NCBI GenBank assembly: GCA_964651335.1
Contig: CAZYVT010000014.1
Location: 365 to 64,364, forward strand
Direction: 5' to 3'
Length of the DNA: 64,000 nucleotides
DNA from: an uncultured Enterobacteriaceae bacterium
Lineage (GTDB): Bacteria; Pseudomonadota; Gammaproteobacteria; Burkholderiales; SG8-39
Shown: one piece after another, positions 1-64,000 of the stretch
How the letters are laid out: every line of letters starts with the position of its first letter
Numbering within the stretch: the stretch's first letter is position 1
The notes under the pieces: model-generated
Told to the model about the DNA's origin: nothing
What the model saw: only the letters and a program-made list of their open reading frames with translations
Database searches by the model: none
Program-made: the position numbers and the translations under genes

Positions 1-1029
1 TTCGACCTGCCTTGGTGGGGCTACGTGGCGGTAGCGTTGGTGCTGACTCACGTCACCACCGTCGCCGTCACGGTGTTCCTGCATCGTCATCAGGCGCACC
101 ACGCCCTCGACCTGCATCCGGCCGCGAGCCATCTCTTCCGCTTGTGGCTGTGGCTCACCACCGGCATGAAAACCAGGGAATGGGCTGCCGTCCATCGCAA
201 GCACCATGCCAAATGCGAGACCGCGGAAGACCCGCACAGTCCGCAGGTGCTGGGAATCAACCGGGTCCTGTGGGGCGGGGTGTTCCTGTACGTCAAGGAG
301 GCCGCGAATCGCGACACCATCGAGCGCTACGGCCAGGGCACGCCCGACGACTGGCTCGAACGCAACCTCTACTCGAAATTCGTCCTGCTGGGCCTGACCC
401 TCATGGGCGTGAACGACGTGATCCTGTTCGGCATCGTCCCCGGCGTCCTGATTTTCGTTACGCAAATCGCATGGATCCCGTTCTGGGCGGCGGGCGTGAT
501 CAACGGCATCGGCCACTATTGGGGCTATCGCAACTGGTCCACGGAAGACGCCAGCACCAATATCGTGCCGTGGGGGATCCTCATCGGCGGCGAGGAGCTG
601 CATAACAATCACCATGCTTTCGTTTTGTCGGCCAGGCTGTCGAGCAAGTGGTACGAGCTCGATATCGGCTGGATGTACATCCGGATTCTCGAAGCGTTGG
701 GGCTGGCGGCGGTCAAGCGCCTCGCGCCGGTCCCGCGTTTCATCGCCGCCAAGCCGGCAGTGGACCTGCAGACGTTGCAGGCGGTCATCACGCATCGCCA
801 TGATGTCCTGGCGCGCTACGCCAAGGCGCTCAGGCGCATCCGATTTGAGGAGGGAAGCGCGCATCAGACAATGCAGGCGATGCGCCGCGAGCTCGCCGCG
901 CTTTGGGGGCGCTCGATGGCCTCGCGGGAGCAGCTTGTCAAGCAACTGCAGGACTGGTGCCAGCGCGCCGAATCAAGCGGCATCGGGCCCCTGATTGCAT
1001 TTTCGCAACGCTTGCGCTGCTATGCCTGA
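1..1029 (+). CDS. Membrane fatty-acid (acyl-CoA delta-9 type) desaturase; 5' end lies outside the window
   Basis: The frame of ORF 25..1029 is open back to nt 1 (FDLPWWGY...). It carries the three histidine boxes of membrane desaturases (HRHQAH, HRKHH, HNNHH), separated by hydrophobic stretches. Confidence 0.85.
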   Translation, partial: FDLPWWGYVAVALVLTHVTTVAVTVFLHRHQAHHALDLHPAASHLFRLWLWLTTGMKTREWAAVHRKHHAKCETAEDPHSPQVLGINRVLWGGVFLYVKEAANRDTIERYGQGTPDDWLERNLYSKFVLLGLTLMGVNDVILFGIVPGVLIFVTQIAWIPFWAAGVINGIGHYWGYRNWSTEDASTNIVPWGILIGGEELHNNHHAFVLSARLSSKWYELDIGWMYIRILEALGLAAVKRLAPVPRFIAAKPAVDLQTLQAVITHRHDVLARYAKALRRIRFEEGSAHQTMQAMRRELAALWGRSMASREQLVKQLQDWCQRAESSGIGPLIAFSQRLRCYA

Positions 1030-1042
1030 GGACCCTCCGAAC

Positions 1043-1411
1043 ATGAGCGCCGAAACCGCGATGGATGAAGTCACCGATCTTATTGCCAACATCGAAATGC
1101 ACCGGCAGGAGATCCAAAGGGAAGCAGGGCTGGACGCGTCGCGCACCTATGCGCTTGGCAGGTTGCAGCTGGCGCTGCGGGGCGAGCAGGAAGAATCCCG
1201 GTTGCATGGTCCAGGCACCGAGCGCCTCGCAAACACCGAGGCTCTTGCGGTCGAGATCAGGAGAGTCGAGACACTCGCAGGCATCGCGAGCCAGCGCCCG
1301 ACCCTGAGAAGGGCATCGCCGGGACCGCTTCGGGAATCCCGGCGCGACGCGCAACGAAAATCCCCTGCATCCCACGGCAGGAAACCGATGGGGCGACATA
1401 CCAGTCGCTAG
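1043..1411 (+). CDS. Hypothetical protein (start taken at MSAETAMDEV inside ORF 995..1411)
   Basis: Open frame directly after the desaturase stop with moderate GC3. No recognisable motif. The competing antisense ORF 938..1399 looks like an Arg-rich shadow. Confidence 0.3.
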   Translation: MSAETAMDEVTDLIANIEMHRQEIQREAGLDASRTYALGRLQLALRGEQEESRLHGPGTERLANTEALAVEIRRVETLAGIASQRPTLRRASPGPLRESRRDAQRKSPASHGRKPMGRHTSR

Positions 1412-1455
1412 CTGCAGAAGAACCGCCGGATGCGCATCCTCACAGGAGAACTCGA

Positions 1456-1590
1456 ATGCCCAAGGGTCATCAACGAAGCAATCGTGAACCGAAGAAACCG
1501 AAGCAACCGAAAAAGCCCGTTTCTCCAGCTTCGTCCGCTATCGTAACGCGGGCAAGTACGGCCGCTCCCGTGCCCGGCAAAAAACCATAA
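1456..1590 (+). CDS. Small Lys/Pro-rich protein (44 aa, MPKGHQRSNREPKKPKQPKKP...)
   Basis: ATG at 1456 lies 8 nt after an AGGAGA Shine-Dalgarno; TAA at 1588-1590. Too short for the ORF track. It resembles the short basic MPKG..REPKKPK proteins common in proteobacteria (from memory). See the finding on the A6 run. Confidence 0.45.
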   Translation: MPKGHQRSNREPKKPKQPKKPVSPASSAIVTRASTAAPVPGKKP

Positions 1591-1826
1591 CGGGCGAGCC
1601 GCCTCCAGTACCAGAGGATTTCGACTGGCTGCGCAAGATTCAGGCAGCTACCGATGCGAATCGGGATCCGCCACCGGTTGCAAAGGAAATCGCCCGTAAG
1701 CTTTGCACGTTCGGCTTCGTAACTCCGAATGGCCGCGGCGGTCTTGCAATAACAGATCAGGGACGCGGAGCGTTGTTGGAACAAGACATGCGGGACGCCG
1801 AAGACCGCTGAATCAATAAGGCCGGC

Positions 1827-3005
1827 ATGAACACCACCCGGTTCTACGCCGAGCTCCCGGTTTTCACCGATTTTCGCGAGGTAATCCGCCCGGAGAGCTT
1901 CGCACCGCTCCCGGACGACTGGCACGTCGTGATGTCGGACGTGCGCAATTCCACCATCGCAATCCAGTCCGGCAGCTACAAGAACGTCAACACGCTCGGC
2001 GCCGCGACCATCACGGCGGTGCTCAACGCCGCGGGCGCGACCGACATTCCCTTTGTCTTCGAAGGCGACGGGTCGATGCTGTGCGTGCCCCCGGAGCTGC
2101 TCGACGACGCGCGCGCAGCGCTGCTGCATACGCAGGATTTGGCGCGCAAGTCGTTCGATCTGGATCTGCGCATCGCGACGCTCGGCGTGAGAAGCATCCA
2201 CGAGGCGGGCGCCAAAATCCTGGTCGCTCGTTACAGGGCGTCCGAGAATTACATCCAGGCCGTGTTCGCGGGCGGCGGGATGGAGTATGCCGACCGCTAT
2301 ATGAAGGATCCCGCCACCGCGCCGCTCTGCGCGGTGGAGCCGGGCAACATTGCCCCGCGCGGCAGCTTCGAGGGCCTGGAATGCCGCTGGCAGGACATCC
2401 CGAGCCGCCACGGTGAAACCGTCAGCGTGATGGTTCGGGCGCTCGCCCGGGACGCCGACGCGGCCTCGATCGTTTATCGCGAAGTCATCGCAAAGGTGCG
2501 CGAGATCTACGGCGCCGACGATGCCTGCCATCCCGTCTTCCCGCCCAACCTTGCGATTACCCTCAACAGTCGCCAGCTGGGCCACGAGGTCGGTGTTCGC
2601 GCAATGAGCAAGGGTCGCATCGGCAAATGGCTCTACCTGATGAAGACGCGCTTCTGGGTGCTGATCGGCTGGTACTTCATGCGCTTTGGCATACGCACCG
2701 GAAAGACCGACTGGGGCGGCTACAAGACCACGCTGGCGCGCAATGCCGACGTGAAAAAGTTTAAAGACGGTTTCCGGCAGATCCTGTCGGGTACCGCCGC
2801 GCAGCGCGAGGCGCTCACGGCATGGCTGGACGAGCGCTTCGCGCGCCGCGAGCTCGTGTACGGAGCGCACGTCACGAACCGCGCCCACATGACCTGCCTG
2901 GTGTTCGATTATTCGGGACGCCACCTGCATTTCATCGACGGCGCCGACGGCGGCCTGTTCCTCGCCGCCAAGGCGCTCAAGCAGCGCGTTTCAACGCTCG
3001 CCTGA
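1827..3005 (+). CDS. DUF3095-like protein (nucleotide-cyclase-like fold suspected)
   Basis: 392-aa ORF with high GC3. The N-terminus FYAELPVFTDF..LPDDWHVVMSDVRNSTIAIQSGSYKNVN matches my memory of the DUF3095 family. The antisense ORF 1470..2930 is rejected as a shadow. Confidence 0.55.
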   Translation: MNTTRFYAELPVFTDFREVIRPESFAPLPDDWHVVMSDVRNSTIAIQSGSYKNVNTLGAATITAVLNAAGATDIPFVFEGDGSMLCVPPELLDDARAALLHTQDLARKSFDLDLRIATLGVRSIHEAGAKILVARYRASENYIQAVFAGGGMEYADRYMKDPATAPLCAVEPGNIAPRGSFEGLECRWQDIPSRHGETVSVMVRALARDADAASIVYREVIAKVREIYGADDACHPVFPPNLAITLNSRQLGHEVGVRAMSKGRIGKWLYLMKTRFWVLIGWYFMRFGIRTGKTDWGGYKTTLARNADVKKFKDGFRQILSGTAAQREALTAWLDERFARRELVYGAHVTNRAHMTCLVFDYSGRHLHFIDGADGGLFLAAKALKQRVSTLA

Positions 3006-3045
3006 AGAGGGAAGATTCTCGGAGCGCCACATCCGCTCGCCGATC

Positions 3046-6000
3046 CTACCCTAGAATCACGCTCACCCGGTGGGTTCCACCATCATCGACGAGCGGAACG
3101 CGCACCGGGCCCTCCGGCAGCGCCTTGCCGTCCAGCTCGGCCCAACTGACTCCACGACTGACGCCGCGAGGGTTCTCGACCGCGATCTCGTAGCGTGCAG
3201 AGCGAAATCTGAAGACGATCTCGAACCCGGGCCACGCCTTGGGGATGCAGGGGGCGAGGAGCAGGAACGCTCCCTCTCGACGAACCCCGAGGATCGCTTC
3301 GATGCCGGCCCGGTACAGCCACCCGGCAGAGCCGGTATACCAGGTCCAGCCGCCGCGCCCCAGGTGCGGAGCAACCGAATAGACATCGGCGGCGACGGCG
3401 TAGGGCTCGACCTTGTAGCGCTGCACGTCTGCTCGCGTGCTCGTGCGGTTGATCGGATTCAGGAGCGAGAACAGGCGAGCGGCCTTGTCTCCCTGCCCGA
3501 GCGCGGCGAAGGCGATCACCGACCACGCGGCGGCATGGGTGTATTGGCCGCCGTTTTCCCGGATGCCGGGCGGGTAGCCCTTGATGTATCCGGGATCGAG
3601 CGGCGTGCGATCGAAGGGCGGCGCGAAGAGCAACGCCAGACCCTCGTCGCCGCGAATGAGCTGCTCGTCCACGGCGGCCATGGCGCGCAGGGCACGCGCT
3701 GGATCGGCCGCCCCGGAGAGTACGCTCCAGGATTGCGCGATCGAGTCGATCCGGCATTCATCGCTCGTGTAGGAGCCGAGCGGCGTTCCGTCGTCGTAAT
3801 AGCCGCGCCGGTACCATTCGCCGTCCCAACCGTCTCGCTCGAGCGAGGTTTGCAGCCGAGCCGCGTGCGAGCGCCACTTCGCGGCGTGCGCCTCTTCACC
3901 CCGAGCGCTCGCCAAAGGCGCGAACGCGGAAAGCGTCGCGTGCAGGAACCAGCCGAGCCAGACGCTCTCGCCTTTGCCCCGCTCGCCGACCCGGTTCATG
4001 CCGTCGTTCCAGTCGCCCGTGCCGATCAGCGGCAAGCCGTGTTCGCCGACGCCGAGGCTCTCATCGAGCCCGCGCGCGCAGTGCTCGAAGAGGGACGCGG
4101 TCTCGTCCGCGGGCACAGGCTGGAAGTACGAATCGTGTTCCCCGGGCCGTAACGCCTGGCCTTCGAGGAACGGAACTGGCTCGTCCAGCACTGCGAGGTC
4201 GCCGGTCGTCTCGACATAGTGTGCGGCGGCGTAGGCGAGCCAGATCCGATCGTCTGTAATGCCCGTGCGCACGCCCTGGCCGGAAGGCGGCAGCCACCAG
4301 TGCTGGACATCGCCTTCGACGAATTGCCGCGCGGCGGCTCGCAGGAGATGCGCGCGCGTCATCTCCGGTCGCGACAGCGCGAGCGCCGTTCCGTCTTGGA
4401 GCTGGTCGCGGAAACCGTAACCGCCGCTCGCCTGGTAGAACGCCGATCGCGCCCACAGGCGGCAGGCGAGCGTCTGATAGAGCATCCAGCGATTGAGCAT
4501 GATGTCCATCGACCGGTCCGGCGTTTTCACCTGGAGCGTGCCGAGCAGATCGTCCCAATACGCAACGACTTCGCGCAGGACCGCATCGAGATCGGCTGCC
4601 CGGTAGCGGGCGATCAGGGATTGCGCATCGGCCGCTGTAGCTGCCTCGCCGAGGAAGAAAACGATTTCCACTGTGCCGTCCGGTTCGAGATCGACCGGGG
4701 TTTGCAGAGCGCAGCAGGGATCGAGGCCGGCGCCGACCCGCTGCAAGAGGGGCGTTTCCCCTGCCAGCGCGGCCGGGTTGTCGAGCGCGCCATTGCGCCC
4801 AAGGAACTCCCGCCGGTCGCCGGTCCAGGCGCTCTGCCGACCGCCCAGATCCGCAAAGGCGACACGGGAACCGAACGTCATGTTCCAGGGGTTGCGCGCG
4901 AACATCGCGCCGGTCTCCGGATCGATCTCGGTCACGACCGAGAATGCAGACGCACCGCGCGAGGGCCCGAGTACCCACTCGACATAGGCCGTGACCGAAA
5001 GCCGCCGCGGTCGCTCTGACGTGTTGCGGATCGTCAGCCGCGAGATCTTGATCGGATCATCGAGCGGCACGTATTGGAGAAGATCGAGCGCGACACCGTG
5101 TGCGGCGTGCTCGAACCGGCTGTATCCCTGGCCGTGCCGTGCGATATAGGGCGCAGCTTCGTCACGGATCGGAGACGCCGTGGGCCCCCACAGCTCGCCG
5201 GACTCCTCGTCGCGCAGATAGAGGACCTCGCCCGGCCGATCGGTCACGGGGTCGTTCGACCAGGGCGTGAGCTGGTTCTCGCGACTGCCGAGCGACCATG
5301 TGTAGCCGCTACCCTCGACCGCCACTTGAAAGCCGAACGAGGGGTTGGCGATAACATTGATCCACGGGGCCGGGATCGACCGCCCGGCGCCGAGGATCGT
5401 CACATACTCCCGTCCGTCCGCGGCGAACCCGCCGAGCCCATTGAAGAATTCGAGGTTCGGCGGCGCCGGAACGGTCTGCGGCACGTCCGCGGGCGGCACG
5501 CGCCTCGGCGGCAGCGCGGCGGCGGTGTCCGCTTCCTCGAGACGGTTGAGCTGTTCGGAGAGCGTTCCGCGTCGTCCGGCATGCACCGCCCGGGCCATCG
5601 AGAGAAGCAGGGCGCGTGTCTCCGCCGAAATGAGATCTGCACGCAGCACGAACACCGAGCCGCGCGCGACGTCGGCTCCGATCTGCGGTCTGGATTGGCT
5701 CGTCCGGGCGAGTGTCTCCAGGGCGATCTGAAGGTCCTGGATATACGAGGATGCCCTTTCGTTCAGGATCACGAGATCGACGGCGAGCTGCTTCATCCGC
5801 CAGTATTCATGGGCTCGCAGCAACTGGCGGACGATGGCGATGTCCTCGATGTTGTCGATCCGCACCAGAACGATCGGGAGGTCGCCGGAAATGCGCTGCG
5901 CCCACAGCGCTGTCGGCCCGCCGCCGCCGCGGCGTATGGCGTCGGACGACGGACGCATCGACGGATCGGCGTAGAGCACGGCGCCCGCGAGACGCTGAAA

Positions 6001-9000
6001 CAGGCTCGCCTGATCCGGGTCGACGCCGAGGTGACTCAACTGCACTTGCGCCTGGGTCCATGCCAATGTGGCCGCGCGGTCGAAGGCCGTCGCGTCGTGA
6101 TGCTTGTCGGCCAGGTCCAGCACATCGCCACGGGACGATGCAACGACCGTCCAGAATGCGATGCGCACCACCCTGCCCGGCGGAACCCGAACGCGGCGGC
6201 GCAGCGCGAAAACGGGATCGAGGACGGTGCCGACGGTATTGGAGAGCGGCCGGCCATCCATCACGGCGATCGGCGCCCGAACCTCGCGCCCGCGACCGAG
6301 GAAGCGGGCCCTGTCGGTTTCGATCTCCGGCTCGCCCACCGCTTCGCCTTCGACGAAGGCAAGATGCGCCGCCCAGATTTCGGGCTCGGTGGGCGAGCGG
6401 CGCCGCCGGGTCGCCAGGATGGCGCCGATCCTGGCGAGATATTCGGTTTGCACGAAGAGCTTGGAAAAGGCCGGGTGCGCAGTGTCGGCGGCGGGCGGCG
6501 CCAGCACCAGCTCGGCGTAGGAGGTGAGCTCGATGTCCCGGGCCCGGTTGCCCGCATTCGCGACCGAGACGCGGCGGACCTCGGCGTTGTCCTCCGGCGA
6601 GACGACCACGTCCAGGATCGTGGTGATCGTTCCATCGCGCCGGATGAACTCGGCACGATCCTCGGTGAACGTGACGTCGTAACTGTCCGGTTCGATGCCG
6701 CTCGGCTGATAGCCCGCGGACCACACCTCGCCGCTCTCCACGTCTCGCAGAAAGACGTAGGCGCCCCAATCGTCGCGCGTGACGTCTTCGCGCCAGCGCG
6801 TGATCCCGAGCTCGCCCCAGCGGCTGTACCCGGAACCGGCACCCGTCAGCATCACGGCGTAGCGGCCGTTCGAAAGCAGGTGCGCCTCCGGCGTGACGTG
6901 GTGCGCGGAGCGGAACCGTCGCACCGCAGGAAGCTCCAGGTCGCGGACCGTGGATGCCGTCTCTACTTCCTCGGCCCTGGGATGAGCCACCGCGACATCG
7001 CGCGGCGTGCGTTCGTGCAGGAGAAGCTCGGTCGCCTGCACGATCGGCTCGGCATGAAACCGTGCCCGCATCTTGCCGTCGAGGAGACCGTTGGCGATGG
7101 CGACCACCGTCATGCCCTGATGGTGCGCCATGAAGGCGCGGACGATCGTGACCTCTTTCCCCTCGGGCAGACGCGTGCGCGTGTAATCCAGCGCCTCGTA
7201 GAAGCCGTAGCGGCCATGCGCGCCCAGCGCGGCGAATCGGGCGTAGTTGCGCGCCGCCGCTCCGGGATCGACCATGGCTGCGAGCGCCGTCGCGTAGGGT
7301 GCGACGACTGCGTTTTCGCCGAGGCCGCGTTTGAAACCCAGGCCCGGGACTCCGAAGTTGGAATATTGATACGTGAGCTCCAAGTCGCGGACGTTGTAGG
7401 CGGATTCTGAAATGCCCCAAGGCACACCGAGCGCGGCGCCATAGGCCATCTGGCGGCGCACGACGAGACGGCTGGTCTCCTCGATCAGGCTGCCAGCCGG
7501 TGCGCGCATCACGAGCGACGGCATCAGGTACTCGAATATCGATCCCGACCAGGAGATCAGCGCTGCGCCGCGTCCCACCGGTGTGACGGCGCGCCCAAGC
7601 CGGAACCAGTGCTGCGGCGGGACGTCGCCCTTGGCGATCGCCACGAAGCTCGCCAGGCGCGCCTCGGAGGCGAGCAGGTCGTAGCAGCTCGGGTCGAGAC
7701 TGCCCTCCGCGACCCGGTAACCGATCGCGAGGAGCTTGCGGTCCGGGTCGAGGAGAAAGCCGAACTCCATGGCGTTGGCCATGGCCCGCGCCGTCGTCTC
7801 GAGCGTCCCAAGTCGCCGTTCCAGGGAGCGGGCGGCGTCGGCGGTCTGTGTAACGTCCCGGCGGTGACTTTCGATCGACGCTTGCGTCGCCTCCGCCCAG
7901 AACAGCATTTCGGCGCCGGCGTCGTCGCCGCGTTCGCTCGCCAGCGTGCGGGCGATGTCGACCATGGTTGTGGCCTGAGGCGTGGCCTGCGCCAATCGGG
8001 CAGCGACATCCTTCGGCGATCTATGGTGTTCGGGGAGCGGGTCCTCGCGGAGAGCGGCCGCCAGCGCATCGAGCGCATCGCCAAGCTGTTGCCGCGTGAT
8101 CGTCTGCGTCCGCCGGTCGTCGGGAAGCCCCTGCAAGGTTTCGCGCGTGAGATCCAGACCGTCTTCGATGCCGGCAAATAATTCGGGACCTGCCTGCGGG
8201 CGGCGAATCCACTCCCTGCAGGCGATTGCAAGAGCGATCAGGTGCCCGGCCAGATTGCCGCTATCCACCGAAGAGATGTATTGCGGGTCCAGCGGGCGGA
8301 GGTCTCGCGTGTCGTACCAGTTGTAGAAGTGGCCGCGGAACCGCTGCAGGCGGCCCATCGTCGCGAATGTCGCTTCCAGCCGGTCGACGGTCTCCGTCGT
8401 CCCGGCCCATCCGAAGTCGCGGGCGCTGACCGCCGAGAGGAGGTAGAGGCCGAGATTGGTGGGAGAGGTCCGGTGCGCGACAACCGGCTTCGGGTCTTCC
8501 TGGAAATTGTCCGGCGGGAGCATGTGGTCCTCGGCCGTGACGAAGGTCTCGAAGAAGCGCCAGGTGCGGCGCGCGACCAGCCGCAAAGCACGGGCGTCCG
8601 CATCCGAGAGCGACAGGCGACCCGCCACGAGCGGCGACAGGCTGGTCCATCGCGCGATCGCCGGCGATGCGATCCAGGCGAGCACGAACGGCGCCGCCAC
8701 CGGCCAGGCGTCACTCCTTACCCACCAGACGACGATCGCAGTGACGATGCCGATCGCGACACCACCGTTCATCTGCCGATAGAACCCGGGGAGGTCGAGC
8801 CGGGGGCTCACCTTCGCCTGAGCTGCCGTGACCCAGTCGAGCAGATGACGGTGGCTCAAGGACAGACGAAACAGCGTCCGTCCGATCGCATCGGCCATCA
8901 ACCATGCCTGGTGCGCGAGGAACACGACCAGCAATGCGGACTGGGACAAAGCGAGGCCGACATCCGCGGCGAGGGCGCGCAGGTGGCTGCGTGCCGTGAT

Positions 9001-11724
9001 CCGGGCACGTCGCGGCACGATTCCCGCGAGAACGGGGAGCAGCGCCGACAGCGCAATCGTCGACAGGACGAAGCCGGTCCAGACGACGGCAGCGTGCAGC
9101 GGCAGTGCCCATCCCGCCAGCAAGGCGGCGACGCTCGCCGGCGCAGACAGCGACCGCCGCAGGTTATCCAGCATCTTCCAGCGGCCGATCGGCGGCAGCG
9201 CGCTTGCGCGCTCATGATCGCTCGCGCTCCGATCTCCGACGGAGGCGTCGCCGCGGCCGAGAATCCACGGCAGCAATTGCCAGTCGCCGCGCACCCAGCG
9301 GTGCTGGCGTGCGGCGGCGACGTCGTAGCGTGACGGAAACTCCTCGACCAGCTCGATATCGGAAGCGAGGCCGGCGCGGGCGAAGGTCCCCTCGAACAGG
9401 TCGTGACTGAGAAGCGTGTTTTCGCGCACGCGGCCGTCGAGCGCGGCTTCGAAGGCGTCCACGTCGTAGATGCCCTTGCCGGTATAGGAGCCTTCGCCGA
9501 AGAGATCCTGGTACACGTCCGAGACGGCGGAGGCGTAAGGATCGATGCCGCTGGTGCTGGAGAAGATGCGCTGGAACAGCGACCCCTCGCGACCGATCGG
9601 CAGCGAAGGCGTTACGCGCGGCTGCAGCACGCCATATCCTTCGACGACGCGCCGGGTGCCGGGATCGAAGCGCGGATGATTGAGCGGGTGCGCCACTTTG
9701 CCGACCAGCCGGCGCGCCGTTTCCCGCGGCATCCGGGTATCGGCGTCGAGCGTGATGACGTACCGGACACCGGCAGGCAGTGCGCCGACACTTACGAAGG
9801 TCGTATCGGTTGCGCCGCGCAGCAGACGGTTCAACTCGTGAAGCTTGCCGCGCTTGCGTTCCCACCCGATCCACCGCTTCTGCCTTTCGTTCCAGACCCG
9901 CCGGCGGTGGAGCAGGAGAAAGCGCTCACCCGCGGCAGCGGGTCCATAGCGGCGATTCAGGCGGGCAATCCCTGCGGCGGCCGCCTCGAGGAGCGCATCA
10001 TCTCCTGCAACGGTCTCGGTCGCGGCGTCCGTCCAGTCCGAGAGCAGTGCGAAATAAAGCTCGCCATCCGGACTTGCAAGGTGGTGGATCTCCAGACGCT
10101 CGATTTGTTCTTCCAGCGCGGCCTGCGTCGTGAGAAGGATCGGAACGGCGACCATCGTGCGCAGGTGCGAAGGGACGCCGTCGCGCAACTCCAGGCCCGG
10201 CAGGATCGTCGCACCGACCTCTCTCGTGACGCTGCGGTTCACGAGCGCCATCGCCGCATCGATCGACGGAATCAGCCCGAGCAGCGCAAGAAGAGCGAGC
10301 CACCAGCCTTCGACCCCCCTCACCGCCAGTGCAAACAGCGGCAAAGAGAGAAGGATTGCAGCGACCATGATGACGCTGCCGATATAGCCGCCGATGCCGA
10401 TCGTGACGTTGAAACGACGCAGCCAGCTGCGTATGGGGGCGCGAAATCCGACCGTCGCCTCGAACGCGCGGCGCCCCCCGGCGATCAGGTGGTAGCCAGG
10501 ATCCCGCTCGCGGCCATCAGGATCCCGCTCGCGGCCATCAGGATCCCGCTCGCGGCCATCAGGATCCCGCTCGCGGGATGGAGGATCGCGCTCGCGGCAA
10601 TCCGAACCGCTTGCGGCCAGAAGAGCCGCTTGCGCAATCTCTATTTCCGTCAGTTTCGAGCCCCGCGCCAGCTCCTCGATCGCGCTGCGGTAGAGGTTGC
10701 GCGTCGGGAAATCCATGCTCGCGAAGTCGCTGCCGATCCGCAACGTGTCGTCGATAAGACTGACGCTCTCGACGAGCTCCGCCCAGTCGAAGTCGGAGAT
10801 CAGCCGCATGCTCGTGATGATGTTGCGGACCGTCACGTTCGTCGCACCCTGTCTTTGGTGCTGGTCGCGCACGATCTCGTCGGCGGTCGTTCCCTGTGCC
10901 GCCAGGCGCTCGTCGAGCCACATCAGCGCCCGGGTGACCTTCGGATCCTGGTCCCGCAGCCGTTGCACGAGCTGGACGGCGAAGGCTCCCGGCAAGGGTG
11001 CCCGTTCGTAATGCTGAAAGACCGGGCGGAACGATTCGGCCGGGTGCCCGGTCAGTCCCAGCAGCCGGTCGGCCAGCGCGTCCGCTTCCTGGCGCGCGGC
11101 CCGGCTGGTCACGATGCGCCGGGCCCCGCGTCGAAGATTCTCCACCAGAACGATCCGCAGCGTGATCGCGACCGCCCATAACTCTCCGATCGTCAGCGGC
11201 TGAACGCGCTGGTAGGCGCGCACGAACCGGCGCAGCATCTCGGGGTCGAAGCGGCTGTCGGTATGAGCTACAAAGGCCCAGGCCACGCCGAGGACGCGCG
11301 GATAGCCGGCGAAAGGCCCGGTGGCCAGCTTCGGCAATTGCCGATAGTAGCCAGGTGGCAGATCGTCGCGGATTTCGCGGATCTGCTCTTCGACGAGATG
11401 GTAGTTGTCGAGCAGCCACTCGGCGGCCGGTGTAATGGCGCGGGCCTCGCCGACCGCAGTTGCGATGGCGCGATACGCTTTGAGCAGAACCGATTCGTTG
11501 TCCCTCAGTCGAGCGGCGAGAGACCGTCCGGTCGTCGGCCGCGCGGTGATGGATTGGGCCGCTGCGAGGCTCTCGGCATGCTGCTCGAGACGCTCGATAC
11601 TGAAGAGCTCCTCGCGGATGGACTCTTCGTGATCCCATGGTGCAGCCTGCGACGCGCGCCCGAAGGCGCGAAAAACTGCCGATCTCAATGTGGCCTTTCC
11701 GGGTAACGACCACGGCTTCCCCAA
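3046..11724 (-). CDS. ndvB: Cyclic beta-1,2-glucan synthase (NdvB/ChvB/Cgs type: N-terminal membrane glycosyltransferase region plus C-terminal GH94 glycoside-phosphorylase region)
   Basis: Single 2892-aa ORF of the size characteristic of this family. It has several TM segments in the N-terminal third, a central glycosyltransferase region (VITLDADTRMP ... QHRWVRGDWQ), and a long C-terminal region like cellobiose/chitobiose phosphorylases. Confidence 0.9.
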   Translation of the reverse strand: MGKPWSLPGKATLRSAVFRAFGRASQAAPWDHEESIREELFSIERLEQHAESLAAAQSITARPTTGRSLAARLRDNESVLLKAYRAIATAVGEARAITPAAEWLLDNYHLVEEQIREIRDDLPPGYYRQLPKLATGPFAGYPRVLGVAWAFVAHTDSRFDPEMLRRFVRAYQRVQPLTIGELWAVAITLRIVLVENLRRGARRIVTSRAARQEADALADRLLGLTGHPAESFRPVFQHYERAPLPGAFAVQLVQRLRDQDPKVTRALMWLDERLAAQGTTADEIVRDQHQRQGATNVTVRNIITSMRLISDFDWAELVESVSLIDDTLRIGSDFASMDFPTRNLYRSAIEELARGSKLTEIEIAQAALLAASGSDCRERDPPSRERDPDGRERDPDGRERDPDGRERDPGYHLIAGGRRAFEATVGFRAPIRSWLRRFNVTIGIGGYIGSVIMVAAILLSLPLFALAVRGVEGWWLALLALLGLIPSIDAAMALVNRSVTREVGATILPGLELRDGVPSHLRTMVAVPILLTTQAALEEQIERLEIHHLASPDGELYFALLSDWTDAATETVAGDDALLEAAAAGIARLNRRYGPAAAGERFLLLHRRRVWNERQKRWIGWERKRGKLHELNRLLRGATDTTFVSVGALPAGVRYVITLDADTRMPRETARRLVGKVAHPLNHPRFDPGTRRVVEGYGVLQPRVTPSLPIGREGSLFQRIFSSTSGIDPYASAVSDVYQDLFGEGSYTGKGIYDVDAFEAALDGRVRENTLLSHDLFEGTFARAGLASDIELVEEFPSRYDVAAARQHRWVRGDWQLLPWILGRGDASVGDRSASDHERASALPPIGRWKMLDNLRRSLSAPASVAALLAGWALPLHAAVVWTGFVLSTIALSALLPVLAGIVPRRARITARSHLRALAADVGLALSQSALLVVFLAHQAWLMADAIGRTLFRLSLSHRHLLDWVTAAQAKVSPRLDLPGFYRQMNGGVAIGIVTAIVVWWVRSDAWPVAAPFVLAWIASPAIARWTSLSPLVAGRLSLSDADARALRLVARRTWRFFETFVTAEDHMLPPDNFQEDPKPVVAHRTSPTNLGLYLLSAVSARDFGWAGTTETVDRLEATFATMGRLQRFRGHFYNWYDTRDLRPLDPQYISSVDSGNLAGHLIALAIACREWIRRPQAGPELFAGIEDGLDLTRETLQGLPDDRRTQTITRQQLGDALDALAAALREDPLPEHHRSPKDVAARLAQATPQATTMVDIARTLASERGDDAGAEMLFWAEATQASIESHRRDVTQTADAARSLERRLGTLETTARAMANAMEFGFLLDPDRKLLAIGYRVAEGSLDPSCYDLLASEARLASFVAIAKGDVPPQHWFRLGRAVTPVGRGAALISWSGSIFEYLMPSLVMRAPAGSLIEETSRLVVRRQMAYGAALGVPWGISESAYNVRDLELTYQYSNFGVPGLGFKRGLGENAVVAPYATALAAMVDPGAAARNYARFAALGAHGRYGFYEALDYTRTRLPEGKEVTIVRAFMAHHQGMTVVAIANGLLDGKMRARFHAEPIVQATELLLHERTPRDVAVAHPRAEEVETASTVRDLELPAVRRFRSAHHVTPEAHLLSNGRYAVMLTGAGSGYSRWGELGITRWREDVTRDDWGAYVFLRDVESGEVWSAGYQPSGIEPDSYDVTFTEDRAEFIRRDGTITTILDVVVSPEDNAEVRRVSVANAGNRARDIELTSYAELVLAPPAADTAHPAFSKLFVQTEYLARIGAILATRRRRSPTEPEIWAAHLAFVEGEAVGEPEIETDRARFLGRGREVRAPIAVMDGRPLSNTVGTVLDPVFALRRRVRVPPGRVVRIAFWTVVASSRGDVLDLADKHHDATAFDRAATLAWTQAQVQLSHLGVDPDQASLFQRLAGAVLYADPSMRPSSDAIRRGGGGPTALWAQRISGDLPIVLVRIDNIEDIAIVRQLLRAHEYWRMKQLAVDLVILNERASSYIQDLQIALETLARTSQSRPQIGADVARGSVFVLRADLISAETRALLLSMARAVHAGRRGTLSEQLNRLEEADTAAALPPRRVPPADVPQTVPAPPNLEFFNGLGGFAADGREYVTILGAGRSIPAPWINVIANPSFGFQVAVEGSGYTWSLGSRENQLTPWSNDPVTDRPGEVLYLRDEESGELWGPTASPIRDEAAPYIARHGQGYSRFEHAAHGVALDLLQYVPLDDPIKISRLTIRNTSERPRRLSVTAYVEWVLGPSRGASAFSVVTEIDPETGAMFARNPWNMTFGSRVAFADLGGRQSAWTGDRREFLGRNGALDNPAALAGETPLLQRVGAGLDPCCALQTPVDLEPDGTVEIVFFLGEAATAADAQSLIARYRAADLDAVLREVVAYWDDLLGTLQVKTPDRSMDIMLNRWMLYQTLACRLWARSAFYQASGGYGFRDQLQDGTALALSRPEMTRAHLLRAAARQFVEGDVQHWWLPPSGQGVRTGITDDRIWLAYAAAHYVETTGDLAVLDEPVPFLEGQALRPGEHDSYFQPVPADETASLFEHCARGLDESLGVGEHGLPLIGTGDWNDGMNRVGERGKGESVWLGWFLHATLSAFAPLASARGEEAHAAKWRSHAARLQTSLERDGWDGEWYRRGYYDDGTPLGSYTSDECRIDSIAQSWSVLSGAADPARALRAMAAVDEQLIRGDEGLALLFAPPFDRTPLDPGYIKGYPPGIRENGGQYTHAAAWSVIAFAALGQGDKAARLFSLLNPINRTSTRADVQRYKVEPYAVAADVYSVAPHLGRGGWTWYTGSAGWLYRAGIEAILGVRREGAFLLLAPCIPKAWPGFEIVFRFRSARYEIAVENPRGVSRGVSWAELDGKALPEGPVRVPLVDDGGTHRVSVILG
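10501..10605 (-). repeat. In-frame 21-bp tandem repeat inside ndvB (3 identical plus 2 degenerate units; encodes RERDPDG repeats)
   Basis: Plus-strand unit atcccgctcgcggccatcagg occupies 10501-10521, 10522-10542 and 10543-10563. Degenerate units follow at 10564-10584 and 10585-10605. The protein reads CRERDPPSRERDPDGRERDPDGRERDPDGRERDPGY. Confidence 0.95.
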
Positions 11725-11794
11725 CGACCAGGTCTGGTTAAACTGGCGGCAACGGTTCCCGTTCCTTGGACAATACTCCCCTTACGAGTCTGCG

Positions 11795-12673
11795 ATGAGT
11801 ACTATTCTAGAAGTACGTCACAGGACCACGTATTCCTATGCGTCGCCCGTGACCTTTGGCGAGCACCGGCTGATGTTTCGACCCATTTCCGGCCATGATC
11901 TGCGGGTGATCGATTGGGATCTGACCACCAACGTTCCGTGGGTCGCGCACTGGATTCAGGATACGTTCTCCAACTCGGTGGCTGTGGTGAATTTTCGCGA
12001 GCCGGCCGCCGAACTCGCCTTTGATTGCCGATTCTCGGTCGAACATTACGGGGTGCGGAATCCAGAGCTGCCTCTGGAGCGCAGGGCGGAGAGACTCCCG
12101 CTCGAACTGACCCCTGACGAGTGGATCGACCTGAACGGCTTCCTGCGGCCGCATTCCCGGGATGCCATCGGCAGTGTCGCCGAGTGGGCGAGGGAAATGC
12201 TGCTCGCCGGCAACCACGAAACTCGTCCGGTCCTGCAGCACATGATGGATTACATGCGCGAACAGTTCGCCTATCAGGCCCGCGACGTGGAGGGGACGCA
12301 GGAGGCGCATGAAACGCTCCGCCTGCGGTCAGGAACCTGCCGGGACTATGCATGGCTGATGATCGAGGCCGTTCGCTGCCTGGGGCTCGCCGCCCGATTC
12401 GTCTCCGGGTATTACTACGATCCGATGCTGGACGGGGGCGGTGGAGCGCTGGTGGGGAGCGGTGCAACACACGCCTGGATGAACGTCTATCTTCCTGGCG
12501 CCGGCTGGGTATCCTACGACCCGACCAACCGGTTGACGGAAGGACAGGAGCTGATCCGGGTTGCAATTGCCCGCCATCCGGCGCAGGCGGCCCCGCTGTC
12601 CGGGAGTTGGGTGGGGAAACCCGCCGACTACCGCGGGCTCGACGTCAAAGTGGATGTGCGCAGAATTGCTTAG
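11795..12673 (+). CDS. Transglutaminase-family protein (Bact_transglu_N plus transglutaminase core)
   Basis: [19 protein letters not shown] is the typical N-terminus. The catalytic Cys context is GTCRDYAWL, followed by [21 protein letters not shown]. Start chosen at the internal ATG 11795 of ORF 11690..12673. The gene is divergent from ndvB. Confidence 0.85.
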
Positions 12674-12875
12674 CGCTCGCTGCGCGTGGTTCCTGGATTA
12701 CGAAAGTTCGCGCAATTCCTACACCTGCGGCTGCATTGCGCCCATAATGCGGGGGTCGAATTCGCTCTGGGTCCGTTTGCAGTTTCTTTCCGGCTGGCAT
12801 TTTCGGTCCTCTCCCATCGGTAATTTGATGCCTCGCATACTCTCGCGCGGGGCAACGCCAGACCTGGAGGACATC

Positions 12876-13082
12876 ATGTCTACCGGCACCGTGAAATTCT
12901 TCAACAGCACCAAAGGCTTCGGCTTCATTCAATCCGATGACGGATCGAAGGACGTGTTCGTGCACATTTCCGCGGTCGAGCGCTCCGGCCTCGGCACGCT
13001 GACCGAGAACCAGAAAATCTCGTTCGACCTGGAGCGGGGCACCAACGGCAAGACGTCCGCGACCAATCTGAAAGCCGTCTGA
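12876..13082 (+). CDS. cspA: Cold-shock protein (CspA family, 68 aa)
   Basis: [34 protein letters not shown] contains the RNP1/RNP2 motifs (KGFGFI, VFVHIS). A GGAGGA Shine-Dalgarno lies upstream. About 200 nt of upstream non-coding DNA fits the long csp 5' UTRs. Confidence 0.95.
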
Positions 13083-13287
13083 CGCCCCGCGGCGGGACGG
13101 CCGCCGCCGAAGGCGGGCTGCAGGCTTGGTAAACCCTGCCTGCGCCAGATGACATTTCCAAGCCCGCGGGTTACGGCATCACCCGCGGGAAGACGTCACT
13201 CGATCAGGTCGTCAGCCCGCAGCAGGAGTCCCTGCGGGATCGCGAGGCCAAGCGTCTTCGCGGTCTTCTCACGAACAGGACTTACCC

Positions 13288-14226
13288 ATGGATGCCGCGC
13301 GCGTCCGAGCGATTCACGTCATCGATTCTCATACCGGTGGCGAGCCGACCCGCGTCGTCGTGGAAGGGGGGCCGCCGCTCGGCTCCGGAACGCTCCCGGA
13401 ACTGCGCGACCGGTTCCGCGCTGAATTCGACCAATTTCGTTCAGCCGTCGTGAATGAACCGCGAGGCTCGGACGTTACGGTCGGCGCGCTGCTGGTTGAG
13501 CCATCGGACCGGTCCTGCGTTGCCGGCGTCATCTTTTTCCACAACGTCGGGTACCTGGGAATGTGCGGCCACGGCATGATTGGGGTAGTGGCCACGCTCA
13601 AGCATCTCGGCCGCATCGGGACCGGCGCTCACCGCATCGACACGCCGGTGGGGCCAGTCACCGCCACGCTGCATCCGGATGGACAGGTCTCGATCGAAAA
13701 CGTACCCAGCTTCCGCAAGAGCAAGGCTGCGACAGTGGACGTGCAGGGGGTGGGACGCGTTGCCGGCGATATTGCGTGGGGCGGCAACTGGTTCTGTCTG
13801 GTCGAACAGCACGGCCAGGAACTGACGGTGAACAACGTCGCACAGCTCACCGAGTTCGCGTGGAAGATTCGCCAGGCCGTCAATGCGCAGGGATTCCCGG
13901 AGATTGACCATATCGAGTTGTTCGGTCCTCCCCGCGCCCCAGGGGCCCACGCCCGCAATTTTGTGCTTTGCCCCGGCAAGGCGTATGACCGCTCGCCCTG
14001 CGGAACGGGCACCAGCGCCAAGCTGGCGTGTCTCGCCGCTGACGGCAAGCTTGCCGAGGGCGTGACATGGGTCCAGGAGAGCATCATCGGCAGCACGTTC
14101 GCCGGCAGGTACCGGCGTGATGGCGACAAGATCATTCCCATCATCACCGGACGCGCGTTCGTCACTGGCGAGGCCCGGCTTCTGCTCGATGAGAGCGACC
14201 CTTTCTGCTGGGGAATCCGACGCTAA
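13288..14226 (+). CDS. Proline racemase / 4-hydroxyproline 2-epimerase family enzyme
   Basis: N-terminal HVIDSHTGGEPTRVV. Both catalytic Cys contexts are present (LGMCGHG and DRSPCGTGTSA), i.e. the Cys/Cys epimerase-racemase type. 312 aa. Confidence 0.85.
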   Translation: MDAARVRAIHVIDSHTGGEPTRVVVEGGPPLGSGTLPELRDRFRAEFDQFRSAVVNEPRGSDVTVGALLVEPSDRSCVAGVIFFHNVGYLGMCGHGMIGVVATLKHLGRIGTGAHRIDTPVGPVTATLHPDGQVSIENVPSFRKSKAATVDVQGVGRVAGDIAWGGNWFCLVEQHGQELTVNNVAQLTEFAWKIRQAVNAQGFPEIDHIELFGPPRAPGAHARNFVLCPGKAYDRSPCGTGTSAKLACLAADGKLAEGVTWVQESIIGSTFAGRYRRDGDKIIPIITGRAFVTGEARLLLDESDPFCWGIRR

Positions 14227-14287
14227 CGCCATCGGGAACGACAGACTCAGTTCCATCGACCGAAACTCTAGAAACGGAACCTGCCGC

Positions 14288-15571
14288 ATGCGACATCAAC
14301 CGATCGATCCCCAACTCTTTGCCGAGAACCGTCAGCGCCTGCGGGAGTTGCTGCTCCCCGGTTCGCTGGCCGTTGTCAACGCCAATGACCTTCTGCCGGC
14401 CAACTCCGATGCCGTGCTGCGCATGCAACCCAACTCGGACCTGTTTTACCTGACCGGGATCGAGCAGGAGGAAAGCGTTCTGCTGCTGGCCCCGGATGCG
14501 TTCGATGACAAGCTGCGGGAGGTGCTGTTCCTTCGCGAGCCCAACGAGCGCCTCAAGATCTGGGAGGGGCACAAGCTGTCGAAGGTAGAGGCGACGAGGA
14601 TCTCGGGCATTCAGACCGTCAAGTGGCTATCGGAATGGCCGGCCGAATACCGCTCGCTGATGTGCGAGGTGGAGCATGTCTATCTCAACAGCAATGAGCA
14701 CAAGAGGGCGGTGGTGGAGGTTCAGACCCGGGACGCCCGTTTCATCGCCGACACCCAGGCCGAATTTCCGCTGCACGATTACAAGCGGCTGACGCGCCTG
14801 ATGCACCAGCTTCGGGCGTCCAAGAGCGAGCGAGAGCTGCAACTGGTTCGACAGGCCGTTGCCATCACCGGCAAGGGATTCCGGCGGGCCGCAAGGTTCG
14901 TCAAGCCGGGCGTGGCGGAGTACGAAATTGAAGCGGTTTACGCCCACGAGTTCACTCGCCGGCGCGGGAAGTTCGCGTACAGCCCGATCATCGCGTCGGG
15001 GCCCAACGCGTGCGTGCTCCATTACCTGAATAACGACCGGCGGTGCAGGGGCGGCGAGTTGCTCCTGCTGGACGTCGCAGCCTCTTACGCCAATTACAAC
15101 GCGGACCTCACCCGAACCATCCCGGTCGGCGGCCGATACAGCCGCCGCCAGAAGCGGGTCTACAACGCCGTTCTTCGCGTGATGAAAGCGTCGATCAAGG
15201 GCGCGGTGGTCGGCAAGCTGCACCGCGACTGGCAGAAGGAAGCCCAGGCGATGATGAATGACGAGTTGCTTTCGCTGGGGCTGATCAAGCGGGCGGAGAT
15301 CAGGAAGCAGGCCGCCGACGAGCCGGCCTGCCGGAAATACTTCATGCACGGGCTGGGCCATCTGCTCGGACTCGATGTGCATGACGTGGGATTCATGAAC
15401 CAGCCATTCGCGCCCGGATGGGTGCTCACCGTCGAGCCGGGGATCTACATCGCCGATGAAGGCTTCGGCGTCCGCATCGAGAACAACATTGTCGTCACGG
15501 AGGACGGCCCGGTCGATCTCACGGCGGGCATTCCGGTCGAAGCGGACGAAATCGAAGACCTGATGGCTTGA
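14288..15571 (+). CDS. Xaa-Pro aminopeptidase (M24B, aminopeptidase P family)
   Basis: Pita-bread metal-ligand contexts are present: LLLDVAASYANYNADLTRT, HGLGHLLGLDVHD, LTVEPGIY, VRIENNIVV. Start moved to MRHQPIDPQLF (14288), which lies after the stop of the upstream gene. Confidence 0.85.
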   Translation: MRHQPIDPQLFAENRQRLRELLLPGSLAVVNANDLLPANSDAVLRMQPNSDLFYLTGIEQEESVLLLAPDAFDDKLREVLFLREPNERLKIWEGHKLSKVEATRISGIQTVKWLSEWPAEYRSLMCEVEHVYLNSNEHKRAVVEVQTRDARFIADTQAEFPLHDYKRLTRLMHQLRASKSERELQLVRQAVAITGKGFRRAARFVKPGVAEYEIEAVYAHEFTRRRGKFAYSPIIASGPNACVLHYLNNDRRCRGGELLLLDVAASYANYNADLTRTIPVGGRYSRRQKRVYNAVLRVMKASIKGAVVGKLHRDWQKEAQAMMNDELLSLGLIKRAEIRKQAADEPACRKYFMHGLGHLLGLDVHDVGFMNQPFAPGWVLTVEPGIYIADEGFGVRIENNIVVTEDGPVDLTAGIPVEADEIEDLMA

Positions 15572-15586
15572 CGTCCGCGAGCAGCC

Positions 15587-16282
15587 ATGAACGACATGCG
15601 CCGTTGGACCGCGGTCGTCGTCTACGCGACCGCCATGGCGCTGCTCGAATCGGCGGCGGTCACGTATCTGCGAAACCTCCTGGGCCGCATCGATCCGTAC
15701 CAGCCCGCGCCACTGCCCGTCGCGGTGGCGCTGATGTACACGGAAATAGCGCGCGAGACGGCGACGCTGGTGATGCTGGCCGCGGTGGCATGGCTGGCCG
15801 GGCGCAGTGGGCGGGGCCGCCTGGGCTACTTTCTGGTCGTCTTCGGCGTTTGGGATATTTTCTACTACGTCTTCCTGGTGCCCTTGAGCGGCTGGCCTCG
15901 CTCTCTGCTGGACTGGGACATCCTGTTCCTGATCCCTCTGCCCTGGTGGGGACCGGTGCTGGCGCCGGTCAGCATCGCCGCGCTGATGATCGCGGGTGGT
16001 ACCCTGATCAGCCAGTTCGGGCACGGGGAGGGGGCGCTGTGGCCTGGACGCGTGTCGTGGGGGCTGAGCTTGAGCGGCGCGCTGCTTGCGCTCTACGTCT
16101 TCATGGCCGATGCCCTGCATGCACCGGACTGGAGCGAAGCGACGCTGCGGAATATCCTGCCGATCGAATTCAACTGGCCGCTGTTCGCAATTGCGCTGGC
16201 ACTGATGAGCGTGCCCATCCTCGACATGTTGCGGCGGCACTCCGCGAACATTGGATCGGACTCGGCGGGTGGGTCCCGCTGA
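15587..16282 (+). CDS. Integral membrane protein of unknown function
   Basis: 231-aa ORF starting 16 nt after the aminopeptidase. It has about 6 hydrophobic helices (e.g. LGYFLVVFGVWDIFYYVFLV). No family recognised. Confidence 0.5.
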   Translation: MNDMRRWTAVVVYATAMALLESAAVTYLRNLLGRIDPYQPAPLPVAVALMYTEIARETATLVMLAAVAWLAGRSGRGRLGYFLVVFGVWDIFYYVFLVPLSGWPRSLLDWDILFLIPLPWWGPVLAPVSIAALMIAGGTLISQFGHGEGALWPGRVSWGLSLSGALLALYVFMADALHAPDWSEATLRNILPIEFNWPLFAIALALMSVPILDMLRRHSANIGSDSAGGSR

Positions 16283-16301
16283 GGGCTGCGGAGAATCCGG
16301 T

Positions 16302-16961
16302 TCACCACAGCGGTCTGCTCAGGTGTTCCGTGAACTCCGAGAACATGACGTTGAAGCTGATGCTGATCCGCTCCTCGCCGCTGCGGTTCGCATCGACCGA
16401 ATGCTGCAGCCAGGCGGGGAACAGGAGCAGGGTCCCGTTCGCCACGCGCACCACCACCTGATCGGTATTCTCGGTGCTGAGTTCCGTCACCGGCGGCCGC
16501 AGGATGGCGGTCTGCACCCGTGGATCGTGGAAATTGATCGTATCTGCGCCCGCCCCGGAGCGCAGGTAGTAAGCGCCGCTCAGGAAGTTGTTGGGATGGC
16601 TGTGGGCGCGATGCGCCGCGCCCGCGGCGAGAACATTCGCCCAGCAACCGGTGATCTCCAGCGCGTCGTACCCGATGCGCAGGAAGCGGAGCACGCTCAA
16701 GGCGGCGTCCTCCACGCAGGACACAAGATCCTTCAACGCGTCCAGCTGGTGCAGGTTCTGCTCCGACTGCCACCCCTCGCCCCGTGAAAGCGGAGGCAGC
16801 GCCCGCCTGATTGCGGCAAGCGAATTCAGGATCCCTGCATCCATCGCTTGCCGGAGTTCCGGCTTGAGCTGGAACTTCCACACCAGGGTCGGAAACATCG
16901 GCACTACGTCCGAAGCTTCGAGCCAGCGCTGCGCTCTGCCCGATCTGCTGTTCTGGTGCAT
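16302..16961 (-). CDS. TIGR02466 / 2OG-Fe(II) oxygenase-like protein (PF13759-like)
   Basis: MFPTLVWKF... near the N-terminus, HSHPNNFLSGAYYL (His-x-His metal motif), and GTLLLFPAWLQHSV...ERISISFN at the C-terminus. Start is uncertain (ATG 16961, or ATG 16898 at MFPTL). The longer track ORF overlaps the upstream methyltransferase. Confidence 0.7.
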   Translation of the reverse strand: MHQNSRSGRAQRWLEASDVVPMFPTLVWKFQLKPELRQAMDAGILNSLAAIRRALPPLSRGEGWQSEQNLHQLDALKDLVSCVEDAALSVLRFLRIGYDALEITGCWANVLAAGAAHRAHSHPNNFLSGAYYLRSGAGADTINFHDPRVQTAILRPPVTELSTENTDQVVVRVANGTLLLFPAWLQHSVDANRSGEERISISFNVMFSEFTEHLSRPLW

Positions 16962-16989
16962 CTGAGGAAAAGGCAACTTCGTTACGACC

Positions 16990-17628
16990 TCATTCACGCT
17001 GCACGGGAACTCGCCACACGCTCGCCAGCCAGGGCTGCTGTTCGCGCGGCAGGCCGGACGGGCGGTAATAGTGCACGAGTTCAAAATACCCCGCAGCCGA
17101 CAGGTAACGGCGCCAGGTGTCCAGGTCATGGTACGCGCCGTAGCGTCCGCGGTTCCAACCTTCCTCGTTGTGGCCGTGTGGGTTCGAACTGAACAGCACG
17201 CCACCCGGTTTCAGGCTCGCATGCAGTTCCAGCAACACGCGCGGCAACTCCTGGCTGGGTACATGAAACAGCGCGGCGTTGGCGAATACGCCGTCGAAAT
17301 GGCGATCCGGCAGTTCCAGCTTGAGGAAGTCCTGCTGCCACACTTCGCAGCCGCTGTGCGCGCGCGCCATAGCAGCCAGCCGCGCGGCGCCTTCCAGTCC
17401 TACCGCGATATGACCGAGACCGGCAAACGCCTTGAGGTCGCGCCCGGGCCCGCAGCCGAAGTCGAGGATCGTGAAAGGAGGCTCGCCTTCGATGTGCTGC
17501 AACAGCGCCGCGATGTTCTGGCTGACGTCATGGTTGCGCGTGCCTTCCCAGAAATCCCCGGCACGCTGGTTATAGTGTTCCAGTGTGCGCTCGACGAGCC
17601 CTTCGAGATCATGCGAACCCGGTTTCAT
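16990..17628 (-). CDS. Class I SAM-dependent methyltransferase
   Basis: Motif I ILDFGCGPGRDL, an acidic post-I residue, and motif LKPGGVLF. 212 aa. Confidence 0.8.
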   Translation of the reverse strand: MKPGSHDLEGLVERTLEHYNQRAGDFWEGTRNHDVSQNIAALLQHIEGEPPFTILDFGCGPGRDLKAFAGLGHIAVGLEGAARLAAMARAHSGCEVWQQDFLKLELPDRHFDGVFANAALFHVPSQELPRVLLELHASLKPGGVLFSSNPHGHNEEGWNRGRYGAYHDLDTWRRYLSAAGYFELVHYYRPSGLPREQQPWLASVWRVPVQRE

Positions 17629-17639
17629 GTGCGCAGGAT

Positions 17640-18908
17640 CTATCGATTCCCGGACGCGTGCAATGAAACCTCGGGGCGGAGCTTGAGGTCGAGCCGTTTC
17701 TGTGCGCTGCGAAGTGAGGCGACGACATCGGCGGCGGCTCGTCCGCGCGCAAAGATGAAGCCCAGGTACCCTGTGCCGTCAGGCGGAGGGGCCACAATCT
17801 GCCCGCGCTCGACGGTAATCGGAATGCCGGTGATGCCTCTCACCGCAAGCGCTTCCTTCAGGCCGCCCAGACCGTCGTAAATGCCGCGCGCGGGGATCGG
17901 GATCATCATCACACCGCAGGCCGCGCGATGGCGCGGCGCGGGCAACGCGCGGCCGAGCGCATGGCGCAGGATCAATTCCTCCAGCGTCATGCCGAGCGCG
18001 TGCGTGAGCACCGCCCCGCATAGGCCCCCGATCGAGCGCGGCGCGATTTCAAGCAGCCAGATCCCGCGGGCGTTGATGCGAAACTCGGCATGCACCGGCC
18101 CGTTCGCAAGGCCGGCATGACCGCACGCTTGCGCGACTTCGCGTGCCGCGGCGCGCTGCACGCGGGGCGACAGATGCGACGGCGTGGCATAGATCGTTTC
18201 CTCGAAATACGGGCCGTCGAGCGGATCGGGCTTGTCGAACAGCGCGAGCACTCGCAGCCTGCCATTCACCAGCAGGCCTTCGAGCGCGTACTCGCGGCCG
18301 GGGATGAATGCCTCGATCACCAGTCCGAGTTGCGCGGCGTTGCGATCGCCCCTTTTTTGAATGCGCCGCACTTGCGCTACAGCGCGGATCAACTCGAGGC
18401 GGCTGTCGGCGCGAATCACGCCGCGGCTCGCCGCGAGGCGGCGCGCCTTGATCACGGCGGGAAGCGGCACCGCGCGCAGGGCGGCCGGGTCGGCGTCTGA
18501 GCGCAGTCGCCGGAACCACGGGCAGTTCATGCGGTGACGCTTCAGCAGCGATCGGAAAGCGAGCTTGTCGCGCAGCAGGCGCACGCTGCGCACCGGATTG
18601 CCCGGCAAATTCAGCCTGCGACTGAGCAGCGCGGCGAGCTCGACACCATGATCGTCCACCGCGAGCACCGCGTCGGGCTTGCGCGCGAGGTGACGCAATG
18701 CGAGGGCGCGCGCGCGCTGCGGCTGATCGAACGGAAGTGCCAGCAGCGGATGCAGCTCCCACTGCGGCGCGAGGCGATGGCAATAGTCGGCGGCGGCGAT
18801 GATTTCGACGCCGAGCCTCCTGGCCGCAGCGCGGAAGGCGTCGTTGCGATACGAGGCGGCGGGCAGCAGCAGCAGTACTTGTTGCGTTGGCGCGGGCAGC
18901 GAAACCAT
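17640..18908 (-). CDS. ATP-grasp domain enzyme (carboxylate-amine / L-amino-acid-ligase-like)
   Basis: LRDKLAFRSLL, PAVIKARRLAASRGV, IEAFIPGREYALEGL, HAEFRINARGIWLLEIAPRSIGG are typical ATP-grasp elements. Start set at MVSLPAPTQQ (18908), 13 nt after the upstream stop. Confidence 0.75.
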   Translation of the reverse strand: MVSLPAPTQQVLLLLPAASYRNDAFRAAARRLGVEIIAAADYCHRLAPQWELHPLLALPFDQPQRARALALRHLARKPDAVLAVDDHGVELAALLSRRLNLPGNPVRSVRLLRDKLAFRSLLKRHRMNCPWFRRLRSDADPAALRAVPLPAVIKARRLAASRGVIRADSRLELIRAVAQVRRIQKRGDRNAAQLGLVIEAFIPGREYALEGLLVNGRLRVLALFDKPDPLDGPYFEETIYATPSHLSPRVQRAAAREVAQACGHAGLANGPVHAEFRINARGIWLLEIAPRSIGGLCGAVLTHALGMTLEELILRHALGRALPAPRHRAACGVMMIPIPARGIYDGLGGLKEALAVRGITGIPITVERGQIVAPPPDGTGYLGFIFARGRAAADVVASLRSAQKRLDLKLRPEVSLHASGNR

Positions 18909-18921
18909 GTCTGGGCGGCGC

Positions 18922-20358
18922 TCAGAAAGCCGCCAGCTGCTGATGGGTCGGCTCAGCGCAGCAAAACCACGGCTCGGACAGCCGCGGAATCGCCCGGTTC
19001 GCGCCGTTGAGGGCCGGCGGCGTCGCGGTTTGGCCGAGCGCCGCGTGCGCCATGCGCCAGATCGCGGCGAAGACCTCGCGCCGCGGCAGCGCCTGCGTTT
19101 CGGCGTGCCCGACAAAATCCTGCAGCGCCTGCTGCAGCCGGTCAACGCGCGGGTCTCGGTGCCACCACGGATAGCCGAGGATTTCTGCGTCGAACGGCTG
19201 GAGCAGATTGCGAAACCCCGGCAACTCGAGCAGCTCCGACCCCTCGGGCACCAGCAACCGGATCGTGAGCTGCACCGGCGGCACGTTTTCGATCAGGTCG
19301 AGCCTGGCCAGGGTTTCGAGCAGCGCACCGTAGCCTTCGAGCGTAGTCCACGGCGTGAAGGCGACGAAAGTCGCGGCGAACGCGATGTCTGCCGCGCGCA
19401 GCAGCGCCACCGCGCGCTCGAAATCGGCGCAGGTGTGATTTTTGGCGAGAATTTCCAGGATGCGGTCATCCACGGTTTCCGCCGCGGAGGTGATGAAAAG
19501 ACAGCCGCTGCGTTTGAACTCCGGCAGCAACGCCGCATGATCGATCAGGTGCTGGATCTTGATCGTCGCGTCCCAGGTGAGCGCCGGAAATTCGGCGTGC
19601 AGCGCGCGCACGATCCTGAGCGCGTGCGTCGGGCCGTTGAGAAAATCCGGATCGCCGAACGCGATGTGCTGCGCGCCCTGCGCGACCTGCTGGCGTATGT
19701 CGGCGAGCACGATTTCGGCGGGCACGGCGCGAAAGCGCCCCTGATACACCGGCACGACCGGGCAATGGCGGCACCAGTGCTTGCAGCCACGGCTCGCTTC
19801 GGCAAATCCGACCGTCCTTTCGCTGCCGTCCGGAAGCACGAGCCGGGCGTAGCGCGCGAGCGGCGGCAGATTCGCGCGCTGCGGAACCGCGAAATCGACC
19901 TTGCCGCGGTGGATCACTGCTGCCGCGGGGACAGCGCCGGCCGCGCCATCGCGCGCGCGCCGTGCGGCGGCGACCAATGCCGGCTCGAATTCGCCGCCGA
20001 TGACGTCGGTCACGCCGCGTGCGTGCAGCAGCGCGGCGTTCATCGGTGCGTAGAGCCCGTAGGCGCAAAGTCGCGCTCCCGGTGCGAGCGTGCGGATGCG
20101 GGGCAGCGCCTCGAGCGCGATTCGCGTCGCCGTGTGCATGCCGAGATAGAGCGCAACGAGCGCCGCGTCGCGCCACTCGATGCTGTCGAGCTTCTGCAGC
20201 GACAGGTCGAGGCAGCTCACGCTGAACCCCGCGTGCTCGAGCAGCGCCGCCGGCTCCGCGAGGGCGAACGGCTGGCGACCGAGGTCATAGGGGTTGATCA
20301 GGATGACCCTGGCGGCGGCAACGCGAGAATGATCACCGTGAAGACTTGCGCCATCCAT
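18922..20358 (-). CDS. B12-binding-domain radical SAM protein with CCAEP C-terminal tail (CUAEP/CCAEP-tail family)
   Basis: SRGCKHWCRHCPV is the CxxxCxxC radical SAM cluster motif. The N-terminal segment VILINPYDLGRQPFALAEP...CLDL is B12-binding-like. The C-terminus is ...SEPWFCCAEPTHQQLAAF (tgc tgc, no in-frame TGA). Start at MDGASLHG (20358), 8 nt after the DUF971 stop. Confidence 0.8.
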   Translation of the reverse strand: MDGASLHGDHSRVAAARVILINPYDLGRQPFALAEPAALLEHAGFSVSCLDLSLQKLDSIEWRDAALVALYLGMHTATRIALEALPRIRTLAPGARLCAYGLYAPMNAALLHARGVTDVIGGEFEPALVAAARRARDGAAGAVPAAAVIHRGKVDFAVPQRANLPPLARYARLVLPDGSERTVGFAEASRGCKHWCRHCPVVPVYQGRFRAVPAEIVLADIRQQVAQGAQHIAFGDPDFLNGPTHALRIVRALHAEFPALTWDATIKIQHLIDHAALLPEFKRSGCLFITSAAETVDDRILEILAKNHTCADFERAVALLRAADIAFAATFVAFTPWTTLEGYGALLETLARLDLIENVPPVQLTIRLLVPEGSELLELPGFRNLLQPFDAEILGYPWWHRDPRVDRLQQALQDFVGHAETQALPRREVFAAIWRMAHAALGQTATPPALNGANRAIPRLSEPWFCCAEPTHQQLAAF

Positions 20359-20366
20359 GACAGGCT

Positions 20367-20774
20367 CTACTTGGTCTTCGGCCGCGCCTCGAAGCCCGGC
20401 TGCGGCTCGCGGCTGGCGCCGGCTTCCTCCAGCCGCTTCAGGTAGCGGCGCCACATCTCGTCCTGGTGCAGGCCGTACTCGTAGAGCAGGTCCCACGAAT
20501 AGATGCCGGTGTCGTGACCGTCGGAGAAGCACGGCTGGATGGCGTAAGTGCCGATCGGCTCGATGGCGGTGATGTCGACGTTTTGCTTGCCGGGCTGGAG
20601 CACTTCCTGCCCCGGCCCGTGGCCGCGCACCTCCGCGGAGGGCGAATAAACGCGCAGGAATTCGCACGGCAGCCTGAACGTCTTGCCGTCGGTAAACGAG
20701 ATCTCCAGCACGCGCGATTTCTGGTGCAGCTTGATTTCTGTCGGTGCCGGCGTGCCCTTGTCGTGTTCAGTCAT
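20367..20774 (-). CDS. DUF971 domain protein (gamma-butyrobetaine hydroxylase N-terminal-like)
   Basis: LEISFTDGKTFRLPCEFLRVYSPSAEV...IGTYAIQPCFSDGHDTGIYSWDLLYE matches the DUF971 pattern as I remember it. Confidence 0.8.
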   Translation of the reverse strand: MTEHDKGTPAPTEIKLHQKSRVLEISFTDGKTFRLPCEFLRVYSPSAEVRGHGPGQEVLQPGKQNVDITAIEPIGTYAIQPCFSDGHDTGIYSWDLLYEYGLHQDEMWRRYLKRLEEAGASREPQPGFEARPKTK

Positions 20775-20938
20775 CCCGGTTTTCCCTTGCCATCATCGCA
20801 GGAGCATCATAAGCGAGTTGCCAGTCGAGAATAACTCTGCCACGTTCAGGGTCTTACAGACTTCGCTGCGGCTGACGCGTTGGTACAATGAAGAAACGGG
20901 CTGTCGCGTCGGCGACGGTCGTCCTGTGGAGTTTGTTC

Positions 20939-21220
20939 ATGGCGCGCATGGTCAACTGCATCAAGCTCGGGCGGGAGGCGGACGGGCTCGATTTCCCGCC
21001 CTATCCGGGCGAGCTCGGCAAGCGCATCTTCGAGAGCGTGTCGAGAGAAGCATGGAAGCAGTGGCTCGAGCACCAGAAGATGCTGGTGAACGAGGGCCAG
21101 ATGAACCTCGCCGACAAGAAGGCGCGTGATTACCTCGCGCAGCAGATGGAAAAATATTTCTTCAGCGGCGGCGTGGATGTGGCCGCCGGCTATATCCCGC
21201 CGGGACAGAAACAGAAGTAG
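20939..21220 (+). CDS. yggX: Oxidative damage protection / Fe(2+)-trafficking protein YggX
   Basis: [52 protein letters not shown] is collinear with E. coli YggX ([39 protein letters not shown]...). Internal ATG 20939 of ORF 20888..21220 used. Confidence 0.9.
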
Positions 21221-21315
21221 AGCGCAGACTCGCGGGGGAGAGCATTCCGCCGCGGACTGCGTCGACCGCCTCATAGACACCAGCCTTGGCGGTCCGTTCT
21301 CACAGGATTCCCACC

Positions 21316-23163
21316 GTGCGTCTTCGTCTTGCCCTGTTGCTCGCGACCGCGGCCTGGATCCTGCCGGCGCCGGCCGAATCGCCGGCCGACCGCTGGAACC
21401 TGGCCGATCTCTATTCTTCCGTAGCGGCATGGAACGCCGATGCCGCCCGGCTGGATGCGCAAATGGCGGAATTCGGGGGCTGCAAAGGTCGTCTTGGCGA
21501 GGCTGCCGCGCGCTTCAAGCAATGCCTCGATTTGCAGGCGGAGATGACGAAGCGTTTCTTGCGCATGGCAGTGTATGCAGGGGAGCGACTGGCGGAGGAC
21601 ACCGGCTCCGCCGCGCAGCTCGAGCTGGATCAGAGAGCCGATGTCCTCGGCAACCGGCTCAGGGAAGCCGCCGCATTCGTCAATCCGGAGATCCTGCGCG
21701 TGGGCAGGGAGCGCGTCGCCCTCTTTCTGGGGCAGGACCCGTCGCTTGCGATCTACCGATACCCGCTCGAGCAAATTCTGCGGTCCGCGCCGCATACGCT
21801 GAACGACGAGGGTGAGGCGCTGGTTGCCGCGTTCGGCCTGATGAACGATGCCGGCGGATCGACCTATTCCATCCTGACCAATGCCGACATCCCGTGGCCC
21901 ACGCTCAAGCTGTCGACCGGCGAGGAGGTGAGGCTCGATGCCTCGGCGTACACGAAGTACCGGGAGGCCGCGAACCGCGACGACCGCAAGCGCGTGATGG
22001 ACGCCTTTTTCGGCACCTTCAAGACCTATGAGCGGACCATCGGCGTCACGTTCTACTCGCAATTGAAACAGGACGCCGTCTACAGCAGGGTGCGAAAGTA
22101 TCCGGACTCGATCACGCGTGCGCTCGACAGGAACCGGTTGCCCGTCGCCGTCTTCGACACGCTGATCGCGCAGACCAACGCCAACCTGCCCACCCTGCAT
22201 CGCTACTTCCGGCTGCGCGCGAGACTGCTGGGTGTCGACCAGATGCGCTACTACGACATTTACCCGCCGCTGGTCCATGGCAACTTCGGATTTCCACTCC
22301 CGCTCGGCAGGCAGCTGGTGCTCGAGGCGGCTGCGCCATTGGGTCAGGACTATGTCGCCGCGCTGCGGGCCGGCCTCGACAATCGCTGGATGGATTCCTA
22401 TCCGCGCCCGCGCAAGCAGTCGGGGGCGCACGTGGCCGGAGCCGCCTACGACGTGCATCCTTACGTCCTGATGAACTACAACGACGACTACGAATCGGTG
22501 ACCACGCTGGCGCACGAGTGGGGCCACGCCATGCACTCGTACCTCGCCAATCGCGCCCAGCCGTTCGTGACCGCCGGCTACGCGACGTTCATTGCCGAGA
22601 TCGCCTCGACGTTCAACGAAGCGCTGCTGCTCGACCGCATGCTGAAGACCGCGCAGGGCGACAGCGATCGCCTGTTCTACCTCGGAAACGCGCTTGAACA
22701 GTTGCGAGGAACCTTCTTCAGGCAGGCGATGTTCGCCGAGTTCGAGCGTAGCGTGCATGCGCAGGTGGATCGCGGCGAGGTGCTGTCCGGCGAGGCGCTG
22801 AGCAAGACCTATTGCGACATTCTGAAGCGTTACCACGGCGTGGCCGCGGGCGTGGTGGCGATCGACGACCGGTATTGCGTCGAATGGGCCTACATTCCCC
22901 ATTTCTACGACGGGTTTTACGTCTACCAGTACGCCACTTCGATCGCTGCAAGCGCGCTGCTTGCTCAGAGAGTCAATAACGGCGAACCGGGAGCGCTCCA
23001 GCGCTATCTCGACCTGCTGCGCGCCGGGGGTTCGGACGATCCGTACGATCTTGTCAGGAAAGCCGGCGTGGACCTTGCGACACCGGCGCCGTATCAGGCG
23101 CTGGTGGCGCGAATGAATGCGATCATGGACGAGATCGAGGCGATTCTGGCGCAGCGGAAGTGA
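21316..23163 (+). CDS. Secreted M3-family oligoendopeptidase (PepF-like)
   Basis: HEWGHAMH is the HExxH zinc motif in an M3 context (TLAHEWGHAMHSYL). A GTG at 21316 follows AGGA and gives the signal peptide MRLRLALLLATAAWILPAPA. The antisense 1098-aa ORF 21271..24567 is rejected. Confidence 0.85.
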   Translation: MRLRLALLLATAAWILPAPAESPADRWNLADLYSSVAAWNADAARLDAQMAEFGGCKGRLGEAAARFKQCLDLQAEMTKRFLRMAVYAGERLAEDTGSAAQLELDQRADVLGNRLREAAAFVNPEILRVGRERVALFLGQDPSLAIYRYPLEQILRSAPHTLNDEGEALVAAFGLMNDAGGSTYSILTNADIPWPTLKLSTGEEVRLDASAYTKYREAANRDDRKRVMDAFFGTFKTYERTIGVTFYSQLKQDAVYSRVRKYPDSITRALDRNRLPVAVFDTLIAQTNANLPTLHRYFRLRARLLGVDQMRYYDIYPPLVHGNFGFPLPLGRQLVLEAAAPLGQDYVAALRAGLDNRWMDSYPRPRKQSGAHVAGAAYDVHPYVLMNYNDDYESVTTLAHEWGHAMHSYLANRAQPFVTAGYATFIAEIASTFNEALLLDRMLKTAQGDSDRLFYLGNALEQLRGTFFRQAMFAEFERSVHAQVDRGEVLSGEALSKTYCDILKRYHGVAAGVVAIDDRYCVEWAYIPHFYDGFYVYQYATSIAASALLAQRVNNGEPGALQRYLDLLRAGGSDDPYDLVRKAGVDLATPAPYQALVARMNAIMDEIEAILAQRK

Positions 23164-23286
23164 AGCAAGCGAGGCGCCCGTTGACAGCCCCTGCCAGCGG
23201 GCCTCAAGCTCACTTTCCGCTGTTGCTCCCGAGCAGGGTCCCAGTCCGAAGATGATGTACTGCCTACAGAGCGTGATTCCCGCCCC

Positions 23287-24564
23287 GTGACCAGGCGCCT
23301 GGGCAAATTCGAGCTCATAAAAGTGCTTGGCAAGGGCGCCTCCGGCACGGTCTATCTCGCGCTCGACACGTTCACCGGACAGGAAGTCGCGCTCAAGGTG
23401 CTCGACCCGGAAGTAGTCGCCGCGCCGCAATTCGACAGGACCCACACCCAGCAGTTCATGAACGAGGCCTCGCTCGCCGGGCGGATCTCGCACCCGCACA
23501 TCGCGTCGATACTGGAAGCTGCGGTGGACGAGCAGACGGGCGGCTACATCGCGATCGAGTACGTGTCGGGCGGCGATCTTTCCCAGTTCGCCACGCCCGA
23601 GCGCCTGCTCGGCGTGGAGGACGCGATCGAGGTCGCGTTCAAGTGCTGCGGGGCGCTCGACTACGCCTTCCGCCAGGGGATCGTGCATCGCGACATCAAG
23701 CCGGCGAACATCATGGTCTCGAGCGGCACCAACATCAAGGTGGCCGATTTCGGCGCCGCATGCCTGCACAAGGCACAGGACGCGGAAGGTGCCATCATCG
23801 GCTCCCCGTTCTACATGTCGCCCGAGCAGATCACGCGCCAGCCCCTGGGGTATCACAGCGACATGTTTGCGCTGGGGGTGGTGCTCTACGAGCTCTTCAC
23901 CGGCAGTCGGCCCTTCTCCGGGCAGAGCGTGCTCGAGCTTTTCGATGCGATCCAGAACAGGACCCCGGTTGCGCCGAGCGCGCTGCGGCCCGGGATCAGC
24001 ATGGACGTGGACCGCATCCTGTTTCAAATGCTCGGAAAGTCGCCCGGCGAGCGCTACCCGACGTGGGCCGACCTGGCGCTCGACCTGGCCGATGTCGGGC
24101 GGCTGAGCGTGTACCAGAAGGCGATTCCCGATCGAGAGAAATACGTCGCCCTGCGGAAAAACGCGATTCTCGAGCGCCTGGACGATGCGGAAATCTGGGA
24201 GATGGTTCTCGCGGGCCGCTGGATCCGCGTGCCTGCGCAGACGGTGATCGTGCGCGAGGATGAGCCGGGGGCCAGCCTTTTCTTTCTGGGCAGCGGCAAC
24301 GTCAAGGTGACCAAGCAGGGTCGGTTGCTGAACGTCTTGCAGACGGGGGAGTACTTCGGCGAGATGGCCTATATCAAGGCAGGAGCGATCCCCCGCCAGG
24401 CGACGGCCGAGTCGATCACGGATGTGCTGCTTGCGGAGTTCGAGGCTGCCGCTCTTCAGAAGGTCAGCACGAACTGCCAGTTGCAGCTGACATCCGCCCT
24501 GCTGCATTCCCTGGTCGAGCGTCTCGCGCTCACCAACGAGCGCTTTACCCGGGCGGTGACCTGA
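23287..24564 (+). CDS. Ser/Thr protein kinase fused to a C-terminal cyclic-nucleotide-binding domain
   Basis: Hanks kinase motifs are present: GKGASGTVY, VALKVL, HRDIKPANIM, DFG, SPEQ. The C-terminal CNB domain shows FFLGSGNVKV...GEYFGEMAYI...PRQATAES (phosphate-binding-cassette-like). Confidence 0.85.
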   Translation: MTRRLGKFELIKVLGKGASGTVYLALDTFTGQEVALKVLDPEVVAAPQFDRTHTQQFMNEASLAGRISHPHIASILEAAVDEQTGGYIAIEYVSGGDLSQFATPERLLGVEDAIEVAFKCCGALDYAFRQGIVHRDIKPANIMVSSGTNIKVADFGAACLHKAQDAEGAIIGSPFYMSPEQITRQPLGYHSDMFALGVVLYELFTGSRPFSGQSVLELFDAIQNRTPVAPSALRPGISMDVDRILFQMLGKSPGERYPTWADLALDLADVGRLSVYQKAIPDREKYVALRKNAILERLDDAEIWEMVLAGRWIRVPAQTVIVREDEPGASLFFLGSGNVKVTKQGRLLNVLQTGEYFGEMAYIKAGAIPRQATAESITDVLLAEFEAAALQKVSTNCQLQLTSALLHSLVERLALTNERFTRAVT

Positions 24565-24576
24565 CATGCTGATCGT

Positions 24577-24846
24577 TCAGGCCTGACCTCTTTCCTGATC
24601 TACGCAATTCGCGGGAGAAGGCCGCATTCTTGATCGGCGCCAGATCCAAAGCAGCGGCAGGACGAGGAATGACCCCGGCAGCATCAGCGCGATGCAAACG
24701 GCATAAGTACGTACCTTCGGGGTCCACCAGGCACCCAGCGGACGTGTGCCGGGCGTGAATGAAATGGCTCGTGGGCCGTACATATCCAGCTCCTGTGGTG
24801 GATCGCATCCCGGGTCGGGCAGGCCCATGATCCACTTCAGACACAC
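24577..24846 (-). CDS. Possible small membrane protein downstream of typA (very uncertain)
   Basis: ORF with one clear hydrophobic helix (YAVCIALMLPGSFLVLPLLWIW). No Shine-Dalgarno and no family signal. It may simply be non-coding convergent spacer. Confidence 0.2.
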   Translation of the reverse strand: MCLKWIMGLPDPGCDPPQELDMYGPRAISFTPGTRPLGAWWTPKVRTYAVCIALMLPGSFLVLPLLWIWRRSRMRPSPANCVDQERGQA

Positions 24847-24921
24847 ACAGACCGCGCAAGGATAGGTTACGGATGACTTACGGAGACCCTATTCCCGGGG
24901 TCCGAACGAACCCCGTCAAGA

Positions 24922-26796
<1,875 letters not shown>

Positions 26797-26930
26797 GAAC
26801 GGCGTCGGAATGCAGAAAAGCGCGCAAGTATTGTACAGAGTGGTCGCGATGACCGGTTTTTCTTGCGCCGGGCGGCTCGTTCCGGCGCACCTGGCCCCTT
26901 CCAGGCGGGTCGCTCGCATAGAATCGGCGC

Positions 26931-27572
26931 ATGCAGGGCTTTGCCTCGGCGAATGAATATCTGCGGTTCACGGTCACGCTGACCGCAGTCGTCGACCCGT
27001 TCCTTGCGGTGCCGTTCTTCCTCGCCTTTGCGCGCACCCGCGGAGACGCCGAGCGCCAGGCGCTCGCCCGCGTCGTGGCGCTAAGCGTTTTCGCGGTCCT
27101 CGCGGTCGCGACGTTGATCGGCGAAGCATTGCTTGAGCTGATCGGGGCGAGCCTTCCCGCGTTCCGCGTCGGCGGCGGCCTGGTGCTGCTGCTGATGGCG
27201 CTCGCGATGCTCAACGCCCAGGCAGGGGGCGTGCGCCAGTCCCAGGCGGAGGCGCGCGAGCTACAGAGCGGCGAGGTGTCCGGGGTGGTGCCGCTCGCGA
27301 TCCCGTTGCTCGCGGGCCCCGGCGCCATCAGCACCTCGATCATCGCCGCGGAAAAGGGCGGATTTGCGCATCAGCTGGCGATTGTGGCGTGCATTGCCGT
27401 CGTGTGCCTGGTGGCCTGGGCGACGCTGCGCCGCGCCCACGCAATCGAGGCGCGGCTCGGCACGACAGGCCTCAACATAGCAACCCGGATTCTGGGCCTG
27501 CTGCTCGCCGCGATGGCGGTGCAGACGATGGCGGAAGGCCTGAAGACGCTCTTTCCCGGTCTGGCGGGTTGA
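26931..27572 (+). CDS. MarC-family (UPF0056/NAAT) integral membrane protein
   Basis: 213 aa with six hydrophobic segments. N-terminal [18 protein letters not shown] and central [17 protein letters not shown] are typical of MarC-family proteins. Confidence 0.85.
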
Positions 27573-27584
27573 GCGGGTGCGGCC

Positions 27585-28772
27585 ATGACCGAGCCGTCAG
27601 GACGCGACCAGTTGCGTGCCAGGGTTTACGACTTGCTCACGAGCGAGGACGCGGGCTTCGGCCAGCAGGCCGTGCGCACGGTCCTCGTCCTTGCGGTGCT
27701 GGTGAGCGTCACGGCGGCCATGATGAAGAGCGTGCCGGAGGTCGGGAGGCTGCACGCTGCGGCGCTCGAGGCCATCCTCCTTGCCATGACCGCAGGATTT
27801 GCACTCGAATTTCTGCTGCGGGTCTGGGTCGCGCCGGGGGAATCGGGCTCGGCCGGATCCGCGACTGCCCGGCTGCGTTACCTCTTCTCCCTGCCGGGGC
27901 TGGTGGATCTGGTGTCCGCGATCCCCTTCGTGCTCGCGCCGCGCTTCGGGTTGAATATCGACTGGCTCGATATCGTGCCCATTTTCAAGCTGCTGCGTTA
28001 CTCGACGGCATTTCGGTTCCTCGTCGAGGCGATTTACAGCGAGCGGCACGTGCTCGTCAGCGCCGCGATCCTGACGCTGGCACTGCTGGTGTTTCAATCG
28101 AGCATTCTCTATTACCTCGAGCGCGACGTGCAGCCGGACAAATACGGCAGCATTCCGGAGGCCATGTGGTGGGGCATCATCACTCTCACCACGGTCGGTT
28201 ACGGCGACGTGACGCCGGTCACCGCATGGGGGCGCATCGCCGGAGGGCTGACCGCGGTGCTGGGCGTGTGCATGTTCGCGATCCCCGTCGGCATCATCGC
28301 TTCTGCCTTCGTCGAGGCGGTGCGGCGGCGCGAGTTCCTGGTCACGTGGAACCTGGTGGCGAACGTGCCGCTGTTCAGCGGCCTGGACGCCGCGCGCATC
28401 GCCGCCATCGCGGGCCTGCTGCGCGCGCGCCGGGTGGAGCGCGGCGAGCGGCTGGTCAAAAAGGGGGACGAGGCCGACTCGATGTATTTCATCGTTTCCG
28501 GAGAAGTCGAAGTCGACCTCGAAACCGGCGTCAAACCCCATCGCCTGGGGGCGGGCGAGTTTTTCGGCGAGGTTGCCCTGATCGCGAGCCGCACGCGCAC
28601 TGCATCCATCACGGCAGCGACCGCCTGCAGGCTGCTGGTCCTCCACAAGCGCGACTTCCATGGATTCATGGATGCGCATCCGGAGCTCGCGGACCTGGTG
28701 CGATCGACCGCGCTCAGGCGCCTCGGGGAGACCGGATTACCGCCTCCCGCGAGCCGGGCGGATGGGGCGTAG
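27585..28772 (+). CDS. Cyclic-nucleotide-regulated voltage-gated-type K+ channel (MloK1-like)
   Basis: K+ selectivity filter TTVGYGDV. An S4-like segment carries basic residues (FKLLRYSTAFRF). The C-terminal CNB domain shows MYFIVSGEVEV...GEFFGEVALI...RTASITA. Confidence 0.85.
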   Translation: MTEPSGRDQLRARVYDLLTSEDAGFGQQAVRTVLVLAVLVSVTAAMMKSVPEVGRLHAAALEAILLAMTAGFALEFLLRVWVAPGESGSAGSATARLRYLFSLPGLVDLVSAIPFVLAPRFGLNIDWLDIVPIFKLLRYSTAFRFLVEAIYSERHVLVSAAILTLALLVFQSSILYYLERDVQPDKYGSIPEAMWWGIITLTTVGYGDVTPVTAWGRIAGGLTAVLGVCMFAIPVGIIASAFVEAVRRREFLVTWNLVANVPLFSGLDAARIAAIAGLLRARRVERGERLVKKGDEADSMYFIVSGEVEVDLETGVKPHRLGAGEFFGEVALIASRTRTASITAATACRLLVLHKRDFHGFMDAHPELADLVRSTALRRLGETGLPPPASRADGA

Positions 28773-28818
28773 CCTGCATCCTTGCGTCAGTTCCGCACCG
28801 ATGTTCGCGTCCGATGCG

Positions 28819-29148
28819 CTATCCCTGCCACACTCCGTAGCCCTTCTCCCGCAGGGCGATCGCCAGCTCTACCTCCATCTCCCTTGCGCCTTCGTAGGGC
28901 ATCGGGTTGTAGACCTCATACAACCCGGGCAGCAGCCGTACTCCATATTTCCTGGCGAACTTGTTCGACTTGATCCCGGCCTTGTGTTTGTCAAAACGCC
29001 GCTCCGGGGACAGGCCGGTCATGCCAACATAGACGCACGGCTTCAGCGGGTCGTAGTCGGAATTGGCTTTGCGGAATCGGGGCTCGTAGAGAACGTCTTT
29101 TGAGAGCTCGATGACGTAAACGGAATAGCGGTGCCTGATCGTGCTCAC
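28819..29148 (-). CDS. GIY-YIG-like small protein
   Basis: YSVYVIEL ... CVYVGMTGLSPERRFDKHK resembles the GIY / YIG strand pair. A GTG start at 29148 overlaps the TGA stop of the upstream GNAT gene (GTGA), suggesting translational coupling. The longer track ORF would overlap the GNAT gene. Confidence 0.55.
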   Translation of the reverse strand: MSTIRHRYSVYVIELSKDVLYEPRFRKANSDYDPLKPCVYVGMTGLSPERRFDKHKAGIKSNKFARKYGVRLLPGLYEVYNPMPYEGAREMEVELAIALREKGYGVWQG

Positions 29149-29630
29149 TTCGGCGTGTAGAAGCGAATGCCCGGCTTGAGTTCTTCGAACAGGAGGTAGG
29201 GCGTTTCCGCCATGCCGGCCGCGCGGTAGGTGGCCTGGGCGCGGTGATTGTCGCGCTCGACGTAGAGCCGGAAGCCGCAGACAGCCGGGTCCTGGGAGGC
29301 AAGTTCCTGCAGGTATCGGTAAAGACGCCTGTAGACGCCCCGGCGGCGGAATTCGGGGCGCACATAGACGCTCTGAATCCACCAGAAATTGCCGTTTCGC
29401 CAGTCGCTCCATTCGGTGGTGATCATCAGCGAGCCAGCGACTTCGGCGCCCGCCTCGGCGATCACGTAGAACCCGGAACCTGGATGGTTCAGCAGGTGGC
29501 GCACCCCCGCAGTCAGCACCTCGGAAAAAAGCTCCTTGCGCTCGGTTTCGAGCGCAAGGGCCGAGTTGAACCGGATCAATGTCTGCGCATCCTCCCGGGT
29601 CGCTAGGCGAATCCGTATCGGGTCCGTCAT
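29145..29630 (-). CDS. GNAT-family N-acetyltransferase
   Basis: 161 aa. The acetyl-CoA binding motif context is IQSVYVRPEFRRRGVYRRLY (Q/RxxGxG/A-like). Confidence 0.8.
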   Translation of the reverse strand: MTDPIRIRLATREDAQTLIRFNSALALETERKELFSEVLTAGVRHLLNHPGSGFYVIAEAGAEVAGSLMITTEWSDWRNGNFWWIQSVYVRPEFRRRGVYRRLYRYLQELASQDPAVCGFRLYVERDNHRAQATYRAAGMAETPYLLFEELKPGIRFYTPK

Positions 29631-29651
29631 CGGAGTGGGCAGTCTTTCGCG

Positions 29652-30776
29652 TCAGGATTTCAATGCGCGGTAGAGGAACGGCAGGCTGAAGTTCATCCTG
29701 TAATCGACGTCCGAGTGATCATCGTCGAACTCCTCGTAGCGATGGCGAATGCCGGCTTCGGCAAGCCGCTTCGACAGGATGCGGCTGCCATAGTGGATAT
29801 GGAACTGGTCGCGCCAGCCGCAATCGATGTAGATGCCTCGCAAAGCCTTGAGATTGGACCGGTATCGATGGACCAGATGAACCGGATCGTTCTGGCGCCA
29901 TCTGTTCCATCTTTGCGCCATGACCTCACCGGTCTCCAGATTGAACGGGACGCGAAAGCCAAGCGGCGCCCGGGGGTCCGGATCGTAGCTCGCGGCCATG
30001 CAGAGGTTCATGATGCAGTGGCCTTCCTCCGTCGAGAGCTTCTCCTTCTTCCACACATGGGTGAGAAAGCGCTTGATCCTGCCGTCGTCGAATCCTGCGT
30101 TCGCGCCCCTGTAGCGCGATTCCCTGCGCACGTCGACGATTCCCGGTTTGCGCTTGGACAGGCGGTGCTTTGCGAGCGTGTTCAGCGTGTTCGGCCAGTC
30201 ATGCCAATAGACAAAGTCGAAATACGCGTCGCCCGAATGATTGGCGATCGCGCCCCAGACCTTCGCGTACTTCATGCCGTGAATCATGGCGCCGTAGCCG
30301 CCCGAGGACTTGCCGAAGCAGCCGCGATGCTCGCGGCCAGGGAGCGTGCGGAACTCGCGCTCGACGAAGGGGACGAGTTCCTGCGTCAGGTAGTCAGCGT
30401 AGTTCCCGATTGCCGATGAGTTGACGTACTGGTTGCCGCCGAGCGCAGTGAAACAGTCCGGAAAGACGATCATCGCCGGACCCATCTCGTGCTCGTGGAT
30501 GAGCCGCGCGGCGCGCTCGGGCACGTTGTCGCCGAAGGGCTTCCAGTTCGCATGTGCGAGCCCGGACCCGGTGAAACCGACAAGATCGAACAGCACCGGG
30601 AAGCGCCGGCCCGGACCACCGCGTTTACGGGAGCTCCCGTCGTCATACTGCGGCGGCAGCCATACGCCGAGCTTGCGCACGTGGGGGTCGCCCAGCGGGT
30701 TGCTCCTGAGGATGTTTGAGGTGTGTTCCAGCACGACGAGCGTGCCGGCCGCGCCTTTGGGACGTTTGAGTGTCAT
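29652..30776 (-). CDS. Alpha/beta-hydrolase esterase (PF00756 putative esterase / enterochelin-esterase-like)
   Basis: Nucleophile elbow GKSSGGYGA, with FPVLFDLVGFTGSG upstream. Start at MTLKRPKG (30776). The track ORF extended upstream through the palindrome is rejected. Confidence 0.75.
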   Translation of the reverse strand: MTLKRPKGAAGTLVVLEHTSNILRSNPLGDPHVRKLGVWLPPQYDDGSSRKRGGPGRRFPVLFDLVGFTGSGLAHANWKPFGDNVPERAARLIHEHEMGPAMIVFPDCFTALGGNQYVNSSAIGNYADYLTQELVPFVEREFRTLPGREHRGCFGKSSGGYGAMIHGMKYAKVWGAIANHSGDAYFDFVYWHDWPNTLNTLAKHRLSKRKPGIVDVRRESRYRGANAGFDDGRIKRFLTHVWKKEKLSTEEGHCIMNLCMAASYDPDPRAPLGFRVPFNLETGEVMAQRWNRWRQNDPVHLVHRYRSNLKALRGIYIDCGWRDQFHIHYGSRILSKRLAEAGIRHRYEEFDDDHSDVDYRMNFSLPFLYRALKS

Positions 30777-30849
30777 GGTTCTCTTCGATCGAATTCGCCA
30801 TACAACGGCGTGTTCCTGGCTTCTTCCCGGATGAATCGCGTCATTGGGC

Positions 30850-30901
30850 AAAATGGGGTCAGAGTAAGATTTCCTCGGAAATCTTACTCTGACCCCATTT
30901 T
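30850..30901. repeat. Near-perfect 52-bp palindrome (25-bp arms, 2-nt centre) in a divergent intergenic region
   Basis: aaaatggggtcagagtaagatttcc tc ggaaatcttactctgaccccatttt. Arms are 30850-30874 and 30877-30901. It is clearly more AT-rich than its surroundings and ends 2 nt before the GTG at 30904. Confidence 0.95.
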
Positions 30902-30903
30902 CC

Positions 30904-33228
30904 GTGACCGCTCCCGGCATCCAGTTCGATCCCAACTCCGCGCGCTTCGGCGCTTCACGCTCGCAAAAGCGCATCGAGGATGACCGGCTGCTGACCGGCA
31001 AGGGCCTATACAGCGACGACCGCGTATTTCCGCGCCAGGCGTGGCTTGTGCTGGTGCGTTCGCCGCACGCGCACGCGCGGATCGTCTCCGTGGATCTCCC
31101 GCCGGCGCGCGCCGCGCCGGGCGTTCTCGCGGCCTGGTCCATGGACGACCTGAGAAAGGATGGCGTCGGACACATCCCCTTTCCGCCGCTGTTTCAGCGC
31201 GCGGACGGTTCTCCGATGGCCGCGCCGCCCCGCACGCCGCTCGCGGAAGGGAAGGTCTACTACGTCGGCCAGCCGGTCGCAGCGATTGTCGCCGAGACGC
31301 GCGAGCAGGCGCAGGACGCTGCAGAACTCGCGATGGTCGAATATGAGGATTTGCCGTGCGTGACGGACGTGCGGCAAGCGGTCGAAACGGACGCGCCGCA
31401 GCTCTGGGCCGCGGCGGCGGGCAACGTGTCCGCGGAAGCACGGATCGGAAACGCGAAGGCGGTGGAGGAGGCGTTCGCGCGTGCAGCGCACGTCGCAAGC
31501 CTTGCGCTCTGCAATCAGCGGTTGAACGCGATGGCGATCGAGCCGCGTTGCTCGATCGGCGTTTACGAGAACGGCCGCTGGAGGCTCTACACACAGAACC
31601 AGACTCCGACCGGCGCGCGCCAGCTCCTTGGCGAGGCGTTCGCGCGGAAACCCGAGGCCTTCCGCGTCATCGTGGGCGATCTGGGCGGTGGGTTCGGCAT
31701 GAAGACGGGGCTTGCCAACGAGGATGCGCTCGTCTGCTACGCGGCGCGCAAGCTCGGCCGGCCGGTGAAGTGGCGCGCCGAGCGCAGCGAGGACTTTCTC
31801 GCCGCGCACATGGGCCGCGACCAGCACTACGACGCGCAGCTCGCGCTGGATCGCGATGGGCGGATCCTTGCGCTGCGGGTGAAAATGCTGGCGAATTTCG
31901 GCGCCGTGCCGATCGGTTCGACGGCCATCATTCCGCTGTTTCTCGAGCCCAAGGTGCAGACCACCGTGTATCACGTGCCTGCAGTCGATTACCACGTGCG
32001 CGGCGTCCTCACCAACACGATGGCAACCGGCGCCTACCGCGGCGCGGGACGCCCCGAGGCCAATTACCTGATGGAGCGCCTCATCGAGCAGGCGGGGCGC
32101 GAAATGAAGCTCGACTGCGCAGAGATCCGGCGCCGCAACTTCATCCGGCCGGAACAGTTTCCATATCGCACACATATGGATGACTGGTACGACGCGGGGG
32201 AGTTCGCGCGCATGCTCGAGCGGGCGCTGCAGGAATCCGACTGGGCCGGTTTTCCGGCGCGGCGCGAGGAGGCGAAGCGCAGAGGACGCCTGCGCGGGCG
32301 CGGACTTTCCGTTTACCTGGAATGGACCGGTGCGTTTCCCACCGAGACGGTCGATATTCAGGTCGCGGCGGACGGCACCGTGACCGTGTTCACCGGCACT
32401 CAGGCGATGGGCCAGGGGCTGGAGACGACCTACACGCAGCTTGTCACCGAAGTGTTGCAGATCCAGGCGCGAGAGGTGCGCGTGGTGCAGGGTGACACCG
32501 ATGCGGCGACCGGCGTCGGCAGCGTCGGGTCGCGCTCCGCCTTCGTCGGCGGCTCGGCCGCGGTCGCGGCCGGGCGGCGCGTGATCCTGCGCGGCAAGGA
32601 GCTTGCGGCAGATGCGCTCGAGGCAGCGCCGGGCGATATCGAGTACCGTGACGGGCGCTTTGCGATCGCCGGTACCGACCGCTCGATGACGCTTGCCGAG
32701 GCCGCGGCACGCGAGCCGCGTCAATTCATTCGTGTCTCCGCGACCGAGACGCCGTCGGCGCCTTCGTGGCCGAACGGCGCGCAGGTGTGCGAGGTCGAGA
32801 TCGATCCCGATACCGGCGAAGTCGAGCTCGCGGCGATCACGAGCGTGGACGACATCGGACGCATCATCAACCACATGATCGCAGAAGGGCAGATCCACGG
32901 CGGCATCGCGCAAGGCGTCGGGCAGGCGCTCTGGGAGCAGGCGGTGTACGACCCGCAAAGCGGTCAGCTTCTCACGGGTTCGCTCATGGATTATTGCGTG
33001 CCGCGCGCCGACCAGTTTCCGCCGATGAAGAACGCCTTCGACGAGAGCGTGCCGTGCAAGACCAACCTGCTGGGCGTCAAGGGGTGCGGCGAAATCGGCA
33101 CGATCGGAGCGGTGCCCGCGGCGGTACACGCAGTGCTCGATGCGCTTGCCGAGCGCGGGATCGCGCACCTCGAAATGCCGCTGACGGCGGAAAAGATCTG
33201 GCGCGCGCTGCACGATTCCGGCGGGTGA
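30904..33228 (+). CDS. Xanthine dehydrogenase / aldehyde oxidase family molybdopterin-binding large subunit (CoxL form-II-like)
   Basis: [17 protein letters not shown] at the N-terminus, [39 protein letters not shown]. 774 aa. The antisense ORF 31006..33213 is rejected. Confidence 0.85.
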
Positions 33229-33251
33229 GTGCGGTGCTATAGTTTTCCACG

Positions 33252-34019
33252 ATGATGGTGCCTGGCGGAGCGATGCGCTTCAACGAGGACGGAAACCGCG
33301 CGATCGGCATAGCGCTACTCCTCTCGATTGCGCTGCATGGGCTGCTGCTCTTTGCGTTGGCGGGCCTGCGTGAAGCGCAGCAGAGCCGGAGCCTTGCCCG
33401 CGAGCCGATCGCCGCGCGTCTGTTGCGGCCGCGAATCGAGCCGGTGACGCCTTCCGTTCCGCAATTGGCGCCTCAGGAACCGCGAAAACCTGTTCGTCCA
33501 CCGGAACCAAAACCGGCACCGAAGGCAGGTCATGCTGCTGAACCGGCACCAACCCAGCCGCCCCAAACGGCGAGCGCGGAGTCCGCAGCGCCGGTAATCG
33601 CGATGGCTCCTGCGGTTTCGGCCCCACCGGCGTCGCCCGCGGCCGCCGTCGCGCCCGCACCGGTCGCACGAGCGGAGACCGGGCCTGCGGCTTCCGCTTC
33701 TAATGCATTGGACGCAGGCACGCTGGCGCAATACCGCCTCGCAATCATCAGCGCGGCGAAACTCTACAAACGCTACCCGCGTGCGGCCCTGGACAACAAC
33801 TGGCAGGGAAAGGTCGAGATCCGCATGGCAATCGGCGCGAACGGTGCGATAGCGGGGCTGAGCGTGCGCACTAGCGCGGGGCATGCGGTGCTCGATCAGC
33901 AGGCTCTCGAAATGATCGAACGGGCGAAGGCGATGTCGCCGATCCCCCCGGCGCTGCGCGGCCGGGAGTTTGTGGTGGATATTCCGGTGATCTTCAGCTT
34001 GAGGGAGCCGGATGCGTAG
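33252..34019 (+). CDS. TonB-family energy transducer
   Basis: N-terminal TM (IGIALLLSIALHGLLLFAL), a Pro-rich spacer (PQEPRKPVRPPEPKPAPK), and the C-terminal TonB domain YPRAALDNNWQGKVEIRMAIGANG...SAGHAVLDQQALEMI. Confidence 0.8.
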   Translation: MMVPGGAMRFNEDGNRAIGIALLLSIALHGLLLFALAGLREAQQSRSLAREPIAARLLRPRIEPVTPSVPQLAPQEPRKPVRPPEPKPAPKAGHAAEPAPTQPPQTASAESAAPVIAMAPAVSAPPASPAAAVAPAPVARAETGPAASASNALDAGTLAQYRLAIISAAKLYKRYPRAALDNNWQGKVEIRMAIGANGAIAGLSVRTSAGHAVLDQQALEMIERAKAMSPIPPALRGREFVVDIPVIFSLREPDA

Positions 34020-34605
34020 ACGCGTGCACGCCGACACGCGCAGGCGCGTGTACACTGGAACGATGGATCGGGACGCGATACGGGCCTTCGTCGCGCGAGA
34101 CCGCGACCGCGTCGCCGCGCTCAAGCGAGACCATCACGCCAAGCGGTACCGGATGTCTCGCGGGAAATCGGGACTCGAAGCCGCGCGGGCGCTGCGGGAG
34201 CACGCGCGCAAGATCCGCCCCGACTGGCCGACCGCGCGAGACCGCGACGAGGATTTCGCGCACCACGTGGCGCTGAAGCGACGAATCGATCGCGCAGCGC
34301 ATGCGTTCGCCGCTCGCTGAGGCGCTCGGGGCGCTCGCCCGGGTGCTCGCGTCGCGGTGAACGCTCTTCACGTCGCGCCCGAGCGCGCGCGCAAGCCCCC
34401 GCAGGCTCATCGGCCCGAGCGCCTGTAACTGCTCGATGACCGTCCAGCGCACCGGCGTCAATACCCGAAACAGCGCCGCAGGCGACTGAAAGCTGCGGAA
34501 TTCTCCCTGGTACCGGCCCGTTTTCATCGCTCGGACGAAGCCCGCTTTCATGCGTGCCGCCGCGGCCCGCTCGTTGCGCTCGATCAGGATCGTCATCGTT
34601 CTCAT
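33994..34605 (-). CDS. Winged-helix DNA-binding protein (COG4190-like antitoxin-type regulator), C-terminal part aberrant or possibly degenerate
   Basis: The first ~85 aa (ILIERNERAAAARMKAGF...FQSPAALFRVLTPVRWTVIEQLQALGPMSLRGLARALGRDVKSVHRD) fit this family. After VHRD the sequence loses all resemblance and runs on to 33994. The ATG overlaps the TGA of the ABC ATPase gene (ATGA at 34602-34605). Confidence 0.4.
   Translation of the reverse strand: MRTMTILIERNERAAAARMKAGFVRAMKTGRYQGEFRSFQSPAALFRVLTPVRWTVIEQLQALGPMSLRGLARALGRDVKSVHRDASTRASAPSASASGERMRCAIDSSLQRHVVREILVAVSRGRPVGADLARVLPQRPRGFESRFPARHPVPLGVMVSLERGDAVAVSRDEGPYRVPIHRSSVHAPARVGVHASTHPAPSS
34063..34320 (+). CDS. Hypothetical small helical protein (85 aa, MDRDAIRAFVARDRDRVAALKRDHH...)
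   Basis: High GC3 and a charged helical composition that looks protein-like. It lies entirely antisense, in codon register, to the 3' part of ORF 33994..34605, so only one of the two is likely to be real there. Confidence 0.35.
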   Translation: MDRDAIRAFVARDRDRVAALKRDHHAKRYRMSRGKSGLEAARALREHARKIRPDWPTARDRDEDFAHHVALKRRIDRAAHAFAAR

Positions 34606-35708
34606 GGTGTCCTTGCTTCCTCAATGTCTGACCCCGCGAGTGGCGCGAAAGCGATGACGTGATCGACATCCAGCCGGATGCCGATGTTCTCGCCGAGCGC
34701 ATGGTTGTGATGACTCGGCACCAGTGCGAGCACCTTGCGGCCGCTTTCGAGCTTGAGCGTGTAGAGAATCTCGGCGCCGCGAAACGCCTTGTGCACCACT
34801 TCGGCCTGCATCGGTGAAGCGTCGTCATGCACCACGTCATCCGGCCGCAGCAGGATCTCGGCGGAGCAGCCGCGTCCGCAGACATCGCAGCCGATCCTGC
34901 AGTCGTGCGGAATGTCGCCCTCGAGCACGCCGAGCTCGATTTCGACCTGGCGTGGATTGAGAACCTTTGCCGGCAGGAACACGCCCTGGCCGACGAAGTC
35001 GGCGACAAACCGGTTTACCGGCTTGTGGTACAGGTTGTACGCGGAGTCCCATTGCTGAATCCGCCCCTGGTGCAGGATCCCGACTTCGTCTGCGATCGCG
35101 AACGCCTCGTGCTGGTTGTGCGTCACCAGCACGGCGGTGGCACCCGACGCCTTGATGATGTCGCGCAGCTCGAGCGACAGGCGCTCGCGCAGGTCCACGT
35201 CGAGGTTCGAGAACGGCTCGTCGAGCAGGATCAACTCCGGCCGCGGCGCGAGCGCTCGTGCGAGCGCGGTGCGCTGCTGCTGGCCGCCGGAGAGTTCGTG
35301 CGGATACCGGTCGAGCGAGCCGGCGATGCCGACGAGTTCGGCGAGCTCGGCAACGCGCGACTCCGCCTCCCGCTTTGGCATGCCGCGCAGACCGAAGCGC
35401 AGGTTGTCGCCAATGTCGAGGTGCGGAAACAGTGCGTAGTCCTGGAACACCATGCCGGTGCGTCGCTGCTCGGGGGCGAGCTGAAAGTCCGGGCGTGTCA
35501 CCACGGCGCCGTCAATCAGGATCTCTCCGGCAGTCACCGGTTCGAACCCGGCGATGCCGCGCAGGAGCGTGGTTTTGCCGCAGCCGCTCGGGCCAAGAAT
35601 GCAGCCGATGCTGCCGCGCTCCAGCTCGAACGAAACGTCGCGCACGACAACGTGCTCGCCGTAGGCCTGCTCGACTCTGCGCAGCTCCAGTACGGGCCGC
35701 TCAGCCAT
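34602..35708 (-). CDS. ABC transporter ATP-binding protein (Fe3+/polyamine importer type, FbpC/PotA-like)
   Basis: Walker [10 protein letters not shown], signature LSGGQQQR, Walker B LILLDEP, plus a C-terminal TOBE-like regulatory domain. Confidence 0.9.
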
Positions 35709-35748
35709 GGGTCCGTGATCTCATGCCAGTTTGCTCAATCTGCCCCAA

Positions 35749-35767
35749 GATGATAACAGTTCTTATT
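35749..35767. promoter_or_regulatory. Candidate Fur box in the fbpC/permease divergent region
   Basis: gatgataacagttcttatt matches GATAATGATAATCATTATC at 12 of 19 positions by my hand alignment. It sits 5 nt upstream of a TTGAAG-17-TAGGAT promoter-like pair (35772-35800), in iron-transporter context. Confidence 0.35.
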
Positions 35768-35823
35768 TGCCTTGAAGTTGGCCAGCGTGCCTGCTAGGAT
35801 TTGTTGAATTTTCAAAGAGTTTT

Positions 35824-37476
35824 GTGATTTCCGAGACTTCGGTCGCTGTCCGGCGCGTGCCGTCACCCGGCTTTCCGTGGCTCCGTGCCAGCTCGGCGCT
35901 GGTTGCCACGCTGGTCTTCCTGCCTGTCGTCGTCGTGATCCTCAATCTGTTGGTCCCCCGTGCCGAAACATGGCGGCATCTGGCGAGCACCGTGCTTCCG
36001 GACTACGTCGCGAACACGCTGATCCTCGCGCTCCTCGTGGGTGTGGGCGTGATCGTGGTCGGAGTCGGCTGCGCCTGGCTCACGACCATGTGCAGCTTTC
36101 CGATGGCGAGGTATTTCGAGTGGGCGCTGCTGCTGCCGCTCGCGACCCCGGCCTACGTGATGGCATACGTGTACACCGATTTCCTGCAGTTCGCCGGGCC
36201 GCTGCAAGGTGCATTGCGCGCGGCGGCCGGCTGGCGGGCGGGGGAGTACTGGTTTCCTGACGTGCGCTCGCTCGGCGGCGCCGCATTCGTGCTGACCTTC
36301 GTGCTCTATCCATACGTGTACCTGCTCGCGCGGGCCGCGTTCCTCGAACAGTCTTCCTCGGCGCTGGAAACCGCGCGCATGCTGGGCCACGGACCGTGGC
36401 GGAGCTTCTTTCGCATCGCACTGCCGCTCGCGCGTCCCGGCATTACCGCCGGCACCGCGCTCTGCCTCATGGAAACGCTGGCCGACTACGGCGCCGTTGC
36501 GTACTTCGGAGTGGACACTTTTTCCACGGGGATCTTTCGCGCATGGTTTTCCCTGGCCGATCCGGTCGCCGCGGCGCAACTCGGAGCGCTCCTTCTCGCG
36601 GGCGTCGCCGCGGTGCTCGCGCTCGAACGCCTGGCGCGCGGGAGGGCGGCGTTTCATTCCGCAGGACGCAGGCGCGCAACGCCTTATTCGCTGGGCGGTG
36701 CGCGTTCGATCGGCGCGTGGTTCGCCTGTGCAGTACCGCTCGCCACCGGCTTCGCGGCGCCGGCCGTGCTGCTCGTCCGCCTTGCCTTGCAGGAAGAGAG
36801 CGCCGCGGTCGGTGCGCGGTTCGCCCGCCTGGCGTGGAACAGCTTTGCGCTTGCAGGATTTGCCGCGCTGCTCGCAGTGGCGTGCGCGATGGTCATCGCC
36901 TACGCTTTGCGACTCCACCCCGGGGTCATCGAGCGAGCCGCGGACCGCATCGCGGGCCTCGGTTATGCAATGCCGGGCGTGGTGATCGCGGTGGGCGTAA
37001 TGGTGCCGCTGACGCGTGTCGACGAATGGCTCGCGGGATTGCTGCAGATAGCGACGGGTACGCCGGCAAAACTGGTGCTGTCCGGTACCGTGCTGGCCCT
37101 GCTCTATGCCTATGTAGTGCGCTTCCTTGCGGTCGCGCTGCAGACCGTGGAGGCGGGTCTGGCGAAGATCCGGCGCAGCATGGACGAGGCCGCGCGCAGC
37201 CTGGGCGCGGGGCCTGCGGCGACGCTCGCCCGCGTACATGCGCCGCTCCTCGGGCGAAGCCTGAGCGCAGCGGTGCTGCTCGTGTTCGTGGACGTGATGA
37301 AGGAACTTCCCGCCACGCTCGCGCTGCGGCCGTTCGACTTCGACACCCTTGCAGTCCAGACCTTCAATCTGGCGACGGACGAGCGCTTGGCCGAGGCCTC
37401 GATTCCGGCGCTTGCGATCGTTGCCGTCGGCCTGATTCCGGTCTACCTGCTCGCGCGCTCGATGGCGCGCCGGTAG
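35824..37476 (+). CDS. Iron(III) ABC transporter permease (two fused BPD_transp_1 domains, FbpB/HitB-like)
   Basis: 550 aa with about 12 TM segments and two EAA-like loops (ETARMLGHGPWRSFFRIALPLARP and EAARSLGAGPAATLARVHAPLL). The 782-aa antisense ORF 35863..38211 is rejected. Confidence 0.85.
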   Translation: MISETSVAVRRVPSPGFPWLRASSALVATLVFLPVVVVILNLLVPRAETWRHLASTVLPDYVANTLILALLVGVGVIVVGVGCAWLTTMCSFPMARYFEWALLLPLATPAYVMAYVYTDFLQFAGPLQGALRAAAGWRAGEYWFPDVRSLGGAAFVLTFVLYPYVYLLARAAFLEQSSSALETARMLGHGPWRSFFRIALPLARPGITAGTALCLMETLADYGAVAYFGVDTFSTGIFRAWFSLADPVAAAQLGALLLAGVAAVLALERLARGRAAFHSAGRRRATPYSLGGARSIGAWFACAVPLATGFAAPAVLLVRLALQEESAAVGARFARLAWNSFALAGFAALLAVACAMVIAYALRLHPGVIERAADRIAGLGYAMPGVVIAVGVMVPLTRVDEWLAGLLQIATGTPAKLVLSGTVLALLYAYVVRFLAVALQTVEAGLAKIRRSMDEAARSLGAGPAATLARVHAPLLGRSLSAAVLLVFVDVMKELPATLALRPFDFDTLAVQTFNLATDERLAEASIPALAIVAVGLIPVYLLARSMARR

Positions 37477-37491
37477 GGATTCCGGGCCGGT

Positions 37492-37515
37492 CGGGCGCGC
37501 CGAGCGCCGCGCCCG
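37492..37515. terminator. GC-rich hairpin between convergent permease and binding-protein genes (possible bidirectional terminator)
   Basis: cgggcgcg-ccgagcgc-cgcgcccg: an 8-bp stem with an 8-nt loop. No clear U-tract on either side. Confidence 0.25.
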
Positions 37516-37538
37516 GTTCGCCTCGCGGGTCGTCGGTC

Positions 37539-38567
37539 TTACCTCCACCCGGCACGGTCGTAGGCCTTCTGCGCCGCCGGCTGGTGGGTGCCCAGCGCGC
37601 TCACGTTGAGCGTGTCGGGCTTGAAGGTGCCGAGCGCCGAGAGCGCCGGATTGTCGGTCTTCACCGCCGCGACGGCCGGGTATTCGTTGTTGCCGTCTGC
37701 GAAATAGCGCTGCGCCTCGTCGCTTGCGAGGTATTCGAGGAACCTGATCGCCTCTTCGCTGTGCGGTGCGTTCTTGAGCACTCCCGCGCCGGAGATGTTC
37801 ACGTGCGTCCCCCGCCCGTCCTGGTTCGGCCAGGCGACGCCCGTCTTCGCCACCGCATCGCGTTCGTCCGGTTTCTGCGATCTCGCGAGGCGCGTGTAGT
37901 AGTAGGTGTTTACGATCGTCAGCGCGCACTCCCCGGAGGCGACCGCCTTGATCTGGTCGATATCTCCGCCCTTCGGCGCACGCGCGAAGTTCGCCACTAC
38001 CGCGCGCGCCCACTCCTCGGCCTTCTGTTCGCCGTGGTGCGCGATGAGCGCGCTCATCAGCGACAGGTTGTAGACGCTCGAGCTTGAGCGCATGCACACC
38101 TTCCCTTTCCACTTCGGGTCGGCCAGATCCTCGTACGCGCGCACGAGACCCGGCTTGACGGCCTCCTTGGCGTAGACGATCACGCGCGCACGGGTGGAAA
38201 AGCCGAACCACAGTCCGCCCGGGTGGCGAAGGTGCGCCGGAATGCGCGCCTCGAGCGAGGGGGACTTGACCGGCTGGAAAAGCCCCATTTGCTCGGCGCG
38301 CCAGAGCCGGCCGGCATCTACGGTAACGAGCACGTCTGCGGGGCTTGCTGCACCCTCGTTGCGCAGCCGCTCGATCAGCGCGTCTTCCGGAGCCTCGATG
38401 CGGTTGATCCGGACTCCGGTCTGGCGAGTGAAATTCGCGTAAAGCGCCTCGTCAGTCTGATAGTGCCTAGAAGAATAGAGATTCAGAGATTTTTCCTGCC
38501 CGGAGGCGGATGTCAAAACGCCCCAAAGTACGAGGAGTACTGAGATTTGTCTTAAAGAAACAATCAC
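37539..38567 (-). CDS. Fe(3+) ABC transporter periplasmic substrate-binding protein (FbpA/AfuA-like)
   Basis: Signal peptide MIVSLRQISVLLVLWGVLTSASG, then LNLYSSRHYQTDEALYANFTRQTGVRINRIEA, typical of ferric-binding proteins. GTG start. Confidence 0.85.
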   Translation of the reverse strand: MIVSLRQISVLLVLWGVLTSASGQEKSLNLYSSRHYQTDEALYANFTRQTGVRINRIEAPEDALIERLRNEGAASPADVLVTVDAGRLWRAEQMGLFQPVKSPSLEARIPAHLRHPGGLWFGFSTRARVIVYAKEAVKPGLVRAYEDLADPKWKGKVCMRSSSSVYNLSLMSALIAHHGEQKAEEWARAVVANFARAPKGGDIDQIKAVASGECALTIVNTYYYTRLARSQKPDERDAVAKTGVAWPNQDGRGTHVNISGAGVLKNAPHSEEAIRFLEYLASDEAQRYFADGNNEYPAVAAVKTDNPALSALGTFKPDTLNVSALGTHQPAAQKAYDRAGWR

Positions 38568-38597
38568 TTGAGTTCTATGCGGGACGTGTTCTCAAAG

Positions 38598-38626
38598 AGG
38601 ATAGTGGCTCTCGACAACCATGTCAA
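38598..38626 (-). promoter_or_regulatory. Sigma70-like promoter upstream of the Fe-binding protein gene
   Basis: Minus strand reads TTGACA (38626-38621), a 17-nt spacer, then TATCCT (38603-38598), about 30 nt upstream of the GTG start. An adjacent Fur-like sequence is only weak. Confidence 0.3.
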
Positions 38627-38767
38627 TAGAAATAGGAATCGTTCTCATATAGCTTGATCTGGATCAACTGGCTTGCGGCAGCAGAATTTCATCTGATGGC
38701 ACGGCGCCGCACCACGACGACGGCGCTCAAAAGGAGGGCGGGAAGGCTGCGTTTGGCGGGGATTGCG

Positions 38768-39277
38768 CTACAGGGAAGGTTCAATCCGTCGCGCGCCATT
38801 GAAGCGCTTCGCCCAGTAGGCGCCGCGCAGGCTCTCGACGCGCACGCTTGAACCGGGTTTGGGAGCATGCACGAATCTGCCTTCACCAAGGTAAATGCCG
38901 ACGTGCGAATAGGGTCGGCCCAGGGTGTCGTAGAACACCAGGTCTCCCGGCTGCAGTTCGTCGCCACGCACCGGCATCCCTGCTTCGCTCTGCGCCTGTG
39001 CGTTACGCGGCAGGCGAATGCCGTATGCTTGTTCGAAAACGTGGGCGACCAGACCGCTGCAGTCAAATCCAGTGATCGGCGAGCGTCCGCCGTCGCGGTA
39101 ATCAACGCCGAGCGCGAGCAGCGCGAGCAAAAGAGCCTCCGAGCGATCTGGCGGGGACCGTGACTCGCGCGTTGACTCCATGGGGTATTCGAGCGGTCCC
39201 GATGGTGCGGGCGTGCGCCCTGCGCAGCCAGCTAGGGCAGCACAAAAGAGCATCACATACAGAAGCTTGTGGCGCAC
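38768..39277 (-). CDS. NlpC/P60 (C40) peptidoglycan endopeptidase lipoprotein
   Basis: Lipobox LFCAALAGCAG. Catalytic Cys context GFDCSGLVAHVF. His context SHVGIYLGEGRFVHAP. Confidence 0.85.
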   Translation of the reverse strand: MRHKLLYVMLFCAALAGCAGRTPAPSGPLEYPMESTRESRSPPDRSEALLLALLALGVDYRDGGRSPITGFDCSGLVAHVFEQAYGIRLPRNAQAQSEAGMPVRGDELQPGDLVFYDTLGRPYSHVGIYLGEGRFVHAPKPGSSVRVESLRGAYWAKRFNGARRIEPSL

Positions 39278-39395
39278 AATTAAACTAATCTAGTGGAACG
39301 GCCTCGCAAAGTAAAGAATTGCTGCCTCCGGAGACGCACGTGAGCAGACCACTGCGCGTAAAGCTCAGGGAGCTGCAACACTGAAGTCGCGCACC

Positions 39396-41330
39396 TTGCA
39401 CGCGGTGACGCGTGCGTTCGCCGCGGGCGGACCTGTGGCCGCCGCGATTCCGGGCTACCGCGAGCGCGCGCAGCAGCTCGAGATGGCACGCGCGATCCTC
39501 GATGCCATCGAGCGCAACGGTACTTTCTGCGCCGAAGCGGGAACCGGAACCGGCAAGACGGTGGCGTATCTGGTGCCAGCGCTCGTAGCCGGCGGCAAAG
39601 TGATCGTCTCGACCGGCACCAAGACGTTGCAGAACCAGCTCTACGATCGCGATCTCCCGGCGCTGCGCGACGCGCTCGCCTCGGGTGCCACGACGGCGCT
39701 GCTGAAGGGGCGCGCGAACTACGTTTGCCTGTACCGGGTGAACCGTGCCCTTGCCGAAGCACGTCTCGGTTCGGCCCAGGAAGCGGCCCACCTGCGCACC
39801 ATCGCCCGGTTCGCTGCGCTGAGCTCGAGCGGCGACCGCGCCGATCTTGCCACCGTCCCCGAGGACGCGCCGGCATGGCTACACGCCACTTCGACGCGCG
39901 ACAACTGCCTCGGGCAGAACTGTCCGGATTACAGGGACTGCTTCGTGATGCGCGCCCGAAAGAACGCGCTCGCGGCCGACGTCGTGGTGATCAACCATCA
40001 CTTGTTTTTCGCCGACGTCGTGCTGCGTGACGGCGGCGTGGCCGAGCTTTTGCCGGCATGCAATACGCTCGTCTTCGACGAGGCGCATCAGCTGCCCGAG
40101 ACCGCGAGACGGTTTTTCGGGGAAAGCATATCGACCGCGCAACTGGTCGAGCTCGCACGCGACACCCGGCTCGAGCTGCGGGCCGCGGGCGGCGCGTCTC
40201 CGGAGCTTGAACGCCTGGCGCTCCGGCTCGAGCGCAGCGCGCGCGATCTGCGACTCGCGCTCGGAAGCGAGCCTGCACGGCTTGCCTGGGGGCAGGCGCT
40301 GCTGCGCGCGGAGTTTGCCGCCTCGCTCGAAGGGCTGGGCAAATCGCTCGATGCGCTGGCCGAGCCTTTGCGCGGCCAGGCGGAGCGTTCCGAAGGTCTT
40401 GCTTCCTGCGCACGCCGCGCAGAAGAAATCCGCGCAACGCTCGCGCGGCTGCAGCAAGCCGGCCCGGCAACCGAGGTGCGCTGGGTCGAAGTATTCAGTC
40501 ATGCCGCGCAATTGCGCGTCACGCCGCTCTCGTCGGCGGACCTGTTCCGCCGCCAGAGATCCGATCATCCGCGCGCCTGGATATTCACCTCGGCAACGCT
40601 TGCGGTGGGGGAGGATTTTTCGCACTTCCAGCGCGAACTCGGCATGGACGAATGCGCCTCGCGCACCTGGCCGAGCCCGTTCGACTACGAGCGCCAGGCG
40701 CTTTTATACGTGCCTCGGGGACTGCCGGCGGACCCGAATGATCCGGCCTTCACAGAGGCCGTCGTCGAGGCCGCGCTGCCGGTGCTCCGCGCGAGCGGCG
40801 GTCGCGCGTTCCTGCTCTTTACCACGCTGCGCGCGCTGCGCCGCGCCCACGAGTTGCTTGCCGAGAGACTGCAGGCCGCAGGACTCGAGCTGCCGCTGCT
40901 CGCGCAGGGCACCGGTTCTCGAATCGAGCTGCTGGAGCGCTTCCGGCGGCTGGGCAATGCGGTGCTTCTCGGTGCGGCGTCTTTCTGGGAAGGGGTGGAT
41001 GTGCGTGGCGACGCGCTTTCGGTCGTCCTGATCGACAAACTGCCGTTCGCGCCACCAGACGATCCGGTGCTCGCGGCCAGGATCGAAGCGCTTCGCGCCA
41101 GCGGCGGCAATCCGTTTCTCGAGTACCAGTTGCCGCAGGCGATCCTCACGCTGAAACAGGGCGCCGGCAGGCTCATCCGCGACGAGTCCGACCGCGGCGT
41201 GCTCGTGCTGTGCGATCCGCGCGTCTACGCCAAGGCGTACGGCAAGACCATCCTGGCAAGCCTTCCGCCGATGCGACAGACACGCGAGCGCGCCGAGGTC
41301 GAAGCCTTCCTGGCTAAAATGCCTGCATGA
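39396..41330 (+). CDS. ATP-dependent DNA helicase, DinG/YoaA family (XPD-like)
   Basis: Walker A AEAGTGTGKTVAYLVPAL, DEAH box (LVFDEAHQL), C-terminal helicase motifs (ASFWEGVD, QGAGRLIR). TTG start is uncertain by a few codons. Confidence 0.85.
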   Translation: MHAVTRAFAAGGPVAAAIPGYRERAQQLEMARAILDAIERNGTFCAEAGTGTGKTVAYLVPALVAGGKVIVSTGTKTLQNQLYDRDLPALRDALASGATTALLKGRANYVCLYRVNRALAEARLGSAQEAAHLRTIARFAALSSSGDRADLATVPEDAPAWLHATSTRDNCLGQNCPDYRDCFVMRARKNALAADVVVINHHLFFADVVLRDGGVAELLPACNTLVFDEAHQLPETARRFFGESISTAQLVELARDTRLELRAAGGASPELERLALRLERSARDLRLALGSEPARLAWGQALLRAEFAASLEGLGKSLDALAEPLRGQAERSEGLASCARRAEEIRATLARLQQAGPATEVRWVEVFSHAAQLRVTPLSSADLFRRQRSDHPRAWIFTSATLAVGEDFSHFQRELGMDECASRTWPSPFDYERQALLYVPRGLPADPNDPAFTEAVVEAALPVLRASGGRAFLLFTTLRALRRAHELLAERLQAAGLELPLLAQGTGSRIELLERFRRLGNAVLLGAASFWEGVDVRGDALSVVLIDKLPFAPPDDPVLAARIEALRASGGNPFLEYQLPQAILTLKQGAGRLIRDESDRGVLVLCDPRVYAKAYGKTILASLPPMRQTRERAEVEAFLAKMPA

Positions 41331-42310
41331 GAGTCGTTGTCACCGGAGGCGGCGGATTCCTCGGATACAAACTCGCCAAGGCGTTGCTCGCGCGGGGGAA
41401 ACTGACCGGGCCGGAGGGCGTGGTCCAGGACATCTCGCGGATCGTGCTGCTCGACGCGATGTTTCCTCCGAAAATGTCGATCGATCCGCGGCTCGAGACC
41501 GTGACGGGGGATGTCTCCGACGCGGCCACGATCGCCCGCGTGGTGACGCCCGACACCGCGTCCCTGTTTCACCTCGCGGCGGTGGTCAGCGGCGCGGCGG
41601 AGGCGAATTTCGATCTCGGCATGCGCGTCAACCTCGAAGGAACGCAGCTGCTGCTCGGGCGGCTGCGCCGCTGCACGCAGCCGCCGCGCGTGGTGTTCGC
41701 GAGCTCGGTTGCGGCGTTCGGCGGCGATCTTCCGGCCGAACTCGACGACTCGACCACGCCGAATCCCCAGACTTCCTACGGCACTCAGAAGGTGATCTGC
41801 GAATACCTGGTGTCGGACTGCTCGCGCAAAGGTTTCATCGACGGCCGGTCGTTGCGCCTGCCGACGATCGTGGTGCGCGCAGGCGCGCCGAACGCTGCGG
41901 CCTCCTCGTTTGCGAGCGGCATCATCCGCGAGCCGCTCGACGGGGTGGCGAGCGCATGCCCCGTGGGGCCGGAAACCGGCGTCTGGCTGCTGTCGCCGAG
42001 GCGTGTGATCGAGGCGTTCGTGCACGCGCACGAACTGCCCGCCCCGGTCTGGGGTCACGACCGCGTGGTCAACCTTCCCGGCGTCACCGTGAGCGTCGCG
42101 CAGATGCTGGAGGCGCTCGCGCGCGTGGCCGGCGCGCAGGTCGCGAATCGGGTTGGCTGGACGCCCGACGAACGCATCCGCGCCATCGTGAAAACCTGGC
42201 CGGCGCGATTCCGGACGCCGCGCGCGTTGGCGATGGGTTTCCAGCCGGATCCGGACATCGACACGGTCATCCGCAATTACATCGCGGACGAACAGATCAA
42301 GATCGCGTGA
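41327..42310 (+). CDS. NAD-dependent epimerase/dehydratase family SDR (D-erythronate dehydrogenase DenD-like)
   Basis: MRVVVTGGGGFLGYKLA is the Rossmann GxxGxxG. YGTQK is the YxxxK catalytic motif. ATGA overlap with the helicase stop. Confidence 0.7.
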   Translation: MRVVVTGGGGFLGYKLAKALLARGKLTGPEGVVQDISRIVLLDAMFPPKMSIDPRLETVTGDVSDAATIARVVTPDTASLFHLAAVVSGAAEANFDLGMRVNLEGTQLLLGRLRRCTQPPRVVFASSVAAFGGDLPAELDDSTTPNPQTSYGTQKVICEYLVSDCSRKGFIDGRSLRLPTIVVRAGAPNAAASSFASGIIREPLDGVASACPVGPETGVWLLSPRRVIEAFVHAHELPAPVWGHDRVVNLPGVTVSVAQMLEALARVAGAQVANRVGWTPDERIRAIVKTWPARFRTPRALAMGFQPDPDIDTVIRNYIADEQIKIA

Positions 42311-43114
42311 TCACCAGTCCGGGTCCCAGAGCTTCCACCACGGGGCGTCGCGCTTGAAGCCTTTTGCCTTGAAGTACCTGCTCTCGGGGAAGTTCTTGCG
42401 CATGACACGATCGGCGGCGTCCCGCAGGTCGTCCATTCCCAACGCGTCGTACGCCTTTACCATGATGAAAACCGCTTCCTCGATCGCGGGCGCGCGGGGG
42501 TAGTTCTGCACGGCGAACTGGGCGCGATTCGCCGCTGCGACGTACGCCCCGCGCCTCATGTAGTAGCGCGCGACGTGCACCTCGTTCTGTGCCAGCGAGT
42601 TCACCAGAAAGTGCATGCGCGCGGCCGAATCCTCCGCATACTTCGAGTCCGGAAACCGCGTCACGACCTCCTTGAACGCCTCGAACGCATCGCGCGAGGC
42701 TTTCGGGTCGCGCTCGGTCATGTCGGGACTGTCGAATACGGCAAACAACCCCTGGTTTTCATTGAAGTTGACCAGCCCTTTCAGATAATGCGCATAGTCG
42801 ACGTTGGAGTGATTCGGATAGAGCTTGATGAAGCGGTCGGCGGCGGCGATCGAAGAGGCGCGCTCGCCACTCTTCCAGTACGCATAGGCGACGTCGAGCT
42901 GCGCCTGCTGGGCATAGCGGCCGAAGGGATACCGCGCCTCCAGCTTCTCCAGATACTTGATCGCTTTTTCCCAGTTCCTCGAGGCCATCTCGTCCTTGGC
43001 CTCGCCGTAGAGTTTTTGCGCCGACCAGGCCGAGGTCTCGTCCTTCTCGGTCGACGTCAACGCGCAGCCGCCCGCCACGACGAGGGCGAGCAGGACAAGT
43101 ACACTGATTCTCAT
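42311..43114 (-). CDS. bamD: Outer membrane protein assembly factor BamD
   Basis: Lipoprotein signal MRISVLVLLALVVAGGCA, TPR-like repeats (LEARYPFGRYAQQAQLDVAYAYWKSGE), and the conserved divergent position next to rluD. Confidence 0.9.
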   Translation of the reverse strand: MRISVLVLLALVVAGGCALTSTEKDETSAWSAQKLYGEAKDEMASRNWEKAIKYLEKLEARYPFGRYAQQAQLDVAYAYWKSGERASSIAAADRFIKLYPNHSNVDYAHYLKGLVNFNENQGLFAVFDSPDMTERDPKASRDAFEAFKEVVTRFPDSKYAEDSAARMHFLVNSLAQNEVHVARYYMRRGAYVAAANRAQFAVQNYPRAPAIEEAVFIMVKAYDALGMDDLRDAADRVMRKNFPESRYFKAKGFKRDAPWWKLWDPDW

Positions 43115-44072
43115 GGCGAAGGATTATAGCGCCGCGGTCGAGAGCAACTGGGAGGACGCGTTCGTGGCGCCGATGTCGGCGCAGGTGCCGCAGGCGCTGT
43201 GCGGTCTTCGGCTGGACCAGGCGCTCGCGCGCATGTTCCCGCAATACTCGCGCAACCGCCTCCAGGCGTGGCTCCGCTCCGGTCATATCCGCATCGATGG
43301 AGCGCGTTCCGAGCCGCGGCGGCTGGTCGCGGGGGGCGAGAGAATCGATCTTGCGCCGCCGCGTGCGCCTGACGTCGCAACGCCTGCCGCGCAGCGCATG
43401 CCGCTTGCGGTCGTGTTCGAGGACCGCGATCTGATCGTCATCGACAAACCGCCCGGCCTGGTAGTTCATCCGGGCGCAGGCGTTCCGGACCGCACGCTTC
43501 TCAACGCGTTGCTTGCACATGCTCCGGAACTCGCTGCGGTGCCGCGCGCGGGAATCGTGCACCGGCTCGACAAGGACACGAGCGGTCTGCTCGTGGTGGC
43601 GAAGAATGTGAGTGCGCAGGCGAAACTCGCGGAACAGCTCGCCACGCGGGCCGTGCACCGCGTCTATCTTGCGCTGGTGCACGGCGATCCGCCGGCAAGC
43701 GGCGTAATCGACGCGCCGGTGGGCCGCGATGCACGCGCCCGAACCAGGATGACGGTGACGCGCCGCGGCAAGGACGCACGCACGCGCTACCGCGTACTCG
43801 AGCGCTTCGGCCACGCCGCGCTCGTCGAGTGCAGGCTCGAGACCGGCCGCACGCATCAGATCCGCGTGCACCTCCAGTTCATCCGGCACCCGCTGGTCGG
43901 CGAACCGGTGTACCGGCGCGGCACGCGTCACGGCGTCTCCTTCGCACGCCAGGCGCTGCATGCTGTGGAACTGGAGCTGGTGCATCCGCGCACGGGAAAG
44001 AAGATGTCCTGGCGCTCGCCCGTGCCCCCGGACATGGCGGCACTGCTGGAGCGCCTGCGCCATGGTTCCTGA
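43113..44072 (+). CDS. rluD: 23S rRNA pseudouridine synthase RluD
   Basis: S4 domain (LRLDQALARMFPQYSRNRLQAWL). Catalytic HRLDKDTSGLLVVAK. Collinear with E. coli RluD. The ATG at 43113 overlaps the bamD start by 2 nt; an alternative start is ATG 43173 (MSAQVPQ). Confidence 0.9.
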   Translation: MAKDYSAAVESNWEDAFVAPMSAQVPQALCGLRLDQALARMFPQYSRNRLQAWLRSGHIRIDGARSEPRRLVAGGERIDLAPPRAPDVATPAAQRMPLAVVFEDRDLIVIDKPPGLVVHPGAGVPDRTLLNALLAHAPELAAVPRAGIVHRLDKDTSGLLVVAKNVSAQAKLAEQLATRAVHRVYLALVHGDPPASGVIDAPVGRDARARTRMTVTRRGKDARTRYRVLERFGHAALVECRLETGRTHQIRVHLQFIRHPLVGEPVYRRGTRHGVSFARQALHAVELELVHPRTGKKMSWRSPVPPDMAALLERLRHGS

Positions 44073-44748
44073 GGCAATCATTCCCGAGTGGCCTGCACCG
44101 CCCGGAGTGCGCGCGCTCGTGTCTACGCGCCTGCTGGGAGACATGCGCAGCGGCGCGCCGGGACGCGAGCGGCTGCGGACGCTCTTGCCCTCTCAGCCGC
44201 TGTGGCTGCGCCAGGTTCACGGCATCACGGTGGTACACGCGGACGGAATGCAGCCTTTCGGCGCCGAGCCCGAGGCCGATGCGGCCGTAGTGCGCAACCG
44301 CGGCACGGTGTGCGCCATCCTGGTTGCGGATTGCATGCCGGTTCTGCTCGCAAGCGAATCGGGGGAGGTGATCGGACTGGCACACGCGGGATGGCGCGGT
44401 CTGGCGGCGGGAGTGATCGAAGCGACGCTGCAGGCGATGCGCGTATCCCCGCGGCGCGTGATGGCGTGGCTGGGTCCGGCGATCGGGCCGCAGGTGTACG
44501 AAGTCGGCGACGAAGTGCGCGCGGTTTTTCTCGAGCGCGACGGCACGGCGCACTCGGCATTCCGTCCGGTGCGGCACGGACATTGGCTGCTCGACCTGTA
44601 TGCCGTCGCACGCCAGCGCCTTGCGCGCACCGGGGTTGCGCAGGTATTCGGCGGAACGTTTTGCACCTATTCCGACCGCGAGCGATTCTTCTCCTTCCGG
44701 CGCGACCGGGCCAGCGAGCGCATCGCCGCGCTCGCTTGGATCGAGTGA
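44062..44748 (+). CDS. pgeF: Peptidoglycan editing factor PgeF (YfiH, purine nucleoside phosphorylase/laccase-domain family)
   Basis: LRQVHGITVV, ADAAVV...VADCMPVLL, GLAHAGWRG, and the conserved position after rluD. It overlaps the rluD end by 11 nt. Confidence 0.85.
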   Translation: MVPEAIIPEWPAPPGVRALVSTRLLGDMRSGAPGRERLRTLLPSQPLWLRQVHGITVVHADGMQPFGAEPEADAAVVRNRGTVCAILVADCMPVLLASESGEVIGLAHAGWRGLAAGVIEATLQAMRVSPRRVMAWLGPAIGPQVYEVGDEVRAVFLERDGTAHSAFRPVRHGHWLLDLYAVARQRLARTGVAQVFGGTFCTYSDRERFFSFRRDRASERIAALAWIE

Positions 44749-44769
44749 GCCGGCGCGTACAATGGATCC

Positions 44770-45537
44770 ATGACGCTCGGATGGATCGTTGCGGCAAGCG
44801 TGGCCGGCGGAACCCTGTCCGCGGGCGCGGCGGCGTTCGCGCTGCTGCTGCGCGCCTCCTGGGTGCCGATGCTCGTTTCCTTCGCGATCGGCGCGCTGCT
44901 CGGCGCCGCGTTCCTCGAAGTCATTCCGCACGCTTTCGAGCAGGGCAATCCGCACCAGGCCGCGGCGGCGATCCTCGGTGGAATCTTCGGCTTTTTCGTG
45001 CTCGAAAAGCTGCTGCTGTGGCGTCACTGCCACACCGAGAACTGCGAAGTGCACGACCAGCATGCTTTGCCGCACGACCAAGGCCGCAGCGGAATGATGA
45101 TCGTGGTGGGCGATACGGTGCACAACTTTGTCGACGGCGTCCTGATCGCGGCGGCATTCCTGCAAAGCACGCAGCTCGGGGTGATCACCGCGGTTGCGAT
45201 CGTCGCGCACGAGATCCCGCAGGAGGTGGGGGACTTCCTGATCCTGCTTCATTCGGGCTACTCGAAGGCGCGGGCGCTCGCGCTCAACCTGCTGTCTTCG
45301 ACCGCGACGCTGTTCGGCGGAGTGCTCGGTTTTTTTGCGCTGCAGGCGCTGCAGAGTTGGGAGCCGGTGCTGCTCGGCATCGTGGCCGCGAGCATGATCT
45401 ACGTGGCGGTCGCCGACCTCATTCCCGGCCTGCACCGGCAGCCCGAGTTGCGCGATACGGCCCAGCAGGCGACGTTGATGGCGCTTGGCATCGCAACGAT
45501 CGCTCTGGTGCGGGTGCTGATCGATGCAAGCCACTGA
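44770..45537 (+). CDS. ZIP-family divalent metal transporter (ZupT-like)
   Basis: HNFVDGVLIAAAF and HEIPQEVGDFLIL metal-binding helices, plus a His-rich loop (HCHTENCEVHDQH). Confidence 0.85.
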   Translation: MTLGWIVAASVAGGTLSAGAAAFALLLRASWVPMLVSFAIGALLGAAFLEVIPHAFEQGNPHQAAAAILGGIFGFFVLEKLLLWRHCHTENCEVHDQHALPHDQGRSGMMIVVGDTVHNFVDGVLIAAAFLQSTQLGVITAVAIVAHEIPQEVGDFLILLHSGYSKARALALNLLSSTATLFGGVLGFFALQALQSWEPVLLGIVAASMIYVAVADLIPGLHRQPELRDTAQQATLMALGIATIALVRVLIDASH

Positions 45538-45602
45538 AAACCGCTTTGCGATCAGCAGGTTGAGGCCTAGCAGGGGAGGCGCGCCCGACTCCATTTGACG
45601 GC

Positions 45603-47372
45603 ATGGATTGTGCGTTGCAAAATGCGCCCTCCATGGCAGCGCAGCACGCATCTCCCGAAGCCTTGGTCCAATCCATCGCGGCAGCCCGTAATCAAGTGAT
45701 TGACGGCTGGATGCCGCTCGCCGCGGGGCCGCAGGCGCCAGTCGCCGCCTCGTGGATGAACGAACTGATGGGCGACGCGACGAATTTTGCTGCGCAGCAA
45801 GCCTTCTATGTCGAGCAGCAGACGCGCCTCTGGGGCTCGATCCTTGCAGGCGAGCCGGAAGCCGTAGCCAAGCCCGAGCCAGGCGACCGGCGCTTCGCCG
45901 CGAAAGAGTGGCGGGAGAACCCGTACTTCGACTACCTCAAGCAGTCCTATCTCATCGCTTCGCGCTTTCTGGTCGATCTTGTCGAGAGCGCGGCTCTCGA
46001 CGGGGCGGAGAAGGAGCGGCTGCGCTTCGCGGTGAAGCAGTGGATCGACGCAATGTGTCCGACCAACTTCGCCGCCACCAACCCGCAGGCGATTCGCCAG
46101 GCACTCGAAACGCGCGGCGAGAGTTTCGCCCACGGGCTCGCCAATCTGATCGCAGACTCGCACAAGGGCCGTATCAGCCAGACCGACGAGTCGGCGTTCG
46201 AGGTCGGGCGCAACATCGTGATCACTCCAGGCGACGTGGTGTACGAGAACGAGCTGGCGCAACTGATCCAGTACGCGCCCGCAACGGAGCAGGTCGGCGC
46301 GCGGCCTCTGGTGATGGTGCCGCCCTGCATCAACAAGTACTACATCCTCGACCTGCAGCGCGAGAACTCCTTCGTGCGCCACGCAGTCGAGCAGGGCCAT
46401 ACGGTATTCATGGTGTCCTGGCGCAACGTCGGGCCGGAGCAGGGCCATTACGGCTGGGACGATTATCTGCGGCTCGGGATCTTCGAGCCGTTTCGCGTCG
46501 CGCGAGAGATCACCGGGGCCGACCGCGTCAATGCGCTTGGCTTCTGCGTCGGCGGCACGCTGCTGGGCGCCGCGCTCGCGGTCCTCGCGGCAAACGGTGA
46601 TGACACCGTCGGGTGTGTTACTTACCTCACGACGATGCTCGATTTCGCCGAGCCGGGGCAGATCGGCGTGTTCGTCGACGAGCCAAGCATCGCCGCGCGC
46701 GAATCCACGATCGGCCAGGGCGGCATCCTGCCCGGGTCCGACCTTGCGTTCGTCTTTTCGGCGCTGCGCGCGAACGACCTGGTCTGGCCGTACGTGGTGA
46801 ACAATTACCTGATGGGCGGCTCGCCGGCCGCTTTCGACCTGCTGTACTGGAATGCCGACAGCACCAACCTCCCGGGACCGATGTATTGCTATTACGTGCG
46901 CAATACGTACCTCGAGAACAGGTTGCGCGTGCCCGGCGCGCTGACGAATTGCGGCGTTCCCGTGGACCTCGGCAAAGTCGATCGGCCAGCCTTCATTCTT
47001 GCAACGCGCGAGGACCACATCGTGCCGTGGCGCGCGGCTTACCGTTCGCTCGCGCTGCTCGGAGGAGCGAAAAAGTTCGTGCTGGGCGCAAGCGGTCACA
47101 TCGCCGGCGTGGTCAATCCCGCGGCAAAGAACCGCCGCAGCTACTGGGTCGGCGAGCCGTATCCGGATGATCCCGACGCATGGCTCGCGGCCGCCGAGGA
47201 ACGCCCGGGGAGCTGGTGGTCCGTGTGGTCGAAGTGGCTGGAAGGATTCAAAGGCGGCACACGGCGCGCGCCGGAAACAGCAGGCAGCGCGAAGCACGCA
47301 GCGATCGAGCCGGCGCCCGGTCGCTATGTCAAGCAGAAGGCGAACCCGGAGGAGTCATGGACGAAATCGTAA
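45603..47372 (+). CDS. phaC: Class I poly(R)-hydroxyalkanoate synthase PhaC
   Basis: Lipase-box variant GFCVGGT, plus [23 protein letters not shown] and [10 protein letters not shown]. 589 aa (start uncertain, no clear Shine-Dalgarno). Confidence 0.9.
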
Positions 47373-48532
47373 TCGTCGGTGCAGCGCGCACCGCAATCGG
47401 CAAGTTCGGCGGCACGCTCGCCAAGGTACCGGCGGCGGACCTCGGCGCGCATATCATTCGCAAGGTACTCGAGCGCGCGGGAGTAAAGCCCGATCAGGTT
47501 TCCGAAGTCATCATGGGCCAGGTGCTCGCCGCCGGTGTCGGGCAGAATCCTGCGCGCCAGGCAGCCATCCGGGCCGGGCTTCCAGACATGATCCCCGCGA
47601 TGACGATCAACAAAGTGTGCGGCTCTGGGCTCAAGGCTGCGATGCTCGGGGCGCAATCGATCGCCAACGGCGATGCCGATATCGTGGTGGCGGGCGGTCA
47701 GGAATCGATGAGCCTCGCCCCGCATGTGCTGATGGGCTCGCGCGACGGCTTCCGGATGGGCGACGCGAAAATGGTCGATTCGATGATCGTCGACGGCCTG
47801 TGGGACGTGTACAACCAGTACCACATGGGCGTTACCGCCGAAAACGTCGCGAAGGAATATGCGGTGACGCGAGAAGAGCAGGATGAGTTCGCCGTGGCAT
47901 CGCAGAACAAGACGGAATCCGCGCAAAAGGCGGGCAGGTTCAGGGACGAGATCGTTCCCTACGAGGTGCCATCGAGGAAGGGGCCGATCAGCTTTGCCGA
48001 CGACGAGTACCCGCGCCACGGGGCAACGCTTGAGGCGATGAAGAGCCTCAAGCCCGCATTCGACAAGGCGGGCACGGTCACTGCGGGAAATGCTTCCGGA
48101 ATCAACGACGGCGCCGCCGCTGTGGTGCTCGCTTCCGCGAACAAGGCGAGGGAGCTGGGCCTCAAACCGCTGGCGAGGATCCGCGCGTTCGCTTCCGCGG
48201 GGGTGGACCCGAAATACATGGGCATGGGCCCGGTGCCGGCCTCCAAGCGTTGCCTTTCCCGCGCCGGCTGGTCGCCGAAGGATCTCGATTTGATGGAGAT
48301 CAACGAAGCTTTCGCGGCGCAGGCCATAGCTGTCAACCGTCAGATGGGCTGGGACACGGGGAAAGTGAACGTCAACGGCGGCGCGATCGCACTGGGGCAC
48401 CCGATCGGCGCATCGGGCTGCAGAATCCTGGTGACGCTGCTGCACGAGATGCGGAAGCGAGACGCGAAGAAGGGCCTCGCGTCGCTCTGCATCGGCGGCG
48501 GGATGGGCGTTGCCATGGCCGTGGAATGCTGA
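47357..48532 (+). CDS. phaA: Acetyl-CoA C-acetyltransferase (beta-ketothiolase PhaA)
   Basis: [19 protein letters not shown], active-site [42 protein letters not shown] Shine-Dalgarno precedes ATG 47357. It overlaps the phaC end by 16 nt. Confidence 0.9.
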
Positions 48533-48575
48533 CATCCCGGCGCTCGAGCGCGAACCATTACAGGGAGAAGAATAA

Positions 48576-49382
48576 ATGTCAGTCCAGCTGACGCAACGCG
48601 CGAGCGAGCACGAGGAGTCGAGCAACACGGAACGCGGCGCTGCCCTCCGCCGTGTGGTATTCGTCACCGGCGGGATGGGCGGGATCGGCAGCGCGATCTG
48701 CCGGCGACTGGCACTTGCCGGGCACACGATCGTGGCAGGCTGCCTGCCCGAGTACGAAAGGAAGGACGAATGGCTCTCGGCCATGCGCACGGCAGGCTTC
48801 CGGGCGCACGCCGCGGAGGGTGACGTGTCGGAATTCGAGTCCTGCGCCGAGATGTTGTACAACGTCCGCGCGGTGGTCGGCAACGTCGACATTCTGGTCA
48901 ACAACGCCGGAATCACGCGCGACTCGGTGTTCAAGCGCATGACCGAGCTGGACTGGCGCGCGGTGATCAACACCAATCTGAACAGCGTGTTCAACGTCAC
49001 TCGACAGGTCATCGACGGCATGGTGGACCGGGGCTGGGGAAGGATCATCAACATCTCCTCGGTGAACGCGATCAAGGGCCAGTTCGGGCAGACCAACTAT
49101 TCGGCGGCGAAGGCGGGCATGGCCGGCTTCTCGAAGGCGCTGGCCCAGGAAGTGGTGAAGAAAGGCGTCACCGTGAACACGGTCTCGCCGGGATACGTCG
49201 AGACCGAAATGGTGCTGGCGATCCGCAAGGAAATCCGCGAGCAGATCATCGCATCGATCCCGATGGGACGTCTGGCCAAGCCGGAGGAAATCGCGGCGGT
49301 GGTCGCGTTTCTCGCGTCGGAGGAGGCCGGCTACATCACTGGCGCGAATATTTCGGTCAACGGCGGAATGCACATGATGTGA
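48576..49382 (+). CDS. phaB: Acetoacetyl-CoA reductase (PhaB-type SDR) with ~22-aa N-terminal extension
   Basis: VFVTGGMGGIGSAI, NNAGITRD, SSVNAIKGQFGQTNYSAAKAG (YxxxK), PMGRLAKPEEIA. A GGGAGA Shine-Dalgarno precedes ATG 48576. Confidence 0.85.
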   Translation: MSVQLTQRASEHEESSNTERGAALRRVVFVTGGMGGIGSAICRRLALAGHTIVAGCLPEYERKDEWLSAMRTAGFRAHAAEGDVSEFESCAEMLYNVRAVVGNVDILVNNAGITRDSVFKRMTELDWRAVINTNLNSVFNVTRQVIDGMVDRGWGRIINISSVNAIKGQFGQTNYSAAKAGMAGFSKALAQEVVKKGVTVNTVSPGYVETEMVLAIRKEIREQIIASIPMGRLAKPEEIAAVVAFLASEEAGYITGANISVNGGMHMM

Positions 49383-49432
49383 TGGTGTAAACTGGCCGCG
49401 ACCGGAAGCCGATTTCCACAGAAGGAGAGACC

Positions 49433-50179
49433 GTGGTGCAGCAGAAAACGGCCGTCGTGACCGGCGGGATGGGCGGCTTGGGCGAAACGATTTCGACCAA
49501 GATGGCCGATGCGGGATACAAGGTGGTGGTGACTTATTCGCCGTCGAACACCAAGTACAGGGCATGGCTCGAGGAAATGAAAGGCCGCGGCTATGCATTC
49601 GCCGCGTATCCGGTCGACGTGGCCGACTATGACGACTGCGCAGGGAAATGCGCGCAGATGCGGAAGGATTGCGGGCCGATCGACATCCTGGTGAACAACG
49701 CCGGCATCACGCGCGACATGACCTTCAAGAAAATGACCAAGGCGGATTGGGATGCGGTCATGCGCACCAACCTCGACTCCTGCTTCAACATGACCAAGCA
49801 GGTCATGGACGGCATGCTCGATCGCGGCTGGGGTCGCGTGATCAACGTCTCGTCCGTCAACGGCCAGAAGGGCGCATTCGGCCAGACCAACTATTCCGCG
49901 GCCAAGGCGGGGATCCACGGCTTCACCAAGGCGCTCGCTCTCGAGGTCGCGAAGAAGGGCGTCACCATCAATACCATTTCTCCGGGCTATATCGGGACCA
50001 AGATGGTCACGGCGATTCCCAAGGAGATCCTCGACTCGAAGATCCTGCCGCAGATCCCCATCGGGCGCCTGGGCAAGCCCGACGAGGTGGCAGGTCTCAT
50101 CATCTACTTGTGCTCCGAGGAAGCCGCATTCGTGACCGGCGCCAATATCTCGATCAACGGCGGCCAGCACATGTACTAG
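49433..50179 (+). CDS. phaB: Second acetoacetyl-CoA reductase paralogue (PhaB-type SDR)
   Basis: AVVTGGMGGLGETI, NNAGITRD, SSVNGQKGAFGQTNYSAAKAG, IGRLGKPDEVA. Collinear with the preceding gene but clearly diverged. GTG start. Confidence 0.85.
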   Translation: MVQQKTAVVTGGMGGLGETISTKMADAGYKVVVTYSPSNTKYRAWLEEMKGRGYAFAAYPVDVADYDDCAGKCAQMRKDCGPIDILVNNAGITRDMTFKKMTKADWDAVMRTNLDSCFNMTKQVMDGMLDRGWGRVINVSSVNGQKGAFGQTNYSAAKAGIHGFTKALALEVAKKGVTINTISPGYIGTKMVTAIPKEILDSKILPQIPIGRLGKPDEVAGLIIYLCSEEAAFVTGANISINGGQHMY

Positions 50180-50190
50180 GAGTGGATTGC

Positions 50191-50784
50191 ATGGCTGCGA
50201 TTGCAGAGGAAAAGATGGAACACCAGGTTCGCTTGATCAAGAAATATCCGAACCGGCGGCTCTACGACACCAAGACGTCCAGCTACATCACGCTCGCCGA
50301 CGTCAAGCAGATGGTCCTCAAGCAGGAGAATTTCCACGTCATCGATGCCAAGAGCGGCGACGAGCTGACGCGCCAGATCCTGCTGCAGATCATCCTCGAT
50401 GAGGAATCGGGCGGGGTGCCGATGTTCTCTTCCGACCTGCTGTCGCAGATGATCCGCTCCTACGGCAGCGCGATGCAGGGCTTCATGGGGACGTATCTCG
50501 AGAAGAACATCGAGGCGTTCCACCAGATGCAGAAGGCGCTGCAGGACCAGTCGCAGAAGATCTATGGCGACAACTCGCGCGCCTCGCAGGACCTGTGGGC
50601 GCAGTTCATGAACCTGCAGGGGCCTGCGATGCAGAGCCTGATGCAGGCCTACATGGAGCAGAGCCAGAAGATGTTCGCGCAGTTCCAGGAGCGGATGCAG
50701 AGCCAGGCCCGCAACATGTTTTCCGGCTTCACGTTCCCCGGCTTTCCATCCGCCGAAGGCAAGAACGAGCCCGAGAAGAAGTAG
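50191..50784 (+). CDS. phaR: PHA synthesis repressor PhaR
   Basis: LIKKYPNRRLYDTKTSSYITLADVKQMV is the hallmark PhaR N-terminal DNA-binding motif. An AGGAG Shine-Dalgarno precedes ATG 50191. The long track ORF 49648..50784 is a read-through frame. Confidence 0.9.
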   Translation: MAAIAEEKMEHQVRLIKKYPNRRLYDTKTSSYITLADVKQMVLKQENFHVIDAKSGDELTRQILLQIILDEESGGVPMFSSDLLSQMIRSYGSAMQGFMGTYLEKNIEAFHQMQKALQDQSQKIYGDNSRASQDLWAQFMNLQGPAMQSLMQAYMEQSQKMFAQFQERMQSQARNMFSGFTFPGFPSAEGKNEPEKK

Positions 50785-50814
50785 CCCGCGGCACGATCTG
50801 ATCGGGAGCTTGAG

Positions 50815-52002
50815 ATGAGCATGCGCGAAGTGGTGGTGGTGTCGGGAACGCGGACCGGAATCGGCGATTACGGCGGAGGGCTCAAGGACGTTGCGCCGAC
50901 GAAGCTCGGCGCGATCGCGATCAGGGAAGCGGTTGCGCGCGCCGGGATCGATCCGGCGACGGTCGGCCACGTGGTGATGGGGAGCGTCATCCATGGCGAG
51001 GCGCGCGACATGTACCTCTCGCGTGTCGCGGCGCTCGATGCGGGGCTCCCAGTCGGAACGCCCTGCCTCACGGTAAACCGGCTGTGCGGCTCGGGGTTGC
51101 AGGCGATCGTCTCGGCGGCGCAGCACATCCTGCTGGGCGACACCGATTGCGTCATCGGCGGCGGCGCAGAGAGCATGAGCCGCGCGGCGTACTTCCTCCC
51201 CTCAGGACGCTGGGGACAGAGAATGGGCGACGCGGCGATCGTCGACGCCATGACCGGTGCGCTGCACGATCCCTTCGGCCACGGCCACATGGGCGTCACG
51301 GCTGAAAACATCGCGGCGAAGTACGGCTTTACGCGTGAGCAGCAGGACCGGTTCTCGGTCGAGTCGCACCGGCGCGCCGCACACGCGATCGCGCAGGGAT
51401 TCTTCAAGAGCCAGATCGTTCCGGTCGAGGTGAAGACGCGGAAGGGGCCGGAGCAGTTCACAACCGACGAGCACGTGCGTGCGGGCGCAAAGATCGAGGA
51501 CCTGGCGAAACTGAAGGCCGCGTTCAAGAAGGACGGCACCGTGACCGCCGGCAATGCATCGGGCCTCAATGACGCCGCCGCCGCGATCGTGATGATGGAG
51601 GCCGGCACCGCACAGAAGGCGGGAGTGAAGCCGATTGCGCGCCTGGTCGCCTACGCGCACGCGGGCGTCGAGCCGAACGTGATGGGTCTGGGTCCGATCC
51701 CGGCAGTGAAACGAGTGTTCGAGAAATCCGGCCTCAGGCCCTCCGACATGGACGTGATCGAGTCGAATGAGGCGTTCGCGGCGCAGGCGATGGCGGTCAC
51801 CAGGGACCTCGGCCTCGACCCGGCGAAAGTCAATCCGAACGGCGGCGCGGTGGCGCTCGGCCACCCGATCGGCGCCACGGGCTGCATTCTTACGCTGAAG
51901 GCGCTCTACGAACTGGAGCGTATCCAGAAGCGCCACGCCCTGGTCACGATGTGCATCGGCGGCGGGCAGGGCATCGCCGCCATCTTCGAGCGGCTGCACT
52001 GA
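50815..52002 (+). CDS. Second thiolase (BktB-like beta-ketothiolase / acetyl-CoA acetyltransferase)
   Basis: [50 protein letters not shown]. Confidence 0.85.
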   Translation: MSMREVVVVSGTRTGIGDYGGGLKDVAPTKLGAIAIREAVARAGIDPATVGHVVMGSVIHGEARDMYLSRVAALDAGLPVGTPCLTVNRLCGSGLQAIVSAAQHILLGDTDCVIGGGAESMSRAAYFLPSGRWGQRMGDAAIVDAMTGALHDPFGHGHMGVTAENIAAKYGFTREQQDRFSVESHRRAAHAIAQGFFKSQIVPVEVKTRKGPEQFTTDEHVRAGAKIEDLAKLKAAFKKDGTVTAGNASGLNDAAAAIVMMEAGTAQKAGVKPIARLVAYAHAGVEPNVMGLGPIPAVKRVFEKSGLRPSDMDVIESNEAFAAQAMAVTRDLGLDPAKVNPNGGAVALGHPIGATGCILTLKALYELERIQKRHALVTMCIGGGQGIAAIFERLH

Positions 52003-53228
52003 TCGGGCTCGAGAAGCCTGAAGCGCCTCCGGCACCGCTCCGGCAGGCATTGGGGGATTTCGGGGGCGTCTATTTCATCAACGCGGTCGTCGCGTTCATC
52101 TTCGCGGCATCCGGCCCTGTCGCGATCATCCTTGCGGTTGGCACGCGAGGCGGCCTCGGAGCATCGGACCTCTCGTCGTGGATCTTCGGCTCCTTCTTCC
52201 TGAATGGTTTGATCAGCATCGCTTTCTGCTGGTTGTACCGCCAGCCGCTGGTGTTTTTCTGGACGATTCCGGGAACGGTGCTCGTGGGACCGGCGCTCGG
52301 CCACCTGACGTTTCCCGAGGTCATCGGAGCGTTCCACGCAACCGGCCTGCTGATGCTCGTGCTGGGATTGAGCGGCTGGGTGCGACGGGCCATGGCGGTG
52401 GTGCCGATGCCCATCGTGATGGGCATGGTGGCGGGGGTGTTCCTGCGCTTCGGGCTCGACCTGGTTTTTGCGGTGCGCGACGACTTCTGGATCGCGGCGC
52501 CGATGATCGCCGCGTTCGTCGTGCTCGCGGCGTTGCCGGTGCTCGGGCGGCGGTTGCCGCCGCTGATCGGCGCGCTGATCGTGGGCGCGGTCATGGTCGC
52601 AGTCCTGGGCAAGTTCGACGCCGTCGGTGCCGAAGTCTTCGGCTTTGCGCAGCCGAACGTTTACACGCCGGCGTTCTCCTGGCGGGCGATGGTCGAGCTC
52701 GTGGTGCCGCTCGCCATCACCGTGCTCGTGGTGCAGAACGGCCAGGGGACGGCCGTGCTGCGCGCGGCCGGCCACAATCCGCCGATCAACGCCGTCACTG
52801 TAGCTTGCGGCGCCGGGTCGATTGCCACGGCAATCGTCGGTACGGTGTCCACCTGCCTCACCGGGCCGGTGAACGCGATCATCTCCGCCTCAGGGGAAAA
52901 ACACCGTCACTACAGCGCAGGAATTTTCGTCGGGCTCCTGGCGCTCGCATTCGGGCTGTTTTCGCCCGTCTTCACTCACCTCATGCTCGGCACGCCCAAG
53001 GCCTTCATCGCCGCGCTCGCCGGACTCGCGATGCTGCGCGTGCTGCAGACGGCGTTCGTGATTTCGTTCAAGGACCGCTTTGCGCTCGGCGCTCTCGTGA
53101 CCTTTCTGGTTACGGTGGCGGACGTGGCGATTTTCAATATCGGCGCGCCGTTCTGGGGGTTGGTGATCGGCTTCGCGACGTCCTGGTTACTGGAGCGTGG
53201 CGATTTCCAGGTACCGCCTCCCCGCTGA
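51951..53228 (+). CDS. BenE-family benzoate/H+ symporter-like membrane transporter (start uncertain)
   Basis: 12-TM-like hydrophobic profile. The WIFGSFFLNGLISIAFCWLYRQPLVFFWTIPG region resembles BenE. The track start 51951 overlaps the thiolase by 52 nt; a TTG at 52050 (MGDFGGVYF...) is a more likely start. Confidence 0.7.
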   Translation: MHRRRAGHRRHLRAAALIGLEKPEAPPAPLRQALGDFGGVYFINAVVAFIFAASGPVAIILAVGTRGGLGASDLSSWIFGSFFLNGLISIAFCWLYRQPLVFFWTIPGTVLVGPALGHLTFPEVIGAFHATGLLMLVLGLSGWVRRAMAVVPMPIVMGMVAGVFLRFGLDLVFAVRDDFWIAAPMIAAFVVLAALPVLGRRLPPLIGALIVGAVMVAVLGKFDAVGAEVFGFAQPNVYTPAFSWRAMVELVVPLAITVLVVQNGQGTAVLRAAGHNPPINAVTVACGAGSIATAIVGTVSTCLTGPVNAIISASGEKHRHYSAGIFVGLLALAFGLFSPVFTHLMLGTPKAFIAALAGLAMLRVLQTAFVISFKDRFALGALVTFLVTVADVAIFNIGAPFWGLVIGFATSWLLERGDFQVPPPR

Positions 53229-53236
53229 GCGGGAGG

Positions 53237-53443
53237 TTACAGTTCGCTTTCGTCGATGCCGGACAGCTTGAGCAGGTGTCTCAGCAGTCCGGTCTTCAGG
53301 TCCTGATTTCCGTGGATTGGAAGAGAGATTCGCGCTGGATTGCCGGCTTTGGCGTAGATGTGATGGCTGCCCGTGATGCGCTTCAACTCCCAGCCGTGTT
53401 TTTCCAGCAGCCGCGCAAGGTCTTTGCCGCTGACCGATTTCAA
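53237..53443 (-). CDS. hicA: Type II toxin HicA (mRNA interferase)
   Basis: [30 protein letters not shown] is the HicA/YcfA signature. A TTG start overlaps the hicB stop (TTGA). Confidence 0.85.
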
Positions 53444-53643
53444 ACCGCGATCTCCAGCACCCTGTCCTTTCTCGAGATCTCGACGTTCTTCAGATCGACC
53501 GAGAGGCAGCCTTCGATCGCTTCGTGAAGGTTCTTGAGCAGTTCTTCATGTGTTTCGGCTTGCGTGACGCAACCCGGAATGGCCGGAACTTCCGCCCAGA
53601 AGCCACCTTCCTCCGCTTCGTGGATGATGACCTTCAGTTTCAT
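53440..53643 (-). CDS. hicB: Type II antitoxin HicB (short, RNase-H-fold-only type)
   Basis: [47 protein letters not shown] is the typical HicB/UPF0150 N-terminal domain. 67 aa. Confidence 0.85.
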
Positions 53644-53799
53644 CGAAGTCCTCGCTTTCTCGACTCGAGTCGCAGGATACGGCCTGCGGCTGACCACCAA
53701 ATCGTAATACCGGTACCGCAAATCGACGCAGACTTTTACCCTTGCCGATCGATGCCGACCCGACGGGGCATCATACCGGACCCAGGCGCGCACCGATAT

Positions 53800-53991
53800 T
53801 GCTGGAACGAGAGCTACACCAGTGCGCCAGCAGATGGCAGTGCGTGGACGAGCGGCGACTGCGGCCGGCGCGTGCTGCGCGGGGGCTCCTGGAGCTCTAA
53901 TCCCGGGGGCGTTCGTTCCGCTTTCCGCAACGGGTTCACCGCTACCCACCCGTACTACTACTTCGGGTTCCGCGTCGCCAGGACGGATTAG
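53800..53991 (+). pseudogene. C-terminal remnant of a formylglycine-generating-enzyme (SUMF1/FGE-sulfatase) family gene
   Basis: [46 protein letters not shown]....FGFRVARTD is the conserved C-terminal ~60 aa of the FGE-sulfatase domain. The upstream ~250 aa of the domain are missing, and hicBA sits where they should be. Confidence 0.6.
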
Positions 53992-54006
53992 TCAGCTCTT
54001 GAATCT

Positions 54007-54303
54007 TTAATCGTCCTGCTCGATCTGGACGCCTTTCCAGAACGCGACATAGCCGGCAATCTCGATCGCCTCGGGCTTGGGGGAGGGGTAGTACCAGGCG
54101 GCGTCGCGGTTGAGTTCCCCTTCGACCAGGACGTCGTAGTAGCTCGCAGTGCCCTTCCAGCCGCACACCGTTTTCGTTTTCGAATCGCGCAGGTAGGTCT
54201 TGTCGACTGCGCCGGGTGGAAAGTAGACGTTGCCCTCGACGATGCGCACGTCGTCCGCCTCGGCTTCGGCGATGACGGCGCCGTTCCAGGTCGCTTTCGG
54301 CAT
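54007..54303 (-). CDS. DUF427 domain protein
   Basis: WNGAVIAEAEADDVRIVEGNVYFPP...TVCGWKGTASYYDV....AAWYYPSPKPEAIEIAGYVAFW matches DUF427. Confidence 0.85.
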   Translation of the reverse strand: MPKATWNGAVIAEAEADDVRIVEGNVYFPPGAVDKTYLRDSKTKTVCGWKGTASYYDVLVEGELNRDAAWYYPSPKPEAIEIAGYVAFWKGVQIEQDD

Positions 54304-54317
54304 GCGCCGATTCTAGA

Positions 54318-55154
54318 TCATGCCCTGCGGACGGTCAGCCGCTGGCGGCTGGCAAGGAACAGGCCGGAGATGGCGATCACGGCCATGCCGGCGAGCGACC
54401 AGCCGTCGGGGAAATTCCCGAACACGAAAAACCCGAGCAGCATTGCCCAGATCAGCGCCGTGTAGGTGAAAGGTGCAAGCAGGATCGCCGGCGCGTAATC
54501 GTAGGCGCGGATGAGGAGGTAATGCCCGATCGAGGCAAAGACTCCGAGAACGCCGAGCAGTGCCCAGTGCGCCGCCGTGTCCGGAGTCTTCCAGGCGAAC
54601 GGAAGCGTTGCCGAAAGGAGCACGGCGCCGACCATCGCGCCCCAGAGGAGCGAAGTGAGCGGGTGTTCGACTCCGGCAACTTTGCGCGTCAGGATCTGGT
54701 AGAGCGCGTTGCACAGCGCCATGGCCATCGGCAGCAGCGCATAGAGCGTGAAGAGGTCCGACCCCGGGCGAACGATGATCAGCGCCCCAGCCAGTCCGGT
54801 GACGATGGCGACGAGGCGTGGTGCGTCCAGCCGCTCGCGGAGTATGGGCACGGCGAGCGCCGCGACGAAGAGCGGCAGCACCAGCCCGATCGCCGCCGCT
54901 TCGGCAAGCGGCAGGACCTTGAGCGACGTGAAGTAGAGGAAGGTGGCGCCCGCGAGCAGCAACCCGCGGGCAAGCTGGATGCCGGGGCGCGCGGTGCGCA
55001 CTCGCCCCAACTCGCCGCGCGCCGCGAACCACGCCAGAAGGATCAGCAGGTTTGACGCATAGCGCGCCCAGACGATCCCCGGAACCGGATACCACCGCGA
55101 CAGATACTTCGCGATCGCATCCATGAGCGTGAACACGCCCACCGCTGCGACCAT
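54318..55154 (-). CDS. DMT-superfamily (EamA) transporter
   Basis: About ten TM segments in two EamA repeats. Start set at ATG 55154 (MVAAVGVFTLMDAIAKYL) because the track ORF overlaps the upstream gene. A TTG one codon upstream is also possible. Confidence 0.8.
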   Translation of the reverse strand: MVAAVGVFTLMDAIAKYLSRWYPVPGIVWARYASNLLILLAWFAARGELGRVRTARPGIQLARGLLLAGATFLYFTSLKVLPLAEAAAIGLVLPLFVAALAVPILRERLDAPRLVAIVTGLAGALIIVRPGSDLFTLYALLPMAMALCNALYQILTRKVAGVEHPLTSLLWGAMVGAVLLSATLPFAWKTPDTAAHWALLGVLGVFASIGHYLLIRAYDYAPAILLAPFTYTALIWAMLLGFFVFGNFPDGWSLAGMAVIAISGLFLASRQRLTVRRA

Positions 55155-55192
55155 CAAGAGGATTCCGCGCAGCGCGGGGTTTGACGGCGGCT

Positions 55193-55825
55193 TCAGCGAT
55201 CGAGCTCGAGCTTGCCGTCGACGACCCGGACGCGGTCTCCCGCCCGCCACGTGGGAGCGGCTTCGTAGGAGACGGTTCGTTCGCCGCCGGCCTCCATGCG
55301 CACGATCACATCGAAACGCTTGTGGGTGCGCACCTGTTTCTCGATCTGATGACCCGCATAGGCCCCACCCGCGGCACCGGCGAGCCTGGCGACGGTCTTG
55401 GTGCCGCCCCTGCCGAACTGGTTGCCGATGACCGCGCCGGCGACGCCCCCCGCGACCGCTCCAACCCCCGAGCCTTCGCCCTTCACCTCCAATTCCTTCA
55501 CATCGATGACAGTGCCGCAATCGGCGCACACCGCCTTCGGCTGCGCGACTGGCGTGGCTGCAGCCACTTGCGTCCGGGGCGCGGTCGCCTGTGAAGCGGG
55601 CTTGGACATCGGTTTCGCCTGCCGGGGCGGCGCGCTCGGCGCAACCGGGGCGGCCGGCGCCACAGCCGGCGCACCTACCATGGTCGCCTGTTCTGCGGCT
55701 TTCTGCGCGCCCGACCCGGGTAGATAGCCGGTCAGCGCTGCGACTCCGACCAGAGAAACAACGATCACTGCGATCGATGCGCCTGCAACAAGCGGATGAA
55801 TCCTGGTTTTGGCTTCAGTTTCCAT
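55193..55825 (-). CDS. Glycine-zipper 2TM domain protein (Rick_17kDa_Anti-like) with Ala/Pro-rich linker
   Basis: N-terminal TM, an AP-rich linker, a CADCG motif, then GVGAVAGGVAGAVIGNQFGRGG...AGAAGGAYAG glycine zipper. Confidence 0.75.
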   Translation of the reverse strand: METEAKTRIHPLVAGASIAVIVVSLVGVAALTGYLPGSGAQKAAEQATMVGAPAVAPAAPVAPSAPPRQAKPMSKPASQATAPRTQVAAATPVAQPKAVCADCGTVIDVKELEVKGEGSGVGAVAGGVAGAVIGNQFGRGGTKTVARLAGAAGGAYAGHQIEKQVRTHKRFDVIVRMEAGGERTVSYEAAPTWRAGDRVRVVDGKLELDR

Positions 55826-55900
55826 GATCTGCTCCCTTTCTGCCCCTGCAGCCTGCGATAACGTGCAGTCTACGCTTCGCGTGGACCGGCGAGCGCGTCC

Positions 55901-57385
55901 TCACGACTCGGATCGCATGTGCGGAAAGAGAATGACATCACGGATCGAGGGGCTGTCGGTGAGCAGCATCACCAGCCGGTCGATGCCGAGGCCCCCGCCT
56001 GCGGTGGGCGGAAGGCCATGCTCGAGCGCGCGGATGTAATCGGCGTCGTAGTACATCGCCTCCTGGTCGCCCGCCTCCTTGAGCCGCGCCTGCTCGCGAA
56101 AGCGCTCGGCCTGGTCCTCCGGGTCGTTCAACTCAGAAAAGCCGTTCGCGATCTCCTTGGCGTCGATAAAGAGCTCGAAGCGGTCGGCAATGCCGGGATC
56201 GCGGTCGTTTCTGCGCGCGAGCGGCGAGACTTCCGCAGGAAACTCGAGCACGAACGTGGGCTCGCTCAGGTGTTTTTCCGCCACCGTTTCGAACAGCATC
56301 AACTGCAGCGAACCCCAGCCCCGGTGCGGCGCATACGCGACTGCGAGCGAATCGAGCTTGCGCGCGAGAAACCCGCGATCGCGCAGGTCCGCGGTGCGAC
56401 ATTCGGGATCGCCGAATTTCCGGATCGCCTCGGGGATCGAGAGCCGCGCGAACGGCTTGCCGAAGTCGAGCGTCTTTCCCTGGTAGGGCACGGCGAGCGT
56501 TCCGAGCGCTGCCTGCGCCGCGTGGCGCACCAGGCGCTCGGTGTGCTCGATCATGTAGGCGCAGTCCTCGTAGGCGCAGTACCACTCCATCATCGTGAAC
56601 TCGGGGTTGTGCTTGGTCGAGATGCCCTCGTTCCTGAAGTTGCGGTTGATCTCGTATACGCGCTCCATGCCGCCGACGACGAGCCGTTTCAGAAAAAGCT
56701 CCGGCGCGATCCGCAGGTAGAGGTCCATGTCGAGGGCGTTGTGGTGCGTGCGGAAGGGACGCGCCAGCGCGCCGCCCGGAATCGGCTGCATCATCGGCGT
56801 CTCGACCTCCAGATAGCCGTCCGCACTCATCATGTCGCGTAACGCCTGGACTACGGCCGAGCGTACGGCGAAGGTGCGGCGCGATTCCGGGTTCACGATC
56901 AGGTCCAGGTAGCGCTGCCTGTAGCGCAGCTCCTGGTCGGCGAGGCCGTGGAACTTTTCCGGCAGCGGCCTGAGCGCCTTGACCAGCAGCCGCAGCCCGG
57001 TGGCGCGGACCGTCAGCTCGCCCTTGTTGGTCTTGAAGAGCACCCCCTCGACGCCGAGAATGTCGCCCAGGTCCCAGTGCTTGAACTGCTCGTGAGTTTC
57101 GGCGCCGGTGACGTCGTTCGATACGTAGACCTGCAGCCGGCCGCTGCCGTCCTGCAGCGTGGCGAAGCTCGCCTTGCCCATCACGCGCTTGAGCAGCATG
57201 CGGCCGGCGACCGAGACCTGGACCTTTTCGCGCTCCAAATCGTCCTTGCTCCTGTCCGAGTATCGATCCTGCAGGCTACCGGCGAGGTGTTGGCGCCGGA
57301 AATCGTTCGGAAACGCGACGCCGTTCGCGCGCAGCGCTTTCAGCTTGTCGCGCCGCTCCTCGACCAGCTTGTTTTCTTCTTCCAT
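55901..57385 (-). CDS. lysS: Lysine--tRNA ligase (class II)
   Basis: N-terminal OB domain ([23 protein letters not shown]), class II motifs ([25 protein letters not shown]), and the conserved position 2 nt after prfB. Confidence 0.95.
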
Positions 57386-57387
57386 GC

Positions 57388-58492
<1,105 letters not shown>

Positions 58493-58557
58493 GGGTCTGG
58501 AAAATTGATGGATTATACCGGCAGCGTGCGATCCGGCTTGACTCGGCGCGCATCGCC

Positions 58558-59502
58558 ATGGCAAAGGGCAGGATGCACGACCCCATTCACCTGGAATATC
58601 GCAGCGCGCCCTCCGCGATCGCCTTCATGGCGCGGGCGATCCTCATCCCGGCGCGGTTCCGGCCGGGCGACCGCCTTTCGCCGCTTACCGCAACTTGGCG
58701 TGGTCATCGCGTCGCGGGCGCCGCGCTCGATTCATTTCTCGCGCTCACCGGCCTCGCCGACAATCCGCGCTGGGCGCTCCTTTATCCGCACGTCGCCGGT
58801 TTTCGGCTGCAGATGACGGTGCTCACGCATCCCGCGTTCCCATTTCCGATCTGGGGCGCGTTGCAGATCCGCAATCACCTGGTGCTCCATCGGCCATTTG
58901 CGCGTGGTGACGTTCTCGACATGCACACGCGTGTCGAGGCGCAGCGCGCGCTGGACAAGGGCACCGAGGTCGATCTGCACAGCTCGGCGCGTGTCGAAGG
59001 CGAGCTGGTCTGGGAAAGCCTCAACACGTTCTATTACCGGAGCCGCCAGGGTGCTCGGGACGCTGCGTCCCCTTTATCTGCTGCGCCAAAGGTCGAGGGC
59101 CCGATCGCGGCGCGCTGGGTCGCGCCCGTGGCTGCGAGATTGCGTTTCGGCAAGCTGACCGGGGACTACAACGGCATCCACCTGTCGCGCTGGTACGCGC
59201 GCCTATTCGGCTTCCGGGGCGCCTTCCTGCATCCGCAGCGCGTGCTCGGGCAGTGCCTTGCTCGTCTGCCGCGGCCGGACGGCGCGACGCCGCTTCGCCT
59301 CGATGCGTGGCTGAAGGGACCCGTGTACTACGGCTCGGAACTCGCGCTGCGCGTCGCCGAAACACTCGATGCGGTGACTTTCGCGCTGCAAGTCGACAGG
59401 GACGAGCGACCGGCAATCGTGGGTCGCGTTCTGGTGGAGCGCACGACTTCGCCGATTGCACCTCCGACCATTACATCGCCGATCTTGACGCCACCCGCGT
59501 AA
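58558..59502 (+). CDS. MaoC-like (R)-hydratase / double hot-dog fold protein; native C-terminus possibly replaced
   Basis: FGKLTGDYNGIHLSRWYARLFGF resembles the MaoC hydratase motif (GDxNPIH). The last ~20 codons run antisense into a truncated oxidoreductase gene. Confidence 0.6.
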   Translation: MAKGRMHDPIHLEYRSAPSAIAFMARAILIPARFRPGDRLSPLTATWRGHRVAGAALDSFLALTGLADNPRWALLYPHVAGFRLQMTVLTHPAFPFPIWGALQIRNHLVLHRPFARGDVLDMHTRVEAQRALDKGTEVDLHSSARVEGELVWESLNTFYYRSRQGARDAASPLSAAPKVEGPIAARWVAPVAARLRFGKLTGDYNGIHLSRWYARLFGFRGAFLHPQRVLGQCLARLPRPDGATPLRLDAWLKGPVYYGSELALRVAETLDAVTFALQVDRDERPAIVGRVLVERTTSPIAPPTITSPILTPPA

Positions 59503-59681
59503 TTCTTCTGCGGGCTGATGCGTGCGCGCATGTAGGGCGCAACATCAAGATAGATCGCGCGTACCAGCATCTCGCCATGCCCCGGATCCGGAACGGGGCC
59601 TTCCGAGAGCGCCCAGTTTTCTTCTTGCGGCATGCCTTCCGGATACGAAGCCAGCCGCCATTGCCGATTGCTGTTGCGCAT
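59436..59681 (-). pseudogene. N-terminal fragment (~82 aa) of an NADP-dependent oxidoreductase (YncB/CurA/PTGR1-like MDR)
   Basis: MRNSNRQWRLASYPEGMPQEENWALSEGPVPDPGHGEMLVRAIYLDVAPYMRARISPQKNYAGGVKIGDVMVGGAIGEVVRS is collinear with the N-terminal domain of this family. The Rossmann domain is absent, and the ORF then reads antisense through the MaoC-like gene. Confidence 0.6.
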
Positions 59682-59789
59682 GCGCGATCCGTCCGCTTGT
59701 TCTGAGATGCGGATTAACGAAGGAGTTGAGCGGCGAGCGGCCAAAGCGCGTAGCGCGACGGCCGCACTCTCGTTCGCTCCAACGCGTTG

Positions 59790-60452
59790 TCAGGCCGACA
59801 TGCCTTTGCGCCTGAACTCTTCATCGATTGTCCTGTGAACAACGGCAAGCACACTGTCAATTGATTGGTCGAGCAATTCGAGGCTCTTCGGCGAGATATC
59901 CCAGCTCATATCGGAATGAACGTATTTGCCCTCGGAAAACCCGGCATAGATTCGATGAGGCCCGGCATTTGGATCACTCCGGACCTCTTTTACACGATCT
60001 TCATTTCGCTGCCCAGGAAGCCGATCGTGAAAATGCTCAAAGCTGTTACGACCCGCGACGTAGTGTTCAAAGTGCTTTCGATGAGCGTCGAAGACCTTTT
60101 TTGCTTCGAGAAACTCAGTTTGTCCGACCAGGATTTCCAGCATATTTCTGCAGTTTCCCCATGCAACAAAATAGAAATGAACTTCGTAGAGCACCGGTCG
60201 CATTCGCAACATCCCATCTCGCACATACGCGCGCATTTCCACCTGGGACGCTCCGGGCTTTGGCTCTGGAAACAACGACTTCGAGCCAGCTATTGCCTCC
60301 GCAATTCGGGCCATTTGCCTATGTGCTGCCGCACGATGTAGCTCGAGCCGGCTGTAAGCAAAGGTTGCGGCATTTCCATTTGCAACAACGAAGAACAACT
60401 TCTCTCCGTGCGTCATGGACGCCCAATACTCTCGCGCCGCGTTGGTAGTCAT
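59790..60452 (-). CDS. Hypothetical protein, low-GC cassette-like gene (220 aa) with Rx4H motifs (possible HEPN-like)
   Basis: Start at MTTNAAREYW (ATG 60452). GC is visibly lower than the surroundings. The sequence is helical and contains ...DAHRKHFEHYVAGRNSFEHFHDR... with RKHFEH and RNSFEH both fitting Rx4H. No other family signal. Confidence 0.5.
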   Translation of the reverse strand: MTTNAAREYWASMTHGEKLFFVVANGNAATFAYSRLELHRAAAHRQMARIAEAIAGSKSLFPEPKPGASQVEMRAYVRDGMLRMRPVLYEVHFYFVAWGNCRNMLEILVGQTEFLEAKKVFDAHRKHFEHYVAGRNSFEHFHDRLPGQRNEDRVKEVRSDPNAGPHRIYAGFSEGKYVHSDMSWDISPKSLELLDQSIDSVLAVVHRTIDEEFRRKGMSA

Positions 60453-60461
60453 GCGGCCTAT

Positions 60462-60513
60462 CGTGCCGTTAACCCGCGGGCCGCTCGCGGCCCGTCGGCG
60501 TTGAACGGATTGG
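60462..60513 (-). repeat. attC-like imperfect hairpin element, copy 1
   Basis: Minus strand: ccaatcc GTTCAAC gccgac GGGCCGC ga GCGGCCC gcgg GTTAAC ggcacg. It lies 29 nt after the stop of gene 60543..61445, and its paired part ends 13 nt before the ATG of gene 59790..60452. Confidence 0.6.
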
Positions 60514-60542
60514 ACCGCCACAATGAATCAGGTCGCCCGGCA

Positions 60543-61445
60543 TTACAGCGGAAAGGTGGTCGAGTGACTGAACGGAAACTTAGCCTTCACAAACTCGACC
60601 ATCACAGCGCCGATCTTCTTCCCGAGTTTCTTTGAAGGCGACTCGACCATCTCCCCACAGGCGGTATCGAGAAATTCCCACTTGTCTTTCCATGGTGCGG
60701 AAAAATGAACCCCAGGAGGCTGGATGAGCGGGAGGAGTCGTAAGGCCATCCAGCTGATCTCAGCGAAACGGTTCATAAACATGGCGAACGCCTGCTCTCT
60801 AAAAGTCGGGAGAGCCGGTAGCGGCGATTGGCCCCTGAGCCACTCCTGTGAGGCGGCGAGAGACAGGCGAGCTCCATGGACCTCGTAATCGAACATCGCG
60901 TCCCACAGCGCCAGTTCATCAATAGTCGCCTGAGTTAGACCGCTTTGATTTCCCATCATTTGGTTCTTGACAGAAAACTCCGTCTTCTTCCTAAGCTTTC
61001 TCGCGCTGTCTGCATCAAATGGCTTTCCCGGTTCGATTCCTTCGATGGCGTAATAGTCTGTCAGCTTCTGAAGTGCGGCAGAGACGAGGGTTAAGTTGTC
61101 AAAGGTATTACGAAGAATTGTGTACGCTTGATAGGGGTAACCGTAAATCGCAAGCCGTTCGGAACCAAACAGCGACTGGAAATTATGGACAAGGCGAGGA
61201 AGAAAAAGCCCATAGAACTCAGAAAGCGGAGTGGTCACCTTCGGACGGCACTCGGTATTCATGAGTTCAACCGTTTCAAGATAGAAGCACTTGAGTGCAT
61301 CCGATAGAGCGAGGTAGCCCTGAAATCTAAGAACTGCCTGGCTGTGTTTCTGTTCTTCGTCGAAGAGCAAGTGTGCGCGCCCATACGCAACGCCCTTGTA
61401 TTCGGATATTTCTCCCAGCCGCCGGATCATTTCTTCTGGAGTCAT
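60543..61445 (-). CDS. Hypothetical protein, low-GC cassette-like gene (300 aa)
   Basis: Clean 300-aa ORF at roughly 50% GC by eye against a much richer background. All-helical composition. No motif I can assign (ILRNTFDNL is only a degenerate RN motif). Confidence 0.55.
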   Translation of the reverse strand: MTPEEMIRRLGEISEYKGVAYGRAHLLFDEEQKHSQAVLRFQGYLALSDALKCFYLETVELMNTECRPKVTTPLSEFYGLFLPRLVHNFQSLFGSERLAIYGYPYQAYTILRNTFDNLTLVSAALQKLTDYYAIEGIEPGKPFDADSARKLRKKTEFSVKNQMMGNQSGLTQATIDELALWDAMFDYEVHGARLSLAASQEWLRGQSPLPALPTFREQAFAMFMNRFAEISWMALRLLPLIQPPGVHFSAPWKDKWEFLDTACGEMVESPSKKLGKKIGAVMVEFVKAKFPFSHSTTFPL

Positions 61446-61472
61446 AGATCCGTGGTCTTAGTGGAGGCCCAC

Positions 61473-61527
61473 CGTGCCGTTAAACCGCGGGCCGCACGCG
61501 ACCCGTTGGTGTTTAACAGATGGTTGG
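61473..61527 (-). repeat. attC-like imperfect hairpin element, copy 2
   Basis: Minus strand: GCCCAAC catct GTTAAAC accaac GGGTCGC gt GCGGCCC gcg GTTTAAC ggcacg gtgggcc. It starts 5 nt after the lipoprotein gene stop and lies about 31 nt before the ATG at 61445. It shares ~80% identity with copy 1, with stem-preserving changes. Confidence 0.6.
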
Positions 61528-61532
61528 GCAGC

Positions 61533-61937
61533 TTATTTGGCGGCGACACAATTTTGGACGACGAAGGCACATTGCTCGCCTTCAGCGACTAGGCCGCCTG
61601 TACGGCCTGCGTAGTTGACCTTTTCGACGCGTCCACTGCGCAAGATAAAGCTAACCTCGCAATAGCGACGTTGGACCGTCGCCACTCCGCCTCCGGCAGT
61701 CGATGCCGCGCCACCGCCCGCAACTATGCTGTCACCGCCACCGACATACGTCATAACTTCCGTGTCACCAGAAGAAGCGGTTCGCACGGGAGCGCCGGCA
61801 CATGACAAAAGCGCTGCCTTGGACATGCCAACAAGCTCGATCTGAGCACGCTTCGCGGTCTCGGCGCGTTGTTGAGCTGCGCACCCCGATAGTACGGCGA
61901 TCAAGAGCACCAGAAGCGCGGCATTTTTCGTGTGCAT
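61533..61937 (-). CDS. Hypothetical lipoprotein
   Basis: Lipobox ALLVLLIAVLSGCAA, a Gly/Ala-rich centre, and two Cys pairs. No family recognised. Confidence 0.6.
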   Translation of the reverse strand: MHTKNAALLVLLIAVLSGCAAQQRAETAKRAQIELVGMSKAALLSCAGAPVRTASSGDTEVMTYVGGGDSIVAGGGAASTAGGGVATVQRRYCEVSFILRSGRVEKVNYAGRTGGLVAEGEQCAFVVQNCVAAK

Positions 61938-62131
61938 GCGTTTCCCCCTTTGCGCGTATCAAGCGGCGCAACTATTGAATGAGCAGCTCGCGGGCCATGC
62001 TAGGACGATCCACCCGTAGATGCAACGATCCACGGAGAGATCGAACAATATTCGGGCAGATATCTACCGGCAGATCTCACAGCCGCGACGCGCAGGTCGG
62101 ATGGTGCGGTCCAGCGCGGCTCATCCCGCTT

Positions 62132-62341
62132 CTACACCTTCTTCGCGGAATATTCCTCGGCAATCTTGTCGTCGAAAAACGCGCTCGGGTTGGGCGCGTT
62201 CATGAAGCGGCGATACACCTCGGGGTAGACCTTCGAGTACTGAAACACCTGGCGGTTCGTCATTTCGACTTCCAGCACCATGCTCTTTTCGTCGTAGCCG
62301 ATCGAGCGGATCTTCGACGAGTTGACACGCTTTCTTTCCAT
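62132..62341 (-). CDS. KTSC domain protein
   Basis: VNSSKIRSIGYDEKSMVLEVEMTNRQVFQYSKVYPEVYRRFMNAPNPSAFF matches the KTSC (PF13619) pattern. The start overlaps the upstream stop (TGATG). Confidence 0.8.
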   Translation of the reverse strand: MERKRVNSSKIRSIGYDEKSMVLEVEMTNRQVFQYSKVYPEVYRRFMNAPNPSAFFDDKIAEEYSAKKV

Positions 62342-62712
62342 CAGGCGGCCTCGACGCGGACCCGGTCGCCGCTATTCACTTTGGCGAGCACCTGCGCATC
62401 ACCCACCACCCGCCCAAGCACATTGCAGCGCGAGACGAGCTTGGGCTTGCCGTCTTTGCCCGAGATCGGGGTGCGTCCGTAGGGCAGGGCAAGGGAGGAT
62501 CCCTCGACCCAGAAACAAACGGCGCCGGGTTCCACGGTCTGGCGCGCGTCGGGCTCGAGGTCAGCGCTCAACGGCGCCTCGAAATACACCTCTTCGCCCC
62601 AGGTCCGAGCCACCGACTCGAATGGCAGCACTTCGATGAGCGCCTTCGCGGTGGGAGTTTCGTCGAGGGCTACGACGAAAGAGGTTTCTCCCGCTTTGAT
62701 TCTGAGTTTCAC
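62341..62712 (-). CDS. Cyclophilin-like fold protein (PF18050-like)
   Basis: VKLRIKAGETSFVVALDETPTAKALIEVLPFESVARTWGEEVYFEAP...EPGAVCFW is typical of the family. The GTG at 62712 overlaps the TGA of the upstream methyltransferase (GTGA). Confidence 0.75.
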   Translation of the reverse strand: MKLRIKAGETSFVVALDETPTAKALIEVLPFESVARTWGEEVYFEAPLSADLEPDARQTVEPGAVCFWVEGSSLALPYGRTPISGKDGKPKLVSRCNVLGRVVGDAQVLAKVNSGDRVRVEAA

Positions 62713-63542
62713 TTGCCCGGCGATGCGCTCCAAGGCGACTTCGCTCCTCCTGCTTCCACCACGCCTTCTATGAGATTGCCCTTCACGGTACCGGAGAAGT
62801 GGCCGCTGCGCCCGGCAAGCTTGAAGCTGAGCTGGTCGCCCTTCAGCCGCACGTCTTCGAGCGGGATGTCCTTGCCATCAAGCCGCGCGGATCCCGAGAC
62901 CTTGGTCACCTGCTGCCTCAGATCCAGCCGCACCGGCCCCTTGTTCACGCTCGCCGGCACGTTGGCGCTCCACTTTCCCGCGACTTTCGCCGGGACGACG
63001 TACAGATAGATCAGCGTCGTCGTGACCCCGCTGATCGCAACCTTGTCCTCGAGGTCCATCTGGACGTATTTCTCCGGAATCCACCCGGCGAGCGGATAGT
63101 CGTGCGAGAGGACTCGCGTGCCGGGCTTCAGCTCGGCCAGCAGCTTGTCCTTCAGCATGTTCACGGTGTTGGGAAGCAGGTACATCGTCAACACCGTCGC
63201 CTGCGAGATGTCGGTCTTGAACAGGTCCTGCGTGATGAACTTGACGCGGTCGGCAAGACCTTCCTTCCGCGCTGCCTCGTTCGAGAGCTTGACCAGCTTG
63301 TCCTGGATCTCGACGCCGAAGCCGCGCGCGCCGAACACCTTGGCCGCGGTGAGGACGATGCGCCCGTCGCCGGAGCCGAGATCGATGACGAAGTCGCCGG
63401 CGCCGACTTCCGCGAGCTTGAGCATGTCGGCGACAACGCTTTGCGGCGAGGGCACGTAGGGACCGGCGTTGACCGCCTTTTCTTCAGCCAGGACGGACGT
63501 GGCGACGAATGACGCAATCAGGAGAGCGGAGAGAATTTTCAT
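62709..63542 (-). CDS. Class I SAM-dependent methyltransferase with N-terminal signal peptide/anchor and C-terminal beta-rich domain
   Basis: MKILSALLIASFVATSVLAEE signal-like N-terminus. PYVPSPQSVVADMLKLA...VIDLGSGDGRIVLTAAK (motif I). The ATG at 63542 lies 4 nt after the recJ stop. Confidence 0.75.
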   Translation of the reverse strand: MKILSALLIASFVATSVLAEEKAVNAGPYVPSPQSVVADMLKLAEVGAGDFVIDLGSGDGRIVLTAAKVFGARGFGVEIQDKLVKLSNEAARKEGLADRVKFITQDLFKTDISQATVLTMYLLPNTVNMLKDKLLAELKPGTRVLSHDYPLAGWIPEKYVQMDLEDKVAISGVTTTLIYLYVVPAKVAGKWSANVPASVNKGPVRLDLRQQVTKVSGSARLDGKDIPLEDVRLKGDQLSFKLAGRSGHFSGTVKGNLIEGVVEAGGAKSPWSASPGK

Positions 63543-63546
63543 CGGA

Positions 63547-64000
63547 TCAGGCTTCCACATGTTCGAGCGTGAGCTGCACGCTCTTCAGGCCGTTGAACTC
63601 GTTGACGGCGATCCGGTACGCGGCGCGCACCCGGGACGGCAGCGGATCGAGCGAGTTGAAGCGCATCGCCTCCAGCCGCCTGCCGTCCTTCAGCAGCCGC
63701 AGTTTCAGGTGGCGCACGCCGACAACGCGCTGGCTTTCGACGGCGAATGTATCGCAGAAGAGCGGTGGCGGAAAGCCCTGCCCCCAGATCTGCGATTCGA
63801 GCATCTGCGCGACCGCGAGCGAGTGGTATGCCGCTTCGAGCTCGCCGTCGGTTTCAACCACTCGAGAGCGCTGCTCTTCGGGCAACAGCTCCGCTGCGGT
63901 GCGCTCGAACAGCGCGGCGAAGCGCTCGAACTCGGACTCGTGGATCGTGAGGCCGGCCGCCTGCGCATGCCCGCCGAAGCGAAGCAGCAGGCCCGGCGCG
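63547..64000 (-). CDS. recJ: Single-stranded-DNA-specific exonuclease RecJ, C-terminal part (5' end outside window)
   Basis: The frame is open to the window edge: ...PGLLLRFGGHAQAAGLTIHESEFERF...ETDGEL...IWGQGFPPPLFCDTFAV...RHLKLRL, the RecJ C-terminal OB-domain region. Confidence 0.85.
   Translation of the reverse strand, partial: APGLLLRFGGHAQAAGLTIHESEFERFAALFERTAAELLPEEQRSRVVETDGELEAAYHSLAVAQMLESQIWGQGFPPPLFCDTFAVESQRVVGVRHLKLRLLKDGRRLEAMRFNSLDPLPSRVRAAYRIAVNEFNGLKSVQLTLEHVEA

Follow-up and report, generated by a model that had tools for sequence, protein, structure and literature searches.

A CCAEP-tail radical SAM enzyme related to ArsL, encoded with an ATP-grasp ligase beside iron/Fe-S trafficking genes

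The radical SAM enzyme ArsL functions in arsinothricin biosynthesis. It makes methylthioadenosine (MTA) and a 3-amino-3-carboxypropyl (ACP) species, and its C-terminal Cys motif binds As(III) (bioRxiv 10.1101/2024.02.01.577332); an Fe-C(gamma) organometallic species is formed (bioRxiv 10.64898/2026.04.29.721666). Both papers set Dph2 beside ArsL. Plasmid-borne clusters that encode proteins with an RCCLKC tail contain, in five of six genera sampled, an ATP-grasp gene, a small arsM, and a gene for a COG0523 metallochaperone GTPase. The ATP-grasp enzyme of the Bacillus RCCLKC cluster carries the LAL_C2 domain.

Two other kinds of system bear comparison. L-amino acid ligases (BL00235/3VOT, BacD, DdaF, RizA, and TabS) make dipeptides from antimetabolite amino acids; BL00235 favours Met. 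LipA, with its partner NfuA, is a radical SAM enzyme that needs cluster regeneration.

The window, a stretch of 64,000 nucleotides from an uncultured Enterobacteriaceae bacterium, contains at 16302-20774 five minus-strand open reading frames separated by 8, 13, 11, and 28 nt, and a divergent yggX gene upstream (Table 1). A sequence-only reading had proposed these five genes as an operon for an uncharacterised modification or biosynthetic pathway. Its gene positions and gaps agree with those found here, and its assignments of the DUF971, ATP-grasp, class I methyltransferase, and TIGR02466 proteins hold in Pfam and NCBIfam searches; the CCAEP-tail radical SAM assignment and the CKHWCRHC motif are borne out as well.

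Table 1. Features of the locus, in window coordinates
Feature	Position	Strand	Basis or remark
yggX (Fe(2+)-trafficking protein)	20939..21220	+	PF04362, E 4e-40
DUF971-yggX divergent intergenic region, 164 bp	20775..20938		presumed promoters for both genes
DUF971 / GBBH-like_N protein, 135 aa	20367..20774	-	PF06155, 110 bits
CCAEP-tail radical SAM enzyme, 478 aa from ATG	18922..20358	-	NF040546 (rSAM_CUAEP), 600 bits (cut-off 500)
CKHWCRHC (CxxxCxxC, [4Fe-4S]-binding motif)	19762..19785	-	translation
CCAEP tail motif	18949..18963	-	translation
L-amino-acid-ligase-type ATP-grasp enzyme, 422 aa	17640..18908	-	ATPgrasp_N + ATP-grasp_4 + LAL_C2 (Pfam search)
Class I SAM-dependent methyltransferase, 212 aa	16990..17628	-	Pfam Methyltransf_25/11/23
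TIGR02466 / PF13759 2OG-Fe(II)-oxygenase-like protein, 219 aa	16302..16961	-	TIGR02466, 107 bits (cut-off 62.5); PF13759 also matched

Public gene calls on another contig of the same organism (L182) give identical lengths for all five proteins. The yggX frame opens at 20888 with a likely start, MARMVNC, at 20939; given that start, the earlier figure of 164 bp for the divergent spacer is correct. Spacing and common strand suggest that the five genes probably form one transcript, a reading to which the scans for promoters (none predicted, and no sigma-70 consensus in 20775-20938) and for terminators (five terminator-like sites versus 3.4 expected) add no information. By position, the promoters for the DUF971 gene and yggX presumably lie in this spacer. 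All five genes have a third-position GC of 0.75-0.88, similar to that of flanking genes, in line with the host-like composition noted earlier. Overall, the context of the radical SAM and ligase genes is chromosomal, housekeeping-like, and vertically inherited, whereas the ArsL-type clusters sit in an arsenic island on a plasmid.

How much of this set is conserved? Among about 170 related loci, all five genes are found together in this organism and in one other lineage (L167), which repeats the same six-gene order around a radical SAM enzyme only 66% identical. The earlier view of five genes as one pathway stands in part: the radical SAM gene is linked to those for the ATP-grasp enzyme, DUF971, and YggX, but only rarely to those for the methyltransferase and oxygenase. 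What is conserved is the pairing of the CCAEP/CUAEP-tail radical SAM enzyme with the L-amino-acid-ligase-type ATP-grasp enzyme, and an iron or Fe-S trafficking gene adjoins the two. Some lineages have further genes nearby: Thermomicrobium roseum encodes an aminotransferase and an MFS transporter, L175-L178 an ABC exporter, and about 12 loci an RND efflux system.

In 44 of 67 beta-proteobacterial loci, the radical SAM gene is followed immediately by the ATP-grasp gene. Homologues of the ligase with 42-47% identity adjoin distant radical SAM family members in 17 of 80 loci; the ATP-grasp gene is missing from about one-third of the former group and about two-thirds of the latter. Reciprocal look-ups starting from the ATP-grasp enzyme recovered the radical SAM gene and DUF971 in all three contexts, and its ladder of identities parallels that of the radical SAM enzyme. 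Going by this linkage, the ligase is a dedicated partner. Among solved structures it most closely matches the L-amino acid ligase BL00235 (PDB 3VOT, E 8e-38), in keeping with the carboxylate-amine/L-amino-acid-ligase type first suggested; BacD and DdaF match more weakly. As in the known ligase systems, the same domains occur in an enzyme paired with one that probably makes an unusual amino acid. Unlike those systems, the window contains no warhead pathway, exporter, or self-resistance gene, and the ligase gene is vertically conserved across many Betaproteobacteria, whereas typical antibiotic clusters are patchy.

The methyltransferase and the TIGR02466 oxygenase are optional members of the cluster. 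They may well be co-transcribed passengers with general functions, leaving DUF971, the radical SAM enzyme, and the ATP-grasp enzyme (with YggX) as the functional system; the odds of this come close to even. Just 2 of 39 loci have the methyltransferase gene next after the ATP-grasp gene, and 3 of 44 have the oxygenase gene nearby; neither is present in the closest relatives (L001, L002, and L082, 81-89% identity) or in any of 80 distant loci. The methyltransferase itself is highly conserved, with more than 120 cluster representatives at least 80% identical. Its gene is mostly found away from this cluster, and in L168-L172 its contexts are unrelated. Copies 81-83% identical adjoin genes for a trypsin-like protease, ABC permeases, or a sulfatase, which counts against a dedicated tailoring role. 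The oxygenase matches PDB 3BVC and 2RG4, both uncharacterised. Against passenger status stand the gaps of just 11 and 28 nt in the window, the repeated gene order in L167 despite the divergence there, and the presence of a methyltransferase in ArsL-type clusters. Moreover, besides the window and L167, the methyltransferase gene has the radical SAM gene in its vicinity in at least four arrangements (L015/L031/L039; L029; L030; L068), and L003, L019, L020, and L023 have the oxygenase gene close to the cluster.

The radical SAM enzyme consists of a Rossmann-like N-terminal domain, the radical SAM barrel, a linker of about 55 residues, and the tail SEPWFCCAEPT. CKHWCRHC shows no variation in three alignments (A1, A2, and A3), and the only invariant cysteines in the family alignment are C192, C196, C199, and the tail Cys; no conserved auxiliary-cluster Cys motif is present there. 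The tail pattern [LM][ST]E.W[FY]C[CU]AEP is kept family-wide. The second residue of its C[CU] pair is interchangeably Cys or Sec, the latter (UGA) in about half of the family representatives: at 50% identity, 44 representatives end in ...W[FY]C and 32 have CCxEP, and the tail codons in T. roseum read TGT-TGA-GCG-GAG-CCG. The AlphaFold model has a pTM of 0.83, with moderate pLDDT (about 62) in the tail. The nearest solved folds are AprD4 (6FD2) and TsrM (TM-scores 0.52-0.59; identity 18-21%). For the N-terminus described earlier as B12-binding-like, the corresponding Pfam domain scores only 18 bits against a threshold of 32, though the predicted fold does resemble these two; AprD4 and ArsL, for their part, do not use cobalamin. 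Profile searches found no SPASM domain in the enzyme and, as the first reading also had it, no precursor-peptide ORF, transporter, or regulator lies within the unit. The family was uncharacterised in Haft 2022, and a literature search found no later characterisation, in agreement with the earlier remark that no function is known to be assigned to it.

By profile scores, ArsL is by far the closest characterised relative. The ArsL model NF040542 matches the enzyme with 248 bits (E 2.5e-73, model positions 2-407 of 423), which is under the model's cut-off of 450; every other family scores 1e-10 or weaker. Proteins with the RCCLKC tail are 30-33% identical and collinear to about residue 410. In both, an N-terminal Rossmann-like domain is followed by a barrel with the CxxxCxxC motif, and the extreme C-terminus is rich in Cys. 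The CCAEP-tail family is thus, at the sequence level, a sister family of ArsL. The tails differ: C[CU]AEP, with two thiol or selenol groups and the extra 55-residue linker, in place of RCCLKC, in which three Cys bind As(III).

A vicinal Cys-Sec pair in a C-terminal tail is a well-known form of redox shuttle, and ribonucleotide reductase and thioredoxin reductase (GCUG) serve as tail models. It is conceivable, though unlikely, that the enzyme is a canonical 5'-deoxyadenosyl radical SAM enzyme whose tail is a redox shuttle or H-atom donor rather than a substrate arm. The interchange of Cys and Sec suits this role, as do the near folds AprD4, MiaB, and MgmA, which use 5'-deoxyadenosyl radical chemistry; TsrM, another near fold, acts without reductive SAM cleavage, and the ArsL score below its cut-off points the same way. 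However, the gulf in E-value between ArsL and every other family, the coincidence in position with the substrate-binding tail of ArsL, and the ligase and metallochaperone partners common to ArsL-type clusters all speak against this reading.

The helper genes provide a second theme. Genes of five families that traffic iron or Fe-S clusters (YggX, DUF971, Nfu, IscA-like, and CDGSH) adjoin the radical SAM and ligase genes, the family and the gene order differing between lineages; YggX and DUF971 are those present in the window. Of 80 distant loci, 42 carry at least one helper gene; where 2 kb or more is available on either side, the figure is 21 of 35. About 11 of those 35 have no helper, ATP-grasp, or DUF169 gene. 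The DUF971 gene precedes the radical SAM gene in 44 of 76 loci (in L174 the order is rSAM-DUF971-ATP-grasp). The DUF971 protein matches PDB 2L6N (E 9e-39) and 2L6P (E 1e-32), and its sequence marks it as orthologous to the DUF971 proteins of Shewanella and Pseudomonas, which have a general part in 'Fe-S cluster maintenance'. Of 44 beta-proteobacterial loci, 14 include yggX, and in 19 of 80 distant ones it is the adjacent upstream gene in the same orientation; it is part of the conserved neighbourhood, more than a divergent neighbour. Nfu is encoded immediately 3' of the radical SAM gene in 13 distant loci. As with LipA and NfuA, a radical SAM enzyme is encoded or acts with a dedicated Fe-S carrier; unlike LipA, this family has no conserved auxiliary-cluster Cys motif, and cluster consumption would be purely hypothetical. 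The ArsL kinship, the family-wide linkage to iron and Fe-S genes, and the place of yggX in the conserved neighbourhood did not feature in the sequence-only reading.

SAM-derived ACP units build known metallophores, with nicotianamine and opine metallophores as analogues. Quite improbably, then, the system might serve iron or Fe-S homeostasis itself, through an ACP-derived iron-binding or thiol metabolite or through cluster repair with YggX and DUF971. The span of the helper association across the radical SAM family fits such a function, as do the cofit of DUF971 and YggX as Fe-S maintenance factors and, at L173, a cysteine-desulfurase-like gene and a sulfur transporter. Yet no Shewanella or Pseudomonas member of the radical SAM family was among the matches, despite the orthologous DUF971 there, so DUF971 and YggX probably act independently of the radical SAM enzyme; mutually replacing helper families better suit generic supply, and the well-flanked distant loci that have no partner gene also speak against this function. 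Least probable is a protein modification in the manner of diphthamide, with ACP placed on a target residue before ATP-grasp amidation or ligation (compare Dph6) and methylation (compare Dph5): proposed ACP formation from SAM via a [4Fe-4S] cluster parallels Dph2, and small conserved proteins (DUF971 and YggX) are encoded just upstream, but the enzymes have no homology to Dph2, Dph5, or Dph6, and the fold is not that of Dph2 (the PF04055 barrel with CxxxCxxC is instead that of ArsL), the ATP-grasp enzyme groups with free-amino-acid ligases (3VOT, BacD, and DdaF), the methyltransferase is rarely present, and the neighbouring small proteins vary by lineage, unlike a specific substrate.

Transfer of ACP to a soft acceptor atom is, tentatively, the preferred reading. 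In many extended ArsL-type clusters, too, a radical SAM enzyme is joined by an ATP-grasp ligase and a SAM methyltransferase; their metallochaperone is a COG0523 GTPase rather than YggX, DUF971, or Nfu. Since the window ligase is only 20-27% identical to ATP-grasp enzymes of ars clusters, this parallel is one of shared logic and not proof of orthology. None of 160 family loci contains ars genes (ArsR, ArsM, aquaporin, ArsN, or ACR3), so inorganic arsenite is probably not the acceptor. Counting against ACP transfer are the sub-cut-off ArsL score, two tail Cys rather than three, and the many loci that lack the ligase; the housekeeping-like setting, with no resistance gene, regulator, or transporter in the window, is atypical for an antimetabolite pathway. 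Counting for it are the ArsL kinship, the conservation of the tail, the linkage and type of the ligase, the logic shared with ArsL clusters, and the interchangeable helpers. Transporter, efflux, and aminotransferase genes in some lineages favour a small-molecule product.

From the homology, motifs, and gene linkage of the module, we infer the following scheme. The [4Fe-4S] cluster bound by CKHWCRHC would cleave SAM reductively at the C-gamma-S bond, as in ArsL, to give MTA and a cluster-bound ACP species. The flexible tail would bring a soft nucleophile (a metalloid, chalcogen, or persulfide) to the active site on its Cys-Cys pair, or Cys-Sec in many relatives; given the pLDDT of the tail, this docking stays a proposal. 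Transfer of ACP to the nucleophile would yield a methionine-like amino acid, a 2-aminobutyrate substituted at the gamma position, and the ATP-grasp ligase would join this product to another amino acid. Where the methyltransferase and TIGR02466 oxygenase are co-transcribed, as here and in a few other genomes, they may contribute tailoring steps. YggX and DUF971, or elsewhere Nfu, IscA-like, or CDGSH proteins, would reload or repair a cluster left labile by the organometallic chemistry. Taken together, and tentatively, the family may transfer ACP to a soft atom held on a Cys-Cys tail, with the methionine-like product ligated into a peptide and the helper proteins maintaining the labile cluster.

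Five minus-strand genes lie divergent from yggX and encode a DUF971 protein, a radical SAM enzyme, an ATP-grasp ligase, a methyltransferase, and a 2OG-oxygenase-like protein. The sequence-only reading had proposed them as one operon. Open reading frames were found at exactly the positions it gave, with gaps of 8, 13, 11, and 28 nt, and the five product lengths are identical in independent public gene calls from the same organism (JGI contig, L182). The divergent spacer between the DUF971 gene and yggX is indeed 164 bp if yggX starts at MARMVNC (20939). Consensus promoter and terminator scans gave a signal not above shuffled controls, so it is from spacing only that we infer co-transcription. 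Scans of the window for Rfam families and tRNAs returned no matches. GC3 is 0.75-0.88 in all five genes, like that of the flanking genes; this bears out the earlier remark that their composition is host-like, and on that ground recent horizontal acquisition of the cluster is rejected.

Genes of the radical SAM cluster in the window
Gene	Position	Strand	Feature type
DUF971	20367-20774	-	ORF
radical SAM	18922-20358	-	ORF
ATP-grasp	17640-18908	-	ORF
methyltransferase	16990-17628	-	ORF
2OG-like	16302-16961	-	ORF

Convergent with the operon is a gene (15587-16282, plus strand) for a 231-aa multi-pass membrane protein without a Pfam match, whose stop lies 19 nt from that of the 2OG gene. It occupies the same position in L182, and no match covering at least 40% of its length was found in 80 related loci. 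The outer flanks (13288-15571 and 21286-24564) encode a proline-racemase/hydroxyproline-epimerase-like protein, an M24 Xaa-Pro aminopeptidase, an M3 oligoendopeptidase, and a Ser/Thr kinase; the kinase, which may carry a cyclic-nucleotide-binding domain, was, like that domain, read from sequence only. The M3 peptidase gene is syntenic in one related locus (L081), and the remaining flanking genes are not conserved in related loci. Upstream of the region, at about 6001-11640 on the minus strand, is an open reading frame that, over the stretch inspected, exceeds 1,779 aa.

Gene content was compared across 80 loci with radical SAM relatives at 57-88% identity, mostly from uncultured Burkholderiales and other Beta- and Gammaproteobacteria, using the window proteins as queries together with conservation-weighted ORF calling and tblastn. 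Of the 76 loci with enough sequence, 44 carry DUF971 on the same strand just before the radical SAM gene; among 67 loci, the ATP-grasp gene comes just after the radical SAM gene in 44 and somewhere in the locus in 51. Where at least 3 kb is available on both sides (44 loci), yggX is present in 14, the methyltransferase in four, and the 2OG gene in three. Only two of 39 loci have the methyltransferase immediately behind the ATP-grasp gene. The nearest relatives (L001, 88%; L002, 81%; L082, 89%) keep yggX, DUF971, radical SAM, and ATP-grasp genes, and lack the methyltransferase and 2OG genes. The full order, from yggX through the 2OG gene, recurs once, in L167 (radical SAM 66% and methyltransferase 81% identical), and all five genes are co-located only in the window, L182, and L167. 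Clustering of all ORFs near the enzyme revealed no further family in more than six loci, except for scattered ABC-transporter ATPase genes (23 ORFs in 16 loci) with no fixed position.

By these counts, the five-gene unit, though real in this genome, is uncommon; what is conserved is DUF971, radical SAM, and ATP-grasp, with yggX. The earlier interpretation, a five-gene tailoring pathway, is thus partly supported: its genes stand, its conserved unit shrinks to the three-gene core, and the focus shifts to a radical SAM/ligase/Fe-S-helper module.

The ATP-grasp protein combines ATPgrasp_N, ATP-grasp_4, and LAL_C2 domains (PF13535, 91 bits; PF18603, 44.5 bits; PF18130, 30 bits), and among solved structures its best match is the L-amino acid ligase BL00235 (PDB 3VOT; E 8e-38). 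By homology, it is predicted to be an enzyme of the L-amino-acid-ligase type. Its identity ladder among homologues parallels that of the radical SAM enzyme. Moreover, a reciprocal test that started from the ATP-grasp protein found DUF971 and radical SAM genes in three of three independent contexts, one of them ordered rSAM-DUF971-ATP-grasp.

The same test gave the opposite outcome for the methyltransferase. Among five further contexts, one is a radical SAM cluster (L167), and the others involve a trypsin-like protease, ABC permeases, or a sulfatase. The window protein is a generic class I enzyme whose best solved relative, RPA2492, is uncharacterised; it shares at least 80% identity with more than 120 cluster representatives, with labels that include Gemmatimonadales and Methyloceanibacter. 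This methyltransferase (212 aa) is a slowly evolving gene of many contexts, not one dedicated to this pathway. In L168-L170, its gene and one for a Trypsin_2 protease share 4 nt, with cold-shock, fatty-acid desaturase, and Crp-type regulator genes near. The last operon gene matches TIGR02466 (107.4 bits; cut-off 62.5) and PF13759 (100.1 bits; cut-off 27), and the solved relatives of its product, 3BVC and 2RG4, are uncharacterised. The methyltransferase gene does stand beside the radical SAM gene in several arrangements (L015/L031/L039; L029; L030; L068), and it is nearly an even question whether methyltransferase and oxygenase are mere passengers.

The radical SAM enzyme belongs to NF040546, the NCBIfam family 'CUAEP/CCAEP-tail radical SAM (seleno)protein' (600.2 bits; cut-off 500; residues 18-476 on model positions 1-467 of 468). 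The CxxxCxxC motif and CCAEP tail translate as first described: the cluster motif is CKHWCRHC, and the extreme C-terminus, ...PWFCCAEPTHQQLAAF, has the C[CU]AEP pattern. HMM scans matched no SPASM domain, and the genes stand too close together (8-28 nt) to accommodate a precursor gene within the unit; on both points the sequence-only reading was right, and a RiPP/SPASM maturase is rejected. No auxiliary-cluster cysteine is conserved beyond the tail cysteines in the family alignment. A B12-binding domain (PF02310) scored 18.3 bits, below its cut-off of 32.1. An AlphaFold model (pTM 0.83) has a good core and a low-confidence tail (pLDDT of about 62); its closest solved folds are AprD4 and TsrM. 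The predicted fold resembles B12-dependent enzymes and the B12-independent AprD4 alike.

The family was described as uncharacterised in 2022 (bioRxiv 10.1101/2022.07.06.499078), and literature searches found no later characterisation, in keeping with the earlier statement that it has no assigned function. It is nonetheless large. At E <= 1e-30, a deep search retrieved 498 clusters (representatives at 50% identity), and at least 583 stretches in a one-genome-per-species collection encode a relative. Among the representatives listed, 44 end at '...W[FY]C' and 32 read on into CCxEP; in Thermomicrobium roseum, a TGA codon follows the first tail cysteine and precedes AEP. These endings imply that about half of the representatives are Cys-Sec selenoproteins. 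Public entries ending ...W[FY]C (many of P0121-P0270; L083, 10368-10382) are truncated gene calls in which the next codon is UGA, followed by AEP.

The second-best family for the enzyme, far ahead of the rest, is the model for ArsL, the RCCLKC-tail radical SAM enzyme of arsinothricin biosynthesis (NF040542; E 2.5e-73; positions 2-407 of 423); all other families match at 1e-10 or weaker. The window protein scores 247.6 bits against a cut-off of 450, and so is from a sister family rather than a member. It is collinear with RCCLKC-tail proteins to about residue 410, beyond which come a linker of ~55 residues and its own Cys-rich tail: two cysteines in CCAEP, whereas the ArsL tail has three As(III)-binding cysteines. 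Unlike an arsenic island with ArsL, the window holds none of ArsM, ArsQ/MFS, ArsR, ArsN, or aquaporin. Score, tail, and context therefore rule out ArsL proper. A structure search found no solved ArsL.

To our knowledge, ArsL is the only PF04055 radical SAM enzyme so far shown to make a 3-amino-3-carboxypropyl (ACP) species rather than a 5'-deoxyadenosyl radical. Canonical 5'-deoxyadenosine chemistry with a redox-active tail is one alternative for the CC/CU-tail enzymes (those ending in a Cys-Cys or Cys-Sec pair); the fold search returned only generic class-B-like radical SAM enzymes, and with ArsL as the nearest sister family we consider this alternative unlikely. ArsL cleaves SAM at C-gamma-S to yield methylthioadenosine (MTA) and the ACP species; As(III) is bound on the C-terminal RCCLKC motif; and the product, hydroxy-arsinothricin, is then methylated by ArsM (bioRxiv 10.1101/2024.02.01.577332). 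At the unique iron, an organometallic Fe-C(gamma) intermediate is reported to form (bioRxiv 10.64898/2026.04.29.721666). In 160 CC/CU-tail loci, there were no matches to ArsR, aquaporin, ArsN, ACR3, ArsC, ArsD, ArsI, or COG0523 GTPase, a few weak generic methyltransferase matches to ArsM, and one match to the MFS query. Inorganic arsenite is therefore an unlikely acceptor for these enzymes.

The canonical arsQML cluster of Pseudomonas amygdali (plasmid; L179) contains neither a ligase nor a COG0523 GTPase. Both an ATP-grasp protein and a COG0523 metallochaperone GTPase are encoded in RCCLKC plasmid clusters of Klebsiella (L084), Pantoea (L181), Alicyclobacillus (L180), Bacillus cereus (L085), and Priestia (L086), all five with a GNAT/ArsN1-type acetyltransferase gene nearby. 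The Bacillus ATP-grasp protein carries LAL_C2, and in Klebsiella, Pantoea, and Alicyclobacillus a small ArsM is found beside an MFS transporter. A radical SAM enzyme grouped with an LAL-type ligase, a methyltransferase, and a metal chaperone is thus found again in the ArsL family, the sister of NF040546. Relative to the window proteins, these ligases are only 20-27% identical, and the methyltransferases show generic similarity only. This gene content suggests an undescribed arsinothricin-peptide pathway; literature searches found nothing on arsinothricin with ATP-grasp, or on such a peptide pathway.

The window DUF971 protein (PF06155, 110.5 bits) is closely related to stand-alone proteins of Shewanella and Pseudomonas (2L6N, E 9e-39; 2L6P, E 1e-32), which large-scale fitness data tie to Fe-S cluster maintenance with Mrp, BolA, and YggX (bioRxiv 10.1101/072470). 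The methyltransferase and 2OG genes are missing from a distant set of 80 metagenomic loci, whose family members are mostly of the Sec type and 40-50% identical. There, 19 loci have yggX directly upstream of the radical SAM gene; a gene for a NifU-like Fe-S carrier is directly downstream in 13, and present in 20 in all; and a CDGSH iron-sulfur protein gene is divergent in nine. An orthologue of the LAL-type ligase (42-47% identical to that of the window) is encoded in 17 of these loci, typically in the order CDGSH / rSAM-Nfu-ATP-grasp. Of the 80 loci, 42 have one or more Fe/Fe-S trafficking genes within 3 kb; among the 35 flanked by 2 kb or more on each side, the count is 21. Further recurrent genes in the beta-proteobacterial set are an IscA-like gene and DUF169. 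Five iron/Fe-S trafficking families (YggX, DUF971, Nfu, IscA-like, and CDGSH) thus alternate beside the enzyme, in differing orders and lineages, which indicates functional coupling. Because these families substitute for each other, generic support of the cluster is a likelier role for them than that of a specific protein substrate.

Such company could also mean that the enzyme has a role inside iron/Fe-S homeostasis itself, a reading that we consider quite improbable. Diphthamide-like protein modification is the most doubtful alternative. DUF971 or YggX as the specific substrate protein is rejected because the helper families swap between lineages.

Several neighborhoods have further features. 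Cys-rich DUF169 (PF02596) stands beside radical SAM and ATP-grasp genes in two independent sets: beta-proteobacterial (L007, L011, L035, L041, and L062), often between the two genes; and distant (L106, L123, L140, L143, L149, and L158). Searches found no solved relative of DUF169 and no literature link with radical SAM. The ATP-grasp gene is followed in L082 (8378-10231) by a second, unrelated radical SAM gene and ClpP, and in L173 (7259-11245) by a HAD hydrolase gene, with a cysteine-desulfurase-like Aminotran_5 gene and a YeeE/YedE-type sulfur transporter near. In one Sec-type sub-clade (L104, L113, L118, L126, L129, L130, L132, L134, L137, L153, and L156), with neither Fe-S helper nor ligase, the radical SAM gene lies between enoyl-CoA hydratase and an OMP-MFP-RND efflux operon.

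The system resembles that of ArsL but differs from it in tail, in partners, and probably in acceptor atom. Homology and linkage allow a tentative mechanism, still less probable than not, built on ArsL-type ACP chemistry. SAM would be cut at C-gamma-S, and the ACP group moved to a soft atom held on the Cys-Cys (or Cys-Sec) arm, giving a methionine-like gamma-substituted 2-aminobutyrate; the ligase would then join this product in an ATP-dependent step. Methylation and oxygenation would be optional, in this lineage, and YggX and DUF971 would keep the labile cluster going. A bolder proposal is a long shot: that CC/CU-tail proteins form a second and far larger group of radical SAM enzymes with non-canonical ACP transfer, making a C-chalcogen or C-metalloid bond on a Sec/Cys swinging arm; that this chemistry consumes the cluster's unique iron or makes it unstable, so that the enzyme would be the first defined dedicated client of DUF971 and of YggX, the enigmatic Fe(II)-trafficking protein; and that the product goes to a ligase that makes from it a new peptide metabolite in environmental Betaproteobacteria.

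Together, these results tie the sister family of ArsL (NF040546), large and with about half of its representatives selenoproteins, to an L-amino-acid ligase and to interchangeable iron/Fe-S traffickers. The Klebsiella, Pantoea, and Bacillus plasmid ArsL clusters with ATP-grasp may yield arsinothricin peptides. For the radical SAM/ligase/Fe-S-helper module, the relation to ArsL provides a testable mechanism; and the module in turn is a possible biochemical handle on YggX and DUF971.

Follow-up and report, generated by a model that had tools for sequence, protein, structure and literature searches.

Two similar hairpin repeats bracketing a gene of low G+C content raise the question of what such elements are doing in the 64-kb stretch of chromosome analyzed here (hereafter the window), and an earlier note, made from the sequence alone, had read them as possible attC sites of a CALIN-like cassette array. 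With a probability of roughly 0.9, the repeats are indeed attC sites in an integrase-less integron cassette array (CALIN), partly fossilized, which occupies positions 59428–62084 on the minus strand. Read along that strand, the array consists of a non-attC junction ending in ...CAATAG↓TT (the arrow marks the crossover), cassettes A, B and C, and a truncated oxidoreductase cassette (Table 1). Together these form an insert of 2.66 kb between a KTSC gene and a convergent HtdX-like gene, inside an otherwise conserved recJ-methyltransferase-cyclophilin-like-KTSC-prfB-lysS block. The G+C content of the insert is 0.48–0.58 against ~0.65 for its surroundings, in agreement with the low G+C content first reported for the unit between the repeats.

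Table 1. Features of the cassette array and its borders, in window coordinates and in array order.
Feature	Position	Strand	Remarks
Decayed second copy of HtdX/MaoC-like 3' end	62085–62131	-	Just past KTSC stop; left edge of insert relative to L045; sequences and translations compared
Non-attC junction region, candidate attI-like or secondary site	61972–62084	-	Ends ...TTCATTCAATAG↓TT; crossover G at 61972
Cassette A	61473–61971	-	Starts TTGCGC (ancestral TTGGGC), ends at G of attC_A
Lipoprotein-like ORF of cassette A	61533–61937	-	134 aa
attC_A (copy 2 of the earlier note)	61467–61529	-	63 nt; R'' GCCCAAC intact (7/7); R' GGTGGGC (GTT to GGT)
Cassette B	60462–61472	-	Starts GTGGGC (ancestral TTGGGC)
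ORF of cassette B	60543–61445	-	300 aa, all-alpha
attC_B (copy 1 of the earlier note)	60456–60515	-	60 nt; L boxes, inner stem and three bottom-strand bulges intact; R' GATAGGC (GTT to GAT)
Cassette C	59718–60461	-	Starts ATAGGC (ancestral TTAGGC), then cgcATG
ORF of cassette C	59790–60452	-	220 aa, invariant RNxxEH motif
attC_C	59712–59795	-	84 nt, different sequence type; from architecture scan and homology to L120 attC
Truncated fourth unit	59428–59717	-	Starts TTAATC; cut at junction with host DNA
CurA/YncB-type NADPH oxidoreductase stump	59429–59680	-	First ~84 codons
Host HtdX/MaoC-like dehydratase gene	58558–59427	+	Convergent with array; right flank; PDB HtdX match E 2e-21

A repeat search recovered the two elements as a direct-repeat family of 56 nt (60455–60510 and 61466–61521, 84% identical ungapped, spacing 1011 nt), and a degenerate 44-nt pattern matched these two places only in the 64 kb and none of 100 shuffled controls, even with three mismatches allowed. 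The similarity of the elements, their distances to the neighboring stop and start codons, and the nested stems with a bulged C all agree with the first description. The outer boxes GTTCAAC/GTTAAC are also present, but are the L'' and L' boxes of an attC rather than R boxes. The R'' box proposed for copy 2 (GCCCAAC) stands, whilst its proposed R' box (GTGGGCC) is shifted by one base; the true R' boxes, GGTGGGC in copy 2 and GATAGGC in copy 1, are found 5 nt downstream of the L boxes. Recombination at an attC takes place on a folded single strand, on which the integron integrase binds the R and L boxes and cuts the bottom strand between C and AA (G↓TT on the top strand), with extrahelical bases telling the integrase which strand to use. 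In this array the folded bottom strand, on which the sites are predicted to be integrase substrates, is the plus strand of the window.

The window repeats belong to a 63-nt attC family with the consensus GCCCAAC CATCC GTTCAAC GCCGAC GGGCCGC..GCGGCCC GCGGGTTAAC GGCAC GTTRRRY. When 185,579 species genomes were scanned for exact pattern matches, 12 loci emerged, spanning Burkholderiales, Methylomonas, Sulfuricaulis, Anaerolineaceae, Saccharibacteria and Solirubrobacterales, among others. Each has a GCCCAAC-type R'' and a GTTRRRY box, set 5 nt away on the upstream and downstream sides, respectively, and diverges straight after the GTT. The AAC and GTT triplets are invariant in all 11 aligned relatives, and GTT is present in 12/12 canonical distinct family members, the only exceptions being attC_A (GGT, in the window and in locus L112) and attC_B (GAT). 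Across the family alignment 90.5% of cells pair, compared with 27–40% when the partner is slid, and one inner-stem pair is compensatory (column 27/40, C-G in six sequences and G-C in five). The integron context is direct at two of the loci, with one member lying 196 nt from an integron integrase (L008; TIGR02249, 457 bits, cut-off 265) and another sitting within a textbook intI-attI-cassette layout with an IntI-like gene (L010), and family loci also contain similarly oriented arrays of other attC types. Searching both copies with blastn against 72,556 plasmids gave chance-level partial matches only.

Being G+C-rich imperfect palindromes located directly past stop codons, the repeats could be taken for REP/BIME-type elements or rho-independent terminator hairpins that merely resemble attC, but this is extremely improbable. 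Both copies, the only two in 64 kb, lie within the low-G+C insert, neither is followed by a T-run or reported by a terminator scan, and an Rfam search of 59000–62600 gave no match. Their relatives in 12 distant taxa, rather than being dispersed repeats, are found within cassette arrays, with RYYYAAC/GTTRRRY boxes, a homology break at G↓TT and integron integrase neighbors. Each hairpin also precedes a start codon by 10–30 nt, as would a conserved 5' leader or regulatory structure of the downstream gene, yet that reading deserves next to no credence. The hairpin moves with the upstream gene instead, the same 5' flank and attC being followed by unrelated sequence in L002, L004 and L010; attC_B precedes cassette C in the window and other DNA in L112, and homologues of cassette C have other attC types or non-attC DNA in front of them. 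Since the downstream sequence differs at every locus right after GTT, a conserved 5' UTR, which the earlier note had named as a possible refutation, is ruled out.

A covariance model (R1) that was trained without the window, on 11 sites of other genomes, detected both copies (over 140 kb), attC_B at 73 bits (E 6.4e-19) and attC_A at 61.1 bits (E 2.6e-15), against 76–96 bits for canonical members, and found nothing above noise in the rest of the window. The match to the core is partly circular because the pattern used to collect the training sites had been built from the window copies, whereas the R boxes, the integron context and the match to aadA1 are independent of that pattern. The differences in copy 2, first thought to preserve pairing, turn out to be departures from the family consensus, in that the extrahelical base of L'' is lost and the middle helix is weakened, in keeping with the lower score of this copy. 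A more general attC model was dropped, as the MAFFT alignment of 15 attC of differing lengths misplaced the L' boxes.

The resemblance to aadA-type attC proposed in the earlier note holds, as R1 finds the R100 aadA1 attC at its exact limits (34.4 bits, E 8e-9). That site reads GTCTAAC AATTC GTTCAAG CCGAC GCCGC..GCGGC GCGGCTTAAC TCAAGC GTTAGAT, and the aadA1/aadA7 attC (the 59-base element of class 1 integrons) has the same module order and nearly the same L boxes as the family. The bottom strands of the aadA1 attC and of the family both fold with single-base bulges on the 3' arm. The family differs in being 63 nt rather than 60 nt long, with three bulges where the aadA type has two and an inner stem that is G+C-rich and longer, whilst the window copies have R' and R'' lesions and their cassettes carry no resistance genes.

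A third attC, of another sequence type and missed in the earlier note, is also present in the array (attC_C, Table 1). R1 is family-specific, and attC_C is not detected by such a narrow model; the rule-based architecture scan has a background of ~3 matches per 100 kb of strand, calibrated on 839 kb of strand of related non-integron DNA, a first, looser version having been too unspecific. CALINs are defined by at least two attC within 4 kb on one strand and the lack of a nearby intI, intact or as a pseudogene (Cury et al., 2016; PMC4889954), and the array falls under this definition because its three attC are 1011 and 744 nt apart and the window holds no integrase or remnant. Searches with tblastn over the 64 kb, using IntI1 and the verified IntI of L008, gave best E values of 0.046 and 0.28, in line with the original observation that no integrase is present; the window covers 1.9 kb on the recJ side of the array. 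The corresponding flanks in relatives also lack IntI, and an integrase gene may be located elsewhere in the genome, beyond the window. A tyrosine recombinase in L112 was ruled out as an integron integrase (168 bits against the cut-off of 265). The layout of a complete integron, with adjacent divergent intI, attI and a Pc promoter, is not seen here, as intI is absent and 59300–62800 contains no promoter-like site.

CALIN-type elements are already common and well described, and this array is an ordinary case. Their cassettes are not homologous to resistance cassettes, and loss of intI, rearrangement and insertion at secondary sites have been proposed as their origins (Cury et al., 2016; PMC4889954). 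The array agrees with them in site count, strand, missing intI and non-resistance cassettes, with no essential difference, although its upstream end is a defined non-attC junction common to a relative with another first cassette, and all of its attC are damaged.

None of the window attC has both triplets intact, the lesions being GGT in attC_A, GAT plus a deletion in R'' in attC_B, and GAC in attC_C. Judged by their homology to canonical sister copies, the sites are decayed family members. The fold z-score of attC_A is only -1.0, and its GGT lesion is found in L112–L119 as well. In attC_B, the L boxes are GTT[C]AAC / GTTAAC and the bulges T, C and G appear in the plus-strand fold, but R'' has undergone a 3-nt deletion and a C-to-T change (GGCCCAACCATCC to GGTCCAATCC), and with these three bases lost the R-box helix cannot form, as is also seen in the bottom-strand fold. 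In L112 the sister copy of attC_B is entirely canonical and matches the family consensus without a single mismatch. Site attC_C comprises R'' GCCTGAC (AAC to GAC, and containing the stop codon), spacer AACGC, L'' GTTgGAG, L' CTCAAC, spacer TCCTTC and R' GTTAATC; R'' and R' each match 6/7, the R' triplet is intact and the L boxes GTT[G]GAG / CTCAAC retain a bulge. It is homologous to the canonical attC (GCCTAAC AACGC GTTCGAG...CTCAAC GCGAAC GTTAGGG) of the cassette C homologue in L120. Because every attC has a lesion in the invariant AAC/GTT triplet, the array is probably largely immobile.

Cassettes A and B are found together in another array, in L112–L119, where the pair is 95.4% identical at the nucleotide level and preceded by an attC; the homology begins at 61972, the G of GTTGCGC, so that cassette A begins at exactly the junction G↓TT in both. 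As the GGT lesion is common to this pair, A and B appear to travel as one fused two-gene cassette, which the lesion would have held together in two different arrays. Fused two-gene cassettes resulting from loss of the internal attC are described for mobile resistance integrons. Like these, A and B are kept together in two arrays, with the internal attC decaying independently in each, but here the internal attC persists at almost full length instead of being deleted, and the inactivating step therefore appears to have been a single base change at the crossover.

The cassette starts complement their own ancestral R'' boxes (TTGGGC/GCCCAAC and TTAGGC/GCCTAAC), and the same boundaries are seen in homologous cassettes. 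The cassette A protein has 261 homologues, all unnamed, one of which belongs to the first cassette after attI in L027. The cassette B protein has 251 homologues across many phyla, including one in Candidatus Nitrotoga arctica (L014) that forms a cassette running from G↓TTGGGC to a GCCCAAC attC. Among the 123 homologues of the cassette C protein are cassettes that start G↓TTAGGCcgcATG (L125), G↓TTAAGCcgcATG (L120) and G↓TTAGGC (L020), and that end in homologous canonical attC. The B and C proteins were modeled with confidence (AF2 pLDDT 91.5 and 90), yet neither predicted structure has a fold match in the PDB, and the cassette proteins match no Pfam, NCBIfam or PADLOC family. On comparison, B proved unrelated to C and to a 307-aa neighbor of a C homologue, and the C family does not align with HEPN_AbiV. 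The oxidoreductase stump of the fourth unit covers Pfam ADH_N_2 profile positions 1–79 of 108 and positions 1–80 of 336 of the NCBIfam curcumin reductase.

The limits of the insert are given by relatives, ~40 of which have the synteny without cassettes or IntI. In the empty-site relative L045, blastn homology stops at 62085 on the left and restarts at 59427 on the right, with an overlap of 29 nt between the two segments in that relative; a second empty-site relative, L046, likewise has no oxidoreductase fragment and restarts at 59427. The conserved C-terminus of the HtdX/MaoC-like protein (...RPAIVGR) ends at 59427 in the window and in both of these relatives, and in the window the ORF continues to 59502 through foreign DNA. 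The insert is flanked by a 29–47-nt duplication of the HtdX-like 3' end, and an exact match to the hypothetical empty site (left flank joined to TTAATCCGCATC) was not found in the metagenome collection. The array would have arrived through the action of an integrase that either worked in trans or has since disappeared. Scanning of 59300–62800 revealed neither a sigma-70-like promoter nor a convincing terminator, and the cassette genes, lacking promoters, would be transcribed by read-through from the upstream methyltransferase-cyclophilin-like-KTSC operon.

The junction at which cassette A begins has no R''/palindrome architecture, but holds the direct repeat GTGGATCGT twice, 21 nt apart. Relative L031 shares the junction spacer up to GTT and then has a different cassette, starting TTAGGC and carrying an HNH-like gene. 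The spacer is 92.5% identical to that of L031 and the adjacent KTSC gene 93.8%, and the idea of a special constraint on the spacer was dropped on that comparison. The spacer is not similar to the L008 and L010 attI regions, nor is it left over from the 160-aa gene located before the lipoprotein gene of L027. Secondary sites (attG) have the consensus 5'-GWT-3' and are cleaved after the G (Richard et al., bioRxiv 10.1101/2022.09.11.507474). As in attG insertion, an array cassette is joined here to non-att DNA at G↓TT, in ordinary chromosome without an integron platform, whereas the 113 nt before the junction are absent from L045, and may therefore have arrived with the array, and the flanking HtdX-like duplication is not a product of integrase recombination. 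The attI of L010 (AGGTTATCCGTC twice, then ...TTAA followed by GTTAGGT) and that of L027 (CCAGGTTA.AC.TC twice, then ...TTAC followed by GTTGGGC) resemble the junction in that the first cassette is joined at GTT with two direct repeats 30–70 nt upstream of the crossover, but the junction has no adjacent intI and GTGGATCGT has no GTTA core. It is tentatively suggested that the 113-nt region is an orphan landing site, either an attI without a neighboring integrase gene or a natural attG hotspot, used repeatedly by an integrase acting in trans, although the case for cassette turnover rests on the single relative L031 because only one strain-level population was sampled. If so, two related lineages acquired distinct first cassettes at one and the same nucleotide within a housekeeping gene block, and the junction would be a natural integron platform uncoupled from its integrase.

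The comparison with L031 also bears on whether the array is still active, with an integrase elsewhere in the genome or on a mobile element, ...CAATAG↓TT as its attI-like landing site and the triplet changes tolerated. As L031 has this junction in common up to GTT but a different first cassette, recombination has occurred at this exact point since the lineages split. Integrases can use genomic sites that read 5'-GWT-3' (Richard et al., bioRxiv 10.1101/2022.09.11.507474), and the GAT of attC_B might therefore still be cleaved; R' of attC_C and R'' of attC_A are intact, and CALIN cassettes may be mobilized in trans (Cury et al., 2016; PMC4889954). Present activity is nevertheless unlikely. The GGT of attC_A is outside GWT and went unused while A and B moved as a unit between two arrays, attC_B cannot form its R-box helix, and the 64 kb contain no integrase. 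Cassette content is also constant across five contigs from different samples, which are 99.7–100% identical, and exact look-ups of the KTSC and lipoprotein proteins for strain variants gave only the same arrangement. A largely immobile array remains the favored reading.

These findings leave current integron models unchanged, but they show that attC sites can be recognized by reading raw sequence without tools, and provide a nucleotide-resolved example of how a cassette array fossilizes without a nearby integrase, as the crossover triplets mutate, cassettes become welded together and the last one is truncated. Of use to integron biology are a widespread, aadA-related attC family of 63 nt and three widely distributed cassette protein families (134, 300 and 220 aa), two of which have confident but unmatched predicted folds. 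The candidate orphan landing site may offer a further, modestly novel lead.

The stretch contains, at a probability of about 0.9, an integrase-less and partly fossilised integron cassette array (CALIN, a cluster of attC sites lacking an integron-integrase), composed of aadA-like sites of a 63-nt attC family and one attC of another type. The possible CALIN-like mini-array proposed in the earlier note was correct and is now explained. A repeat search bore out the two similar elements as a single direct-repeat family (56 nt, 84% identity, gap-free, spacing 1011 nt), and the gene positions, stop and start distances, stems and bulged C are all as first described. The low G+C content also agrees, with 0.48–0.58 measured across 59700-62300 and ~0.65 in the surroundings. 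On the possibility of a dispersed repeat, a 44-nt degenerate pattern derived from both copies (≤3 mismatches) had no further match in the 64 kb and matched 0/100 shuffled sequences, leaving it restricted to the two copies within the window.

Coordinates of the array and its flanks in the window
Feature	Position	Strand	Remark
HtdX-like 3' end, intact	59399-59427		
Insert relative to L045	62084 to 59428	minus	
HtdX/MaoC-like ORF, extension	59428-59502	plus	
attC_C	59712-59795	minus	after 220-aa gene; architecture scan and homology to L120 attC
Cassette C gene	59790-60452	minus	220 aa
Repeat, copy 1	60455-60510		
attC_B	60456-60515	minus	copy 1
Cassette B gene	60543-61445	minus	300 aa
Repeat, copy 2	61466-61521		
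attC_A	61467-61529	minus	copy 2
Crossover G before cassette A	61972	minus	G of GTTGCGC; start of homology with L112-L119
HtdX-like 3' end, apparent decayed copy	62085-62131		

A pattern scan of one genome per species (185,579 species), left free except at the two outer boxes and a handful of bases beside them, yielded 12 loci from widely separated taxa, namely Burkholderiales, Methylomonas, Sulfuricaulis, Anaerolineaceae, Saccharibacteria, Solirubrobacterales and others, with about one match expected by chance for the 20 specified bases. In every one of these loci GCCCAAC (once GTTCAAC) lies 5 nt upstream of the element, 5 nt downstream of it stands GTT with a purine-rich continuation, and loci with a common upstream flank become unrelated directly after GTT. 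Integron cassette junctions carry the signature R'' = RYYYAAC and R' = G|TTRRRY, with crossover after the G. The break right after GTT and the flanking boxes show that the hairpins are attC sites 63 nt long, in which the outer boxes of the earlier note are L'' and L'.

Eleven of the family sites align gap-free, and when scored for R box, 5-nt bubble, bulged L box, bulged middle helix and 7-bp inner stem, 90.5% of cells pair, compared with 27–40% after shifting the pairing partner; at one position of the inner stem, six sequences have C-G and five have G-C. A covariance model trained on these 11 sites, with the window left out, found both copies significant (copy 1, 73 bits, E 6e-19; copy 2, 61 bits, E 3e-15) and nothing above 16 bits in the rest of the window. 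It also detected attC sites of other lengths, in like orientation, in the loci, and recognised the classical aadA1 attC on plasmid R100 with its boundaries exact (34.4 bits, E 8e-9), confirming the resemblance pointed out in the earlier note. Integrase genes adjoin the arrays in two loci: at 457 bits, an L008 ORF 196 nt from the attC clears the cut-off (265) of the NCBIfam integron-integrase model, and L010 has the textbook layout, in which an intI-like gene and an attI with a pair of direct repeats are followed by cassettes that are each complementary to their own R'' in the first six bases. The L010 gene (4390-5071) matches IntI1 in two pieces (query residues 1-73 and 168-331) and the L008 IntI likewise (1-58 and 154-314), and when translated in a single frame it matches integron-integrase models over no more than the first ~75 residues, so that a pseudogene or an assembly error is possible. 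In L008, ~25 nt before the first attC (1120-1150) are the reverse complement of sequence after a later attC (2517-2550), a complementarity reaching far past the R boxes that could reflect a permuted or repeated cassette beside the integrase. Neither IntI1 nor the verified L008 protein detected an integron integrase or fragment in the 64 kb, as the earlier note had stated.

The third site, attC_C (GCCTGAC-AACGC-GTTgGAG...CTCAAC-TCCTTC-GTTAATC), was missed by the narrow 63-nt family model. It was picked up, together with most attC sites of the integron loci, by an architecture scan with both R boxes at ≥6/7 positions, a 5-nt spacer after R'', a 5–7-nt spacer before R', and an L'' of 3 + 1 + 3 bases pairing with a 6-base L'. 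On related DNA without integrons (839 kb of strand) the scan had a background of ~3 matches per 100 kb, giving a chance probability of roughly 0.003 for a match at that spot and orientation. Locus L120 has a 79%-identical homologue of the cassette C gene, and its attC is homologous to attC_C and canonical (GCCTAAC-AACGC-GTTCGAG...CTCAAC-GCGAAC-GTTAGGG).

The cassette limits are marked by sister copies. The lipoprotein-like gene (cassette A) and the 300-aa gene (B) recur as a pair in another array, L112-L119 (95.4% identity over 1.5 kb), where the pair follows an attC and is homologous to the window from exactly the G of GTTGCGC at 61972 onwards (GTTGGGC in the sister). Cassette C starts at G|ATAGGCcgcATG, its homologues at G|TTAGGCcgcATG or G|TTAAGCcgcATG. 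After attC_C come TTAATC and the opening ~84 codons of an oxidoreductase gene of CurA/YncB type, which ends abruptly at 59428. Elsewhere, L112 (2820-4818) carries an IS91-family Y2 transposase gene inside the array, with an adjoining tyrosine recombinase that was rejected as an integron integrase, scoring under the cut-off. L027 (330-1440) holds an attI that contains a pair of direct repeats (CCAGGTTAGACATC / CCAGGTTATACGTC), followed by a two-gene first cassette (a 160-aa gene and a lipoprotein homologue with 86% identity to cassette A) ending in a 63-nt-family attC with 3 nt instead of 5 nt before R'. An apparently integrase-less array downstream of hflX in L020 (6001-9200; also L021-L023) holds a C homologue, a 307-aa unknown, HEPN_AbiV, 2'-5' RNA ligase-like, HAD hydrolase and acetyltransferase genes, and one attC with an altered crossover triplet (GCTAGGC).

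The attC bottom strand folds and the integrase binds its R and L boxes, extrahelical bases setting strand choice and cleavage falling in the R box. Recombination between two attC sites releases a cassette in circular form, and recombination of an attC with an attI integrates one. All three sites in the window carry lesions. The R' triplet is GTT in 12 distinct members of the collected family, the only exceptions being attC_A (GGT) and attC_B (GAT). In attC_B, R'' has lost three bases and has a C-to-T change (GGCCCAACCATCC to GGTCCAATCC), its L112 sister matching the family consensus perfectly, and R'' of attC_C has GAC in place of AAC. In attC_A the L'' bulge is gone, the middle helix is partly lost, and a structure other than the canonical fold now has the minimum energy (fold z -1.0; canonical family member -4.4, aadA1 -4.9). 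Its GGT lesion is shared with L112-L119, which has a different 3-nt R'' deletion at the same site. From this pattern we infer that the A/B junction lost function before the pair spread, that A-B has travelled from then on as a single fused cassette, with TTGGGC at one end and the attC_B GCCCAAC at the other, and that the internal site is decaying independently in each lineage. With the recombination machinery missing and the sites damaged, the genes of the array most likely behave like any others of the chromosome. As a sequence scan of the DNA that separates the cassettes from the upstream operon found no promoter-like site or convincing terminator, cassette transcripts would most likely arise by read-through from that methyltransferase-cyclophilin-like-KTSC operon.

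The same 4–6 kb occurs in five metagenome contigs from different samples at 99.7–100% identity. Eighty related loci were collected with the cyclophilin-like protein, and the about 40 long enough to show gene order have recJ-(methyltransferase)-cyclophilin-like-KTSC-(HtdX-like, reversed, in a few)-prfB-lysS, with no cassettes or IntI among them. In the empty-site relative L045 a distance of 24 nt separates the KTSC and HtdX-like stops. L031, the nearest relative that is informative, has the 160 nt past KTSC in common with the window, up to ...TTCATTCAATAGTT, and continues with TTAGGC and an HNH-like gene where the window has cassette A. This other first cassette at the same point indicates that the upstream end is a non-attC site where different cassettes joined at the same G|TT, which would be the behaviour of an attI or a secondary (attG-type) site. 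L045 lacks the 113-nt junction region, which contains two 9-nt direct repeats and showed no likeness to the attI sites compared. Integrases are able to insert cassettes at genomic 5'-GWT-3' sites (Richard et al., bioRxiv 10.1101/2022.09.11.507474), and secondary-site insertion, intI loss and rearrangement are listed as origins of CALINs (Cury et al., PMC4889954), each of them a candidate origin here.

The ~47 nt after the KTSC stop resemble a decayed second copy of the last HtdX-like codons (..DERPAIVGR), the intact end lying at the opposite end of the insert, so that the 2.66-kb insertion has a 29–47-nt duplication on its flanks, which is not a product of integrase recombination. The HtdX/MaoC-like ORF runs ~25 codons beyond its conserved IVGR end, antisense to the truncated oxidoreductase, and this C-terminal tail is lineage-specific, with other short tails in L045 and L046. 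Between the window (61972-62733) and L031, KTSC and the downstream spacer are 93–94% identical and the adjoining cyclophilin-like gene only 79.5%, which suggests a recombination tract taking in the landing site. Extra DNA of 2.1–2.6 kb in the cyclophilin-like/KTSC or KTSC/prfB gap of L065 (1415-3551), L082 (517-3108) and L083 (2644-4959) makes the recJ...prfB block appear a recurrent insertion hotspot.

Homologues of A (261), B (251) and C (123) occur in Proteobacteria, Nitrospirota, Acidobacteria, Chloroflexi and others, nearly all unnamed and on short contigs, and none of the three proteins matched a family in Pfam, NCBIfam or PADLOC. AlphaFold models of B and C are confident (pLDDT 91.5 and 90) and all-alpha or mostly alpha, with no significant neighbour in a PDB fold search. 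The B family (300-302 aa, >250 clusters, several phyla, confident all-alpha predicted fold) is a common and very widespread cassette protein. The C protein, a long helical bundle, has an invariant R135-N-S-F-E139-H140 (R-N-x-x-E-H; RNxxxH) reminiscent of HEPN nucleases/RNases; a profile comparison with a HEPN_AbiV neighbour was negative and the PDB fold search gave no match.

The array is thus a further instance of a well-known kind and of modest interest; its only part that could be new, tentatively, is the junction as an orphan landing site.
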